Source of the DNA: a bacterium | Lineage (GTDB): Bacteria > UBA8248 | Assembly (NCBI GenBank): GCA_965225985.1 | Contig: OZ245330.1 | Coordinates: 3,612,983 to 3,676,982, forward strand | Length of the DNA stretch: 64,000 nucleotides | Reading direction: 5' to 3' | In this document: positions 1 through 64,000 of the stretch, one piece after another | Layout of the letters: the number at the start of each line of letters is the position of its first letter | Numbering within the stretch: the stretch's first letter is position 1 | Position numbers and translations under genes: made by a program | The notes under the pieces: model-generated | Database searches by the model: none | What the model was told of the DNA's origin: nothing | The model's input: only the letters and a program-made list of their open reading frames with translations

Positions 1-443
1 AACAACATGATATGAGAGTAAGTCGGATCGTATAATCATTGGAATCCATAATCAACATGGGAGCTGTTGGTATGATTCGACATTTCCCATTTGATTCCTT
101 GAATAGGCTCATTCTAGGCCAAAATGGCCATTCCAGGCCAAGCTCCGATTCTGGGTACGCAATTCGGATTCAAGACCCCATCTCCTCATCCAGGCTTGGG
201 CGGGTTTCGGTATACTTTCACTCATGCCTCTGCTTCGCAGACGCACCTCTCCCTGCGAGCAGTTTCTCCTCCCCTGAATTCCCCTCGGTCACGACGGTTG
301 TGCCACCGGACGAAGCCGCCCCCGCGGTACCCCCTCAACCCCGTTCTCCCCGCGGTTTCATGTTATCTTTCCCAGCCGGGCGTGGACTCCCGGCACAAGC
401 TCCCGGGAGGGATGGGTCATCGGGCGCAAAACGGAGGGGGACC

Positions 444-602
444 GTGCCGAGGATGACAGCGGGGCGCTACATCGCCGAGTTCTTCCTGGCCTACAGGGTG
501 CGGGCGGTCTTCTTCGTTCCGACCATCCTGAGCCGGCCGCTGGCCGAGATGGACGAGATGCCCATTAAGCGGGCGCTGGCCCCCGTGGCCTGGACCGGCT
601 AG
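444..602 (+). pseudogene. N-terminal remnant of a thiamine-pyrophosphate-binding (acetolactate synthase-like) protein
   Basis: MTAGRYIAEFFLAYRVRAVFFVPTILSRPLAEMD resembles the start of TPP enzymes; GGAGG SD upstream; stops after about 50 codons. Confidence 0.4.
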
Positions 603-690
603 CCGGCCCGGGGCGCCCGCCGCGCGGGGGAGGAGAGGTTTATCGGATGGCAGAGGAAAAAAAAAGGGCCTGGGCCCGCCCGGCGAGGGG

Positions 691-2078
691 GTGAGCCGGT
701 CCATCACGCTGCCCGGCCCCCTCCTGAAGCTGAACCAGGCCCTCGCCTATCACCGGGCGGGGCGCCTCCAGGAAGCGGAAGGCCTCTACAACGAGATCCT
801 CCGGGCCGATCCCGATCACACGGACGCGAACCACCTCCTGGGCGTGATCGCCTCCCAGGCCGGGAGGTACGGCCTCGCGATCCGCCACATCTCCAAGGCA
901 ATCGAGGCCGAGCCCGGCCGCGCCTCCTTTCACAACAACCTCGGGAACGCGCTCCAGGAACAGGGCGGGCTGGAGGAGGCGGCGGCCTCCTTCGGGCGGG
1001 CGGCTCGGGCGGGCGCTCGCCCTCAAGCCCAGCCTCTCCGAGGCCCACAACAACCTGGGGAATACCCTCCAGAAGCTGGGGCGGGTGGACGAGGCGGAGG
1101 CCGCCTTCGCGCGCGCCCTCGCCCTCAAGCCGGACGACGCCACCGCCGAGTTCAACCTCTCCATCGCCCTCCTCCTGAAGGGGGACCTCCCCGGCGGCTT
1201 CCGCCGCTACGAGCCCGGTGGGACACCAAGCGGCTCCGGGACGAGAAGCGGGAATTCGCCCAGCCCGCCTGGGACGCCTCCCCGCTCGGGGACAAGACCA
1301 TCCTGCTCCACGCCGAGCAGGGGATCGGCGACACCCTTCAGTTCGTCCGCTACGCCCGGCGGGTCGCCGAATACGGCGGGCGGCGCATCCTGGAATGCCA
1401 GAAGGAGCTGGTGAAGCTCCTCGCGCCCCTGCCCGAGATCGACGCCGTCATCGCGCCGGAAGAGGAGCCCCCGCCTTCGACTTCCACGCCTCCCTGCTGA
1501 GCCTGCCCCACATCCTCGGCACCACGCTGGAGACCATCCCCCGCGAGGTTCCCTACATCCCCGCGCCCGAAGATCCCCCGGCCGCCGCCGGGGCGCTTGC
1601 CGGAGGCGGCGGCCTCCGGGTGGGCCTCGTCTGGGCGGGCAACCCGAGCCACCCGAACGACCGGAACCGCTCAATCCCCCTGCGTGAATTCGAAGCGGTC
1701 CTCGAGACGGAGGGCGTCCGTTTCTTCGGCCTCCAGGTGGGGGAGCAGAGGGAGGAGATCGCCGGGTCCGGCCTGGAAGGGCACATCGAGGACCTCGGCG
1801 GCTCGCTGGCGGACTTCGCCGCCACCGCCTCGGTCATCGCGCGGCTGGACCTTCTCATCTCGGTGGACACCGCCCCCGCCCATCTCGCGGGCGCGATGGG
1901 GAAGGCGGTCTGGACCCTGCTCCCCTTCGCCCCCGACTGGCGCTGGATGCTCGACCGGGAGGACTCGCCCTGGTACCCCACCATGCGCCTGTTCCGCCAG
2001 AAGCGGATCGGGGACTGGGAGGGGACGCTCCGGGAGGTGAAGAAAAACCTGGAGCGGATGGCCCGCCCGGCGGAATAG
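691..2078 (+). CDS. TPR-repeat protein with C-terminal glycosyltransferase family 9-like domain (frameshifted)
   Basis: Pieces in three frames: TPRs (HNNLGNAL), EQGIGDTLQFVRY, RVGLVWAGNP, DLLISVDTAPAHLAGAMG, DWRW..SPWYPTMRLFRQ; shifts near 1000-1020, 1215 and 1470. Confidence 0.85.
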
Positions 2079-2096
2079 GAATTCCCCCGGCGTGAG

Positions 2097-3994
2097 GTGC
2101 TCGGAATGACAGAAGCGAACCGGGAGGAGTCCGGCCCGCCCCGCGCCGCCCTCCTGCTGAACGAAGCCCTCGCGCACCACAAGGCGGGGCGCCTCCAGGA
2201 GGCGGAAGAGGGGTATCGCGAAATCCTCCGGGCCGACCCGGACCACGCCGAGGCGAACCACCTCCTGGGCCTGGCGGCCTTTCAGGCGGGAAGGCACGGC
2301 CCGGCGTCCGAGCACATCTCCCGGGCCATCCGCTCCAACCCCGGGCAGGCGCAATACCACAAGAACCTCGGAAACGCGCTCTTCGAGCAGGGCAGGCTGG
2401 AGGAGGCCACCGCCGCCTTCGAGCGGGCGGTCGCCCTCGCGCCGGACTTCCCGGAAGCCCAGAACAACCTGGCCACCGCCCTCCGGAAAGGGGGCCGCGC
2501 CGGCGAGGCGCGGGCGGCGCTCGAGCGCGTCGCGGCGGCCCATCCCGAATACGAATCGGCGCACCAAAACCTGGGGACCCTCCTCCTCGATGAGGGGAAG
2601 CCGGAGGAGGCCCTGGCCGCCTTCGGGCGGGTGATCGCCCTCCGGCCGGACCGCGCCGAGGCCCATTATTTTTCGGGATGCGCCCGCCGGGACCTGGGGA
2701 GGACCGCCGAGGCCCTGGCCGCCTTCGAGCGGGCAATCAAGTTCAAGCCGGACTACCCGGACGCCCACAACCTGCGCGGGGCCACCCTCCAGGAAAAGGG
2801 CCGGCCCGAGGAGGCGCTGGCCGCCTACGAGCGGGCGATCGACCTCCGGCCGGACTTCGTGGACGCCCACAACAACCGGGGAAACGCGCTCCAGGCCCTG
2901 GGGCGGCTGGAGGAGGCCCTGGCCGCGCACGGGCGGGCGGTGGCGCTCAGGCCCGACTACCCCGAGGCCCTCACCAGCCTCGGAAACACCCACCTCATGG
3001 GGGGGTGGCTGGAGGAGGCCATGGAGATCTACGGACGCGCGCTCGCCATCGACCCGGACTTCGGCCTGGCCAATTTCAACCTCTCCCTCGCCCTCCTCCT
3101 CCGGGGAGATCTCCCCGCCGGGTTCCGCCGGTACGAATCGCGCTGGGAGACCGACCGCCTCCGGCCGAAGAAGAAGGATTTTCCGCAGCCCGCCTGGGAC
3201 GGATCGCCCCCCCGGGGAAAAACCGTTCTGCTCTACATCGAGCAGGGGATCAGCGACACCTTCCAGTTCGTCCGCTACGCGAAGTGGGTCGCCGGGCTGG
3301 GCGCAAAGGTGGTCCTCGAATGCCAGCCCGGCCTGGAGGCGCTCCTGGCCCCCGCCGCCGGGGTCGGGGCCGTCTGCGCGCAGGGGGAGGCCCTCCCCGC
3401 GTTCGACCTTCACGCCTCCCTGATGAGCCTTCCCCTTCTGCACGGAACCACGCGGGAGACCATCCCCGCCGAGGTCCCTACCTGCGCCCCCCGCCGGACC
3501 CGCCCGCGGTCTGCGGCCGGATCTCGGAGGTCCCCGGCTTCAAAGTGGGCCTCGTCTGGGCGGGGAACCCCACCCACGCCAACGACCGGAACCGGTCCAT
3601 CGCCCTCGGGCGGCTCGCCCCGCTGCTCGACGCGGAGGGGGTCCGCTTCTTCGGCCTCCAGGCGGGGGAGCGAAGCGGGGAGATCGCCCGCCTCGGCCTC
3701 GGGGACCGGATCGAGGATCTGAGCGGCGAGCTGAAGAATTTTTCCGCCACCGCATCGGTCCTGGAGCGCCTGGACCTTCTCGTCTCGGTGGACACCGCCC
3801 CCGCCCACCTCGCCGGGGCGATGGGCCGGCCGGTCTGGACGCTGCTGCCCTTCGTCCCCGACTGGCGGTGGATGCAGGAGGGGGAGGACTCCCCCTGGTA
3901 CCCCACCATGCGCCTCTTCCGGCAGAGGCGGCTCGGGGACTGGGAGGAGACCGTCGGAAGGGTGAAAAAAGAGCTGGAGCGCATGGCGGGATAG
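2097..3994 (+). CDS. TPR-repeat protein with C-terminal GT9-like domain, paralogue of the upstream gene (frameshift near 3480)
   Basis: Multiple TPRs, EQGISDTFQFVRY, then KVGLVWAGNP/VDTAPAHLAGAMG/SPWYPTMRLF in the 2678..3994 frame. Confidence 0.88.
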
Positions 3995-4001
3995 GCGCCC
4001 G

Positions 4002-4178
4002 GCGCGGCTGGCGGCCGGGCGGCAAGCGGTCGGGTTCTTCACCTCCTCCACCCGGACGTCGAACCGCCTTTTCCGCCAAGAATTCGGATGGGCCCCGGGG
4101 CATCCCACCATCGAAGAGGGGCTGGGCGAGCTCGCCGCGGCCCGGAAGGCCGAGGGGTTCCCTCCCTCGGGCGGCTGA
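4002..4178 (+). pseudogene. C-terminal remnant, probably of an NAD-dependent epimerase/dehydratase
   Basis: Manual translation ARLAAGRQAVGFFTSSTRTSNRLFRQEFGWAPGHPTIEEGL, like extended-SDR C-termini; no start codon. Confidence 0.35.
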
Positions 4179-4226
4179 AATTGCGGTAAAATATATCCCT
4201 CCACACTTTCATCGGGAGAGCCGGCC

Positions 4227-5636
4227 ATCGAACCGGTAAAGCGCAAGCTCACCACCATCCTCAGCGCCGACGTGAAGGGCTACAGCCGCCTCATGGCCGA
4301 GGACGAGGAGGCCACGGTCCGCACCCTGACGGCCTGCCGGGAGGTGATTTCCGCGCACATCGAAAAGCACGGGGGGCGGGTGGTGGACTCCCCGGGGGAC
4401 AACCTGCTCGCCGAGTTCGGGAGCGTGGTGCGCGCGGTCGAGTCCGCGGTGGAGATCCAGCGGGCGCTCAAGGAGCGGAACGCGGCGCTTCCCGCGGAGC
4501 GCCGGATGGAGTTCCGGATCGGGGTCAACCTGGGCGACGTGGTGGTCGAGGGGGACCGGCTCTACGGAGACGGGGTGAACATCGCGGCCCGGCTGGAAGG
4601 ACTCGCCGAGGGCGGCGGGGTCTGCATCTCGGGCGACGCCTACCGCCAGGTGAAAAACAAATTGGACATCGGCTTTGAAGATTTGGGCGGGCAGGAGGTC
4701 AAGAACATCGCCGAGCCGGTCCGCGCCTACCGGGTCAAGCTGGAGGGCGGCGGCCCGGGGCCCGCGGCGCCCGCGGGCGATCCGTCGAAATTGCAACAGG
4801 AGGTCCGTTTCTGCACGGCGTCCGACGGGGTACGCATCGCCTACGCCACCGTCGGCCAAGGATCGCCGCTGGTCAAGGCGGCGAACTGGCTCAACCACCT
4901 CGAGTACGACTGGCAGAGTCCCGTGTGGCGGCATCTGCCGCGGGAGCTCGCCCGGGATCGCCTGCTCGTCCGCTATGACGAACGGGGCAACGGCCTCTCC
5001 GATTGGGAGGTGGACGACATCTCCTTCGACGCATTCGTTCTCAATCTGGAGACGGTCGCCGACGCCGCCGGCCTGGAGCGTTTCCCACTCCTGGGAATCT
5101 CGCAAGGATGCGCCGTCTCGATCGCCTATGCCGTGCGGCATCCGGAACGCGTAACGCACCTCGTGCTGTACGGCGGATACGCCAGCGGCCGGCGGATACG
5201 CGGCTCGCCGGAGGAGATCGAGCAGGCGGACGCGATGCTCACCCTCATGCGGCACGGATGGGCCCAGGAGAATCCCGCCTTTCGGCAGATCTTCACCACG
5301 CGCTTCATCCCCGAGGCGACGGCGGAGCAGATTCAGTGGTTCAACGACCTCCAGCGGATCACCGCCCCGGCGGAGAACGCGGTCCGCATTCGCCGTGCCT
5401 GTGATGAGATAGACGTAGGATCCATGCTTCCCGAGGTCAATGTTCCGACGCTCGTCCTGCATTGCCGAGATGAAGCGGCCGTGCCGTTCGCCGAGGGTCG
5501 TGAGCTGGCCGCGATGATCCCAGGGGCCCGGTTTGTGGCTCTCGAAGGACGGAACCACATAATCCTCGAGAACGAACCCGCCTGGCCCCGGTTCCTGGAG
5601 GATGTCAGAAACTTTCTCGGTTCAACACACCGATGA
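4227..5636 (+). CDS. Class III adenylate/guanylate cyclase fused to an alpha/beta hydrolase
   Basis: KRKLTTILSADVKGYSRLM, GDNLLAEF, RIGVNLGDV, GDGVNIAARL; then RYDERGNGLSD, GISQG nucleophile elbow, GRNH; the frame extends upstream of the listed GTG to ATC at 4227 after GGAGAG. Confidence 0.9.
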   Translation: MEPVKRKLTTILSADVKGYSRLMAEDEEATVRTLTACREVISAHIEKHGGRVVDSPGDNLLAEFGSVVRAVESAVEIQRALKERNAALPAERRMEFRIGVNLGDVVVEGDRLYGDGVNIAARLEGLAEGGGVCISGDAYRQVKNKLDIGFEDLGGQEVKNIAEPVRAYRVKLEGGGPGPAAPAGDPSKLQQEVRFCTASDGVRIAYATVGQGSPLVKAANWLNHLEYDWQSPVWRHLPRELARDRLLVRYDERGNGLSDWEVDDISFDAFVLNLETVADAAGLERFPLLGISQGCAVSIAYAVRHPERVTHLVLYGGYASGRRIRGSPEEIEQADAMLTLMRHGWAQENPAFRQIFTTRFIPEATAEQIQWFNDLQRITAPAENAVRIRRACDEIDVGSMLPEVNVPTLVLHCRDEAAVPFAEGRELAAMIPGARFVALEGRNHIILENEPAWPRFLEDVRNFLGSTHR

Positions 5637-5724
5637 CTTTCCCTTCCTGAACGAGGGGCACGCCGAGGCGGGCCGGATGGAGAAGGCCCCCCGGCGGCGA
5701 CCGTTCCCCCCTCCCCCCTTTCCT

Positions 5725-5767
5725 GCTACATTCGCGGCATACGCTCAGCTACATTCGCGGCATACGC
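5725..5767. repeat. Direct repeat GCTACATTCGCGGCATACGC x2 (23-bp period), upstream of the amidohydrolase
   Basis: Exact 20-mers at 5725-5744 and 5748-5767. Confidence 0.9.
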
Positions 5768-5812
5768 CGCCAGCGGTTTTTTCTTTCCCGCACTCCCTAT
5801 GAGGAGCCGTCC

Positions 5813-7201
5813 ATGTCCGCGGAATCCCCCCTCCCCGGCGTCCCGTTGGACTTCGGCGTCCCGTTGGACCCCGGCGTTCCGGTGGAGGCCATCGCCGAAA
5901 GGGCCGAGGCGCTGCACCCCGAGGCGGTGGCCTTCCGCCGGGACCTGCACCGCCACCCCGAGCGGGCCTGGACCGAGTTCCGCACCACCGCCAAGCTCGC
6001 CGGGCGCCTGCGCGAAATGGGCCTCGAAATCCGGCTGGGGGAGGAGGTCATCAAAAAAGAGGTGCAGGACGGCCTCCCCCCTGGGGAGACGCTAGCGGAA
6101 GCCTACGAGACGGCCCGGCGGGACGGGCTCCCGGAGGACCTCCTCGCCCCCCAGCGGGGCGGGTGCACGGGGGTGATGGGCGTCCTGGAAACCGGAAGGC
6201 CGGGCCCCACGGTGGGGATGCGCTTCGACATCGACGCGAACATGGGCGAGGAGTCGGCCGCCCCGGAGCACCTTCCCGCCCGGGAGGGCTTCGCCTCCGC
6301 CCGGCCCGGCCTCATGCACAACTGCGCCCACGACGGCCACGCGACGGTGGGCCTCTTCACGGCGGCCATCCTCGCCGGGCTCCGGGATTCGCTCTCGGGC
6401 CGGGTGAAGTTCATCTTCCAGCCCGCCGAGGAGGGAATCCGGGGGGCCGAGCCCATGACCGCAGCCGGGCTGGTGGACGATGTGGATTTCTTCCTCGCCC
6501 CCCACATCGGGATCAGCGCGCTGCGCACCGGAAAGGTGGTGTGCGGGACGGACGGCTTCGCGGCCAAGACCTCGATCGAGGCGCGCTTCCGGGGGCGGAT
6601 CGCCCACACCGGCCTCGAGCCCGAAAAGGTCCGGAACGCCACCCTAGGCGTCGCCACCACTATCGAGCGCATCCACGCCCTCGCCGATCCCCTCAACCCC
6701 TCCCGGGTGATGTGCGGCTACATCAGCGCCGGAAACCCCAAGGGAACGGTGGCCGACCGGGCGGAGATGTTCATCGCGGTGCGGGGAGCCACCAACGCCG
6801 AGAACGGCCGCCTGCGCGAGGAAACTTTGGAGATCATCCATGAAGCGGCCGAGCGCCACGGCCTCGGCGTGGAAACCGAGATCGTGGGAAGGTGCGTGAG
6901 CGCGGAAAGCGACGAGGAGTTGGCCCGCGTCGTGGCGGCGGCGGCCGCCGCCACCGGGGATTTTGACGAAATTGTCCCCTACGGCCCCTTCGGCGCCGCC
7001 GAGGACGCCACCTACATGATGGAGCGCGTGCAATCGCGCGGGGGGAAAGCCTCTTATCTTCTCCTCGGCACCGAGCTTCCCGAGGGACACCACCGGCCCC
7101 GGTTCGACTTCAACGAGGGGCTCCTCCTGACCGGCCCCAAGCTCTTCGCCGCCGCCGCCTGCCGCCTGCTGGCGGGGGGAGGTGACCGCGTAATTAAATA
7201 A
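5813..7201 (+). CDS. M20 family amidohydrolase (AbgA-like)
   Basis: RRDLHRHPE, RFDIDA, MHNCAHDGH, FQPAEEG, AEDATYMM, HHRPRFDFNE. Confidence 0.9.
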   Translation: MSAESPLPGVPLDFGVPLDPGVPVEAIAERAEALHPEAVAFRRDLHRHPERAWTEFRTTAKLAGRLREMGLEIRLGEEVIKKEVQDGLPPGETLAEAYETARRDGLPEDLLAPQRGGCTGVMGVLETGRPGPTVGMRFDIDANMGEESAAPEHLPAREGFASARPGLMHNCAHDGHATVGLFTAAILAGLRDSLSGRVKFIFQPAEEGIRGAEPMTAAGLVDDVDFFLAPHIGISALRTGKVVCGTDGFAAKTSIEARFRGRIAHTGLEPEKVRNATLGVATTIERIHALADPLNPSRVMCGYISAGNPKGTVADRAEMFIAVRGATNAENGRLREETLEIIHEAAERHGLGVETEIVGRCVSAESDEELARVVAAAAAATGDFDEIVPYGPFGAAEDATYMMERVQSRGGKASYLLLGTELPEGHHRPRFDFNEGLLLTGPKLFAAAACRLLAGGGDRVIK

Positions 7202-7274
7202 AAATTCCGTACAATCATAGGTTAAAAAGGCTAATCTATCTTGCAAAATGGACTAGACAGCTAAAAGACAAAAT

Positions 7275-8264
7275 ATGGGCGACTCTATAGAAGACCTCAA
7301 AAAAGAGTATGAAGAAACCGCACACCTTGCAGAACGATTTTCCGTAGCCCTGCAAGAACAACTCGAAGAACTCTTTTTAGTCAACAAGATATCTTTGGGT
7401 GTCCAAATTGAAAGGCGAGTTAAATCATGGAATTCAATTGCGGAGAAATTGGAGCGAAAGTCCCTTGAAATTGAAAGTATCGGAGAAATTTCGGATCTAG
7501 TGGACCTTAGGTTAATTCTCTTATTTAAAAGGGACGTTTTGAAAACATGCGAGCTGCTCTCGGAGTCTTTCAGTGTACTTGAAAAAGAGGATACCCAAGA
7601 GAAACTTGGAGAAAGCCAATTTGGTTATCAATTCTTTCATTATCTAATAAAAATGCCAAAAGGTTGGTTATCCGTCCCTTCACTGGCACCCTTTGAAGCG
7701 CTTCAAGCTGAGATTCAAATTCGGACAGTCGCGCAACATATATGGGCCGCAGCCTCCCACGCCCTTCAATACAAACACGAATCTAGCATCCCACCCCCGA
7801 TTCTCCGAACCATTAATCGAGTTTCAGCTATACTGGAAACCGTGGATTTGGAGTTCGAGCGCGTTTTGGAAGAACGGGAAGTTTATGTTTCCGATGTGGA
7901 TCTCGATGTCACCCCAGAACCTTTGAACGTAGATATTCTTGAAAAAATTCTTGATTCCCTTTTCCCCCAGGAAAATAAAATAGACGATGAAACCTATGCT
8001 GATCTTTTGCCTGACCTAATGGAATTCAAGATCGAAAGATCCGATCAATTACAAGAATTAATAAAAAAGAATCTGAATGCCACAATCAACAAAGATGCTG
8101 AAACTGCCAGGGGACTCCGGGAAAAAGACCCAGAATATGCTCATTATGTAGTAAAAAGAGAACGGAAGAATAAAAATGCATTCTTTTCACATGTTGGATT
8201 GATGCGAAGTGCACTTGAATTCGAATTCGGTCCAAAGTGGATAAATTATAGGAAATCAAAATGA
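7275..8264 (+). CDS. RelA/SpoT synthetase-domain protein (small alarmone synthetase-like)
   Basis: RVKSWNSIAEK, SDLVDLR, FGYQFFHY, EIQIRTVAQHIWAAASHALQYK; AT-rich relative to neighbours. Confidence 0.85.
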   Translation: MGDSIEDLKKEYEETAHLAERFSVALQEQLEELFLVNKISLGVQIERRVKSWNSIAEKLERKSLEIESIGEISDLVDLRLILLFKRDVLKTCELLSESFSVLEKEDTQEKLGESQFGYQFFHYLIKMPKGWLSVPSLAPFEALQAEIQIRTVAQHIWAAASHALQYKHESSIPPPILRTINRVSAILETVDLEFERVLEEREVYVSDVDLDVTPEPLNVDILEKILDSLFPQENKIDDETYADLLPDLMEFKIERSDQLQELIKKNLNATINKDAETARGLREKDPEYAHYVVKRERKNKNAFFSHVGLMRSALEFEFGPKWINYRKSK

Positions 8265-8477
8265 AAACAAAGAAAAGTAAAAATTGAAAAACCCTCGTAA
8301 AAAAACAAAAGAAAAAATAGTAACGTATGGCCCCACGTGCACAGGTAATTCCCCCCCCGGCCCTCGCTCACCGCTCGGCGAGGGCGCAGGCGCCCTTTTC
8401 CTTTTCGCTTTTTCCGAAGGATTTGTGCGAGAAGCGGATTCGGCGGAGCTGGCCGGCGAGGTAGCGCCTGAAGCCCA

Positions 8478-9506
8478 TCAAAGCGATTCCGGGATAACCT
8501 TCCACCGCCCTGGGCGGGGCGGGGGGTCGGACTCCCCCACGGCGTCCACCTCGAAGCCGAGGTCGGCGATCATGCGGTGGGCGTCCTCGGGGAGCTGGCC
8601 GGGTGTGGTGAGGTAGCCGTCCACGAAAATGGAGTTGGCGGGAAAAAGGGCCAGGGGCTGGAGATGGCGAAGCTGGACCTCGCGCCCCCCGGCCACGCGG
8701 ATCTCCGCGCGGGGGTTGAAAAAGCGCATCAGGCAAAGAATTCTCAGGCAGACGGCCGGGCCGAGGGGGGGGAGGGCCTGGAGCGGGGTCCCGGGGATGG
8801 CGTGGAGAAAATTGACCGGGATGGACTCGGGCGCAATCGCCCGCAGCGCCGCGCACACTTCCAGGATGTCCTCCCGGCTCTCCCCCTGGCCGAAGATGGC
8901 GCCCGTGCAGAGCTCGAGCCCGGCGCCCCGGGCGGCCTCGAGCGTCGAGACGCGGTCCCGGTAGGTGTGGGTGGTGCAGATCGAGGGGTGGAAGCGCTCG
9001 CTCGTGTTCAGGTTGTGGTTGAGCCGGTCCACCCCCGCCTCGGCCAGGCGGCGCGCGTTCGCGCCGTCGAGGATTCCCAGCGAGCAGCAGATGCTCAGGC
9101 TGTGGGCGGATTTGATCCGCCGCACCGCGGCGGCGATGCGGCCGACCTCCTCGCGGGTGGGGCCCCGCCCGCTGGCCACGATGCAGTAGCGGCGCGAGCC
9201 CGCCGCCGCCGCCCGCTCCGCCCCGGCGAGGAGCGCTTCCTCGTCCACCAGCCTGTAGCGGGCGACGTCCGCGCCGGAGACCGAGGACTGCGAGCAATAG
9301 GCGCAATCCTCGGGGCAGAGGCCGCTCTTCGCGTTGATTAGAAAATGGATCTGGACCTTCCGGCCGAAATAGCGGCGGCGCACCTGGAAGGCCGCGTCGA
9401 GAAGGGGGAGCAAATCCTCGTCCGGGGCGTTCAGGACCGCCGTGGCCTCCTCGCGCAGGGGCGCTTCGTCGGAAAGGGCGCGCTCGGCGAGCCCGCGGTA
9501 GTCCAT
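8478..9506 (-). CDS. bioB: Biotin synthase
   Basis: NAKSGLCPEDCAYCSQS radical-SAM motif, NHNLNTS, PESIPVNFL, ANSIFVDGYLTT; ATG at 9506 with GGAGG. Confidence 0.95.
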   Translation of the reverse strand: MDYRGLAERALSDEAPLREEATAVLNAPDEDLLPLLDAAFQVRRRYFGRKVQIHFLINAKSGLCPEDCAYCSQSSVSGADVARYRLVDEEALLAGAERAAAAGSRRYCIVASGRGPTREEVGRIAAAVRRIKSAHSLSICCSLGILDGANARRLAEAGVDRLNHNLNTSERFHPSICTTHTYRDRVSTLEAARGAGLELCTGAIFGQGESREDILEVCAALRAIAPESIPVNFLHAIPGTPLQALPPLGPAVCLRILCLMRFFNPRAEIRVAGGREVQLRHLQPLALFPANSIFVDGYLTTPGQLPEDAHRMIADLGFEVDAVGESDPPPRPGRWKVIPESL

Positions 9507-9697
9507 CCCGCCTCCTCCCTCAAAAAAGATCGGCCGGTCGCGAGGCAAATTACGGCCCGCCGCGCAATATTGCAACGCCCGCCCGTATGGGCGGGCCGCG
9601 CTTCGAGGCGAATCGGGGAAAGGCGAATCTCCGTGAACAGTAAAGACGAAAGAGCGGATTTCCGGCCGCCCGGAATGGCGGGAGGTCTCAGGGGGGG

Positions 9698-10063
9698 CTA
9701 GACGAACCCGAAGGGGGGAACGGCATCCCGCATTTCCCCGGCCAGACTCTCCAGCGCTATCTCGAGCTCGTGCGCCCGCCCCTCGTTCAACTTCACGTTC
9801 AGCCCGATCTCCCAGGAAGGGGGATCGGTTTCTTTGTTTTTTATCCAAACGACATGCCCTTCGCATTTCTCGAATACATCATCCGTAATGTGAAGCGTGC
9901 ACATGACCACGGAATGGAGATTCGGCTTCCGGGTCACCAACATCTTGAATCCTCCCACGCTTACGTCCTCCGGAACGATGGGGTGGAAGGAAAGGTCCGG
10001 CGCATCAATTGCAACCGGGATCTCGAACCGGCGGTGATTGCGTCGTTCATCATCCTTGGTCAT
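9698..10063 (-). CDS. PilZ domain protein
   Basis: ERRNHRRF (RxxxR) and DVSVGG (DxSxxG) c-di-GMP-binding motifs. Confidence 0.8.
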   Translation of the reverse strand: MTKDDERRNHRRFEIPVAIDAPDLSFHPIVPEDVSVGGFKMLVTRKPNLHSVVMCTLHITDDVFEKCEGHVVWIKNKETDPPSWEIGLNVKLNEGRAHELEIALESLAGEMRDAVPPFGFV

Positions 10064-10158
10064 TCTGCAAAATCTCCCTGCCCGCCTGATTCGTCCGGTC
10101 CCGCCCGGGCTTTGCGGAAACCGTCTGAAGTGGTCGCCTGTTTTTCGCCGAAGGTCTC

Positions 10159-11301
10159 CTACACATTTACCGACTTCATCCATCCCTCGATTTTCACTTT
10201 GACGGCATCCGCCTCGGAAAACTTCAGATTCAGCTCCAACGCTTTATTCACAAGCGAAAGGGCTTCCTCGAACTCCCGCTTTACGACGTGCACGAGCGTT
10301 TTGTTGTAGTAAATCACGGGATCATCGGGCGCCAGGCGGATCGCCCGCTCGAATGCCAGGGCCGCCAAATCGAGCTCTTTCACGCGGCGCAGAAAAATTC
10401 CCACGCTGTTGTAGTGCTGAAATTCACCCGCCTTCGGCGGAAGGGACATTCCCCGGGAGAAATATTTCTCCGCTCCCTCGCTGTCCTCCAGGCTCAGGCA
10501 AGCCTTGCACAACTCAAAGAACAGGGCCACGGATTCCTTGTCCGCCTCCGCCGCCGTTTGAAAGTCCAGCTTCGCCCCTTCGAATTCCTCTTTCTTCATC
10601 TTGGCGCGGCCCCGCTCCATGAAATCCCTGCTCCGGCCCTGGAACATATCCCGCGCCAAGGGCTCGAGCCGCTCGGCCTCGACGAGGACCTGTTCGGCCT
10701 CTTCCTTCTTGCCCTGGTACAAATATACCTCTGCCAAGCCGAAAAAAACGTCGAACGAGCCTCCGCCGGTCACCATGGTTTCCTCGAAAGCCTCTTCCAC
10801 TCCTTCGTAGTCCCCTTGCTCCAGGAGCAGCTTTCCCCGGTCGACCCCCGAGGAAGTCGTGCTCTCGTACTCTTGCGCCTGTTTTTTCTCCTCTCCCTTG
10901 GTGAGGATGTACCTGTCCAGGACCTCCTCGATGAGTTTACGCAGGGGGGCCTCCTCGACGGGCGTCTTGAGGGTGCCGCTGGCGCCCGCTTTCACCGCCT
11001 CCTTGAGAACGCCGTCCTCGTTGGGCCCGCCGATGAAAATGATGGGGGTGTCCTTATTCTTCCCCTCGGCGCGGATGGTGGAGACCATTTTGGTGGCGTT
11101 GATTTTTTTGGTGGTGCTGCCCAAAAGCATGAGGCCGAAGGACTGGAAGCGCGCCTTGTGCAACGCCTTGTAGCCCTCATCGGTGGTTTCTACGTTTGTG
11201 AGCTGAAACACGCCGAAGTGCCTGGTGAGCCGTTTTAGCTCCCCGGCGTTCCCCTCCGCCACCAAGATGGAAATCTCGGTTTCCAGGCGCTTGCTGGGCA
11301 C
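10159..11301 (-). CDS. Receiver-like domain + TPR protein
   Basis: N-terminal REC fold (ILVAE, TPIIFI, GASGTLKTP) followed by TPRs (YNSVGIFLRR, PVIYYN). Confidence 0.75.
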   Translation of the reverse strand: MPSKRLETEISILVAEGNAGELKRLTRHFGVFQLTNVETTDEGYKALHKARFQSFGLMLLGSTTKKINATKMVSTIRAEGKNKDTPIIFIGGPNEDGVLKEAVKAGASGTLKTPVEEAPLRKLIEEVLDRYILTKGEEKKQAQEYESTTSSGVDRGKLLLEQGDYEGVEEAFEETMVTGGGSFDVFFGLAEVYLYQGKKEEAEQVLVEAERLEPLARDMFQGRSRDFMERGRAKMKKEEFEGAKLDFQTAAEADKESVALFFELCKACLSLEDSEGAEKYFSRGMSLPPKAGEFQHYNSVGIFLRRVKELDLAALAFERAIRLAPDDPVIYYNKTLVHVVKREFEEALSLVNKALELNLKFSEADAVKVKIEGWMKSVNV

Positions 11302-11531
11302 GGCATCCTCCCGGAAGGCTGACAAAAACAAAAATCCGTTAAATCAGCCCAATATTCCAATACCCCCATTTGCATTCTAAGGGATTATATGATTATTTTC
11401 AATATATTAATTTTTTAGGTAATTTGGCGTCGATGGCTCGCCCGAAGAGCCCGGGCCGGACGCCGGGGAAGGGGAAGGGGATTTTCCTTTAAATCAAGAC
11501 GATTTCAGGGACATACAGGAAACCGGCCAAG

Positions 11532-12050
11532 CTACATATTCCCCCCGCCGGTGGGAAGGGCGCTGCCCGAACGGGGTCCCCGCCGGGAGAGAGGAATTTT
11601 CGGGAAGAAATTCCCGGCGGCCCTCCTGGCGCCTCCTGTGGCGCGGGCAGCGCCATGAAAGGCCCCCCGGGCCAGTTGCCCCGCCGCCCGGAAGGGGAAT
11701 TTCAGCGCGCCCTTGGCGAGGAGGCCGGCGGCGCCCGCCCCTCTCCGGAACCGCCGGAACGCATTCCGGCCCCCTACCCCGCCCGAGGCGACAATGCGGG
11801 AGGAGGCCGCCTTGGCCGACTCGAAGGGCCGGAGGGCCTGGGCGATCGCCTTGCGGAGCGCCCAGCGCAGGACGACCCCGAAAAACGCCGAAAGGAGGAG
11901 GAAAACCGCCAAAATCTTCAGGGCGCGCCCGGGATCGTCCACCAGGGCAACGCTCAAGAGCGCAATTCCGTAGAAGGCGAAGCCGGCCAGGGCGAGCGAG
12001 ACAGCGAGAAGCCCGCCCGAGCGAAGTATTGTCCGGAAGAGCAACAACAT
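11532..12050 (-). CDS. Hypothetical membrane protein
   Basis: MLLLFRTILRSGGLLAV..: two hydrophobic segments plus a basic tail; divergent from serS. Confidence 0.5.
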   Translation of the reverse strand: MLLLFRTILRSGGLLAVSLALAGFAFYGIALLSVALVDDPGRALKILAVFLLLSAFFGVVLRWALRKAIAQALRPFESAKAASSRIVASGGVGGRNAFRRFRRGAGAAGLLAKGALKFPFRAAGQLARGAFHGAARATGGARRAAGNFFPKIPLSRRGPRSGSALPTGGGNM

Positions 12051-12180
12051 GGCGATTCTCCTTTCGGAACGCGTGGCGGCGAAGGGCGCCCGGCGGCGGC
12101 CATCCGGGGCGCCGCGCGCAGGATACCCGCTTCCGCCCCCCGCTCCAACAGATCGGAAGGGAATTTTCCCGCCTCGTTGA

Positions 12181-13563
<1,383 letters not shown>

Positions 13564-13630
13564 AAACCGCCCCGCCGCCCCCGCGCTTTCTCCCCTCTCC
13601 CGCCCCCAACCGTTTGGAGGGAAATGTCAG

Positions 13631-13951
13631 ATGGCCTGGCTGATACTCATCGTGGCGGGGGCCTTCGAGGTGGGCTGGGCGGTGGGACTCAAGTACACCC
13701 AGGGATTCACCCGCCTTTGGCCTTCCCTCGGGACGGGGGTGGCGTTGATCTTGAGCTTCCTCCTGCTCGCCCAGGCGGTGAAGACCCTCCCGGTCGGGAC
13801 GGCCTACGCGGTGTGGACCGGGATCGGGGTGGCCGGAACCGCCCTGCTCGGGATGTTCCTCTTCGGCGAGTCCCGCGACCTCTGGCGGGTGCTCAGCATC
13901 CTGCTCATCCTGGCCGGGATGGGGGGGCTGACGCTCCTGCGAAACGGCTGA
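13631..13951 (+). CDS. sugE: SMR family exporter, SugE/Gdx type
   Basis: [36 protein letters not shown]. Confidence 0.88.
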
Positions 13952-14005
13952 AAACAGATGTGGTAGACTGCCTTCCCGGCGGACGCGGATCGATCTTCCC
14001 CCGTC

Positions 14006-14091
14006 GGAGGGATGGCCGAGCGGCCGAAGGCGGCGGTCTTGAAAACCGCTGAGCGAAAGCTCCGGGGGTTCGAATCCCTCTCCCTCCGCCA
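14006..14091 (+). tRNA. tRNA-Ser (anticodon TGA)
   Basis: GGAGGGA acceptor stem, CTTGAAA loop, long variable arm, GGTTCGAATCC, ends in GCCA. Confidence 0.97.
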
Positions 14092-14164
14092 ATCCTGTTT
14101 CCCGCGTATCCCCGTAAATTCTCCGTAACGGGCTTTATACAAGGGTTTTTTGTTCCAGAAAGTG

Positions 14165-14193
14165 TTGCACGGTCGCGCGCGGTATCATAAAGT
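14165..14193 (+). promoter_or_regulatory. Possible sigma70 promoter of the integrase
   Basis: TTGCAC-17 nt-TAAAGT upstream of ATG 14232. Confidence 0.35.
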
Positions 14194-14204
14194 CCTGCTT
14201 GGAT

Positions 14205-14226
14205 TGATGGGTAAATTGATGGGCAA
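14205..14226 (+). repeat. Putative integrase arm-type site (left)
   Basis: TGATGGGTAAATTGATGGGCAA, a tandem unit with 21/22 identity to 27553-27574. Confidence 0.75.
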
Positions 14227-14231
14227 GGACC

Positions 14232-15423
14232 ATGATGGCACTCACGGCGGCAAAGGTGAAGGCGCTCACCAAACCGGGCATGCACCATGACGGCAGGGGC
14301 CTGTATCTAAGGGTCGCGCCAGGCGGCTCGAAAGGCTGGATGCTCCGGGCAACGATTGACGGGCGCCGTCGCGACATAGGGCTGGGCGGGTATCCGGCCG
14401 TGTCGCTCGCCAAAGCTCGCCAGTTCGCGGACGCACACCGGCTCGCAGTTGCGGAGGGGCGCGACCCGCTGGCCGAAAGGCGCCGGGCGAAGATGCCCAC
14501 CTTCCGCGAAGCGGCGGAAAGGGTGCATGCCCTGAATATGGGGCGTTGGCGCAACGGCAAACACACTGACCAATGGATCAACACTCTGCGGACCTACGCA
14601 TTTCCCATCATCGGCAGCATGCCCCTCGACCGGATCACACGCCGCGACGTGCTGGCTATCCTGACACCGATTTGGACCGCCAAGCCCGAGACCGCGCGGC
14701 GCGTCCGGCAACGCATTCGCACGGTCCTGGAATGGGCCATGGCGCATGAATTCGTTGAGCACAACGCCGCTGGCGAGGCGATAGACGGCGCCCTGCCCCC
14801 GATGCCTCGCTTCAAGAGCCACTTCCGCGCCCTGCCCTACGGCGAGATACCCGCCGCACTGGAAACGGTGGAAGTTTCGCCTGCCAGCATGGCCGCGAAG
14901 CTCTGCCTGCGCTTCCTGATTCTGACTGCCTCCCGCTCCGGCGAGGCGCGAGGCGCGAGGCGCAACATGGGTGGAGATGGACCTCGACAACCGCCTCTGG
15001 ACCATCCCGGCGGAGCGGATGAAGGGCGGCGCGGAGCATCGCGTTCCCCTGTCTGACGGGGCCCTGGACGTGCTGCATGAGGCGACCGCTCTGCGCGACG
15101 ATAGCGGGCTGATCTTCCCCTCCCCTCGCAAGCACGGCTCGCCGCTCTCCGATATGGCGTTGACCAAGGTGTTACGGGACTGCGGGCTTGCAGATCGCGC
15201 GACGGCACACGGCTTCCGGTCCGCCTTCCGCGATTGGGCGAGCGAGAACACCAATGCCTCGCACGCCGTCATGGAGCGTGCGCTCGCGCACACGGTCGCG
15301 GACGCGGTAGAGGCCGCCTATGCCCGCTCCGACCTGCTGGAGCGGCGCCGGGCACTGTTGGCCGATTGGGGCCGGTTCGTAACCGGGACCGCCGGCGCGA
15401 AGGTGGTGCGGCTGCATGGATAA
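14232..15423 (+). pseudogene. P4-like tyrosine integrase, frameshifted near 14945-14965
   Basis: DGRGLYLRV arm-binding domain, ILTASRSGEARGA, then HGFRSAFRDW, ALAH, AYARSD in the next frame; extra GAGGCGC repeat at the shift. Confidence 0.92.
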
Positions 15424-15967
15424 GAGGGAATTCGATCACGCTGTCGAGATCGCGAAAAAAATGTACTGCACCGCGCTCGCCTTACTGGACAATCCAGAGG
15501 AATGGATAGAGTGGTATTATCGGTCGCTTGACCTTGAAGGGGAGCAACAGACCAGCTTGAAAGCGCTAATGGAGGAAGCCCGATCTCCAGACCGGCGAAG
15601 CCAAATAGCCGCGACGGCAGTGAATCTGATTAATGATCGACGCGGTCAATATTCCGAACCCGTGGAAGCTTATAGGCGTCGCGGCCCAAGTCCTGAGGGA
15701 ACAGCGGCTCGCAATCTTGCTGTGCTCTGCGCTCTTTGGTTTCTCTCAGAGCGGCTTGGCCTGAAACCCTTGATGCGCAATGAAGCAAGCGAACCATTGT
15801 CGGTGTGCGACGCCGTCAGCAAAGCGATAAACCGCGGCTACAAGTCGGTCGAGCGAATCTGGACACGAAGAAGCTTCCTGATCCGCCAACACCCATTGAT
15901 TGTCATAACACTCTGGGCTGCGCTTCCTAGCGCCGCGTTCTTGGGAATCCCGCCCGAAAACAATTAG
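15416..15967 (+). CDS. Hypothetical protein between integrase and alpA
   Basis: 183-aa ORF overlapping the integrase stop; lower GC. Confidence 0.55.
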   Translation: MDKREFDHAVEIAKKMYCTALALLDNPEEWIEWYYRSLDLEGEQQTSLKALMEEARSPDRRSQIAATAVNLINDRRGQYSEPVEAYRRRGPSPEGTAARNLAVLCALWFLSERLGLKPLMRNEASEPLSVCDAVSKAINRGYKSVERIWTRRSFLIRQHPLIVITLWAALPSAAFLGIPPENN

Positions 15968-16025
15968 GACGAACCTCATCGGACTAAGCGCTACCTTGTG
16001 GGAAGGATAACGCAAGGGGGACGCT

Positions 16026-16232
16026 ATGAGCGACCGCGACCGACTACTGACGCGCGCTGAAGTGGAAAGCCGCGTCGGGCTTACGAAGACCTCGATTTAC
16101 CGAATGATGCGGGCGGGCCAATTCCCGGAACCGTTGCGGATCAGCACACGCGCCGTTCGATGGTCAGCGTCCGAGATCGAGGCATGGCTTGCCGACCGCC
16201 CACGGGCGAGCGGCGAAACGCAATCCGCCTGA
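16026..16232 (+). CDS. alpA: AlpA family excisionase/regulator
   Basis: RLLTRAEVESRVGLTKTSIYRMMRAGQFPEP..AVRWSASEIEAW. Confidence 0.92.
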   Translation: MSDRDRLLTRAEVESRVGLTKTSIYRMMRAGQFPEPLRISTRAVRWSASEIEAWLADRPRASGETQSA

Positions 16233-16234
16233 AA

Positions 16235-17209
16235 ATGCCCAACAGGGATTTCAGCGGCTGGCATCCAGACCCGGAGAAGTTCCTCGCGGCCCTTCGACCT
16301 TGGGGCTTGAGGCAGACCGGCAAGGACGAATACCGGGCGCGCTGCCCGGCGCATGATGGCGGCGACCCGAATCTCGCCATACGCCACGACGGCGACAAGG
16401 TCTTGGCGCACTGCCATTCACACGGCTGCACCTTCGAGGCGATCCGGCTGGCGCTTGGGCTGGAGCGTGACCCGCCGCGTGCGGACGACAGCCGGCGCAA
16501 GCCCGATGATCGTTTCGTGTATCAGGACCGTCGATTGCCTGGTGACCGGTTTCGTCCTAATCCCGTCACCCCTGACGAGTCCGCCATTGCTAATCGGATC
16601 AAGTTTGCGATCAACATCTGGCGCGCATCGGAACCCGCTATGGGAACGCCGGTGGAAGCCTATTTGCATTCACGGGACCTCACGCTGCGTCCGCCGGACA
16701 CCTTACGCTTCCATGGAAGCCTGAAACACCCGTCGGGCGGCGTTTGGCCGGCGATGGTTGCTCTTGTGACGCGTGGTACTGACGATGCGCCGCTCGCCAT
16801 CCACCGCACTTTCCTCGCCCATGACGGCGTCGGAAAGGCGCCGGTTGCTCCCTCGAAAATGATGCTAGGCCCCTGCCGTGGCGGCGCGGTGCGGCTGGGT
16901 GACCCGGGCGATGCATTTATGGTCGGCGAGGGCATAGAGACCTGCCTTGCCGCCATGCAGGCCACGGGGCGGACGGCCTGGGCGGCACTCTCGACCTCCG
17001 GCTTGCGAACGCTCGATCTTCCCGAAGGCATCCGGACCGTGACAGTTCTCGCCGATGGCGACGATCCCGGTGAGGCGGCGGCCTTCGAATGCGCCCGAAG
17101 ATGGAAGCGGGAGCGTCGGCGCGTAAGTATTGCCCGCCCTCCGCAGGGACTGGATTTTAACGATCTCCTGATGGGCCGGGTCCCCGACATCGGGGAGGCC
17201 ATCGGATGA
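16235..17209 (+). CDS. Primase (Zn-binding N-terminus + Toprim)
   Basis: RCPAHD..HCHSHGC, AIHRTFL, VGEGIET, LADGDDPG, DFND. Confidence 0.85.
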   Translation: MPNRDFSGWHPDPEKFLAALRPWGLRQTGKDEYRARCPAHDGGDPNLAIRHDGDKVLAHCHSHGCTFEAIRLALGLERDPPRADDSRRKPDDRFVYQDRRLPGDRFRPNPVTPDESAIANRIKFAINIWRASEPAMGTPVEAYLHSRDLTLRPPDTLRFHGSLKHPSGGVWPAMVALVTRGTDDAPLAIHRTFLAHDGVGKAPVAPSKMMLGPCRGGAVRLGDPGDAFMVGEGIETCLAAMQATGRTAWAALSTSGLRTLDLPEGIRTVTVLADGDDPGEAAAFECARRWKRERRRVSIARPPQGLDFNDLLMGRVPDIGEAIG

Positions 17210-18900
17210 CCAGCGATCGAGAGGCAAAGATCATCGATGCCATCGCCAATGCTGAAGACATCGAAGCTCCCGTCGCCGATGGACAGCCTGGCCAGAAGCC
17301 GCGGCTTCTGATCGAAAACTGCGACCCGGACCGAACGGTCGCCGCGCTGCGCGATATCCTCTCTCACGCTGGCAGGCTTTATGACCGGGGCGTGCCCGTC
17401 CGCCTCGCTTTCGACAAGATTCAGGGAGGGACCGTTGCCCAGGTAATGACGCCCGACGCCCTGGTCCTGATGTCGCATATCGTTTGTCGCCCTTACGTGC
17501 TGAAGGAGAAGGACGGCGCGGTTATTGAAGCGAACGCCCGGTTATCGCGCACCTTTGCGACCATGTACTTGGACTGGCGGGGCGAGTGGTGCCTGCCGCC
17601 GCTCAACGGTATTGCATCGGCACCGCTGCTCCGTGAGGACGGCACGATCCAGAGCACCGAAGGATATGACGTGGCGTCGGCCATGTGGCGCGAGAACGTC
17701 CCCGATCTGTCCGGGTACGTTCCTGATCAGCCAACAACCGATGATGCGGCATCCGCGCTCCTCCTGATCCGCGAGACCTTCAAGACGTTCTGCTTCGCCG
17801 ATGCCGAGACAATGGAGGATTCGGCCATTCGCACCGGTGTGGTCAATACAAGCGTACCGCCGAACAAGGACGAGTCCGGGTTCCTCGCCGCTCTGTTGAC
17901 GGCGGTATGCCGGCCTAGTCTCCATCTTGCCCCTGGCGTGCTTCTACGGGCGGCGCCCATGTCCGGCGCCGGCGCGGGGAAGGGCCTGCTCTCCCGCTGC
18001 ATCTCAATCATCGCATTCGGCCGAGAGCCGCACGCGGTCACAGGCGGCGCCAGTGCCGATGAGCTGGAGAAGCGCATCGCCGCAGAGCTGATCGAGGGCA
18101 GTCCGGTTCTGTTCCTCGATAACCTGAACAATACAGCGTTCAAGTCGAACCTGCTGGCGAGCGTCATCACTGAACGGCCGGCCCGGGTTCGGCTGCTGGG
18201 CCGTTCCCAGATGGTGCCGTTAAACGCCTCCTCCCTGGTGATCCTCACGGGTAACGGATTGACCGTATCGGAGGACCTTGCCCGCCGCTTTATCGCCGTC
18301 GAGTTCGACCCGCGAACGGAAGACCCCGAGGCGCGATCGTTCACGACCGACATCCGGACCGACGTGACCCACCGGCGAACGGAATTGCTCGCCGCCGCGC
18401 TGACGATCTGGCGCTGGGGTCGGACTGCCCATGGCATCGTGCCGGGCCGCATGCTTGGAAGCTTTGAGCAGTGGTGCGGATGGGTACGAGACCCCCTGCT
18501 TGCGCTGGGCTGCAAGGACCCCGCCGATCGGGTCAGAGAGACCAAGGAGCGCGACGGGCGCCGTCAGGCGATTGCCGAGCTGTTTGCAGTCTGGTGGGAA
18601 CGCCATCAGGACCTGCCCATCGCGGTTCGCGATCTTCACGACGACGTCAGACATATAGCGGATCCGCAGGACCGAGGTCGCCAATATCTGTCGTCGCATC
18701 TGGAAAAACTTGCCGGAACCCGGACCGCCGGGTTCGTGTTGACGCGTCAGCCGTCTGCCGGAAAGTGGGGAGCAGCTACCTATGCGCTGCATGTGACCGA
18801 AGGTGCCGACGGGCATAGGGATCATAGGGGGCATGGCGCTATGGAATTACCGAGAGACAGGCCCGATGGCCCCTATGCCCCCAATGCCAACGGCGATGGC
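17206..18900 (+). CDS. Primase-associated NTPase/helicase-like protein, 3' end disrupted by an IS
   Basis: Walker A-like SGAGAGKG, Walker B VLFLDN, LTGNG, DLARRF; ATGA overlap with the primase. Confidence 0.7.
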
Positions 18901-19309
18901 AAAACGAACAGGGCCGAAGTTGAGGCGGCAACCCATGGGCAAGAAGAAGGGCCACGGATACGCAGACAAGTACAAGGTGCTGGCGTTGGTGGACCGCACC
19001 AGTGGCCGCGCCAAGTCCATGGTGGTGGACGACCTGAAGGCTAGTACGCTGGTTCCGATCCTGAAGCAGAACATCGCCAAGGAAGCGACCGTGTATGCGG
19101 ACGAGGCGGGCCAGTACGCTTACCTAGGCCGTGAGTTCGCCAAGCACGATTTCGTGCGCCACACCGCTGGTGAGTACGGTCGCGGCACGGTCCACACAAA
19201 TACCATTGAAGGATACTTCAGCATCTTCAAGCGGGGCATGAAGGGCGTCTATCAGCATTGCGCGAAGAAGCATTTGCATCGGCACATGGCTGAATTCGAT
19301 TTCAGGTAG
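18900..19309 (+). mobile_element. IS1595 family transposase fragment
   Basis: KVLALVDR, VYADE, HTNTIEGYFSIFKRG, HLHRHMAEFDFR. Confidence 0.85.
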
Positions 19310-19439
19310 GAGGCACGTCGGCCACCTCCCATGCGGCAGGAAGGCCCTCAACATCGACGATGGAGCAATCCCCCCGTCCGCCCCGGCCGCCAAAGCCGCC
19401 TCACACACGTCCTGAGCGTGCTGGCGCCCCACCTCGTCG

Positions 19440-20021
19440 GCATCGGCCACGTCCGCCGGCACCCGAACGGGCGGCGGATCTACAACGCCGGCATCGGCCC
19501 CGAAATCCCCGAGATCTGTTTGTTCGCCCGGCCGGCCGCCCAATGCGCGATGGCGGGTACGGTTTCCGCCGAGGCATCGATCTGATCGCGCACGAGGTCG
19601 TCTCCCTCGCGCCGTCAAAGGTCGTCGAAATAGGCCCGGCAGGTCGCGATGATCGGTGCATCCTCGGCCACCAGGCCGAATCCGTGGTTGCGATCCAACG
19701 CCGACTTCGTGAGGCTGGCTGAGGTGATGACCGCCCGGCTCGCGCCGAACAGATAAAGCTTGGCGTGAAGTTTAGGATGCCCCAAACCCGCGCGCCGGCA
19801 CCGAGCAGTATGCGCAACGCCGCGATCTCGCTGACGCCGTCGGCGAAGTCGGCAAGATTGAACCGGGTAATGACCTGAACGCTGCCAGGGTTAAGGGATA
19901 GCAGGCGGTCGAGAGCGCCCACCTTGATGAACGGGCAGATGACCCGAAGTGCGCTGGCGTCCGCGCGCAATGCATCTGTCAGTTCCGCGCCCCACCCCGT
20001 ATCGACCAGCCGAACTGTCAC
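19440..20021 (-). pseudogene. Phospholipase D-family nuclease remnant
   Basis: VICPFIK..ITRFN, then after a shift LHAKLYLFG..ITSASLT; internal stop and truncation; overlaps the hsdS stop. Confidence 0.7.
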
Positions 20022-21748
20022 GCGGCCTCCTCCCTCTCCTCGCCCGGAACCAACGCTTCGTGCAGAAGGGCTTCGAGGAGCCGTTGGCGGGTGTCGTCGG
20101 CGTTGGTGAGGGCAGCCTCAAGACGGTCGCACAGCGCCATTAGTTCATCGACCTTCGCGACGATGCGGCGTTGTTCGGCAAGGGGTGGGAGGGGTATCGG
20201 AATAGCGCGCAGCTTGTTCTGCGAGATGTTCATCTGCATCACTGCCATGCCCGACTTAGCGGCTTCAATCTGGTCAAAGGTGTAACCAGCGTTCAGGGTC
20301 AGCGCGATGTAACGCGCTGATAGCTCGCCGATGGCGTGGAAGCGAATGAGTTTGTCCGAGATCATCAGTTTCGGACACGGCACATCGACTACGCATGACA
20401 CGCCAACCCGGTTCTTGGGGCCGGCGCGAGTGACGAGAATGTCACCAATTTCCGCCTGATACTGCGGGCGCGGTTCCAGCTTCTCCGGAAGCTTCTTATG
20501 CTGAATTGCGTCGAACGCAAGCGCCTGAACAGCGGTAGTCTTGAGGATCCCCCATTCTTCCTCATTTGATCGCGGGTGATTTTCGCATTGCGGGCTCCAT
20601 CCCGCGTCCATACCGCGAATTATGGCTCCGAGCGGCATCCAGGACCAAGTCTTGGGAAGATCGCCACCGCAATCAGAAGGGTCAAGCGGATTCAATAGCT
20701 TTCGCGTATTGGGAGGAAGATCGTACAGGCCGAGCATATTCGAAACAACCGGCTCGTCCTTCGGGTCCTGTGCCGCCAGCTTGCCGCGCACAGCGAGGTT
20801 GAGGATGGTTTGGCGCAGCACCTTGATCTGGTCAGGGCGGGCGGTGAGAGGAACGAGATTTTCGAGAGCGAAGGCGGCGTGGACCCGGAATATTGCCGGG
20901 TCCGGATCGGGCGCGTCGAGGCGGACGAGACTCGCCGCCGTCAGCCGGTCCCGCGTTGCTTCCCGCTCCGCTCGCGCCGCCTCCAGCCCGTCGCAAAGCT
21001 CCATCAGTTCGTCGAACTTGGCGACGATGCGATGTTGCTCGGCGAGGGGTGGGAGGGGGAAAGGCAGTTGAAGAAAATTCCGGAGCGAGATTCCGCCGAT
21101 CACACCCGTCATCTTTTCGGCAAACTGCGCGTAGAAAAAATCGCTCAGGTAAACACACAAGACAAACTTTGGTGAGATCACGCCCCAAGTCTCATTCGCC
21201 AAGAGCTTGTTGCCAAAACTAATTTCACGGTCCGTCAAAGCGATCTTTCTGCCGGCGCTCCCGCCCTCAGCGCAGATCAGGACTGAGTCAGACCGCGCGA
21301 TTTTAAATCTTTCATCCGAGAGTTCGACCAAAAGGCCGTTTGTATAGTCGATCTCGTCAAACCCGTAGCCAACGTCTTTGGTCGCAATGAATGGGCGGCC
21401 TTCTACCGTCTTTTCTAGCTGCTCTCGCGTTGCCGCGTTGATGCTATTCCCGGTGAAGATATTGCCGGTCTCGCCAAGCGGTAGCCACGTCCAGTCAGAC
21501 GGCGGGTCGAATGGAGCACGGGTGATGGAATTGAGAGGTTTAGCGCGCTTGATTTCTCCCCTGGCTACTCGCTCTTTGCGTTCCACTTCGATCCGTTTCA
21601 ACAGTTCCGACGTCGGTTCGTCGTTTGCATTCTGTTCCATCAGCTTGCCGCGCACGGCAAGATCGAGGATGAACCGCCGCAGACGCGAGATGGCGTCGGG
21701 CGCGTCAGCGACCTGTTCGTAATGCGCAAGTAGTTGATCGGCGTTCAT
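20018..21748 (-). CDS. hsdS: Type I R-M specificity subunit
   Basis: LRRFILDLAVRGKL and two PLPPLAEQ.RIVAK repeats flanking two TRDs; start MNADQLL at 21748. Confidence 0.95.
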   Translation of the reverse strand: MNADQLLAHYEQVADAPDAISRLRRFILDLAVRGKLMEQNANDEPTSELLKRIEVERKERVARGEIKRAKPLNSITRAPFDPPSDWTWLPLGETGNIFTGNSINAATREQLEKTVEGRPFIATKDVGYGFDEIDYTNGLLVELSDERFKIARSDSVLICAEGGSAGRKIALTDREISFGNKLLANETWGVISPKFVLCVYLSDFFYAQFAEKMTGVIGGISLRNFLQLPFPLPPLAEQHRIVAKFDELMELCDGLEAARAEREATRDRLTAASLVRLDAPDPDPAIFRVHAAFALENLVPLTARPDQIKVLRQTILNLAVRGKLAAQDPKDEPVVSNMLGLYDLPPNTRKLLNPLDPSDCGGDLPKTWSWMPLGAIIRGMDAGWSPQCENHPRSNEEEWGILKTTAVQALAFDAIQHKKLPEKLEPRPQYQAEIGDILVTRAGPKNRVGVSCVVDVPCPKLMISDKLIRFHAIGELSARYIALTLNAGYTFDQIEAAKSGMAVMQMNISQNKLRAIPIPLPPLAEQRRIVAKVDELMALCDRLEAALTNADDTRQRLLEALLHEALVPGEEREEAA

Positions 21749-23202
21749 CGCAAGAGCGCCTCTGCCAGGATCGCCTTGAACTGATCGCGCAAGGCCGATG
21801 CTTCGGTCTCGGCGGCAGTCAGTTCCTTCAGCACTTCCTCCGGATCGCCGTGGTCGTCGTCTAGCGTGTGCGGGTTTTTGATGTCGAGGTTGTAGCCGCG
21901 CGCCTTGACCTCGTCGGCCGTCACCTTCCAGGCGCGTTCGGTTTCCTCGCGGCCCCCGCGGTCCGTCCCACCCCACCAGTCGATGCAGCCTTGCAGATGC
22001 TCCAGCCGGATCGGCCTGGTCATGGAGTAGGCCTTCTGACCCTCGGGCACCAAGTGCTCGTAGAACCAGATGTCCCCGGTCGGCTCGCCCTTCTCGAAGA
22101 ACAGCAAATTGGTACCGATGGAAGCGTAGGGCCGAAACACGGAATTGGGTAGCCGCACGATGGTGTGGAGGTTGCATTCCTCCATGAGATGTTCCTTCAG
22201 CCGTGTCTTGACGCCCTCGCCGAACAGCGATCCGTCGGGCAGGACCACGGCAGCGCGCCCGCCCGGCTTCAACAGGCGGATGATGAGAGCAAGGAACAGG
22301 TCCGCCGTTTCCCGCGTGCGGAAATGCTGCGGGAAGTTCGACTCGATGCCATCCTCCTCCTTGCCGCCGAAGGGCGGATTGGTGAGCACGATATCGACAC
22401 GGTCCTTTTGCTCCCAGCCGACATAGGGGCGGGCCAGGGTGTTGTCGTGGCGCACGAAGCTCGGGTCCTCGATGCCATGCAGCAGAATGTTGGTGACGCA
22501 GAGCATGTGGGGAATCTGCTTCTTCTCAACGGCACGTAGCGCTGCCTGCATGATCTGCTCGTCCTCGGGCCGCTTCACATAGCGTTCGCGCATGTGGCGC
22601 AGCGAACAGGTGAGGAAGCCGCCGGTACCGCAGGCGGGGTCGAACAGGATCTCGCCGGGCTTCGGGTCGATACGGTCGGCCATGAAGGCGGTGACGGCGC
22701 GCGGCGTGTAATACTCGCCGGCGTTGCCCGCCGATTGCAGATCGTTGAGAATCTGCTCATAGATATCGCCGAAATGCTGGCGTTCGGACAGGTCGTTGAA
22801 ATCGACCTCGTTGATCTTGTTGACCACTTGGCGCATCAGCTGGCCGGATTTCATGTAGTTATGGGCGTCCTCGAACACGTCGCGGACGACGCGGAGACGG
22901 TCGCCGGGCTGACCGGTCATCGACAAGTTCTTCAGGGTAGGAAACAGGTCGTCATTTACGAAGGCCACCAGTGCATCGCCCGTGATGCCCTCGGGGTCCG
23001 CCGCCCAGGTTCGCCACTGATACGCTTCCGGGATCGGCGAGGCGTAATCGTCGCGCATCAGCACCAGTTCCTGATCCTGATCGTCGATAATCTTGAGGAA
23101 GAACATCCAGCACAATTGACTGATACGCTGGGCGTCGCCGTCGACGCCGGTGTCCTGACGCATGATGTTCTGGATGGATTTGACGAGGGTGCGGACGGAC
23201 AT
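21745..23202 (-). CDS. hsdM: Type I R-M N6-adenine methyltransferase
   Basis: GEYYTPR, DPACGTGGFL, TNPPFGG. Confidence 0.97.
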   Translation of the reverse strand: MSVRTLVKSIQNIMRQDTGVDGDAQRISQLCWMFFLKIIDDQDQELVLMRDDYASPIPEAYQWRTWAADPEGITGDALVAFVNDDLFPTLKNLSMTGQPGDRLRVVRDVFEDAHNYMKSGQLMRQVVNKINEVDFNDLSERQHFGDIYEQILNDLQSAGNAGEYYTPRAVTAFMADRIDPKPGEILFDPACGTGGFLTCSLRHMRERYVKRPEDEQIMQAALRAVEKKQIPHMLCVTNILLHGIEDPSFVRHDNTLARPYVGWEQKDRVDIVLTNPPFGGKEEDGIESNFPQHFRTRETADLFLALIIRLLKPGGRAAVVLPDGSLFGEGVKTRLKEHLMEECNLHTIVRLPNSVFRPYASIGTNLLFFEKGEPTGDIWFYEHLVPEGQKAYSMTRPIRLEHLQGCIDWWGGTDRGGREETERAWKVTADEVKARGYNLDIKNPHTLDDDHGDPEEVLKELTAAETEASALRDQFKAILAEALLR

Positions 23203-23205
23203 GGG

Positions 23206-25656
23206 TCAGGCGGTCTCCTGGTACAGGGCGGATTGAAGTTCGTGGACGGCCCCGACGAAACCGTCGCGCCCGCCGAACGCCCCGATCAGTTGAACCGGGG
23301 TGCCCAGTTCCGTGAAGGGCGAGATGCGCAGGACGGTGGCGTCGTCGAGGTTGAGCACGCCCTCGTCGGCGTATTTGGCCAGCAGGGCATCGAGCACGGT
23401 GCGGGCCTGGTCGCCATACTTGGTGAACACGTCCCGCTTCTTGACCTTTTCGGCCCTCTCGCGCCGGGTCAGCGGCTTCGCGTCAAAGGCGATGTGGCAG
23501 ATCAGGTCGAAGGGGTCGAGGTCCTTGCCCAATTCTCCGGCGATGATGTCGAGAGGCAGACCCTCGGCCGTCAGTTCCTCGACGATGGTCTGTTTGCGCT
23601 CGACAGCCTTCCAACGCTTCAGGAAATCGTCGAGGCTGGCGAAGCGTTTTCGCAGCGCCTTCTTTGTGAAGTCGCGTAGGGATTCGGTGACTAGCTTGCC
23701 GTTCTCGTCGAGATATTCGACCCGCTCGGCGATGATGGTCGCGCCGACGCCGTCTACGTAGACCTTGCGCATGCCGCCACCCTCAAGCGGCAGGGTGATA
23801 TCGGGTGGACTGTCCACGATGGTTTCGTCCTCGCCCGGTTCCGCTGGAATACCATCTTCGTCGTCGTCCATGGGTGGTACGTCGTCGGGCGGCGTGATCG
23901 GATCATCGTCCTCGGGTTGGTAAATCTGCACAGGCTCACCATCGAAATTCGGGTCGGCGAAATGGCTGGTCGCCCCCCGGAAGTCCATCAGGGTGAAATA
24001 GAATTTGCGGGTGTCTTCGTGAACGCGGGTGCCCCGCCCGACGATCTGCTTGAACTCGGTCATGGAACCGACCGCGCGGTCGAGCACGATCAGCCGACAG
24101 GTCTGTGCATCGACGCCGGTCGAAAGCAGCCGCGATGTGGTGACCAGAACCGGGTATTTCGAATAGGGGTCGATGAAGTTGCCGAGTTGCCCCTGTCCTT
24201 CGGTGTCGCTGCCGGTGATGCGCATAACATAGCGGTGGCTCTCGTCCACCAGATCGGCGTTCTCGTTGATCAAGGCTTGGCGCATACGAGCAGCGTGTTC
24301 CTGATCGACGCAGAAGATGATCGCCTTCTGGAAGTGGTCGCCGCTTTCTTTCAGATATTCGGTGACCTTGGCCGCGACGAGTTTGGTTCGGTCGTCCAGC
24401 ACCAGCGTGTGGTCGAAGTCTTTCGTGTTGTAGATCCTGTCCTCGACCTCGTTTCCCTCGCGGTCGAGCTGACCCTTTTCGGAGCGGTAGCCTTCCACGT
24501 CGCGGTCAACGTGAACCTTGATGACCTTGTAGGGAGCCAGGAAACCGTCGCGGATGCCTTGCTTGAGGGAGTAGGAGTAAACCGGCTCGCCGAAGTAATG
24601 GATGTTGGAGACGTATTCGGTTTCCTTGGGCGTTGCGGTGAGGCCGATCTGTGTCGCCGACGAGAAGTAATCCAGGATTTCCCGCCACGCTGAGTCCTCG
24701 GCAGCGCTGCCACGATGGCACTCGTCGATCACGATGAGGTCGAAAAACTCGGGCGAGAACTCCCGGAAGATCTTCTGGCTTTCCTCCGGCCCGGTGATCG
24801 CCTGATAGAGCCCGAGGTAAATCTCGTAAGCGGTGTCGATGCGGCGCTTTCCGTCGATAGTGCTGGTCAGGTCCTCGGAGGAGCCGTCCGCGCGTTCGAT
24901 GGTCTTGGCTTTCGTCGAGAGCTTGGCCATCGCCGATCCGAACGGCCGGAAGTCGTTGACCATGGTCTGGTCGATCAACACGTTGCGGTCGGCCAAGAAC
25001 AGGATGCGCTTCTTGCGGCCCGCCTTCCAAAGGCGCCAGATGATCTGGAACGCGGTGTAGGTCTTGCCGGTACCGGTCGCCATGACCAGCAGGATGCGGT
25101 CGCGGCCCTTGGCGATGGCCTCCATGGTAGCGTTGATGGCGTTGACTTGGTAATAGCGCGGCGCTTTGCCGCTGCCGTCGTCGAAATAGTCCTGAAGAAC
25201 GATCTCCTCAGCTTCCGGCGTCAGGCCTTTCCAGTTGCGAAAGCGCATCCACAGATCGCCGGGTGACGGGAAGTTGTCGAGGCCGAGCGTGGTTTCCCGC
25301 TCGGCGCCCGCGCCCGTCCGGTCGTGGAACACGAAGCCGTCGCCGTTCGACGCGAACACGAAGGGGATGTCCAGAGTCTCGGCATACTCCAACCCCTGCT
25401 GCATGCCGTCGCCACTGGCGTGGGTGTTGTCCTTGGCCTCGATCAGCGCGATGGGGATGTTGGACTTGTAATAGAGGATGTAATCGGCGCGCTTCCCCTT
25501 GCCCCGGCTGACCAGCTTGCCGCGAACGATGATGCGACCCTTGGTGAAGCTGACCTCCTCACGGATTTGCGTCATCTCGTCCCACCCGGCCTTGCGCAGG
25601 GCCGGCGTGATGAACTTGGTGCAGATGTCGCGTTCGCTGAGGCTTTTCTTTTCCAT
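23206..25656 (-). CDS. hsdR: Type I R-M restriction subunit (EcoEI/EcoAI-like)
   Basis: LSERDICTKFITP, ADYIL..IEAK, MATGTGKT, IDECHRG, LTATP, QIVGRGTR; true start MEKKSLSE at 25656. Confidence 0.96.
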   Translation of the reverse strand: MEKKSLSERDICTKFITPALRKAGWDEMTQIREEVSFTKGRIIVRGKLVSRGKGKRADYILYYKSNIPIALIEAKDNTHASGDGMQQGLEYAETLDIPFVFASNGDGFVFHDRTGAGAERETTLGLDNFPSPGDLWMRFRNWKGLTPEAEEIVLQDYFDDGSGKAPRYYQVNAINATMEAIAKGRDRILLVMATGTGKTYTAFQIIWRLWKAGRKKRILFLADRNVLIDQTMVNDFRPFGSAMAKLSTKAKTIERADGSSEDLTSTIDGKRRIDTAYEIYLGLYQAITGPEESQKIFREFSPEFFDLIVIDECHRGSAAEDSAWREILDYFSSATQIGLTATPKETEYVSNIHYFGEPVYSYSLKQGIRDGFLAPYKVIKVHVDRDVEGYRSEKGQLDREGNEVEDRIYNTKDFDHTLVLDDRTKLVAAKVTEYLKESGDHFQKAIIFCVDQEHAARMRQALINENADLVDESHRYVMRITGSDTEGQGQLGNFIDPYSKYPVLVTTSRLLSTGVDAQTCRLIVLDRAVGSMTEFKQIVGRGTRVHEDTRKFYFTLMDFRGATSHFADPNFDGEPVQIYQPEDDDPITPPDDVPPMDDDEDGIPAEPGEDETIVDSPPDITLPLEGGGMRKVYVDGVGATIIAERVEYLDENGKLVTESLRDFTKKALRKRFASLDDFLKRWKAVERKQTIVEELTAEGLPLDIIAGELGKDLDPFDLICHIAFDAKPLTRRERAEKVKKRDVFTKYGDQARTVLDALLAKYADEGVLNLDDATVLRISPFTELGTPVQLIGAFGGRDGFVGAVHELQSALYQETA

Positions 25657-25719
25657 TGCGATCAACGCTCTCTGGTGTCGTTCCGGCTCATGCCTGTTCC
25701 CTCTTCGCGGGCGGTGTTC

Positions 25720-26359
25720 CGTGCTCGTCCATCGTCGGCGGCGACACCGCGCGATCACGCACGCGTCCGACTGATAGGCCGTCGTCCGCGACTTCACGAC
25801 GGCGAACATGGTCAGGTCGCACATTTTGTCGACCTCGTCGAGCACAACCAATGGCGCGCTGTACGACGACCGCCCCGTCTTCATCTCGGGCGACAGGCCG
25901 CGGATGGTGCCGCCACCCGCCAGTTGCGTGGCGAGCGCGCTGTCTCGTTTTGCTCGCCGGGCATCAGCTTCGCCGACTCGTCGACCAAACCGCCGATCTG
26001 GTGAAGCGGCGGCCGGATGCGCCCGATCATGAAATCCCGCAGCAAGATCCGGTCGGGCTCGTAGAACAGCACGTCCTCGCCGTTCGCCTCCATCCAGACG
26101 GCCATCGTGATCGCGAACTCGGATTTCATAAGCTGGGCCGGCACGCACACCGTCACGATCTCGACCCGCCGGTCAGATAATAGCGCCGCCATCGGCCCCA
26201 GGGACATCGGAGCGTTCGCTGAATTCCATGGGCCGGGCCTCGACCCGCCGACCACCCTACTGTATTTTACCGCCACTCCGTCAACGCCAGACGCGGTGCC
26301 GCAGCGGCTTCGAACAGCCCAGCGAGGCCCGCCCATGTCTCGGTGTGGAGTTGGGTCAT
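25720..26359 (-). pseudogene. Terminase large subunit (lambda GpA-like) ATPase-domain remnant
   Basis: VTVCVPAQLMKSE (Walker A-like), VLFYEPD, VVLDEVD (Walker B), SRTTAY; frameshifted and truncated at hsdR; ATG overlaps the upstream stop. Confidence 0.7.
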
Positions 26360-26856
26360 CTCCCCTCTAAGGCCCGCGCAGCAGCTTCAACCGTCGCGCC
26401 AATAGCCGCATCGAATTCAGTAACAACGGCATCGCGGCACCCATCGCAGCACGCGGCCTCAAGCGCCCGCCGCGCACCATCAGCGCCAGTCCGTAACAAC
26501 GCGCCCGCCGAACCGATACGCGACTTCACATCCTCGACCAGAATCGACTTTTTCTCGGCCAGATTATTCAACAGCGTGAGCCTGCGCAGCTCTTGAACTT
26601 TTTTCTCCAGCTCGACCTGTTTGATCTGCGTGTGGACTGGATCGGCCATCGGCAAATCAGCTTGGGCGAGCGCGGCCTCACCGTCCTTTGGCCACAATCC
26701 ATCGGCAACAAGAACATGCCGAATGCGTCCGCTTGCTGAGGTCCGCGTGAATTCGCCCCTCAGCTTCAAGCGGGTGATTGTTGCCGTCGCCACACGTGCT
26801 CGCTGCGCCAATTCGTTAAGCGATATCTGGTCTAGGGCCTCGCGTAAGTCATTCAT
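26356..26856 (-). CDS. Putative terminase small subunit
   Basis: N-terminal HTH-like segment (ISLNELAQRARVATATITR), coiled coil, position between a cos-like site and the terL remnant as for lambda nu1. Confidence 0.55.
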   Translation of the reverse strand: MNDLREALDQISLNELAQRARVATATITRLKLRGEFTRTSASGRIRHVLVADGLWPKDGEAALAQADLPMADPVHTQIKQVELEKKVQELRRLTLLNNLAEKKSILVEDVKSRIGSAGALLRTGADGARRALEAACCDGCRDAVVTEFDAAIGATVEAAARALEGR

Positions 26857-26897
26857 CAGATTAACTAATCACAAAAATCCCGAAAAGTAGAGATGTT

Positions 26898-26945
26898 TTG
26901 CGCTACACCACAACCGCAATGGGTGGGGGTCTTGGCACAGGACCC
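26898..26945 (-). other. Lambda-like cos site (cosQ + cosN)
   Basis: Minus strand reads GGGTCCT, 24 nt, then the 12-mer GTTGTGGTGTAG flanked by inverted TTGCG/CGCAA. Confidence 0.7.
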
Positions 26946-27076
26946 GTGATCATTCGGCTTCCCTAACCTTCTGCCCGGGCGACGACGGCCTGTGCGTAAG
27001 CTGCGGCCCTGGCGTTGTTGACCGACAAGGGCGTCTGCACGCCTGCCCAGGCGCTGGATAAATCAGAGAACACACC

Positions 27077-27533
27077 ATGAAGAAAAGCGTGAAACTGGCA
27101 CTGCGGGCGCGCAAGATTCGCAGCGAGATCAACGGCCTCGACCCCGGCGAGGACACCCCTGCCAAGGGCCCGGGAGCTGCTGGGGCAGCTGGACGCCGTC
27201 GAAATGGAATACCGGGCCGCCCGGACTGCCGAGGCCGAGGAAGAGGTCGAGCGCTGCGTCGCCAACGGGCTCCCTGCCGAGGAACGCGAGCGGCGCGAAC
27301 TGGAGAGCCGGGCGGAAATCCGAAATGCGCTCCATGCCGTGGTGATCGATCGCGCGCTCACCGGTGCAGCCGGGACCAGCAGCATCAAGCGGAGGGTCTC
27401 CGGCGAGGGCATCGGCGAAGAATTCGAAAGCGTTGCCGTGCTCGACCGACGCATTGCCGAGGTCCGGTCGCGGATCGCATGGTTTGAGGCGGCGGCGAAC
27501 GGCAACATCCTTCCCCCGATGGAGACGTGGTAG
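27077..27533 (+). pseudogene. Deletion hybrid: capsid-like coiled-coil N-terminus joined to a gpW-like C-terminus
   Basis: N-terminal coiled coil (RKIRSEIN..LDAVEMEYRAA..EERERRELE); tail LDRRIAEVRSRIAWFEAAANGN matches LDRRVAEVRARIVWFDTAAAGN near 45545-45610. Confidence 0.5.
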
Positions 27534-27552
27534 CGTATATTCCCGCTTAGAA

Positions 27553-27574
27553 TGATGGGCAAATTGATGGGCAA
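27553..27574 (+). repeat. Putative integrase arm-type site (right)
   Basis: TGATGGGCAAATTGATGGGCAA, direct repeat of 14205-14226. Confidence 0.75.
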
Positions 27575-27632
27575 CGCTCAGCGCCTTTCGAAAGCCATTG
27601 GTAATAATAGGTATTGGCGTTTCATAGCCGGA

Positions 27633-27647
27633 CCTCCCCCACCGCCA
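27633..27647 (+). repeat. attR-like copy of a tRNA-Ser 3' end
   Basis: CCTCCCCCACCGCCA vs CCTCTCCCTCCGCCA at 14077-14091 (13/15). Confidence 0.6.
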
Positions 27648-27817
27648 GACAGTCCGGTAAATTTCTACAGGGCGAGACGAGCGCGGGTTTTCCGCTTGTT
27701 TTCAGGGGCTTTTGAAGGAGCAGATACAATGCGAGACGCGAGGGACATGCAGAAACTCCCCGCATTTTCAGATCCGGTCTCTGTTCCTGATTTTCGGGGG
27801 GAGCGTTCGCGGCCCGC

Positions 27818-29379
27818 TCACAGCGCCGCGGCGAGCGCGCGCTGCTCATCCCAATCGGCGGGGAGCGGATGATGGAGGATGTAGTTTGACGTAAGCCCCA
27901 CGGGCTGCCGGCCCTCGAGAGCGGCGCGGACGATGTCGGGCGCCAGGAAGGCATGGCCGATCGCCTTCCGCACGCGGGCCGTTTTGATGCCGTCTTCAGC
28001 CGCGATCTCCTCATAGGTCCTGCCCGCCTTGATCCGATCGAGCCAGGAGAGGGCGCTCGCGATGTTGCAGATGAGCGTGCGGTCGAGGGATTTCGGCGGG
28101 TCGCCCAGCACGAGCTTTGCCTCGACGCCGCGTTTACGCAGGCGGAACGGCGCGTTTACGCGGAGCGCGTCATCGCGGATGCGATCGGGGCAGACGGAAA
28201 GGGCCGCGCCGAGCGCATCTCGGTCGAGCAGGATCGACAGGGCCCCGGGTCCGATATCGATCCGCCGGATAAGGCCGAGCAGGCCGGCTGCAGAGGCGCC
28301 CTCGTTTCCGGCAAACCGCTCCTCGAGGAGGCGCCGCGCCGAGGCGAGCTCTTCCATCTCCGGGTCGCGGGTCAGCGAGGCCGGGAAGGCCGCGGCGCAA
28401 ACATGCCGCCGGATGAGGCGCGCGGCGGTCTCCTCGAGCATCGGCGCGGGAAGCCTCCAGCCGGAGAGATCCTTCTCGCCGCTGTGCTTGATGAGGCGGC
28501 GGGAGACGTAGTAGCGGAACCGCTGCCCGGTCCGCTTTTTGGCGTGGCTCGGCGTCAGCCGGTCGCCAGTCTCATCGAAGAGCTTGCCGACAAGCGGCGA
28601 TCGCGCCGCGCCGCCCTTCGTGGACGCGCGTCCGGTGCCGGATGCGGCCGGCGTAGATAGGATTTGTCAGCAGGTGGTGCAGGTGCCCGCGATGGAACGG
28701 CAGGCCGCCCGTCCGCGTTCCATCCCCGGCGCGGCGCTCCTTCGTGCGGAGGCACAGGCGATCGGCCTCGGACTTCACCTGCCGGATCGTTCCGTGCCGC
28801 CGGTAGAGGGCGTAGAGCGTCCGGACCGTCCCCGCCTCGGCCTCGTTGATGCAGAGCGTGCGCCCGTCCCGGTCATAGCCGAGCGGCACGATGCCGCCCA
28901 TCCAGAGCCCCTTGCGCTTGGAGGCGGCGATCTTGTCCCGGATGCGCTCGGGCCGTCACCTCGCGCTCGAATTGCGCAAAGGAGAGCAGCATATGGAGCG
29001 TCAGCCGCCCCATGCTGGTCGCGGTGTCGAAGGACTGGGTCACCGAGACAAAACCCGCGCCGGCGGCGTCGAGCCGGTCGACGATCTTCGCAAAGCCGGT
29101 GAGGGACCGGGTCAGCCGGTCGAGCTTGTAGACCACGATCCGGTCGATGAGACCGGCATCGACGTCGGCGAGCAGGCGCTGCAGGCCCGGGCGCTCCAGG
29201 GTCCCGCCCGAGATGCCCCCGTCCTCGTAGGCGGCCGGCAGCAGCGCCCAGCCCTCCGCCTTCTGGCTCAAGACATACGCGGCGCAGGCCTCGCGCTGCG
29301 CGTCGAGCGAGTTGAACGCCTGCTCGAGCCCCTCCTCCGAGCTCTTGCGCGTATAGACGGCGCAACGGATTTTTGCCAT
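27818..29379 (-). pseudogene. Large serine recombinase (frameshifted)
   Basis: RCAVYTRKSSEEGL, YEDGGISGG..RPGL, YKLDRLTRS, AQFEREV, MGGIVPLGY, LTNPIYAG, C-terminal AFLAPDIV..LPADWDEQR; several shifts. Confidence 0.9.
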
Positions 29380-29380
29380 G

Positions 29381-29702
29381 TCACGCGCGCCGCCGCGTCA
29401 GACCGAAGAAGCGCGGCCCCGACCAGTTCGCGCCCGTTATCCGCCTGGCGATCGCCGTGAGCGACGGGTAGGTCTTGCCGTCAAAACAATAGCCCCCGTC
29501 GAGCACCTCGACCCGGTAGATCCTGCCGTTCCACTCGCGGACAAGATGCGCCCCGGCGGACACGGGCGATACGCGGGCGGCGCATGAAAGCGCGTGAGAG
29601 CGCGCGCGGCGGAGCAGACCCGAAGGTTTGCTCCCAGGCCCGCTTCAGGCCGGCGCGGTCGAGACCTTCCAGCTCGACGGCATCTACCCGTGTGTCGGTC
29701 AT
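29381..29702 (-). pseudogene. DUF2924 family protein (internally deleted)
   Basis: LKRAWEQTFGSAPP..; GAHLVREWNG..SLTAIARRITGANWSGPRFFGL; usual partner of these recombinases. Confidence 0.8.
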
Positions 29703-30100
29703 TCCGGACTCCCTGCTCATCCGGCGGGCGACAACCCGGCTCTGCCGCCCGCAAAGCCCGGGCCGAGGCAACCTCGGCGGCTGCGCCGCGCCCAGCGGCA
29801 CGATCGCTCTTCCGCGCGCCCAAGTCCAGTCGAAGGCCGAGCGGTTGCGGAGGGGGCAAATGCCCCGTCAAATGGCGAAAATACGCAAATGGGGCATGGC
29901 CGGGAACGGTCTGCCTTCGAGTGCCTGCCAAGGGGGGAAGCTTACGCTCAACGCGGTGGCCCGCCATCTCGGCCCGATCGCGGATGCGGCTGATCTCCAC
30001 TATCGCGAGACGGCGCGCCAGAGGACAGGTGTCCTGTGCGGCTGGCGCCTGGGAAATCAAACTGAAACCAGGAGGGCAATAACGTGCGGGTCAGTTGGCG

Positions 30101-30854
30101 CTATTCGCAAACCACCCCATCACCATCACGATCGCGCATAAAGGTGTGAGCTGGATGGCTGCGCCGGACCGGCGCGATGCCGTGGCGCCTCGCCTCCTTA
30201 CATGTGATCCGCCCATCGCGGTTATCGTCATGCCGTCCGAGCGCGTCGGTGCCCGTGGGCGGATCCTCCCGCGCAGCGGGCAGAGCGGAAGTTCGTGTGC
30301 CGCCGGCGCTGTCAGTGAAGATCATCTTGGTGGAGACGCAACCGGAGAGCTTCCGCTCCAGGGCGTCGGCCTCCCGGCGGTCGATGGTGAGGGCGTATTT
30401 CTGGCGCACATCAACCACTTTTTGGGCGAACCAGCACGAGTTCATCCTCGGCATCCACTCGGCGGCGTCCTTTCCGCTCTTTTCGCCGCGGTTCACCTGT
30501 GCGCTGGCCAGGGTGAGGTTCAGGAGGTCGGAGGCGAAGTGGCGTCGCGGCATCAGCGGCGCAGAGCCCGCTGTCGTGCGCCTCAGAGGTTGCAACGATG
30601 TGCTCGATGTCGGTCTGGCGCGTACTGGAAAATGTGCGCCCAGTGTATGGACCGTAAATTCGGCCCCCGAGGCCAGCGACGATCCGGGCTTCGACCGATT
30701 GGGGATAGGGATAGTCGCGCCTCTTGCTGTAGGCTGAACAGCGATCCTCGGGCGCGACCACGAGGCCGCGCCAGGTGTCAGCGGCCAGAGCCGGAGCGGC
30801 GAGAAGCAGAGCGACTCCCAAAATCCAAATTGATTCCTGAAAAACCCTTCTCAT
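30101..30854 (-). CDS. Secreted HNH/DUF1524-like nuclease with C-terminal Excalibur Ca-binding domain (frameshift near 30545)
   Basis: Signal peptide (..APALA), DIEHIVATSEA, DLLNLTLAS..VNRGEKS, DRDGDGVVCE. Confidence 0.75.
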
Positions 30855-30989
30855 CCTGCCTCCTTCTCTTTCCCGGTTTTCGGCTACGCCTGCCATCCAG
30901 ATTGTCAGGTTCCGGGGCGCCCCGCCGAAGAAATCCGCACCGCCCTTTTAACTTCCATCCTCAGCGCCTAGACTTCAGCGAGCAGATCC

Positions 30990-31079
30990 CGGACTATCCC
31001 CGCGCGTGCGGAGGAATGCGCCGTGGCCTTGGCCGCCGTCACACTAAGGGCGGTTCATCCCCGCGCGTGCGGGGAACGC
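30990..31079 (-). CRISPR. Orphan type I-E mini-array: two repeats, one spacer
   Basis: GCGTTCCCCGCACGCGCGGGGATGAACCG (31051-31079) plus a degenerate copy (30990-31019); 61-bp period; no cas genes in the window. Confidence 0.8.
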
Positions 31080-31192
31080 TCCATATGGGGAATCCCGGAT
31101 AACTTCTCTGTGGATAGGCGCGCCGTATCTTGACACCAAATCTCCTAACAGTTCGGCTACGACAACGGACAAAAGAGGGAGGGGGCACTTCG

Positions 31193-32077
31193 ATGGATAA
31201 GGACCAAATTGATCCGAGAATCTACGACCTTTACGACGAGTATTGCCATAGCACCATGGAGCGTCGGGAATTCCTCCGTCGCGCTGCGGCGATAACTGTT
31301 GTCGGCAGCGTATCCGCACTGGCGATGGCACAAGCAGTACTTCCGCGTTATGCCCAGGCACAGACGATTTCGTTTACCGACTCACGTATCAAATCGCGGT
31401 ACGAAACCTACGACTCACCCGGAGGCACCTCCGGCAAGATGCGTGGCTATCTCGTCCAGCCTTCAGGAGATGGTCCGTTCCCCGCCGTTCTGGTCGTTCA
31501 TGAGAATCGCGGTTTGAACCCCTACGTCGAGGATGTTGCACGGCGGGCTGCCGTCGAGGGTTTCCTTGCCCTTGCACCCGACGGATTAGCGCCGATCGGC
31601 GGCTATCCCGGCAACGACGATGACGGAAGGACGATGCAGAAGAGCCTCGATGGCAGCAAGCTTCTGACGGATTTGCTTAACAGCGCGAAGTATCTCAAAT
31701 CTCATGCATTGTCGAATGGCAAACTCGGCGCGACGGGCTTTTGCTACGGCGGTGGCGTGATCAACTTTTTGGCCGTCGAAATGGGTGAGGACCTGAACGC
31801 CGGCGCACCATTTTACGGCGCCGCACCCAAGTCGGAAGACGTGTCTAAAATTCGCGCGGCGATGCTCATCCACTATGCCGGGGACGACGCTCGCATCAAC
31901 GGAATGCGGCCCGGGTACGAAGCCGCGCTCAAGGCGAACAACGCGACGTTCGAGATGCATACCTACGCGGGAACGCGGCACGGTTTCCACAACAACTCAA
32001 CCGCCCGTTACAACGAGGCCGCCGCCAAACTTGCTTGGAAGCGTACGATCGCACACTTTAAAAAACATTTATCATAG
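31193..32077 (+). CDS. Dienelactone hydrolase family protein (YghX-like, Tat-like signal)
   Basis: YDLYDEYCH, ERREFL, VHENRGL, GFCYGG, HGFHN. Confidence 0.92.
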   Translation: MDKDQIDPRIYDLYDEYCHSTMERREFLRRAAAITVVGSVSALAMAQAVLPRYAQAQTISFTDSRIKSRYETYDSPGGTSGKMRGYLVQPSGDGPFPAVLVVHENRGLNPYVEDVARRAAVEGFLALAPDGLAPIGGYPGNDDDGRTMQKSLDGSKLLTDLLNSAKYLKSHALSNGKLGATGFCYGGGVINFLAVEMGEDLNAGAPFYGAAPKSEDVSKIRAAMLIHYAGDDARINGMRPGYEAALKANNATFEMHTYAGTRHGFHNNSTARYNEAAAKLAWKRTIAHFKKHLS

Positions 32078-32249
32078 CAGACCGAGAAAATCATCGATTC
32101 GACGACATGACGGCGCTCCCTACGGGCCGCCGTTCACGTTGTGCAATCGGTAAGATTATCGTCGGCGAGGGCGATTAAGCGTTCATCGTCGCACAAAGGC
32201 GTCGGTGGACGTACGGCAGGAGATTGCGCGCCGGCAGGACTTGTGCGAT

Positions 32250-32411
32250 CGGCTGAGGCAGCCGACGACCTCAAGGTGTGCCGCGCCGAGGCCGGCACCG
32301 AAAAGATGCGGACCTTCGCCGCCTTCGACTACGCCGCCCGCTCCTGGAAGCGCGAACGCTGGGTCATCGCCCGTCTGGAGGCGACCACGCGCGGCTTCGA
32401 TGCCCGCTATA
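32250..32411 (+). mobile_element. IS1380 family transposase fragment
   Basis: RTFAAFDYAARSWKRERWVIARLEATTRGFDARY. Confidence 0.7.
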
Positions 32412-32504
32412 GCCCCGTACCCCATTATAACTCTCGACAATCGCCGTGAGATCCAAGCTCTCGCTCACCAGATCACGAACGAAGTGAGCCGAGTGTTCCA
32501 AAGG

Positions 32505-33510
32505 GGCTTTGGTGCATGGACCCGTCGAGGGGTAGTCTGTATGGGTTCGGTTCCGTTTTCGAGGGTTTGGGCATGCCGTACAAGTTCCACGCGTCGCGTC
32601 GCCACCCTATCCCAACAGCCAGGTACCGGGTCACGACCTGGCCGGATTATGACCGCGGTTCGGCGCGGCGATATCCGTTTCTGGATCGACGAAAGCGTTC
32701 TGGAGAAATGGACCGCCCCAAAACGGCGAACTCCTGGTGGCCAGCGGTGGTTTTCAGGGTTGGCGATTTCCACGACACTGATGCTGGGAGCAGTATTCAG
32801 ACTGCCGCTCCGCCAGACGGAAGGCTTTGTGCGCTCCATTGTGGGCTTGATGGGGTGGGATTTGCCGGTGCCGGATCACACCCCGCTGTCCCGGCGGCGA
32901 ACGGTGGATGTCGCTCTGGAAACCGGCACGAACAAGCAGCCGACGGATATCGCGCTGGATTCCGCGGGTCTCAAATTCTTTGGCGTTGGCGAGTCTCGTG
33001 CCAAGCATGGTGAAGCGCGGTGCTCATGGCGCAAGCTGCATATCTCGGTTGACCCGGCCCGCAGCGAGATCCGGGCGCATGAATTGACCGGTGACGACAC
33101 GGCAGATGCAACGATGGCGGGACCGCCGGCCGCCGGTTCCGGCGGGATGATCCGGCGCGTGTTTGCCGGCGGCGCCTATGATGGGGAGCCCGTGACAAAA
33201 GCGATCTGAGAAGCTCAGCCACCGAATTCACCACCTGAAATCATCGTTCCGCCACGCGCCGCATCCATTCCTCCACCGGACACGCCTCATGGCGGATCGG
33301 AACGGGAGCTGCATGCGGCGGAGATCGCGTCAAGAGGCTCAACGGCGGCAAGCTGACCGCTCGCACATTCCAATCCCAACAAAACGAAATCGCCGTTCAG
33401 ATCGGCGCACTCAATCGTTCCATCCGAGCAGCGAAGCCAAACACAATCAGGATCCGCTAGCCAATCGAGGGATAGGCAATCACAACATCTCGACTCAATG
33501 CACCAAAGCC
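32505..33510 (+). mobile_element. IS5 family (IS903-group) element with degenerate transposase
   Basis: 13-bp IRs GGCTTTGGTGCAT/ATGCACCAAAGCC; RRGDIRFW, LPLRQTEGF, DSAGLK, WRKLH; shifts and stops. Confidence 0.88.
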
Positions 33511-33560
33511 GCCGCTACCCTGTGTAGAGCCTCCGCGGGCAGTACAGAGGAGAGTAGGCG

Positions 33561-34052
33561 TTGAATATAGATATGGCGGCAGCCCAAGCCATTGCCCTGC
33601 GTCGGGTTGCGGACGACCTCCAGGACAGTCTCAACCGCATGACACGGAGTGGCTCCCCCAACCCGATCACCGAAAAAGAGCAGGTAGCGAGGGTTTCAGG
33701 TTACTTTTTGTCGACGGTGATTTTGCGCGCCTTGGCGACCGAGCTCATGCTGAAGGTCTTGTGCTTCAAGAAGGCAGGTCGATACAGGAAGGACAGAGAG
33801 GGTCACGATCTGCTGGTCTTGTTTAATGATTTGGACAGCGACACCAGGAAGTTGATAGCGGATCTCGAGAGAAGTCACGGAATCGCGCCGCTGCAGCAAA
33901 TCCTTGAGAAACACCGAGGTGACTTCGTGGATTGGCGATACCTGATGGAGGCAGGTGGAAAGCACGTCGACCTCCTGGATCTGGACAAGGCGTTGATCAT
34001 ACTCATGGCCACATACACACACAAGGACTTTCACCGTCTTTGCGCTTCATAA
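33561..34052 (+). CDS. HEPN-like domain protein
   Basis: ALATELMLK, EGHDLLVLF, FVDWRY; all-helical, about 160 aa. Confidence 0.65.
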   Translation: MNIDMAAAQAIALRRVADDLQDSLNRMTRSGSPNPITEKEQVARVSGYFLSTVILRALATELMLKVLCFKKAGRYRKDREGHDLLVLFNDLDSDTRKLIADLERSHGIAPLQQILEKHRGDFVDWRYLMEAGGKHVDLLDLDKALIILMATYTHKDFHRLCAS

Positions 34053-34065
34053 CATGGAAATATTT

Positions 34066-35091
34066 GGCTAAATTAGCGATTCGTATGGGCATTTGGTAAA
34101 GCGTCTGAAATCGATGGAGGTTTCGCGATGAAGCGACCGGGGTTTCAGGATTGGCTTTCGAAGGTGGATGGACTGAGCGAAGCGCAACGTCGCGAGGCTT
34201 TGGAAGTGTTGTCGGGGCAGCCGGAAGGCGCCGCTTCGTTGGCGGCCGTCGAGCTGGGGGTGGATGAGGATCGCCGCTGCCCGCGTTGCGATACGCCTGG
34301 GGCTGTGTCTCGGGGCAAGGCGCGGGGTCTGCGGCGCTATCAGTGCAAGGGTTGCGGACGCACGTTCAACGCGCTGACCGGCACGCCGTTGTCGGGCTTG
34401 CACCACAAGGAGCGGTGGCTGCCCTTCGGCAAGGCCCTTTCGAGGGGGGAGGCACTGTGGGCCTCGATCGAGCGCTGTGATGTTGCGGTGACCACGGCGT
34501 TTCGCTGGCGCCACCGGTTTCCCAAGGCGGTGGAGACGGCCCCCGATAAGCTCAAAGTGATCGTCGAGGCCGATGAAACCTATGTTTTCAAGAACCGCAA
34601 GGGCGGGCGGACGTAGGATCGCAAGGCGTGCCGACGCGGCGGCAAGGCCGCTAGGCGCGGGCTGTCGCGCGAGCAGGTTCCAGTTCTGGTTGCCGCCGAC
34701 CGTGGCGGCGCGACGCACAGCACGGTTCTACCGGGGGGGTACCGGCGATACCCTGAAAGAGGCCCTCGAGCCGATCGTCGAGAAGGATATCCTGCTGGTC
34801 TCCGATGGCCACCGCGCCTATCCGCCCTGCGCGGCGGCGCTCAGCATCCGCCACGAAGCGCTCAACCTGTCCGCCGGAGAGCGGGTTCGCGACGCCCTTC
34901 ACATCCAGACCGTCAACAGCCGCTACGGCCAGCTAAAGGAATTCCTGCGCCGCTACCGAGGCATCGCGACCAAGTACCTCGACAGCGCTCTGCGATGGTT
35001 CCATCTCATCGGCTTGGTCAGCCAATCCTCCCCAAGAGCCTGTCTCGCAGCCGCCATGAACAGATCATGCATACAATTCACTAATTGAGCC
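34066..35091 (+). mobile_element. IS1595 family element, transposase inactivated
   Basis: Imperfect IRs GGCTAAATTAGCGATTCGTATG / GGCTCAATTAGTGAATTGTATG; CPRC..CKGC zinc finger, VEADETY, HIQTVNS; stop at 34614 and a shift near 34735. Confidence 0.9.
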
Positions 35092-35120
35092 TAGTATTTT
35101 GACGAATTAGGGAGACAAAT

Positions 35121-35226
35121 GTGAACAAAAGGCATGAACGGTTCCTTGTCGAGGAGGCGTCTAAATTACTGGAAACGAAATGGACTATAGGAGACGACAG
35201 GGAGAATCCTGACTTCCTCATCACTG
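35121..35226 (+). pseudogene. 5' remnant of an AT-rich gene, possibly a PD-(D/E)xK nuclease
   Basis: GGAG SD, then VNKRHERFLVEEASKLLETKWTIGDDRENPDFLIT; cut by IS110-like sequence. Confidence 0.35.
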
Positions 35227-35435
35227 ACACACGAGTGCGCGCCAGGACGAAGAGACGAGACGTCTGATGGCCATCCCGGGGATCGGATCGGTCAGCGCGA
35301 TGGCGGTGTGGTCCGTTGGGTGGCCCGGCGGCGCGTGACCTGCCGCATCAGAAGGCCGAACATACGACTGCACCTGACAACAGACCCCGAACCGTTCACA
35401 CAACATGCTTGCATCAACGGGGGCATCCACATATG
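35227..35435 (+). mobile_element. IS110 family remnant (short transposase piece plus right non-coding end)
   Basis: ARQDEETRRLMAIPGIGSVSAMAV; end sequence AGGCCGAACATACGACTGCA..CTTGCA..GGGGGCATCCACAT resembles IS110/IS1111 right ends. Confidence 0.6.
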
Positions 35436-35528
35436 ATGGGTTTCGCCCAACATGTTGCGGCACCTTCCGACGCAACAGTGTCCCGAACGGACAGCGAGAA
35501 ACAACAGACACTTTCCGGAGAACGCACT

Positions 35529-36653
35529 ATGGCCTTTGAACTCCCAGCGCGTGGGCTAGTCTTTTGGCCCGTTGGAAACGGCGACAGCACAACCGTCGTT
35601 GTCGATTCCGAGACCTGTCTACAGGTTGACCTGAACCATCTTGGGAAGTCCGACGACGATGACGATGCCAGTTGGGCCGTTGTCGATGAGCTTGTCGAAC
35701 GGCTGCCCAAGGTCAACGCACTCCCGTATCTGGCCGCATTCGCCCTGACACACCCCGATCAGGACCATTGCCGGGGCTTCGCTGAGCTGTTCGAGGAGGT
35801 CGACATTGGCGAACTGTGGTTCACTCCGAAGATCTTTCGGGAGTACAACAAGGACCTCTGCGACGATGCGGAGGCGTTCAAGAAGGAGGCGGAACGCCGC
35901 GTCAAGAAGACGATCGAGGCCAAGGGCGACCCGGGCGTTGGCAACCGCGTTCATGTCTTCGGCTATTCGGAACTACTGGAAGAGAATGACTTCAAGAATT
36001 TCCCCAAGGATCGGCTGACCGTTCCCGGCAACGAAGTCACCGTGATCGATGAGAAGGACGTGTCCGACGAATTCCGCGCCTTTGTCCACGCCCCGTTCAA
36101 GGACGATGACGCCGGCGATCGCAACGATACGAGCCTCGGCATGCAGATCACGCTCTACGATGGAACCCAAAAGCTTCGCGCCCTACTCCTTGGGGACCTT
36201 TCCTACCCGATCATCAAGCGTATCTTCGAGGTCAGCGAGGCTGACGACCTCGCTTGGAACGTGCTCCTCGCACCGCACCACTGCTCGAAGGCCGCAATGT
36301 ACTGGAAGGACGAGGGCGACGACGCGGAGAAGATCAAGAAGCACATCGTCGACAAAATGGAAGAGACGTCACAAGCTCCGAATCGTGTCGTATCGAGTTC
36401 CAATCCGGTACCGTCATCCAACGAGCCTGGAGACAATCCGCCCCACGCCAAGGCAAAGACGCAGTACGAGACCATCACCGACTCCTTCCTTTGCACGATG
36501 GATCAGGACGACCCGATCGTGGCTGAACTTGACGACCAAAAGATCGTCCTTGCCGGGGCCGCGACAGCTTCCATGTCCGCATCGCAGGCCGCGGGCGAAG
36601 CGCGGGGCTCGAAGGAGCCGCCCAGAAGTGCCCACACTTACGGCCGGGGCTGA
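35529..36653 (+). CDS. ComEC/Rec2-type metallo-beta-lactamase-fold hydrolase
   Basis: FWPVGNGDS, LTHPDQDHCRG, NDTSL, LLLGD, APHHCS; SD GGAGA; intact; tail ends EPPRSAHTYGRG. Confidence 0.9.
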   Translation: MAFELPARGLVFWPVGNGDSTTVVVDSETCLQVDLNHLGKSDDDDDASWAVVDELVERLPKVNALPYLAAFALTHPDQDHCRGFAELFEEVDIGELWFTPKIFREYNKDLCDDAEAFKKEAERRVKKTIEAKGDPGVGNRVHVFGYSELLEENDFKNFPKDRLTVPGNEVTVIDEKDVSDEFRAFVHAPFKDDDAGDRNDTSLGMQITLYDGTQKLRALLLGDLSYPIIKRIFEVSEADDLAWNVLLAPHHCSKAAMYWKDEGDDAEKIKKHIVDKMEETSQAPNRVVSSSNPVPSSNEPGDNPPHAKAKTQYETITDSFLCTMDQDDPIVAELDDQKIVLAGAATASMSASQAAGEARGSKEPPRSAHTYGRG

Positions 36654-39600
36654 TGACTGATGCCTACAAACTCGCCGGGGAGCAGATAAGGGAGATCGCG
36701 GACGCATCCGGCGGCACCGTTCAATTACATGACGAGACAACGCGGCCAAATGGCTACCGCCGATTCGACATAAGCATCCGCTTCGACGGCTTGGAGCGCG
36801 TCGAGGACGGACTTCCCGTGCGAGCTCGCGAGCTGTTCCGCGTCGTTGTCCCACCTACCTTTCCTTTCAACCACCCCTTTGTCGAGACACCGCACGTTCG
36901 CTTCTCTGGCTTCCGTCACGTCCAGTGGCGGCGGCACCCCTGCCTATACGAGAGTCCCACCGATTGGCGCCCAGAGGACGGCATGTACGGCTTTATCAAG
37001 CGACTAGACGCTTGGATACGTGACGCCGCGGTGAATAACCTCGACCCGAACGACGCGCCCCTACACCCGCCAGTTGCGTATCCCACTGTCAACCGCCTGA
37101 TCGTGCCCAGGGCAGATACGCCTTTAGTTGCCGGCTCGCCATGGATTGGAGTGACCGAACTCCGGAAACGGAACAATCGCACCGAGATCATCGGTTAGTA
37201 CAAGCATGGTGAAGAACGCCTGGCTCACTTTGCGCCCGCAATTCTCCTGCACGAGGACCTCCCCTTCGAATACCCCGAGACTGTCAACGCCCTTTTGAAA
37301 GAGCTCGAATCCCACGGCATCGACTATGCCCCGTTCATCCTCCAACTCGCCTCGTACGCACGACACAGTGACGCAGGGACACTGCTCACCGTGGTCCTCG
37401 GGACTCCTATGCGCCGCGTCGTTCCAGGCGGGTGTGACCTTCAGCACCTCGCCGTGTGGGAAATCTCCGCTGACGACGCGGACAAGCTGCGCAAGTTGAA
37501 CATTTCCGCGCAGGTCGGCGACACGGCTCAATGGAACGCAGCGGTGAAGGCGGTCGCCAATTGGTCCGTTTTGGCCAAGGTCGGGTGGTGCATCGTCCGC
37601 GAGATGCGTCCTGAGGTCACCAGGAGGCGAGACCACTCGTCTCCCATGGCGTGGTTTCGCGAAAAGCGTGTGGCCATCTGGGGATGCGGCGCCGTCGGGA
37701 CCCACGTGGCGGAATCCGTCGTGCGGGCCGGTGCCAGAACCGTCGAACTCGTCGACAACAAGACTGTTGTCCCCGGCCTCCTTGTACGGCAAGGTTTCGA
37801 AGACGCCGACATAGGAAAGTTTAAAGCCAACGCACTCGCCGAAAGGCTCAAAAGGATCGAGCCTGACCTTAAGACGGTTGTTTCAACCGACGACCTCATC
37901 CTGCGCATCAAGGGTCCCGACCCGGTTCCGAAAGTGGACTTGGTAATCGACTGCACAGCTTCATCGGCCGTTCGGACGGCACTCGAATACGCGCTCCGGG
38001 GCGTCGACTCACGTCCCGCGATGGCCTCTATGTCCGTCGACAACCAGGCCGCCACGGCTATTGCTGCTCTCTCGTCGCCCAACCACAGCGGTGGGACGCT
38101 CGATCTTGTTCGGCGGCTCAAGCTGGAAGCATGTCGAAGGCCGACACTTTCGAAAGTGCTTGAGGCGTTCTGGCCAAGATCTACGTCAGGTGAGCGCTTT
38201 CAGCCGGAGCCCGGTTGTTCGGAACCGACGTTCATCGGTTCCAACGCGGACCTTGCCGGGCTCTCGGCGCGCATGCTGAATTCCGTCGCTCGCGCTATCG
38301 CGAAGCCCCGCGACTGCCACACGGGGGCGGGTTTGGTTGTTTGAAGAATCGGGACCGGTACATGTCTTCGCATGGCCTCCTGACCACACCCTGAGGGACA
38401 AGGGGCGGGGCTATTCTGTCAGGGTGTGTTCACACGCTGCGCGAGAAATGCGCGGCTGGGCCAGACGCTCCGCGCGTACGGCCGGAACAACGATTGAAAC
38501 CGGCGGTCTCGTCTTCGGCGAATTGAACGAAGCTGCGGGCGTTCTCTGGGTGACGGACGTGGAGGGGCCGCCGCCCGACAGCGACGCGGCTGATGATCAC
38601 TTTACCTGCGGCACGGAAGGCATGGAAGACGCTGCCAAAGAAAAGCACTGCCGGTTCCGCGGATCCGTAGATTGCGTCGGTAGTTGGCACACCCACCCAA
38701 CGTCGACACCACATCCAAGCCGCGTCGACATCGGCGCTGTCGCACAGCTTCTCGCTGACCCTGACTCGACCCGCCGAACTTGCCTTGTCCTGATCCTCTC
38801 GGGCAACCCCGACGACCCATCCCTCGGCGCGTACGCCTTTAGAACAAAACTGTCCGGCGAGAATTTCATCTGCATCCAATGGAGCGCCGCAGCAACAGCG
38901 TGCCTCGGGCGGCAGCCCAAGAAACCGCAGAACGTCGGGCTCGCCCTCTCCGGCGGAGGTTCGCGCGCTATCGCGTTCCACCTCGGATGCCTGCGCGCCT
39001 TGCACGACCTTGATCTCCTCAGCCGTGTTCAGGTGATTTCGAGCGTCTCCGGCGGGTCTGTCATCTCGGCGATGTACGCCTATTCCAGTGGCTCGTTCCG
39101 GGAGTTCGAGGCGCGCGTTGTAGAGCTTCTGCGCCGAGGACTCCACCGCGACATCTTCCGCGAGGTGCTCAGACCGGACTCTATCAGGAAGTTTCTCCAA
39201 AGCCGCGTCGCCACGAGTGCATCCTTTCTCGTCCGCATGCTCCTTCGCTTGGTTCGCGCCGCCGTACGACCGGGCGTGTCTACTCGCCGAAAGCCACCGC
39301 TGGTGCGCACGTTTAGCCGCACGGAGGCGTTCCGTGACGTCATCGCTAAGTCCCTGTTCGGTGACACCATTGTGCGCGATGTCGCCCGACAGTCGCTCCA
39401 TACAGTCATCAATGCCACTGAACTACAGGCCGGCTCGGCATTCCGGTTCGGAAGCAGGCAGAGCGGCTGCTGGCGATTCGGGACGATCCCCCCCGAAGAT
39501 GTTCTCGTTGCCGACGCCGTGGCTGCCTCGGCAGCCTACCCGGTTTTGCTCCCGGCACTTGAGCGCAAGTACCGATTCACCAAGAATGGGCTCACCACAG

Positions 39601-40067
39601 ACCTGACGCGCGTTCTGCTCACCGACGGTGGAGTCTTCGAGAATCTCGGCGTAAGTCCGATGGAGCCCGGCAGGACACCCTCGATCAGCACTAACGTCTT
39701 CGACCCCGACTACATCATCTGCTGCGACGCCGGTGCAGGACTATTCGACGATAACAGCTACCCGACGCGTTGGCCCAGTCGGATGTATAGATCGTTCCTC
39801 ACGGTCTTTCGCAAGGTCCAAGACGCCACACGGTAACAGCTGCACCGCCTCGCGGATGCCGACGAAATCTCGGGTTTCGCGCTGTGCTATCTCGGGCAGC
39901 AGGACAATGCCTTGCCCTGGGTTCCGGCAGGACTCCCTGGACGGGACGAGGTTCGGGATTACCCAACCGACTTCGCCGCCATGTCAACAGAAGGCATCGA
40001 TCGCCTGGCGCTTCGTGGAGAACTCCTGATGAGGTTTCTCGTCGCTTACTACCTCCCAGACCTCTAA
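36653..40067 (+). pseudogene. E2-E1(ThiF)-JAB-patatin fusion, interrupted by two in-frame stops and one frameshift
   Basis: E2 (VPPTFPF..HVQWRRHPCLY), E1 (GCGAVG, VDNK..VRQ, IDCTA, PGCSEPTF), JAB (ETGG, WHTHP..PSRVD), patatin (LSGGGSRA, SVSGGS, DGG); TAG 37196, extra T near 38333, TAA 39834. Confidence 0.85.
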
Positions 40068-40091
40068 CGATCGATACAAGAGTGGCGAAGA

Positions 40092-40243
40092 TCATGAACC
40101 GGAAGCATGCTTCCAGCCTTCGCCCAGAATATCGGTCGCGATGCTGTCGGCGATGCGGGCCGCGGCCTCCTGCACCGAATCCCGCGCCAGATGCGCGTAG
40201 CGCGCCGTGGTCTCGATCTGGCTGTGGCCTAGGAGCTTTCCGC
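40092..40243 (-). pseudogene. Tyrosine integrase C-terminal remnant
   Basis: GKLLGHSQIETTARYAHL; truncated by the adjacent IS. Confidence 0.8.
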
Positions 40244-40246
40244 AAA

Positions 40247-41073
40247 GAGGTTGTTGAAAAAGCCCTGGTTCTGTGATTCCCTGGGTCGATGACTTGTGTT
40301 TGATATCGGGAGGGTACGAGATGTTGGGACGGAAGAGCCGCGACCAGCCGGAGTTGTTCATCACCGGTTCGCTTGAGCAACTGGTGCCCGAGGATCACGT
40401 CCTGGCTCGCGTTGACCGCGTTCTGGACCTTGGCTGGCTGGGTGAGGAAGTCTCGGAGTGCTATTGCGCTGACAACGGCCGGCCGGGCATCGACCCGGAG
40501 GTCGCGGTGCGCTTGATGCTCGCCGGCCTTCTGCTCGCTTTGTGCACGACCGCAGGCTGATGCGGGAAGCGCAGGTGAACATCGCGATCCGCTGGTTCAT
40601 CGGCTGTGGTTTGCACGAGCGGCTGCCCGATCATTCGAGCCTGACCCGGATCCGCCAACGCTGGGGCGAGACACGGTTCCGGGAGATTTTCCAGCGCACG
40701 GTGAGGGCCTGCCTGGATGCGAAGATCGCCACGGCCGAGGTTGTGCACATCGATACCTCGCTGGTCCGGGCCGATGTCAACTGGGCGAGCCTGGTCGAAC
40801 GTCATGTGGATGAGGTGATGACGGAGAACCGCGGCGAGGAGACGGTCGAGGCGGAGAAGAGGCGAGGCCGGCGGCGTGGCAAGTCCGGGAAAGTGAGCCG
40901 CACCGATGCGGATGCGAGCATGGCGACCTCGGCGTACAACCGGCGTCTCGAGCCCTGTTACAAGCAGCACACGGCGGTCGACGACGCGAGAGGTGTGGTG
41001 CTCGACGTTGCGGTGACGCCGGTCGCGCGATCGCGACGGTGACGGCGGATGCCGGTTATGCCTACGCCAGGGT
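40247..41073 (+). mobile_element. IS1182-like transposase, frameshifted and truncated
   Basis: LEQLVPEDHVL, GRPGIDPE, LPDHSSLTRIR, HIDTS, SRTDADA, TADAGY. Confidence 0.85.
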
Positions 41074-42243
41074 TGTGCTCCGCAAAAATTGGATCCTACA
41101 TAAAATGAAGGACTTATAAAGGTCGCTCCGATGGGTCCCGGCGTGGCAAGATCCACGTCATGCAAATAACCAAAGCGATTATTCAGGTAGTCATCGACTT
41201 ATTTTCACTTCTTTCTCTCCTCCTGCGTTCACGGGGCAGATTGGCCGCCGAGAATCTCTTCCTGCGCAAACAGCTTGCTTACTATCAAGAACGGGACATT
41301 CGGCCACGCCGGCTTGATCCGGCAACCCGGCTCACGCTTGTTGGACTCTCCAAATTTTTCAATTGGAAGGATGCGCTGGTGGTCGTCCAGCCAAAGACTT
41401 TGGTTCGCTGGCATCGTGAGGGTTTTCGCCTGTTTTGGCTGGAAGTCGAGGGCTGGCAGGCCATCCATCCCTGAGGAGTTAAGAAGATTGATACGGCAGA
41501 TGGCCCGCGAGAACCCCTTGTGGGGCGAGGAGCGAATTGCGAATGAGTTGCTCCTCAAACTTGGCCTCCGGGTATCTCCCCGAACGGTGCGGAAGCACAT
41601 GGCGAAGAGACCGTCAGGCGGGCCACGTGGCGATCAGCGCTGGTCCACCTTCTTGCGTAACCACGCTGAAGCGGTTCTGGCGTGTGATTTCTTTGTTGCT
41701 GTCACAGTAACATTTCAAGTCTTGTACGTTTTCATCATTCTGAAGCATGGCTCCCGGCGAATTCTGCATTGCAACGCAACGGCTCACCCCACCTCCGGGT
41801 GGACACGGCAACAGCTGCGTGAGGCGATACCCTCCGACCACCAGTACAGATTTCTGATTCATGACCGGGGCAGGGTTTTCTCAGAAGATCTAGATCGTAC
41901 TGCCGAAAACATGGGATTGCGTGTGCTCAAGGCACCGTATCGAAGCTCCCAAGCGAATTCGATCTGTGAGCGGACCATCGGGTCGATGCGGCGAGAATGT
42001 CTGGATCACATGATTCCGCTAACGGAAAATCATCTCCGGCGGGTTCTCGAAGATTGGATTGCTTATTACAACAGAGCGAGACCCCATTCTGCACTCGGGC
42101 CGGGGGTGCCTGGGCCGACAAAGGACACCCCTGTAACCCTACAACACGGACGACATCGAATTGGAGACGGTCGGAAAGTGGTCTCCAGGCCGGTCCTGAA
42201 CGGGCTCCACCATGAATACTTCCTCGTCCCGCGTGCAGCCTGA
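41074..42243 (+). mobile_element. IS with integrase-core (rve) transposase, frameshift near 41440
   Basis: LAAENLFLRKQL, ENPLWGEERI, ACDFF, LIHDRG, ERTIGSMRRECLDH, YYNRARPH, GLHHEY. Confidence 0.88.
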
Positions 42244-42249
42244 CGGTGG

Positions 42250-42632
42250 ATGGAGTCGATGGCGAGTACGCGGGGTCCATCCCGGAGTGCTCGATGGTGG
42301 TCGGAGACGACACCTATCGGAAGCTCGCGGCGCTCGTGAACATGGGTAGTGGCGAGACGGCGGCCATGACCTATCATCGGATGCTGGCGGGCTTCATGGC
42401 GTCGAGCAACGTCACCGCGCCGGACGCCAACGATCAGGAAGGCATCCTTGCCAAACGCGGCGCCGGCACCAACGCGCTGTGCCCCATGTGGGGCGGCGTG
42501 ACCTTGATTGTCGATGAGGTCAGCTCGGCGAATCGAAAGGCCGGCTGGATCTCCCTGACGGCCGTGTTGCTGTCGGACTTCAAAGTCACCCGCAAGGACG
42601 GCTTCACCCGGGTGGCGTTCCAGCTCGCATGA
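42250..42632 (+). pseudogene. Phage major capsid protein C-terminal fragment
   Basis: PMWGGVTLIVDEVSSANRKAGWISLTAVLLSDFKVTRKDGF, like HK97-fold C-termini; 5' part replaced by the IS. Confidence 0.6.
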
Positions 42633-43129
42633 GCGCGCTCGAAAGGCGATGGGCGGCGCTGGAGGTCCGTGACGACGGCGCCGTCGTCGAGGGCGTCGCC
42701 ATGCCCTACGGGTCCGTGGCGCGCATCCTCGGCGCCTTCGACGAACGGGTGGAGCCCGGGGCGTTCGCCGGCCTCGACGACGTGACGCTGAACAGGATGC
42801 ACGTCCGGGAGGACATCATCGCCCGCACGGGCGGCGGTGGCCTCGTTCTCGACGACAACGCGAGCCGGCTGCATCTTCGCGCCGACGTTCCCGAGTACCG
42901 CGCCGACGTGCGGGACCAGGTGGCGCGGGGGATCCTCCGCGGCATGTCGGTCGAGATGCGGGTCACCGCCGAAGACTGGCCGGCGCCGGACCAGCGCATC
43001 ATCCGGGCCGCCGAGCTTCACGCGGTCGCCGTCGTCGACCGTGCGGCCTACGGCGACACCACGCTGTCGCTCGCGAAGCGCGCGAAGGACGGCGGCGTGG
43101 AGGTCCGGTGGTGGCCAATCGTGGTGTAA
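42629..43129 (+). CDS. HK97 family prohead protease
   Basis: VEGVAMPYG, FDERVEPGAF, LNRMH, LRGMSVEM, VAVVDRAAY. Confidence 0.85.
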   Translation: MSALERRWAALEVRDDGAVVEGVAMPYGSVARILGAFDERVEPGAFAGLDDVTLNRMHVREDIIARTGGGGLVLDDNASRLHLRADVPEYRADVRDQVARGILRGMSVEMRVTAEDWPAPDQRIIRAAELHAVAVVDRAAYGDTTLSLAKRAKDGGVEVRWWPIVV

Positions 43130-44955
43130 GCGCACTTCGACGATGGGCTGAACGTCACGTCATCGTCGGCGACGGTCCCCGGGCGGCCGGCGGTGGCGGG
43201 CGGGCGGGGCGCCGTGGGCCGAAGTACTCGACGCGATGGACGACCGGACCCTGGAGCAAGTCACCGTCCGCGGGTCCGTCCAGTCGGGCAAGACTGCATC
43301 CCTGTTGGTCGCGGCCCTGGGGCACTACGCCGCCGGGCGATCGGTCCTGTTCTACGAGCCTGACGAAGCACTGAAGCGCGCCATGTCCGCGCGCATCCGC
43401 GCCTGGGCGCGCGCCTGTAGCGACCCCGTGGTGTCGGAGCCCTGGGAGCGGCCTCGACCCCCGCACCATCGCACCAACGACGCAGGCGGGCGCTTGGAGG
43501 TTCTGAGCGCGGGCCAGCGCACTACTACCCTCATGAGGACCGCCGAGATCGTCATCCTCGACGAACTGAGAGCGTTCGGCCGCGACATCGTTCTGGAGTT
43601 GATAGACCGCATGGCGGCCTTCTCCGGAAGAGGCAGGTTGATTACGGCCTCGTCTGCCGGCGAGGAGGATGCCTGTCGCACCACCACCGAGCTTGAGAAG
43701 TCCGACGCGAGGCACTGGTTCATCCCCTGTCCAGCGTGCGGACAGTCGGCTCCGGCACAGTGGTCGAACGTCATCATCGCGAAGGCGACGACCCGACCGC
43801 CGACCTACGCGATGCCATGCTGCAAGGCGATGCTCGGCGCGCAGGCGTTCAAGCGTGCGGTAGCGGCTGGACAGTGGAGGTCGACCCGCACGGCCGCGGT
43901 GCCAGCGACCCGGGGATACCACGCGGATTGCTTCCTGAGTCCGTTCGAGACGCTGGCGACCATCGTGCGGGCGTGGAAGCGGGCGAACCATCACCGCAAG
44001 CAGACATCCTCGATGGCCGAGATCAGAGCGTTCCAGCAGGGCAGGCTCGCACTCCCGTTCCGGCCGGAGCCTGCACAAGGCGTCACGCCGGAGATGATCG
44101 CCACGACCTGCCGTGAGGCGTACGAGAACGTGCCTGGAGGCGCGTGCGTGCTTACGTGGGGTCGGTGGACACGCAAGACAACCGCCTGGAGGTGCGAAAT
44201 CAGCCGCCTGGGGGCTCGTGGAGGTCGACAAGGCCGAATCCGAGACGACAGGCGTACGCGGGTGGGAGCAAGCCGGCTATCACGGCTTGGCGCACGGTGG
44301 ACGCTGGTATCGACTCCGACGGTGGGCGATCGAGTACCGGAAGATCCCCGGCGACCCCGGCACCGCGCAGCCGTGGGACGAGCTGGCGAGGATGATGGAG
44401 ACCCCGCGCGAGCACGCGAGCGGGTGTCTGCTGCGTCCCGTCATCGTCGGCATCGACTCCGGTGGTCACTACACCGAACAGGTTGCGGACTTCGCGAAGT
44501 CCCGCGGCGCCGGCTACCAGTGCTTGAAGGGACTACCGCCGACCCGCTTCGGTGGCGTGCTGATGCGGCGGTCGGTGACGCAGGACGCGCTACACGACTA
44601 CGGATCGAACGGCTTGGGGCTGGTATGCACGAACGCGGGCAAGGCGTCCGTGTTCAGCCTGCTACGCCAGTCCTGCACCGGCACCGTCCCGCGACCCATG
44701 ACGTGGCCGGCTGACGAGACGTTCTACGGTCCCGAGCAATTCGAGGGGATCTGCTCCGAGACCCTGGAGCGCGTCGTAGACAAGCGCACCGGGCGGACCC
44801 GGCTCCAGTGGAAGAAGATCGGACGCGCGAACGAGGCGCTTGATCTGCTCGTCTACTCGCTCGCGTGCGTCTCTCACCTGGGCATTCCATTCCTGCTCGC
44901 CGAGCGCGAGCTGATCGAGGCAACGACCGATGCGCGCTATTCCAACGCTGCATGA
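43108..44955 (+). pseudogene. Terminase large subunit, lambda GpA family (frameshifted)
   Basis: SVQSGKT, VLFYEPD, VILDE, PCPACG, VDTQDNRLE, IDSGGHYT, NEALDLLVY; shifts near 43190 and 44160-44205. Confidence 0.88.
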
Positions 44956-45648
44956 AGTGGACTTCGGCGAGTCCGTGACGTGGGCGCCGCCGGCCGGCGC
45001 CGCGCGGTACCACGTCTGGATCAAGACCGACTCCTATACGTGGTTCGACATGGCGGACCCGAGCGAGATGACCTATGGCGGCAACAGTCCACGGTGGGCG
45101 CAGGTGGCGGGCTATGACGTCGAGAACGACGTAGCACTCGACTTCCCGTGGTCGTGGCGGCCAAGCCTGTCCCGAACATCGAGGTGACCGCCGACGGCAT
45201 CGAGGTCGGCTGGCAAAGCGCGCTCGCGCTGTTCGACGGACACGACCCCGAGGTGCTGATGGTCACGGCGCTGACCCCGGACGCCAAGGTCGCGGCGCAG
45301 GAGCGAGCTACTTCGACCGGTCGCGGCCAGCGGCCGCCTGCCGACACCGAGCTCGCCGCTCATCGCCGCGTCGCCACCGACGCGAGCACCATCGCGGCGC
45401 AGGAACGGCGGTTACTACAGACCTTGCTCAACAGCAGGGAGAAGGTCGCGGCCAGTTTTTGGAGCACCGGCGGCAAGGCGAAGGTCATGCAGACCGAAGG
45501 CGACCTTTTTTTTTCGGGGCACGAGCTGATGGAGCTCGCTGCTCTCGATCGCCGCGTCGCCGAGGTCCGGGCGCGGATCGTGTGGTTCGACACCGCGGCG
45601 GCGGGCAACGCGCTGCCGTCGGGCCGAGTTCTGGTGAACTGGCTCTAG
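44930..45648 (+). CDS. Hypothetical virion protein with gpW-like C-terminus (frameshift near 45150)
   Basis: Overlaps the terL end; helix-beta-hairpin-helix C-terminus (RRLLQTLL..GGKAKVMQ..LAALDRRVAEVRAR); homologous tail at 27430-27530. Confidence 0.45.
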
Positions 45649-45730
45649 TCGAAGTGTGGGAACGAATGGCGGTGAATCGCCCGTGATTCCGTAGATTCCT
45701 TCGCGGTATCAGACACTTACGCGGATTGCT

Positions 45731-45820
45731 TGGCGGAGAGGGAGGGATTCGAACCCTCGATACGCGTCAACGTATACACGCTTTCCAGGCGTGCTCCTTA
45801 AGCCACTCGGACACCTCTCC
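45731..45820 (-). tRNA. tRNA-Ser (anticodon GGA)
   Basis: Reverse complement GGAGAGGTGTCCGAGTGG..CCTGGAAAG..GGTTCGAATCCCTCCCTCTCCGCCA. Confidence 0.97.
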
Positions 45821-45971
45821 GGAAGGCGCGGAAGCCTAAACTAGTTGGATGGGAGGCTGCAAACGGGGAGGCGCCATGGTGGGTGAATAATTTCCTTTCG
45901 GTGACGCTCGCTGGATGTTGAAATGCCAGGTGGTGACGGACGCTGGGGTAGACAGGAGATTCGTGTCGGCG

Positions 45972-47162
45972 ATGTTTGAGCTTAACGCAGCGCAGCGCAC
46001 CCTACAGGCCGAGGCGCGGGAGCTCGCCCAGAGCGTAATCGCGCCGCGAGCGGCGCGAGTGGACCAGACTGAGGAATACCCTTGGGACAATGTCGAGGCG
46101 CTGCGCGATGCGGGGTTCATGGGCATGACCTTACCCAAGGCCTACGGTGGGCGCGGGGCGAGTTATCTCGACGTGGCCTTGGTCATTGAACAGATGGGAC
46201 AATCCTGCGGGGTAACCGGGCGCATTGTGGTGGAAGCCAACATGGGCGCGATCGGGGCCGTGATGGCCTACGGGACCGAGGAGCAGCGGAAGTTGGCCAG
46301 CGAGTTGGTGCTTAGCGGCGACAAGCCGGCCATTTGCATCACGGAGCCCGATGCCGGCAGTGCGGCCACCCAGATGACGACCCGCGCGGACAAGCACGGC
46401 AATACTTATGTGCTCAATGGCAAGAAACATTGGATTACTGGGGGTGGGGTGTCGAAACTGCACCTCATATTTGCCCGTGTATTCGAGAATGGCGAGGAGC
46501 TTGGGATCGGTGGTTTCTTAGCCGTCCGGGGCGAATCCAAGGGCCTTCGGATCGGCACTCGGGAGCCGGCGATGGGATTGCGCGGGATCCCGGAGACCGA
46601 GGTGTTGTTCGAGGACCTGGTAGTGCACGAGGGCATGGCGGTGGTGCCGCCGGAAGGCTTGAAGCGGGGCTTTGCGGGGCTCATGAATGCGTACAATGGC
46701 CAGCGGGTGGGAGCAGGGACGGTCGCCCTTGGTTTGGCGGTAGGCGCGTATGAGCGAGCCCTCGAGTATGTGCAGGAGCGGCATCAGTTTGGCCGCCCGA
46801 TTGCTGAGTTTCAGGGGCTCCAGTGGATGCTGGTGGACATGGACACCCAGCTCGAAGCCGCCCGCTTGCTTATCTATAAGGCGGCGGCAAGTGCCGGCGA
46901 CGGATTCCCCGACGTGACGATGGCGGCACGGGCTAAAATTTTCGCATCGGAGATGGCGGTAAAGGTAACCAACGACGCATTGCAGCTTTTCGGTGCGGCA
47001 GGGTATTCCCGGAACCGGCCGATGGAGCGCTTGGTGCGTGATGCGCGCATGTTCACGATCGGCGGGGGCACGGCGCAGATCCTTCGCACCTTGGTGGCCA
47101 CGCGGCTTCTTGCTCGCCGATTGCCCCAGACCCGCGATGGTTACGTTGGGTTGAACTGCTAG
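45972..47162 (+). CDS. acd: Acyl-CoA dehydrogenase family protein, probable 3-sulfinopropanoyl-CoA desulfinase
   Basis: YPWDNV, GRIVVE, DKPAICITEP, GGGVSKLHLIFARV, YNGQRVGAG, LPQTRDGY match the Advenella Acd desulfinase as recalled; no catalytic Glu in FTIGGGT. Confidence 0.8.
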   Translation: MFELNAAQRTLQAEARELAQSVIAPRAARVDQTEEYPWDNVEALRDAGFMGMTLPKAYGGRGASYLDVALVIEQMGQSCGVTGRIVVEANMGAIGAVMAYGTEEQRKLASELVLSGDKPAICITEPDAGSAATQMTTRADKHGNTYVLNGKKHWITGGGVSKLHLIFARVFENGEELGIGGFLAVRGESKGLRIGTREPAMGLRGIPETEVLFEDLVVHEGMAVVPPEGLKRGFAGLMNAYNGQRVGAGTVALGLAVGAYERALEYVQERHQFGRPIAEFQGLQWMLVDMDTQLEAARLLIYKAAASAGDGFPDVTMAARAKIFASEMAVKVTNDALQLFGAAGYSRNRPMERLVRDARMFTIGGGTAQILRTLVATRLLARRLPQTRDGYVGLNC

Positions 47163-47205
47163 CTACCGAACCGCGACTGCAGACGAATGCCTCGGGGATA
47201 GGACG

Positions 47206-47697
47206 ATGGTTGAGTATGACATTGAGGCGAGAATTAGAGAGCTCGGGTTGGTGTTGCCGCCCGCGTTGTCTACTCCAAAGGGCGTGAGCCTGCCTTTTCC
47301 CTGGGTACGGGTGCATGGCAACCGGGCGTTCGTTTCGGGTCACGCGCCTCAATTTTCTGACGGAAGTCTGTTCCTGCCCAATGGCAAAGTGGGGCGGGAC
47401 CTCACCGTCGAGCAAGGGTATGAGGCTGCCCGTCACACCGGGCTTGCCATTCTCGGCAGCCTCCAGCGAGAGCTTGGGGACTTGAATTGTGTGCAGACGT
47501 GGCTGCGCGCATTCGGGATGGTGAACGTGGCGCCCGGTTTCAACCGCACTCCGGCGGTAGTTAATGGTTTTACGGATCTCATCGTCGAAGTGTTCGGACC
47601 CGAGCGCGGCGCGCACGCACGTTCGGCGGTGGGGATGGCCGAGCTGCCATTCGACATTCCGGTTGAGATCGAGGCGGAGGTCGAAATCCGCAGGTAA
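47206..47697 (+). CDS. RidA/YjgF family protein
   Basis: VSGH, GKVG, VVNGFTDL, HARSAVGMAELP, VEIEAEVE. Confidence 0.9.
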   Translation: MVEYDIEARIRELGLVLPPALSTPKGVSLPFPWVRVHGNRAFVSGHAPQFSDGSLFLPNGKVGRDLTVEQGYEAARHTGLAILGSLQRELGDLNCVQTWLRAFGMVNVAPGFNRTPAVVNGFTDLIVEVFGPERGAHARSAVGMAELPFDIPVEIEAEVEIRR

Positions 47698-47735
47698 GGC
47701 TCCGGCCCGGTCACCATCTGTGCTGAAATTACGTC

Positions 47736-49004
47736 ATGCGCTTCGCCAATTCAAAGTACTCGTTTCCTAACCTCGTCCGGCACGCGCTGAACCGCCACCA
47801 GGGGTGGAAACCTGCCTGGCGGGATCCCGAACCGAAGTCCGGCTACGATGTGGTAATCATCGGTGGCGGCGGTCATGGCCTGGCCACCGCGTACTATCTG
47901 GCGAAGCTGCACGGTATTCGAAACGTTGCCGTCGTGGAAAAAGGGTGGATCGGGGGTGGCAACACGGGCCGCAATACCACCATCGTACGGTCCAATTACT
48001 TGCTCGGCGGAAACGCTCACTTTTACGAACATTCGCTGAAGCTGTGGGAAGGTCTCTCGGTTGACCTCAACTTCAACGTGATGTTCTCCCAACGGGGGGT
48101 GATCAACCTCGCCCATAGCGCCTCTCAGATGGACGCGTTCGCGCGGCGTGGCAACGCTATGCGCCTGAACGGCATTGATGCTGAGTTGCTCGACGCGAGT
48201 GAGGTTGCCGAACGAGTACCACTGCTGGACTGTTCTGCGAGCGCTCGGTATCCAGTCGCGGGCGGATTGCTACAGGCCCGCGGCGGCACCGCCCGACACG
48301 ATGCCGTGGCCTGGGGGTTTGCGCGTGCCGCGGACGCGCTCGGGGTGGACATCATCCAGAACTGCGAAGTGGTAGGGATGGATGTGAAGGGCGGCGCGGT
48401 GGTGGCGATTGAGACTTCCCGTGGGCGCATCGGTGCCGGCCGGGTGGGCATCGCAGTCGCGGGCAACTCCTCACGGGTGGCAGCAATGGCAGGGTTGCGC
48501 TTGCCTATCGAGTCGCACGTGTTGCAGGCGTTCGTTACTGAGCCCATCAAGCCGCTAATCGACACCGTGGTTACCTATGGCGCGACCCATTGCTACATCT
48601 CGCAGACCGACAAAGGCGAAGTGCTCCTCGGTGGTGACCTCGATGGTTACAATTCTTACGCTCAACGTGGAAACCTTCCACTGATCAGTGAGGTGGCCAG
48701 CATTGCGGTGACGATGTTTCCGGCCCTGTCGCGGCTGCGAGTGATGCGCAGCTGGGGCGGCATCATGGATATGACGATGGACGGCAGCCCGATCATTAGC
48801 CCCACCCCGGTCGACGGCTTGTACCTAAATGGGGGATGGTGCTACGGCGGGTTCAAAGCGACGCCTGGCTCGGGGTGGGTATTCGCGCACACCATCGCCA
48901 ATAATCGCGCCCATTCCCTTAACGCCGAGCTCACCTACGATCGCTTCGCAACCGGTCGCACCCTCGATGAACGTGGGCGAGGGCCCACCCCGGGGTGGCA
49001 CTAG
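47736..49004 (+). CDS. soxB: Sarcosine oxidase subunit beta family
   Basis: GGGGHGLATAYYLAK, GGGNTGRNTTIVRSNY, GTARHDAVAWG, GGFKATPGSG. Confidence 0.95.
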   Translation: MRFANSKYSFPNLVRHALNRHQGWKPAWRDPEPKSGYDVVIIGGGGHGLATAYYLAKLHGIRNVAVVEKGWIGGGNTGRNTTIVRSNYLLGGNAHFYEHSLKLWEGLSVDLNFNVMFSQRGVINLAHSASQMDAFARRGNAMRLNGIDAELLDASEVAERVPLLDCSASARYPVAGGLLQARGGTARHDAVAWGFARAADALGVDIIQNCEVVGMDVKGGAVVAIETSRGRIGAGRVGIAVAGNSSRVAAMAGLRLPIESHVLQAFVTEPIKPLIDTVVTYGATHCYISQTDKGEVLLGGDLDGYNSYAQRGNLPLISEVASIAVTMFPALSRLRVMRSWGGIMDMTMDGSPIISPTPVDGLYLNGGWCYGGFKATPGSGWVFAHTIANNRAHSLNAELTYDRFATGRTLDERGRGPTPGWH

Positions 49005-49062
49005 GGGGAACGATGGGTCGACATTCACCGAACGAAAATTCGCCCACCGATAGAGGTGCGAG

Positions 49063-49527
49063 GTGCTGTTAATTCGGTGTCCATGGTGCGGCGATCGCGC
49101 TCAAATTGAATTTCGCTACGTGGGCGACGCGTCGCGACGTCGACCTTCAAACCTCGAAGAGCTTCCCCTCGATGAATGGTTCGACTACGTGTACACCCGG
49201 CCCAACCCGCGGGGTCCGCACGCTGAATACTGGCAGCATTCCAGTGGCTGCCGCCAGTTCGTGAAGGTGGTGCGCGATACGGCCACCCACCAGGTGCTGG
49301 GCACTTATCGATCGGATGAACCAACGCCCCTCGATAACGTGGCCGCGGCGCCAGGGGGAGACGGTGAACCTGCGCAAGGAGGGGACACAAAGCCTCTAGC
49401 CAAGAAGGTGGGAGCAAAGAAGGTAGGAACGAAGAAGGCAGGATCGAAGAAGGTAGGAGCAAAGAAGGTAGGATCGAAGAAGGTAGGGTCAAAAAAGACC
49501 AGCTCGACTCCGGGGCAGCAGGGTTGA
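49063..49527 (+). CDS. soxD: Sarcosine oxidase subunit delta with Lys-rich tail
   Basis: IRCPWCGDR, EYWQHSSGCRQF, RDTATH. Confidence 0.92.
   Translation: MLLIRCPWCGDRAQIEFRYVGDASRRRPSNLEELPLDEWFDYVYTRPNPRGPHAEYWQHSSGCRQFVKVVRDTATHQVLGTYRSDEPTPLDNVAAAPGGDGEPAQGGDTKPLAKKVGAKKVGTKKAGSKKVGAKKVGSKKVGSKKTSSTPGQQG
49402..49497 (+). repeat. 15-bp coding tandem repeat, KK(V/A)G(A/S/T) x6
   Basis: AAGAAGGTAGGAxCx units in the soxD 3' end. Confidence 0.9.
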
Positions 49528-52500
49528 CCACCTACGAGAAATTTCGACTGCCATCAGGCGGGCGCATAAACCGTAGCCGCCCCGTTTCGTTTACCTTCGA
49601 TGGGCGTCGGTACGAGGGATACGAAGGTGATACCGTCGCTTCGGCATTACTTGCCGATGGCCAGCGCTTATTTGGGCGGAGTTTTAAGTACCATCGGCCG
49701 AGAGGGATCTTCGGCAGCGGCGTGGACGAGCCGAACGCTCTCGTTACAGTGGGGGTAGCGGGCCGGCGGGAGCCGAACTTGCGAGCCACGCAGGTTGAGA
49801 TATACGAAGGGCTGACGACTCGCAGCCAAAATCGATGGCCCAGTCTCAGCTTCGATCTCGGCGCTGCGGCCGGCCGATTCAGCGGTGTAATGCCCGCCGG
49901 TTTTTACTATAAGACCTTCATGTGGCCACCCGGTGGGTGGCGTTTCTACGAATGGTTCATTCGCCGTGCGGCCGGGTTGGGCAAAGGCTCGCGCCAGCGC
50001 GATCCAGATTGCTACGCACACAAGTACGCCCACTACGACGTCGTAGTAGTGGGCGCAGGCCCGTCCGGGTTGGCCGCCGCGCTGGTCTCGGGACGCGCCG
50101 GGGCGCGGGTACTGTTGGTCGAGGACGCTGCCGAGCTGGGTGGCTCGGTGCTGACGATGGGACCCGCGAGCTCCGCTAGGGAGCCGGCCGAGCAGTGGTA
50201 CGGGGCCGCGATCGCGGAACTCGATGGTCTCACTAACGTTACGGTCCTGACCCGTACTACGGCGTTCGGCTACTACGACCACAACTCGCTCACCCTCGCG
50301 GAGCGGGTCACGGACCATGTGGCCGAGCCTGAGCCACATCGCCCGCGGCATCGGCTTTGGTACGTGCGCGCGAAAGCGGTGGTGCTGGCGACTGGATCGC
50401 TGGAGCGACCGCTGGTGTTCGGTGGCAATGACCGTCCTGGGGTGATGCTCGCGTCCGCGGCGCGGCGATTCCTCAATCAATATGCGGTAAGAGTGGGGGA
50501 GCGCGCGATCTGTTTCACCAACAACGACACCGTTTATCCGTTGGTGTTGGAGCTGGTGAGCGCCGGGACCAAAGTTGCCGCAGTGGTCGACGGGCGTCCC
50601 GAGGGGCCTGCGGCGCACTGGGCCCACGCACTGCGTGAGGCGCGGGTGGAGATCCTCGCCGGTTATGCCGTAGTCAACACGCGCGGTAATCGGGCACTCC
50701 GGTCGGTTGACATCCGCCGGCTGGATACGGAGCGAGGGCGAGTATACGGCGAGCCGCGGTGGGAGCAGTGCGATTCCTTGCTCATCTCGGGCGGTTGGAC
50801 GCCGACCGTGCACCTGTTCGCGCAAGCCCAGGGCAAACTCGACTGGAGTGAACAGGTTCAGGGGTTTGTCCCCTCCCAGGGTCCTGCCCAGAGTACCCAA
50901 AAGGTGTGGTGCGTTGGCGCCATGAACGGCACCGATGGGCTTGCGGGGCAAATTGAAGAAGGTTTTGTCGGTGGTGCCGAGGCGGCCGAGCGGGCAGGGT
51001 ACCTGGCAACGACGTCAGCGGGGTCCCAGTTCCCCGCGGGGTTCCCCTCAGCCGTCCCCCCAGCCGTCCCCACAGCCCATCCCGCCCATCCGCTGTGGCT
51101 GGTGCCCAACCCAGGGCTAGCGCACCGGAAGCGTTTCATTGACTTCCAAAACGACGTTACGGTCGATGATGTAGGGGTGGCGGTACGCGAGGGTTATCGC
51201 TCAGTTGAACATCTCAAGCGATATACGACCCTCGGAATGGGCACGGACCAGGGGCGGCTCAGCAATCTAAACGGCCTGGCTAACCTTGCCCACGCGCGTG
51301 GCGAGACGATCCAGACCGTCGGTTTCACGACATTTCGCCCGCCGTATTCACCGGTGTCGATGGGCGCCCTGGCCGGCGCTGAGCGCGGGGCACATCTTTC
51401 GCCCTACCGGTTAACCCCAATGCACGACTGGCACCTGGGGCGCGGCGCGAAGATGATTACGGTGGGGCGCTGGATGCGCCCGGAGTGTTATCCCGCGCCT
51501 GGTGAGACGGATGCGCAGGCCGCGTATCGCGAGGCCCGGATGGTCCGCCAGCGAGTCGGGATTGTCGATGTGTCAACCCTCGGCAAAATAGAACTCCAAG
51601 GGCCCGATTCCGCAGAATTTCTCGAACGGGTGTATCTGAACCGCTGGGAGAATCTTCGGGTAGGACGGGCAAGGTACGGTTTGATGCTGCGTGACGACGG
51701 CATGGTGTTGGACGACGGCACCACCACCCGCATCAGCGAGCAGCACTATTACATGACCACTACCACGGGTGAGGCGGAGGAGGTCATGCAGCACCTCGAG
51801 TATCACGCCAGCGTTTCCTGGCCGGAACTTGATGTAAGCCTCATTTCAGTGACCGACCAGTGGGGCGCATTGGCGGTTGCCGGACCCTACAGCCGAGCGG
51901 TGTTGGCGAATCTGGTCGATGAAGACGTCACGGATCGCGGCCTGCCTTTTATGGCCTACCTGGAGGCGCGCATTGCCGGCGCCCGTTGCCGGATATTCCG
52001 CATTACGTTTTCGGGCGAACTGGCCTATGAAGTGCATATGCCCGCGGGGCATGGCGAGGCGGTTTGGCAGGCATTCCTACGAGCGGGTGAGGCCTACGGT
52101 GTCATACCTTACGGTACTGAGGCGATGGCGGTGTTGCGGATTGAAAAGGGGCACGTTGTTGCCAATGAGCTAGATGGACGTACCACGCCCGGAGATGTTG
52201 GCTTCTCGAGGTTGATGCGTGCCGACGGTAAGTTCATCGGGCGCCGCGCTCACGAGCGCCCTGGTCTCAGTGCCGATCGGCGCTTAGAGCTCGTCGGCGT
52301 GCGCTCGCTGTCAGCAACGGTGCGAATTCCCAAAGGGGGCCATCTCATTAAGGAACGCCACATAGCGGCGGCCATGAGCCGCAGCGAGCGCCACCACGTG
52401 CCGACCGAGGGTCACATCACGTCGATTACGTACAGCCCTTATCTCGATGCCCATATCGCGCTGTGTTTGCTCCGCGACGGCCGTGGGCGACTCGGTGAGC

Positions 52501-52598
52501 GTTTTCACGTGGCCTCACCGCTGGCCGGGGTGTGCGTTCCGGTCGAGGTGGTTGATCCTGTGTTTGTCGACTCGGAAGGGGGGCGGGCTCGTGGCTAG
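49524..52598 (+). CDS. soxA: Sarcosine oxidase subunit alpha family
   Basis: GRSFKYHRPRG, AGFYYKTF, VGAGPSG, EHLKRYTTLGMGTDQG, DVSTLGK, FSGELAYE. Confidence 0.95.
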   Translation: MTTYEKFRLPSGGRINRSRPVSFTFDGRRYEGYEGDTVASALLADGQRLFGRSFKYHRPRGIFGSGVDEPNALVTVGVAGRREPNLRATQVEIYEGLTTRSQNRWPSLSFDLGAAAGRFSGVMPAGFYYKTFMWPPGGWRFYEWFIRRAAGLGKGSRQRDPDCYAHKYAHYDVVVVGAGPSGLAAALVSGRAGARVLLVEDAAELGGSVLTMGPASSAREPAEQWYGAAIAELDGLTNVTVLTRTTAFGYYDHNSLTLAERVTDHVAEPEPHRPRHRLWYVRAKAVVLATGSLERPLVFGGNDRPGVMLASAARRFLNQYAVRVGERAICFTNNDTVYPLVLELVSAGTKVAAVVDGRPEGPAAHWAHALREARVEILAGYAVVNTRGNRALRSVDIRRLDTERGRVYGEPRWEQCDSLLISGGWTPTVHLFAQAQGKLDWSEQVQGFVPSQGPAQSTQKVWCVGAMNGTDGLAGQIEEGFVGGAEAAERAGYLATTSAGSQFPAGFPSAVPPAVPTAHPAHPLWLVPNPGLAHRKRFIDFQNDVTVDDVGVAVREGYRSVEHLKRYTTLGMGTDQGRLSNLNGLANLAHARGETIQTVGFTTFRPPYSPVSMGALAGAERGAHLSPYRLTPMHDWHLGRGAKMITVGRWMRPECYPAPGETDAQAAYREARMVRQRVGIVDVSTLGKIELQGPDSAEFLERVYLNRWENLRVGRARYGLMLRDDGMVLDDGTTTRISEQHYYMTTTTGEAEEVMQHLEYHASVSWPELDVSLISVTDQWGALAVAGPYSRAVLANLVDEDVTDRGLPFMAYLEARIAGARCRIFRITFSGELAYEVHMPAGHGEAVWQAFLRAGEAYGVIPYGTEAMAVLRIEKGHVVANELDGRTTPGDVGFSRLMRADGKFIGRRAHERPGLSADRRLELVGVRSLSATVRIPKGGHLIKERHIAAAMSRSERHHVPTEGHITSITYSPYLDAHIALCLLRDGRGRLGERFHVASPLAGVCVPVEVVDPVFVDSEGGRARG

Positions 52599-53214
52599 CG
52601 CGGGCCCCAGCGACGGCGGACGTAGCAGCCCCCTCGGCAGCGCATTCCCGGTGGGGCATCATGGTGCCGGCAGTGCCTGTGGGGTGAGCTTGACGGAGCT
52701 TGAGGTGCCCGCAATATGGTCCGTGTTCGGGGCCCTGATGCCAGGGCGCTCGGCGTCGAGCGCGACCCGGATCGAGGACGGTTTGGTGGTTGACATCGCA
52801 GCCGCCAGCATGACGGCTCGCCTAGTTCCTCTCGGGCCGAAAGAATGGCTCGCGCTCGTCGGGGCGGAAAATGAACCGAGTCCATCCGTGTTCGGTGCAA
52901 CGTTTCAAGGTACCCCTCGGCTTTTCGACCTTACCCATGCACGCACGGTCATTCGCTTGAGGGGGGATTCGGTTCTCGGGGTCTTGGAGAAAGGCTGCCC
53001 CCTCGACCTGGTGAGCGTCGAGGCCCATCGAGGTGCTTCCACGGTGTTGGGTCCGTTCAGCGTGGTGTTGATAGTGGGGGAGGGGCCGGCGGGCGAGCGA
53101 GAGGTCGATGTTGTCTTCAATCGGTCCTACGCGCGCTCGGGGTGGGAATGGCTGGTTCGCGCGTCGTTGGAATTTAGTTGCGAGGTTAGACCCTCTCAGG
53201 GCTGGTCACTTTAG
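52591..53214 (+). CDS. soxG: Sarcosine oxidase subunit gamma family
   Basis: LGPKEWL, DLTHARTVIRLRG, LEKGCPLDL, RSYA; GTG overlapping the soxA end. Confidence 0.8.
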   Translation: MASAGPSDGGRSSPLGSAFPVGHHGAGSACGVSLTELEVPAIWSVFGALMPGRSASSATRIEDGLVVDIAAASMTARLVPLGPKEWLALVGAENEPSPSVFGATFQGTPRLFDLTHARTVIRLRGDSVLGVLEKGCPLDLVSVEAHRGASTVLGPFSVVLIVGEGPAGEREVDVVFNRSYARSGWEWLVRASLEFSCEVRPSQGWSL

Positions 53215-53389
53215 GAGCGGCGGTGGGGGCGGCCCCCGGAGCGATACCCCCTAAATCCGCATCGACATGGCGCCGGTCGATGCCAGGTCCATACTTGGTC
53301 GTGGTCGCGCCGTCCGCTTAGTCGGGTGGAAATTGGATGCGGATTGTCTCAGTAGGCGCACTGGCCCCGTAGCCCTCTATAATCGCCCT

Positions 53390-55870
53390 ATGAGTTACCA
53401 GGTTCTTGCCCGTAAATGGCGGCCGCACAGTTTCGCCGACCTAGTCGGACAACCGCATGTGGTACGTGCCCTCAGCAATGCGTTGGATGGCGAGCGCTTG
53501 CATCACGCCTTCTTATTTACCGGCACGCGAGGGGTAGGGAAGACGACCGTTGCCCGAATTCTCGCCAAATGCTTGAACTGTGAAACCGGCGCCACGGCTA
53601 GGCCATGTGGGGAATGTGGTGCTTGCTTGGAGCTGGATGAAGGACGCTTTGTAGACCTGATTGAGGTCGATGCTGCGTCGCGGGCACGGGTAGATGAAAC
53701 CCGCGAGCTATTGGACAACGTGCAGTACGTGCCGGCCCGCGGGCGTTACAAGGTGTACCTTATCGACGAGGTGCACATGTTCTCGAAGCACAGCTTCAAT
53801 GCACTGTTGAAGACCCTGGAAGAGCCGCCCCCCCACGTTAAATTTCTACTCGCGACAACGGATCCGCAGCGTCTCCCCATCACGGTGTTGTCGCGTTGTC
53901 TGCAGTTCAACCTGCGCCGCTTGCCCGTCGACCTTATTGACGAGCAACTCGCCCGCATCACCCGTGCCGAAATGGTTCCGTTTGAGCCGGGCGCGATGCG
54001 TCTATTGGCGCGGGGTGCCGATGGCAGCATGCGCGATGCGCTCAGCTTGTTGGATCAGGCCATCTCTTTTGGGGGGGGGAAGGTGGATGAAGCTGATGCT
54101 CGCTCCATGCTCGGAACAATCGAGCGAACCCATATCGCCGGCCTGCTCGAGGCTTTGGCGACACAAGACCCCCGCGCGATGTTCGCTGCCATAGAGATCC
54201 TTGCCCAGACGGTGCCGGATTTTGAGGACGTGCTAGGCGAGTTCGCTTCCGCCTTGACTCGCCTCGCGGTGTTGCAGGTGGTGCCGAATCCTCCCCGCGA
54301 TGATCTCGAAGACGACGTCTACAAGCCGTTCGTGGCGCGCATCGTTCCGGAGCTGGTGCAGCTTTATTACCAAATTGCCCTTATCGGAAGACGCGACTTG
54401 CCATTGGCTCCCAGTCCGCGCAGCGGCTTCGAGATGGTCATGTTACGGATGCTAAGTTTCTCTCCAGATGGGTTGGGGTCAACCCTTCCTGGGGCGAAAC
54501 TCGGTGGTGATAGTCCGGTTCCCGCCCCTACCGAAGCTAGCCCGGGCACCGGAGTCCCCGCGACGCCCGGGGTGGCATCGAGTTCGTCCATTGGGCGCTC
54601 AGCGCCCCCGGCATTCGAGTCCGCAGGTGAATTACCCTCTCAAAGGGCCGCCGACGGTGCTTTCACCGCTGGGCCCCCACCGGCGTCCGGGGCCGTTGCC
54701 GAGGGCGCGCCCTCCGCGAGAGCCAAAGCGCAGGTTAGCGGGCGCACCCAATCCGTATTAAGCCCCGCCTTGGTGCCGGGGCCAAACACCGTATCGCCAA
54801 GCCTTGGGCCGCCAACCCCCCAACAACTTACTGAGCCCAGCGGTGGCCGAGACCCGAATATCGCTGCGTGCCGAGCCCAGCCGCGAGCCCGCGGTCAGAC
54901 TTTGCCCGTGGCGCCAGCGGCGGAAATCGATGCGCAGCCTCGGGGCGGCCCTGATAGCCGAGCGGCGGTTGCCCCCGGAGTTGCACGCGCCCCGAACCCG
55001 CTCAACCCAGTTGTTCCCCCTGAAACAGTCATGCCCTTGGGCCAGGCAGCAGTGGCCACTAGTGGTGGGCTGAACCCGGATGGTTCTATTCAGGCATTGC
55101 CGGATGGCCTTGAGGTGGGCGGCGCACCGGCCAATGTTAAGCCGCCGCCTGGGGTCATTGTCGCCGCCGACATGGGTCATGGCGGGCCGGATAGCTGGCA
55201 CCGCGAGAAGCAACCCTTCGACCCGATATTGCCGCCAGTGCGCGCATCGAAGCCGCAGCCGGCAACCGAGGCGGGGTGGACCGCGGAGGATGAAGAACGC
55301 TGGGCTAATCCCGAGCCGGTGCCGGAATCTGTTGCGGCCGCCCCTCCTCGTCCAGTCGATCAATCAGACCCTCGAGTGCCGTTGGGTCCAAAACAACGCG
55401 CCTTGGTGACCGATCCGGGTGCCGCAAGCCCCACTGAGCACGCGGACGGTGATGGTGCGGCGGTGGATCTCCAGAAAGGGCTTGGCCGCGCAATGCCTGC
55501 GGATTGGGCCGCGATAGTAGGGGAATTGGACCTCTCCGGGGTGAGCCGCGAGCTGGCGCTGAATACCGCGTTGGTCGAAATCAGCGAGGGTCGGGTTGCA
55601 TTGGCGTTGGCGCCCAACCAATCAGCGCTGCTGGTGGAGGGCATGGTTCGTAAATTCGAAGCGGCTCTGGTCGAGTACATGGGGCATGCCTTGCGGGTCG
55701 ATATCCGGGTCGTCGATCATGGTTTCGAGACCCCCGCGAGCATTCGAGACGGTGACCGTGCGGCGGAATTGCAGGCGGCGAGAATGGCGATTGAGGCCGA
55801 TCCGAATGTGCAAGCGCTCTGTGAGCGATTCGGCGCTAGGGTGGATATGGGCAGCGTGCGCCCGCGCTAG
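53390..55870 (+). CDS. dnaX: DNA polymerase III subunit gamma/tau
   Basis: MSYQVLARKWRP, GTRGVGKTT, DEVHM, FNALLKTLEEPP; long Pro/Ala linker; tau C-terminal domain. Confidence 0.97.
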   Translation: MSYQVLARKWRPHSFADLVGQPHVVRALSNALDGERLHHAFLFTGTRGVGKTTVARILAKCLNCETGATARPCGECGACLELDEGRFVDLIEVDAASRARVDETRELLDNVQYVPARGRYKVYLIDEVHMFSKHSFNALLKTLEEPPPHVKFLLATTDPQRLPITVLSRCLQFNLRRLPVDLIDEQLARITRAEMVPFEPGAMRLLARGADGSMRDALSLLDQAISFGGGKVDEADARSMLGTIERTHIAGLLEALATQDPRAMFAAIEILAQTVPDFEDVLGEFASALTRLAVLQVVPNPPRDDLEDDVYKPFVARIVPELVQLYYQIALIGRRDLPLAPSPRSGFEMVMLRMLSFSPDGLGSTLPGAKLGGDSPVPAPTEASPGTGVPATPGVASSSSIGRSAPPAFESAGELPSQRAADGAFTAGPPPASGAVAEGAPSARAKAQVSGRTQSVLSPALVPGPNTVSPSLGPPTPQQLTEPSGGRDPNIAACRAQPRARGQTLPVAPAAEIDAQPRGGPDSRAAVAPGVARAPNPLNPVVPPETVMPLGQAAVATSGGLNPDGSIQALPDGLEVGGAPANVKPPPGVIVAADMGHGGPDSWHREKQPFDPILPPVRASKPQPATEAGWTAEDEERWANPEPVPESVAAAPPRPVDQSDPRVPLGPKQRALVTDPGAASPTEHADGDGAAVDLQKGLGRAMPADWAAIVGELDLSGVSRELALNTALVEISEGRVALALAPNQSALLVEGMVRKFEAALVEYMGHALRVDIRVVDHGFETPASIRDGDRAAELQAARMAIEADPNVQALCERFGARVDMGSVRPR

Positions 55871-56111
55871 CCAGAGGTAGCCAAGGGTAGAAAGTTCGCG
55901 GGGCGGACTCGAAGCACTCAGCTCAGCCCGGAGGTTGCGCGAAGCGCTCCCGGATGAAGGCTAAGGTGCGGTTACGGGACCGCCCAGGACTTTGGGGACT
56001 AGTCTATGAAGGTGGCGTTGGGCCGGGCGGTCAAGCACGAACTGCCGCCGCGGTCGGGCATGGCCATGAAGGCCGCAGGTAACGAATGTGGCTGTATGAC
56101 GGAGGACTACT

Positions 56112-56435
56112 ATGAAGGGTGCTTTGGGACAAATGCTTAAGCAAGCCCAAGCGATGCAAGAGAACCTGCAAAAGGCGCAGGAAGAGCTCGCGGACGTCGA
56201 GGTGGTGGGTGAGGCCGGCGGCGGCATGGTCACGGTTGTCATGACCGGGCGGCACGATGCGCGACGGGTGACGATCGATCGATCGCTGATCGGTGATGAT
56301 GTCGAGATGCTCGAGGACCTGGTGGCCGCCGCAGTGAACGATGCGGTGCGCAAGGTGGAGGAGACGACCAAAGGCCGGCTCTCGGATCTGACATCGGGGC
56401 TCAATTTGCCGCCCGGCATCAAGCTGCCGTTCTGA
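56112..56435 (+). CDS. ybaB: YbaB/EbfC nucleoid-associated protein
   Basis: [29 protein letters not shown]; between dnaX and recR. Confidence 0.96.
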
Positions 56436-56475
56436 GGATGCAGAATTTACCGATCGACTCCACGTTGGGTCGGCT

Positions 56476-57075
56476 ATGAGTGATGGCGGGCTCATCGAGG
56501 GGTTGACCAACGCGCTCCGGTGCTTGCCCGGGGTTGGCCCAAAATCGGCCCAGCGCATGACCTATCATTTGCTGGAGCGCAACCGTGAAGGTGGCGCTCG
56601 TCTTGCCCGAGCGCTACTCGAAGCCATCGATCGGGTGGGAAACTGCAAGGTGTGTCGCACCTTGAGTGAGGCCGACGTGTGCGGGGTTTGCGGAAGCACG
56701 AGCCGGGACCAAACGCAGTTATGCGTGGTGGAGAACCCAACCGACATGTCCGCCATCGAGCAAGGGACCGACTATCGGGGACTGTATTACGTCCTTATGG
56801 GGAATCTCTCACCGCTCGATGGTGTCGGACCGCAGGACTTGGGTCTCGATCTTCTCGCCCAGCGTTTACGGGAGGGTAAGGTGGCGGAGGTAATTCTCGC
56901 CACCAGCGCGACGGTTGAAGGTGAAGCAACCGCGCACTACGTCAGCGAACTCGCGCGCGATGCTAAGGTGCGCGCGAGCCGCATCGCCCAAGGGGTGCCA
57001 GTGGGCGGTGAGTTGGAGTTTGTCGACAGCTCCACCCTCTCGCATGCGCTTACCTGCCGCCGTACCGTCGAGTAG
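56476..57075 (+). CDS. recR: Recombination mediator RecR
   Basis: LPGVGPKSAQR, C4 zinc finger, EGEATA, GVPVGGELE. Confidence 0.97.
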   Translation: MSDGGLIEGLTNALRCLPGVGPKSAQRMTYHLLERNREGGARLARALLEAIDRVGNCKVCRTLSEADVCGVCGSTSRDQTQLCVVENPTDMSAIEQGTDYRGLYYVLMGNLSPLDGVGPQDLGLDLLAQRLREGKVAEVILATSATVEGEATAHYVSELARDAKVRASRIAQGVPVGGELEFVDSSTLSHALTCRRTVE

Positions 57076-57302
57076 CACGCCGCGAGCGCGGGGCCGCCCG
57101 AACCCACGTCGAGTTGCGGTGCCCACGGTCGACGCCCCAAGCGCAAACCCGCAACCAAGTGCCGTGTCAGGGGTAACGGTGAATGCGCTCCCAAAGCATC
57201 GTTTCGCCGGCACGGCCCTAATGCTGGCACGCGGGTTGCGAACGAATGTTAGCGCGATCCTAACTGGCATCGGTTGCGAGCCACGGTGATCCAAGATGCG
57301 CT

Positions 57303-58341
57303 TTAGTTATCCGTGTTGCCGTACAGTCGCAACAACGTCTCATAGCTGGCGTAACGCTCGCTCGCAACGCCCCCGGTTGCGAGTGCGACCAAGACCGCGC
57401 AGTCGGGTTCGTGCTGGTGCAGACAGTCGCGAAAGCGACAGTTATCGGCCCGTGAGCGAAAGTCCGGGAACGCATTGGCGATGTGCGACCAAGACCGCGC
57501 AGTCGGGTTCGTGCTGGTGCAGACAGTCGCGAAAGCGACAGTTATCGGCCCGTGAGCGAAAGTCCGGGAACGCATTGGCGATGTCCAGGGGCGGGATCTG
57601 CCACAGGCCAAATTCCCGGATCCCTGGTGAGTCGATCAGCCAGCCGCCGCTCGGAAGGAAATACAGGCGGCTATCCGTAGTGGTATGAGCACCGTGGGCG
57701 CCCGAACGTACTAGCTCACCCACCTCCGGGTTTGCGCCAGGTATGAGGTGTTGGGTTAGCGATGATTTGCCTACCCCCGAGGGGCCAAGGAAGACGCTTG
57801 CGCGGTCGGTCAGCCAATCCGTGAGTTGTTCCATCGCCTCGCCCGACTTCGCGCTGGCGGCCAAACAGTCGTAGCCGATAGCGCTATAACGCCGCAGTCG
57901 GGTTTGCATTTCATCGCGTTGCTGGGGGCTCATGAGATCGGATTTGTTGCACAACAGCCGGGCGCCGAGTCCAAGGTGCTCCGCGGCAACCAGGTAGGCG
58001 TCTAGCACGACATCAGGAATTACCGGGACGGGGGCCATGACGACCATCACCTGGTCAATGTTGGCGGCCATTACCCGGGTGCGGCCGCTCTCGTCAGGGC
58101 GTGCGAGGGCACTATCTCTCGGCTTGCACTCTTCGATGACCCCTTGCTTTCCGCGCAGCGCCCGCCACAGAACCCGATCACCAGTGACGACGGCGAGGCG
58201 CCGGCGGCTCGTACAATTAAACGTGCTACCGGTTTCATCGCGGACTTTTACCCGGTGGCCGTGCCCAGCCACAACCAGGCCGGTACGAAGCTGACTGTCC
58301 TTTTTACGGTCCTTTTTACGATCGGCCAAGGGGACGCTCAA
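57303..58341 (-). CDS. rsgA: Ribosome small subunit-dependent GTPase A; 3' end shifted by a 100-bp duplication
   Basis: [38 protein letters not shown]. Confidence 0.95.
57383..57584. repeat. Exact 100-bp tandem duplication inside rsgA
   Basis: Sequence from 57383 recurs identically from 57483. Confidence 0.95.
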
Positions 58342-58421
58342 GGCGGACGGGCAGCAATGCCAACCCCCAGGCCGCTCGGCAGCGGGGGCCTTCTGCTAGA
58401 ATTCGCTTCGATTCGAAAGGA

Positions 58422-58982
58422 GTGACACATACGATGGTGCAAGATCCAGGCAATTTGGTTTGGATCGATCTCGAGATGACCGGGTTGGACCCGGAGCGCG
58501 ATCATATCATCGAGATCGCCACCATCGTGACAGACTCAGATCTGAACGTGATCGAAGAAGGGCCCGAGCTTGCGGTCCATCAAAATCCGGACATTCTGGC
58601 GTTGATGGACGAGTGGAATAGCACCCATCACGGTGCTTCGGGCTTAACCGATCGGGTACGGCGCAGCACCTGCTCGGTCACCGATGCTGAACAGGCGACC
58701 CTAACGTTTCTCGCCGGGCTTGTGCCGCCCAATGTATCGCCGATGTGCGGGAACAGCGTGTGCCAGGACCGCCGTTTTCTGTATCGCTATATGCCGCAGC
58801 TTGCAGGCTATTTTCACTACCGCAATCTCGATGTTAGCTCGCTGAAGATACTTGCCCAGCGTTGGGCGCCAACGGTGGCGGGCTCATTCTCGAAAACCTC
58901 TACTCACCGCGCATTGCAAGACGTGCATGACTCCATTCGCGAATTGATGCACTACCGGGCCCATCTCCTGCGGGCCCCCTGA
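58422..58982 (+). CDS. orn: Oligoribonuclease
   Basis: [33 protein letters not shown]. Confidence 0.97.
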
Positions 58983-58990
58983 CCAGGCCA

Positions 58991-60466
58991 ATGCTTCCGA
59001 GCGAGCTGTATAGCGCCGAGCAGGTACGCGCCCTCGATGCTGAAGCGATTCGCGGTCATGGCATCCCGGGCGCGGACCTGATGGAGCGAGCAGGGGTCCG
59101 TGCCTATCGCACGTTGCGCGCCCGCTGGCCGAGCGCGACTCAGGTGCATGTGGTCTGTGGGGCGGGCAACAATGGCGGCGATGGCTTCGTGGTCGCCCGC
59201 TGCGCTCGTCGCGATGGCTTGGAGGTAAGGGTCCACCTCGTTGGGGACATGTCCAAGCTTGACGCCGACGCGCAAGGGATGCTCGACCAATTGGCCCCGC
59301 TCGGAATTGCGGCTAAGCCGTTTGTCGGCGGTTGCCTAGCTGATGCCGGGGTTATCGTGGATGCGCTGTTAGGTACAGGGCTCGCTCGGGCGGTTGCCCG
59401 GCAGTGGGCGCAAGCGGTAGACGCAATAAACGCCACCGCAGCGCCAGTGTTGGCAGTGGACATCCCCTCTGGGCTACATGCGGATACTGGAAAGATCCTC
59501 GGTCGGGCGGTGCAGGCAGACGTTACCACCACCTATATCGGGCTCAAACGAGGGTTGTTTACCGGGTTCGGGCCAGCCCTATGCGGCGGGATTGTCTTTG
59601 ATGGATTGGCGGTACCAAGGACGATTTATGACGCGATTCCTTCGCAGGTGGATCGCATCGATCGAGAATTGCTGCGCCAGCTCGGTCGGCGCTCGCGGGT
59701 TGCGCATAAGGGGACGCATGGACATGTTCTAGTGCTCGGTGGCGAGCAAGGCTACTCCGGCGCGGTGCGTCTGGCCGGGGCAGCGGCCGCGCGGGCGGGT
59801 GCGGGGCTGGTGAGCGTAGGCACCCGAGCCGCGCATGCGGATATCGTCAATGTGAGTTGCCCGGAGCTGATGGTGCGTGGCGTGGAGACCGAGGGCGCGT
59901 TGCGCGATCTCGCCCGGCGGGCCGACGTGGTTGCACTCGGCCCTGGACTAGGCACCCAAGAATGGGCCCGGAGCACATTGCGCTCGGCTATGGCATTGCG
60001 CTTGCCCATGGTGGTTGACGCCGATGCCCTTAACCTTTTGGCAGCGGCGCCAGTGCGCAGGGAAAACTGGATTCTAACCCCTCACCCAGCCGAAGCAGGG
60101 CGCCTGCTCGGGTGTTCGACCGGCGATGTTCAGGCCGACCGGTTTACCGCCGCCGCCACCCTAGCAGCACGCTACGGCGGGGTGTGCGTTCTAAAGGGGG
60201 CTGGCACGGTGGTCACGGATGGCACCGGTCGCTGGTCAGTGTGTTCAGACGGCAACCCTGGCCTTGCCACCGGGGGGACCGGTGATGTGTTGACCGGCGT
60301 CATCGCGGCGTTTCACGCCCAGGGCCACGGTCTTTTGTCGGCGGCCCGGTTGGGGGTCTGTGCCCACGCAGCCGCCGGGGATCTCGCGGCTCGCGCCGGG
60401 GAGCGTGGAATGTTGGCAAGCGACGTCATCGAAGCGTTGCGGGTCACCGTCAATCCGCGCGACTGA
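58991..60466 (+). CDS. nnr: Bifunctional NAD(P)H-hydrate epimerase/dehydratase
   Basis: LMERAG, GNNGGDG, DIPSG, HKGTHG, DADAL, TPHPAEA, GGTGDVL. Confidence 0.95.
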   Translation: MLPSELYSAEQVRALDAEAIRGHGIPGADLMERAGVRAYRTLRARWPSATQVHVVCGAGNNGGDGFVVARCARRDGLEVRVHLVGDMSKLDADAQGMLDQLAPLGIAAKPFVGGCLADAGVIVDALLGTGLARAVARQWAQAVDAINATAAPVLAVDIPSGLHADTGKILGRAVQADVTTTYIGLKRGLFTGFGPALCGGIVFDGLAVPRTIYDAIPSQVDRIDRELLRQLGRRSRVAHKGTHGHVLVLGGEQGYSGAVRLAGAAAARAGAGLVSVGTRAAHADIVNVSCPELMVRGVETEGALRDLARRADVVALGPGLGTQEWARSTLRSAMALRLPMVVDADALNLLAAAPVRRENWILTPHPAEAGRLLGCSTGDVQADRFTAAATLAARYGGVCVLKGAGTVVTDGTGRWSVCSDGNPGLATGGTGDVLTGVIAAFHAQGHGLLSAARLGVCAHAAAGDLAARAGERGMLASDVIEALRVTVNPRD

Positions 60467-60472
60467 TCCGTA

Positions 60473-60952
60473 ATGCCGCTAATTACCGTCTGCGACGAAG
60501 CCCAGATGTGTCGGCTCGCGTATTTAGTGGCGCATTGTGGCGAGCGTTTTCACACCGTGTACCTCATGGGTGAGCTCGGCGCGGGAAAAACCACGTGGGT
60601 GCGCGGATTGCTGCGGGCGCTCGGGGTTACGGGTCCCGTGAAAAGCCCAACCTTTACTCTAGTGGAGTCCTATGAGACTGCCTGGGGCATGCTTCACCAT
60701 TTTGATCTCTATCGACTCGAAGACCCTGAAGAGCTCGAATTTCTCGGCATTCGGGACTTCTTGGCCGAGGCGGGATGTTTGTTGTTCGAGTGGCCCGAGC
60801 GCGGCGAAGGGTTCCTCCCGCCGCCCGATCTGACGGTAAAAATCTCCTACGCGCCGTCCGGGCGAATCGTCACCATGGAGACCCCCGGTCCATCGCAAGC
60901 GGAAGCGTTGCGGCGCATCACGAGTTCAGACAACTCTAAACCACGCGAATAA
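60473..60952 (+). CDS. tsaE: tRNA threonylcarbamoyladenosine biosynthesis ATPase
   Basis: GELGAGKTT, SPTFTLV, HFDLYRL, EWP. Confidence 0.96.
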   Translation: MPLITVCDEAQMCRLAYLVAHCGERFHTVYLMGELGAGKTTWVRGLLRALGVTGPVKSPTFTLVESYETAWGMLHHFDLYRLEDPEELEFLGIRDFLAEAGCLLFEWPERGEGFLPPPDLTVKISYAPSGRIVTMETPGPSQAEALRRITSSDNSKPRE

Positions 60953-61070
60953 CAATCTCTATCTATTTGATTTTTATTTAATTGAACGCTAAATTTGCAC
61001 AATCTACGCGAACTCAGGTGGTGCTCGCGTGGGGAACTAGCATCTGTCGTACCGCCGGAACGCATCCCCC

Positions 61071-62483
61071 ATGGCATGGATTGAGCGCCTGCGCCGAACC
61101 TCGAGCCTGCGACTAGGCGCGCTGGCCGGGCTTTTTGCGTTGGTTTTTTGCCCATGGTCATTGGCCGCACCCCCAGGGTCGGAACACCCGCCCAGGACGG
61201 TGGTCCCGAGCGCTGCCGCAGCCTCGACGCAGGCCCGAGCCGAAGGCTCCGTGACGACCGTACATAACGTACGCGCCTGGCCTGCGCCAGACCACACTCG
61301 CATCGTTTTCGATACCTCCGGGCCGGTGGAGCACACCGTGTTTCGCCTGGGTAGTCCCGAACGGTTGGTCATCGACCTGGCAAATGCCCAACTGGGAAAA
61401 CCCCTTGGGTCGACCTTGGCGGGCGACAACCAGATCCGCGGCCTGCGGGCAGCGCCTCGGGGGCCGGTCGATTTACGGGTGGTGCTCGACTTGAAGCGTC
61501 CAGTGCGAGCAAGAAGCTTCGTACTCAAGCCGAACGCTCCCTACGGCCACCGGCTGGTGATCGATCTCGAATCGTTAGCGTCACAGCGCAAAACCCGCCT
61601 GGCGCCGAAAGAGAGCGTCCCACCGCGGCGGCTGCGCGATGTTGTGATCGCGATTGATCCTGGACACGGGGGGGAGGACCCGGGCGCGATTGGCCAAGGG
61701 CGGGGACGCGAAAAGGACGTGGTGTTGCAGATTGCCCGCCGGTTAAAGAAAGATCTCGATAGCCATCGCGGGTTCGCAGCGATGTTGACCCGTAGTGGTG
61801 ACTACTACGTCGGTTTGCGCGGCCGCATCGAAGGCGCCCGGCGTGCCCGGGCGGACTTGTTCGTTTCGATCCATGCCGATGCGTTTCGTGATCGACGCGT
61901 GAAGGGTTCTTCGGTCTACGTGCTCTCCCGTAACGGAGCGAGCAGCGAGGCCGCGAAGTGGCTCGCTGACCGGGAAAATGCCTCTGATCTGGTCGGTGGG
62001 GTCTCCCTGGATGACAAGGACGGCTTACTCGCTTCAGTGTTGCTCGATCTATCGCAAGCAGCGACGCTGAGCGCGAGCGGGACGGCGGCGAGCGGTATCT
62101 TGCGTGAGATGCATGGGCTGGGAAAATTGCATAAGCGGCAAGTGCAACGGGCGGGCTTTGTCGTGCTCAAATCGCCTGACGTACCGTCGCTCCTGATAGA
62201 GACGGGATTCATCTCCAATCCTGATGAAGAGCGGTTACTTAGAAACAACCAGTATCAGGCGAAACTTGCGGCCTCGATCGCCCGTGGGATAAGGGGTTAC
62301 TTTGACAAGAACGCGCCGGAAGGGACGCTGCTGGCGGCTCGCAAACATGTGATATCCGCCGGGGAGACTCTGTCGCATATCTCCAATCGGTATCAAGTTT
62401 CCCTGCGCTTGTTACGTACTCAGAATCATCTTGCCGACGACCACCTGAAAGTCGGGCAGGTCTTGTTGATTCCAGAAAGTTGA
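61071..62483 (+). CDS. amiB: N-acetylmuramoyl-L-alanine amidase (AMIN + Amidase_3 + LysM)
   Basis: IDPGHGGEDPGA, SIHAD, LIETGFISN, C-terminal LysM; follows tsaE. Confidence 0.92.
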   Translation: MAWIERLRRTSSLRLGALAGLFALVFCPWSLAAPPGSEHPPRTVVPSAAAASTQARAEGSVTTVHNVRAWPAPDHTRIVFDTSGPVEHTVFRLGSPERLVIDLANAQLGKPLGSTLAGDNQIRGLRAAPRGPVDLRVVLDLKRPVRARSFVLKPNAPYGHRLVIDLESLASQRKTRLAPKESVPPRRLRDVVIAIDPGHGGEDPGAIGQGRGREKDVVLQIARRLKKDLDSHRGFAAMLTRSGDYYVGLRGRIEGARRARADLFVSIHADAFRDRRVKGSSVYVLSRNGASSEAAKWLADRENASDLVGGVSLDDKDGLLASVLLDLSQAATLSASGTAASGILREMHGLGKLHKRQVQRAGFVVLKSPDVPSLLIETGFISNPDEERLLRNNQYQAKLAASIARGIRGYFDKNAPEGTLLAARKHVISAGETLSHISNRYQVSLRLLRTQNHLADDHLKVGQVLLIPES

Positions 62484-62541
62484 GCCAGAAAGTCGAAGTT
62501 GTCGGGGCGCGGGCTGGGCGCGAGTCAGATGCTATTGCGGA

Positions 62542-63060
62542 CTAGAGCTCGCTGGCGTTGATGCTATCCAGGAGTTCGCGAGCCGCGCCCGAGAGTTGGC
62601 GGCGGGAGAACATCATCCCCAGTCGCGTGCCGCCTGCTTGGCGCCACAGCACGGTCGCACGTATGGCGGCCAGCAGCAGTGCCCGAATACGATTGGCGGT
62701 TGCTTCGGTGTTGAGTTGCTTTGGTTCGCCGCTCACCATGATTCTTGGCGTGAGGGTACTCACTGTGTCCTTGTATAGGCTAGCAACGTCTGAGACCACC
62801 GCCTCGTCCGCTGCCCCATCGAGCTCAACTCGATGGGCTAATGGTGTCAAGCCCTCCGAGATGCAGGAAAGAAGGTGCGGCTTTTTGGCCAATTTTCTTT
62901 CCAGAGCGAGAATTCCGAGCCAGTAGCGAGCGAGCTCGACGTCCCGTGGGGTTTGCCCATCGAGGTGCTGAACGAAAGTCTGAAGACCCAGTTGGAGGTG
63001 TGCTCGCCCACCATAAACGGCTTCGGTTGACGGGGCGTCTGAGTTCACCACGCTCCTCAT
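62542..63060 (-). pseudogene. hflD: High-frequency lysogenization protein HflD, N-terminus apparently missing
   Basis: LALERKL, STLTPRIMVSG, IRALLLAAIRATVLWRQAGG; upstream frame does not resemble the HflD N-terminus. Confidence 0.85.
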
Positions 63061-63255
63061 TGCAGAGCCCCGGACATGGGCCCTTGGGTCCGGCGGGACA
63101 GGTGCATTTACTCCAGACAGCGAGCGCCCGCTTCGACCCTGTAATCACAGGGCGAACTGAACTTCGAAAGCCTGCGGCAATGTAGAAAGCCCTTGATTTC
63201 TGGCGATTTGTAGCATTTACTATGCGTATAAGTTACCAGGACAGTAAGGACGCCA

Positions 63256-64000
63256 GTGGAACTGCAACACCGCATTGCCTTGCTCCCCACAGAAGCTCAG
63301 ATGGTGAGCGTGCACCTCGCCGTCACCTGCCTCGACGAGCAGCTTACCTTCCTTAACGCTTCGGGTCCGATCTTCACCTGTCGCGCCGATGACGAGGGCG
63401 CGCGGCGCTTCGCCGCGGTGATGCTCACCGAGCCGAGCCTCGGTCTGGCCACAACCACCGAGGTAGCCAAGGCGCTGGGGCGCCATCGCTCGCGCGTGCA
63501 CGATTACCGCAAGCGCTATCGCGACGGTGGTGCGGAGGTGCTCGAGGTGAAACGGCGCGGGGCGAGCAAGCTCAAGGGCGAGCCGTTAACTCGCGCCCAG
63601 CAGTGCCTCGACGAGGGCCTGTCCAATCGCAAGGTGGCGCAGGCGGTGGGCCTGAGCGAGGGCACGATCCGCAAAGCGCTCAAGGCGAATCGGTTGTCGC
63701 GGGTGAAGCGCACCGAGGCGCACTCAGCGCCGTCGCCGCAACGGCCCGCGAGCACGCCGCGCGAGCGCACCGAGGCGGATGCATCGTGCGCCGGGGGCGT
63801 GGCGACGAAGCGTGAGCAAGAGCGCGCGCTGGCATCGACGGGTCAGCTACCCGAGGCACCAGTGCGCTTCGAAGCGGCGCAGTCGGTGGCCAAGGCCGGG
63901 GTGCTGGTGGCCCTGCCTGCGCTGCTCAGCCAGGGGCTGCTCGAGGTGGGCCAGAACATCTACGCCAAGCTGAACAACGGCTACTACGGCCCCACCACCA
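63256..64000 (+). mobile_element. Putative transposase with tandem HTH domains, open at the window end
   Basis: Manual translation from GTG 63256: TEVAKALGRHRSRVHDYRKRYRDGG, LSNRKVAQAVGLSEGTIRKAL, AGVLVALPAL; possible TGTAAT end near 63140. Confidence 0.65.

What the first reader, a model, noticed from the sequence alone, without database searches (positions are those of the whole stretch)
35529..40067. Candidate new antiphage system: MBL hydrolase + single E2-E1-JAB-patatin polyprotein
Seen: the MBL stop overlaps the next ATG (TGATG). The three listed ORFs join into one ~1137-aa frame if TAG 37196 (EIIG*Y, likely Trp) and TAA 39834 are read through and one T near 38333 is removed (AGWLFEE). 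Catalytic motifs of all four domains are present; no CD-NTase or ubiquitin-like gene is nearby. Known: E1-E2 (Cap2), JAB (Cap3) and patatin (CapV) serve in type II CBASS; MBL + E2-E1-JAB operons were noted by comparative genomics and one (6A-MBL) is reported as antiphage. I know no description with a phospholipase fused to the ligase-protease chain. Inference: a cyclase-free system in which conjugation or JAB cleavage directly controls a membrane-lytic effector. This copy is probably inactivated.
Basis: partly seen in the sequence, partly recalled or inferred. Interest (0 to 1): 0.9.

Follow-up and report, generated by a model that had tools for sequence, protein, structure and literature searches.

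The report
Broken 6A-MBL defence cassette with phospholipase
This is a decayed copy of a two-gene bacterial anti-phage cassette of the known 6A-MBL type, belonging to a widespread but apparently undescribed subtype in which a membrane-attacking phospholipase is fused to, or encoded right after, the ubiquitin-like ligase/protease protein.

Summary
An intact MBL-fold gene (35529-36653) overlaps the start of a 1137-codon frame. That frame is broken by TAG 37196, an extra T at 38332-38334 and TAA 39834. Contigs from two samples reproduce all three lesions.

Intact 1137-aa E2-E1-JAB-patatin proteins are abundant across many phyla. The MBL gene lies directly upstream in 56 of 60 loci by tblastn.

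It is not a new system. NCBIfam's curated equivalogs for the anti-phage 6A-MBL system are passed by the closest intact homologue (355.5 bits, cut-off 320) and by the window's MBL (286.1 bits, cut-off 220). The 665-position ligase model ends before the patatin part.

New here:
- Patatin is a recurrent third component. It is fused in 37 loci, a separate overlapping gene in 9, and absent in 5.
- Every MBL protein examined (56 of 56) ends in a conserved (Y/F)G followed by 0-4 variable residues.

This points to JAB trimming and Cap2-like conjugation of the MBL enzyme.

Verdict: a new variant of a known kind, and this copy is dead.

The parts
35529..36653 (+). Intact gene for the 6A-MBL MBL-fold enzyme (374 aa). 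It has a ComEC-like metallo-hydrolase fold. The stop TGA 36651-36653 overlaps the next ATG.
   Evidence: NCBIfam NF058524 scores 286.1 bits against a cut-off of 220. The AF2 model has pLDDT 86.8. Its best PDB fold is the ComEC MBL domain 9ic4, E 3.7e-12, TMt 0.74. Metal motifs H75/D77/D79/H80 and H250/H251 are invariant in 28 sequences.
36642..36650 (+). Codons for the invariant C-terminal Gly372 (in …HTYG) plus the two-residue variable tail RG. This is the inferred JAB trimming site and E1 adenylation site.
   Evidence: G372 is invariant in 28 of 28 aligned sequences. The (Y/F)G followed by 0-4 residues is seen in 56 of 56 homologues.
36653..37198 (+). E2-like domain (Prok-E2_A) of the ligase gene, ended by the nonsense codon TAG 37196-37198. 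Twelve intact relatives have Trp there.
   Evidence: Pfam 2.6e-19. W182 is seen in all 12 aligned homologues. Contigs of runs X6 and X9 carry the TAG.
37199..38341 (+). Linker plus E1 adenylation domain (ThiF, Cap2-like), in the same frame as the E2 piece.
   Evidence: Pfam ThiF 2.6e-19. PADLOC E1-E2 model PDLC00857 4.8e-64. The best solved relative of the family profile is Cap2, 7to3, E 2.5e-23.
38332..38334 (+). TTT run holding one extra T. This shifts the frame by one base and cuts E1 from JAB.
   Evidence: Direct reading compared with GAGWLFEE in P0001. Contigs of runs X5, X6, X8 and X9 cover it with 0 gaps.
38337..39836 (+). JAB/JAMM peptidase domain (about 38481-38801) and patatin-like phospholipase domain (from about 38940) in one uninterrupted ORF, ended by the nonsense codon TAA 39834-39836. 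Relatives have K, R or N there.
   Evidence: Pfam Prok-JAB 9.4e-8 and Patatin 4.3e-20 in the same ORF. Position 1061 is mapped. Contigs of runs X5, X6 and X9 carry the TAA.
39837..40067 (+). Last 76 codons of the patatin module plus the natural stop TAA 40065-40067.
   Evidence: Aligns to residues 1062-1137 of P0001. DNA similarity to 48 related loci ends at 40052-40075 in the loci matched to the cassette's end (median over all 48: 40065.5).

Best explanation
The locus is a recently inactivated copy of a horizontally mobile 4.5-kb, two-gene anti-phage cassette of the 6A-MBL family. It belongs to the subtype that carries a patatin-like phospholipase.

Shown here:
- The architecture and its family membership.
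- Conservation of five catalytic centres.
- A conserved C-terminal glycine on the MBL protein.
- A predicted contact between the MBL protein and the E2 domain.
- The lesions themselves.

Inferred mechanism, by analogy with Cap2/Cap3 acting on CD-NTases and BilC acting on BilA:
1. The JAB domain trims the 0-4 residues that follow the invariant (Y/F)G of the MBL enzyme.
2. The E1 domain adenylates that glycine.
3. The glycine passes as a thioester to the E1 Cys (PEPGCS) and then to the E2 Cys.
4. It is ligated to a target.
5. JAB also reverses the conjugation.
6. Conjugation primes or activates the ComEC-like MBL phosphodiesterase or nuclease on infection.
7. The patatin module is a second, membrane-degrading abortive-infection effector. 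It is kept in the same complex, either as a fusion or as a translationally coupled gene.

In this genome the ligase-protease-lipase gene is dead (two nonsense codons and one frameshift). Only the MBL gene is still open.
For: Membership:
- NF058523 (6A-MBL cap2_3) scores 355.5 bits for P0001, cut-off 320. NF058524 (6A-MBL enzyme) scores 286.1 bits for the window's MBL, cut-off 220.
- 39 of 39 long-form representatives match NF058523 at E <= 1e-30.

Architecture:
- The 120 best of 758 hits all carry ThiF and Patatin, most at about 1137 aa.
- 37 of the 39 representatives of 950 aa or more, among the best 150 clusters at 50% identity, carry Patatin.

Operon:
- The MBL gene is found directly upstream in 56 of 60 loci by tblastn. 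Two more diverged copies are seen in ORF lists.
- Nothing else is conserved within 6 kb either side.
- DNA similarity to 48 loci starts at a median of 35532 and ends at a median of 40065.5.

Substrate inference:
- The (Y/F)G plus a 0-4 residue tail is present in 56 of 56 MBL homologues.
- G372 is invariant in 28 of 28 sequences.

Complex model of MBL against E2-E1:
- Score 0.80, best of 3 controls 0.00.
- This mark was reached by 58 of 80 solved complexes and 2 of 110 mismatched pairs. My own alignments were used, so these counts hold only roughly.
- Runs agree in at least 91% of contacts. Partner pLDDT is at least 86.
- The interface is MBL residues 283-359 against E2 residues 11-24, 41-61 and 111-120.

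Relatives:
- Cap2 is the best solved relative by sequence and by fold (7to3, E 8.4e-21).
- CapE, a CBASS patatin effector (9ion), was the only patatin-type chain I recognised in that list (E 2.4e-9, TMt 0.64).
- The MBL fold is closest to the ComEC MBL domain.

Selection:
- All catalytic residues are invariant in 43 diverse sequences.
- Patatin-domain divergence tracks E1 and JAB divergence (r 0.66-0.67, against 0.70 for E1-JAB), and patatin is the most conserved part.

Context and decay:
- A type I R-M system lies at 21.7-26.1 kb. IS fragments flank the cassette. A phage remnant and tRNA-Ser lie at 42.6-45.8 kb.
- The lesions are reproduced in contigs of two samples.

Precedents:
- Cap2 forms a thioester with the C-terminal Gly of cGAS (PMC10097602, passages read).
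- BilC pre-processes BilA (bioRxiv 10.1101/2023.09.26.559546, passages read).
Against: - No experiment exists on any patatin-bearing member.
- The anti-phage report for 6A-MBL (van den Berg 2024) was not readable here. I know it only from two citing texts and from the NCBIfam model names.
- The complex model gives no confident contact for the last 15 residues of MBL, so entry of the tail into the E1 site is not modelled. A Cap2-CD-NTase complex is solved, so part of that score may reflect likeness.
- How a patatin effector would be switched on without a nucleotide signal is unknown.
- By sequence the patatin module is only remotely like solved patatins (PlpD, E 3e-6, over about 50 residues). 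It barely touches PADLOC's phospholipase effector model (E 0.0017).
- The nuclease activity of the MBL enzyme is inferred from fold alone.
Confidence: 0.8

Rival explanations
1. The system follows CBASS-like signalling logic without a cyclase. The MBL enzyme stands in the place of the CD-NTase. It is not the killer but makes or processes a small molecule, and once primed by conjugation that molecule switches on the patatin effector, as cGAMP or cUA switches on CapV or CapE.
For: - The MBL protein occupies the CD-NTase's position: it carries the conjugatable C-terminal Gly and sits beside a Cap2/Cap3-like protein.
- The patatin module's best patatin-type structural match is the nucleotide-activated CBASS effector CapE.
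- The patatin module is as conserved as the ligase and co-diverges with it.
Against: - At least 5 related loci, and the 665-position NCBIfam cap2_3 model, lack patatin. In those systems the MBL enzyme must itself be the effector.
- MBL-fold enzymes are hydrolases, and the nearest fold is a DNA-uptake nuclease domain.
- No ligand-binding domain was identified.
Confidence: 0.12
2. The cassette is not primarily an anti-phage system. It would be a selfish addiction or toxin-regulator module, or an inter-bacterial or host-interaction factor, that spreads horizontally among co-resident bacteria.
For: - Its distribution is very patchy: 0 of 40 relatives of this genome carry it at E <= 1e-20, yet copies at 58-83% identity occur in many phyla.
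- Disruption recurs. Besides the window, L020, L023, L025, L040 and L058 are broken.
- No phage test of a patatin-bearing member exists.
Against: - It passes the curated equivalog models named for an anti-phage system.
- It has a Cap2/Cap3-like core.
- It sits in an island with type I R-M and prophage debris.
- Patchiness and decay are equally typical of defence systems.
- I noted no signal peptide or secretion-associated neighbour. Only ORF conservation was tested.
Confidence: 0.05
3. The gene is not dead. Either the stops and the shift are sequencing or assembly errors, or they are bypassed by read-through and programmed frameshifting.
For: - The extra T lies in a short homopolymer.
- The remaining sequence is still 89% identical to an intact relative.
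Against: - Contigs built independently from four runs (two samples, two studies) show the same three lesions with 0 differences. No indel variant is listed.
- The lesions are of three different kinds (TAG, TAA, +1), and none is seen in the 37 intact loci.
- The genome reads as 98.6% complete under the standard code.
- Four further invariant residues are also replaced.
Confidence: 0.03

Closest known systems
6A-MBL anti-phage system. Operon type 6a of Iyer, Burroughs & Aravind 2006 (PMC1779556, passages read). NCBIfam NF058523 and NF058524. Phage defence attributed to van den Berg et al. 2024, which I did not see.
   Same: - An E2-E1-JAB triple-module protein plus a specialised MBL-fold gene, with no Ubl and no cyclase.
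- Both curated equivalog cut-offs are passed.
- The C-terminal (Y/F)G motif on the MBL protein is also present in patatin-less loci such as L045, L051, L053 and L054.
   Different: - A patatin-like phospholipase of about 380 residues is appended to the JAB domain (37 loci), or encoded as an overlapping third gene (9 loci).
- The 665-position NCBIfam model stops at residue 714 of the 1137.
- Iyer 2006 has no occurrence of 'patatin' or 'phospholipase'.
Type II CBASS (CD-NTase + Cap2 + Cap3 + effector such as CapV or CapE)
   Same: - Cap2 is the best solved relative of the E2-E1 part by sequence and by fold.
- The peptidase is a JAB, as Cap3 is (NF050170 at 8.7e-5).
- The effector is patatin-type, and CapE is the best patatin-fold match.
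- The partner enzyme carries a conjugatable C-terminal glycine (PMC10097602).
   Different: - No CD-NTase. SMODS is not found in the genome, and no third gene is conserved in related loci.
- An MBL hydrolase stands in the cyclase's place.
- Cap2, Cap3 and the effector are fused into one chain.
- The glycine is usually followed by 1-4 extra residues.
Bil (BilABCD) and Bub bacterial ubiquitination-like operons
   Same: E1, E2 and JAB chemistry. A JAB peptidase pre-processes the C-terminus of the conjugated protein to expose a glycine (10.1101/2023.09.26.559546; PMC11601596).
   Different: - No ubiquitin-like beta-grasp protein, and no DUF6527.
- The E1 is of the Cap2/ATG7-like type with a crossover-loop Cys, not the tandem IAD-AAD-CYS type.
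- The conjugated moiety would be an enzyme.

Membership tests
6A-MBL system | A triple-module E2-like + E1-like + JAB protein that passes the curated equivalog model NF058523 | tested here: met
   P0001 is 89% identical to the window's conceptual product. It scores 355.5 bits against a cut-off of 320, over residues 52-714. 39 of 39 long-form representatives match at E <= 1e-30. The window's own gene is broken, so it was tested through its Pfam and PADLOC pieces.
6A-MBL system | An adjacent specialised MBL-fold gene that passes NF058524 | tested here: met
   The window's MBL scores 286.1 bits against a cut-off of 220. The gene is found directly upstream in 56 of 60 loci, and its stop overlaps the next start codon.
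6A-MBL system | A simple operon without a Ubl or nucleotidyltransferase gene (Iyer 2006: 'usually with two genes') | tested here: met
   No other ORF of 90 aa or more is conserved within 6 kb either side in 60 loci. DNA similarity to 48 loci is confined to 35444-40075. Conserved ORFs under 90 aa outside that span are excluded only by the DNA comparison.
6A-MBL system | Protection against phage | not testable with these tools
   Known only from citing texts and from the NCBIfam model names. The window's copy is broken.
Type II CBASS | A CD-NTase (SMODS) cyclase | tested here: not met
   PF18144 is not found in the whole genome, which is 98.6% complete. No conserved third gene is found in related loci.
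Type II CBASS | A Cap2-like E2-E1 protein and a Cap3-like JAB peptidase | tested here: met
   PADLOC E1-E2 model PDLC00857 at 1.2e-87 and JAB model PDLC00890 at 9.7e-17 for P0001. Cap2 (7to3) is the best match by sequence and by fold.
Type II CBASS | An effector activated by a cyclic nucleotide | not testable with these tools
   A patatin module is present with a CapE-like fold. Ligand dependence cannot be assessed here.
Bil / Bub ubiquitination-like operons | A separate or fused ubiquitin-like beta-grasp protein with a C-terminal Gly | tested here: not met
   No such gene is conserved beside the cassette. The Pfam scans of the window's five pieces and of 39 long-form representatives returned no ubiquitin-like family. 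The C-terminal Gly motif sits on the MBL enzyme.

The most novel reading that the evidence does not exclude
A cyclase-free relative of type II CBASS in which protein conjugation itself, not a nucleotide second messenger, gates a CapE-like phospholipase. The Cap2/Cap3-like module would ligate the C-terminal glycine of the MBL enzyme onto the patatin module, onto a phage protein or onto a membrane lipid (as ATG7 and ATG3 do with ATG8-PE). That step would unleash membrane lysis, with or without a small molecule made by the MBL enzyme. The recurring fusion, fission and loss of the lipase would make this a natural series for dissecting how ubiquitin-like conjugation is wired to a cell-killing effector.
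Probability: 0.2. Interest if true: 0.8.

Novelty: new variant of a known kind. Interest (0 to 1): 0.55.

Why it matters
Cap2/Cap3-type conjugation is so far understood as a tuner of a nucleotide cyclase. 6A-MBL shows that the same machinery serves a hydrolase.

The patatin-bearing subtype adds a membrane-lytic effector with no cyclase in sight. It accounts for at least 37 clusters at 50% identity, spread over many phyla. This raises a testable question: how is a CapV/CapE-type lipase controlled without a second messenger?

The invariant (Y/F)G plus a trimmed tail on the MBL enzyme gives a precise handle for biochemistry: glycine deletion, tail mutants and JAB mutants.

For annotation, current curated models cover only the first 714 of the 1137 residues and do not cover the separate patatin gene. 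These systems are therefore named incompletely.

The window's copy itself has no function left. It documents how quickly such cassettes decay.

Tried and rejected
**Literature**
- '6A-MBL' returned 3 papers, one of them irrelevant.
- Searches combining patatin, JAB, ThiF, Cap2, MBL and E2-E1-JAB found no description of a phospholipase joined to an E2-E1-JAB protein.
- Not held, so not seen: Ledvina 2023 (PMC10292035), Chambers 2024 (PMC11476048), Burroughs 2015 (PMC4678834 and its DOI), Burroughs 2011 (PMC5938088), Burroughs 2009 (PMC2732565). Van den Berg 2024 was not among the papers listed by the title search.
- Supplements were closed and not requested. Any of these sources may already show the patatin variant.

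**Families**
- Pfam gives no hit for the MBL ORF. PADLOC gives it only weak MBL-type hits at about 1e-7.
- A family of about 240-aa proteins with four predicted transmembrane helices lies near five loci. It has no Pfam or PADLOC match and is not consistently present. I rejected it as a core component.

**Tree**
- I first read the interleaving of long and short forms in the E1 tree as repeated gain and loss of patatin. That tree has 115 rows, needs 26 changes, and at least 10 are forced by well-supported branches. 35 of the 150 representatives were left out because they were under 700 aa or had an E1 match under 330 residues.
- Searches showed that many 'short' genes are followed by a separate patatin gene. 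The pattern therefore mixes fusion, fission and loss. The representatives carry no genomic context with which to separate these.

**Cleavage idea**
- I looked for a conserved JAB cleavage motif in the JAB-patatin linker and found none.

**Reads**
I draw no habitat conclusion from them.
- One contig of run X8 carries AAA at 39834 but has 25 other differences. It belongs to a relative, not to this organism.

**Complex model**
- No confident contact was given for MBL residues 360-374.

Full report
**1. The observation**

The sequence is as described.
- An ORF from ATG 35529 ends at TGA 36651-36653. The A of that stop is the A of ATG 36653.
- The second frame is interrupted by TAG 37196-37198 and continues open to 38341.
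- It needs removal of one T from the TTT at 38332-38334 to join the ORF 38337-39836.
- That ORF is interrupted by TAA 39834-39836 and ends at TAA 40065-40067.

Pfam finds Prok-E2_A, ThiF, Prok-JAB and Patatin in the pieces. JAB and patatin lie in one uninterrupted ORF.

A search for longer relatives of the JAB-patatin ORF returned 758 proteins at E <= 0.001. The 120 best all carry ThiF and Patatin, and most are 1135-1140 aa. P0001 (1137 aa) has Trp, Lys and GAGWLFEE at the three lesion sites. The window's product is 89.3% identical to it. It departs from 6 of 408 invariant columns, two of which are lesion sites.

**2. The lesions are real**

Logan contigs of four runs reproduce the TAG, the extra T and the TAA with no difference and no gap. 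No indel variant is listed. The four runs are two samples from two studies, and one may be the source. A divergent contig in run X8 carrying AAA at 39834 belongs to a co-resident relative.

The genome has one copy only. None of 40 relatives carries the gene at E <= 1e-20.

**3. What the family is**

The search for related loci gave 61 loci. Sixty are true relatives. L062 is an unrelated ThiF. They come from many phyla and are 32-80% identical to the query in the best matched segment.

- The MBL gene is immediately upstream in 56 of the 60 by tblastn. Two further diverged copies appear in ORF lists (L046 and L055). The other two loci are N-terminally cut.
- No other ORF of 90 aa or more is conserved within 6 kb either side. 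The apparent clusters of 9-54 loci lie within or across the two genes, in other frames or on the other strand.
- DNA similarity of the window to 48 loci starts at 35444-35565 in those that reach the cassette's start and ends by 40075.

The unit is therefore a self-contained cassette of about 4.5 kb.

NCBIfam places it. NF058523, 'anti-phage 6A-MBL system cap2_3 protein', scores 355.5 bits for P0001 (cut-off 320) over residues 52-714. NF058524, '6A-MBL system MBL-fold protein', scores 286.1 bits for the window's MBL (cut-off 220). All 39 long-form representatives match NF058523 at E <= 1e-30.

This is operon type 6a of Iyer et al. 2006: a triple-module E2-E1-JAB protein plus a specialised MBL. 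That paper does not mention patatin or phospholipase (PMC1779556, passages).

**4. The patatin component**

With the window's E1 piece as query against 1.84 billion cluster representatives, 298 score E <= 1e-30. The lengths of the best 150 fall as follows:
- 700-830 aa: 67
- 1100-1300 aa: 32
- 950-1100 aa: 7

Of the 39 that are 950 aa or longer, 37 carry Patatin.

In the locus set, the first ORF has the following lengths:
- 1100 aa or more: 37 loci
- 950-1100 aa: 2 loci
- 700-950 aa: 15 loci
- under 700 aa: 5 loci
- no ORF called: 1 locus

The 15 loci at 700-950 aa divide as follows:
- Nine have a separate patatin ORF of 363-422 aa starting at, or overlapping, the end of the ligase gene: L035, L044, L047, L048, L050, L052, L056, L057 and L060. 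Several begin with a methionine just before the GLALSGGG motif.
- One (L025) is a long form split by an insertion.
- Five have no patatin: L045, L046, L051, L053 and L054.

The interleaving of long and short forms in the E1 tree therefore reflects fusion, fission and loss.

Among 30 diverse fused proteins, patatin-domain identity correlates with E1 and JAB identity (r 0.66-0.67). This is about as well as E1 correlates with JAB (r 0.70). Patatin is also the most conserved part, with mean identity 0.44 against 0.37-0.41. This fits an old, co-evolving association rather than repeated capture of unrelated lipases.

**5. Clues to mechanism**

(a) All catalytic centres are invariant in 43 diverse sequences: E2 Cys97, E1 Cys522, the ThiF glycine loop, the JAMM motif, and patatin GGGxR, Ser799 and Asp991.

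(b) The MBL protein ends in ARGxxxPPxxx(T/G)(Y/F)G followed by 0-4 unconserved residues in 56 of 56 homologues; five have no extra residue. The glycine is invariant in 28 of 28 aligned sequences. A conserved glycine followed by a disposable tail is the mark of a ubiquitin-like precursor. Cap2 forms a thioester with the C-terminal Gly of cGAS (PMC10097602). BilC trims BilA.

(c) A complex model of MBL with the E2-E1 part scored 0.80, against 0.00 for the best of 3 controls.
- This mark was reached by 58 of 80 solved complexes and 2 of 110 mismatched pairs, roughly, because my own alignments were used.
- At least 91% of contacts were shared between runs, and partner pLDDT was at least 86.
- It places the C-terminal helix region of MBL (283-359) on the E2 domain. 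The last 15 residues are not confidently placed.
- This supports binding but does not show it, and a Cap2-CD-NTase complex is already solved.

(d) The MBL model (pLDDT 86.8) is closest to the ComEC MBL domain 9ic4 (E 3.7e-12). Next come phosphorylcholine esterase Pce and RNase J. This suggests a phosphodiesterase or nuclease. That the ComEC domain acts as a nuclease is my recollection, not a call result.

(e) The full-length model (pLDDT 83.3) matches Cap2 best (7to3, E 8.4e-21). Its patatin part matches the CBASS effector CapE (9ion, E 2.4e-9).

(f) The JAB-patatin linker is variable and lacks a glycine motif. Together with the split-gene forms, this argues against release of the lipase by JAB cleavage.

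**6. Context in the window**

- Type I R-M genes: HsdM at 21745-23202 and HsdR at 23206-26148, both on the minus strand.
- IS fragments on both sides of the cassette.
- A prohead protease (42629-43129) and a terminase (43236-44714).
- tRNA-Ser at 45731-45820.
- Housekeeping genes beyond that.

This is a decaying defence and mobile island.

**7. Verdict**

The system is a subtype of the known 6A-MBL family, not a new system, and this copy is dead.

Apparently new are:
- the patatin component as a recurrent third part, whether fused or adjacent;
- the conserved, probably trimmed, C-terminal glycine of the MBL enzyme.

I found neither in the literature I could search.

Noticed in passing
window 20018-26148 (- strand): A type I restriction-modification system lies about 10 kb upstream of the cassette. 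HsdM is at 21745-23202 (N6_Mtase 2.3e-72). HsdR is at 23206-26148 (ResIII, EcoEI_R_C, HSDR_N). The overlapping ORF 20018-22177 was not examined.
   Followed up: partly
window 42629-45820: A phage remnant ends the island next to tRNA-Ser(gga) at 45731-45820 (- strand). It comprises a prohead serine protease (Peptidase_S78, 42629-43129) and a terminase large subunit gpA (43236-44714). Housekeeping genes follow: acyl-CoA dehydrogenase, sarcosine-oxidase-like and DnaX.
   Followed up: partly
window 32205-35088 and 40092-42243: The cassette is boxed in by transposase and integrase debris: DDE_Tnp_1_5 (32205-33209), an IS1595-type gene split over two ORFs (34128-35088), DUF772 transposase pieces (40273-41042), an rve integrase (41275-42243), and a short recombinase-like fragment on the minus strand (40092-40364, no Pfam hit).
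   Followed up: partly
L054:8189-9004, L045:3991-4782, L022:7512-8276, L059:13570-14310, L021:9490-10218: A family of about 240-aa proteins lies near five 6A-MBL loci, both patatin-bearing and patatin-less. They have hydrophobic helices at both ends and a conserved N-x-E-Y-G-F-x-R-N-L motif. There is no Pfam or PADLOC match. It may be an accessory membrane effector.
   Followed up: partly
L020, L023, L025, L040, L058: Other copies of the cassette are also broken. In L020 the MBL gene is split by about 1.8 kb. In L023 the ligase gene is in two ORFs. L025 carries an insertion before the patatin part. L040 is truncated after residue 513. L058 is in several fragments. Decay of this cassette is recurrent.
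   Followed up: partly
window 35500-40100, runs X5, X6, X8, X9: The same samples hold many further contigs 90-99% identical to parts of the cassette. Of those laid, 42 of 101 (run X5) and 55 of 138 (run X8) are only 90-95% alike. This suggests several co-resident organisms carry related copies.
   Followed up: no
window 33561-34052 (+): A 163-aa ORF lies between IS fragments just upstream of the cassette. It has no Pfam match. Its function is unknown, and it is not conserved next to related cassettes.
   Followed up: no
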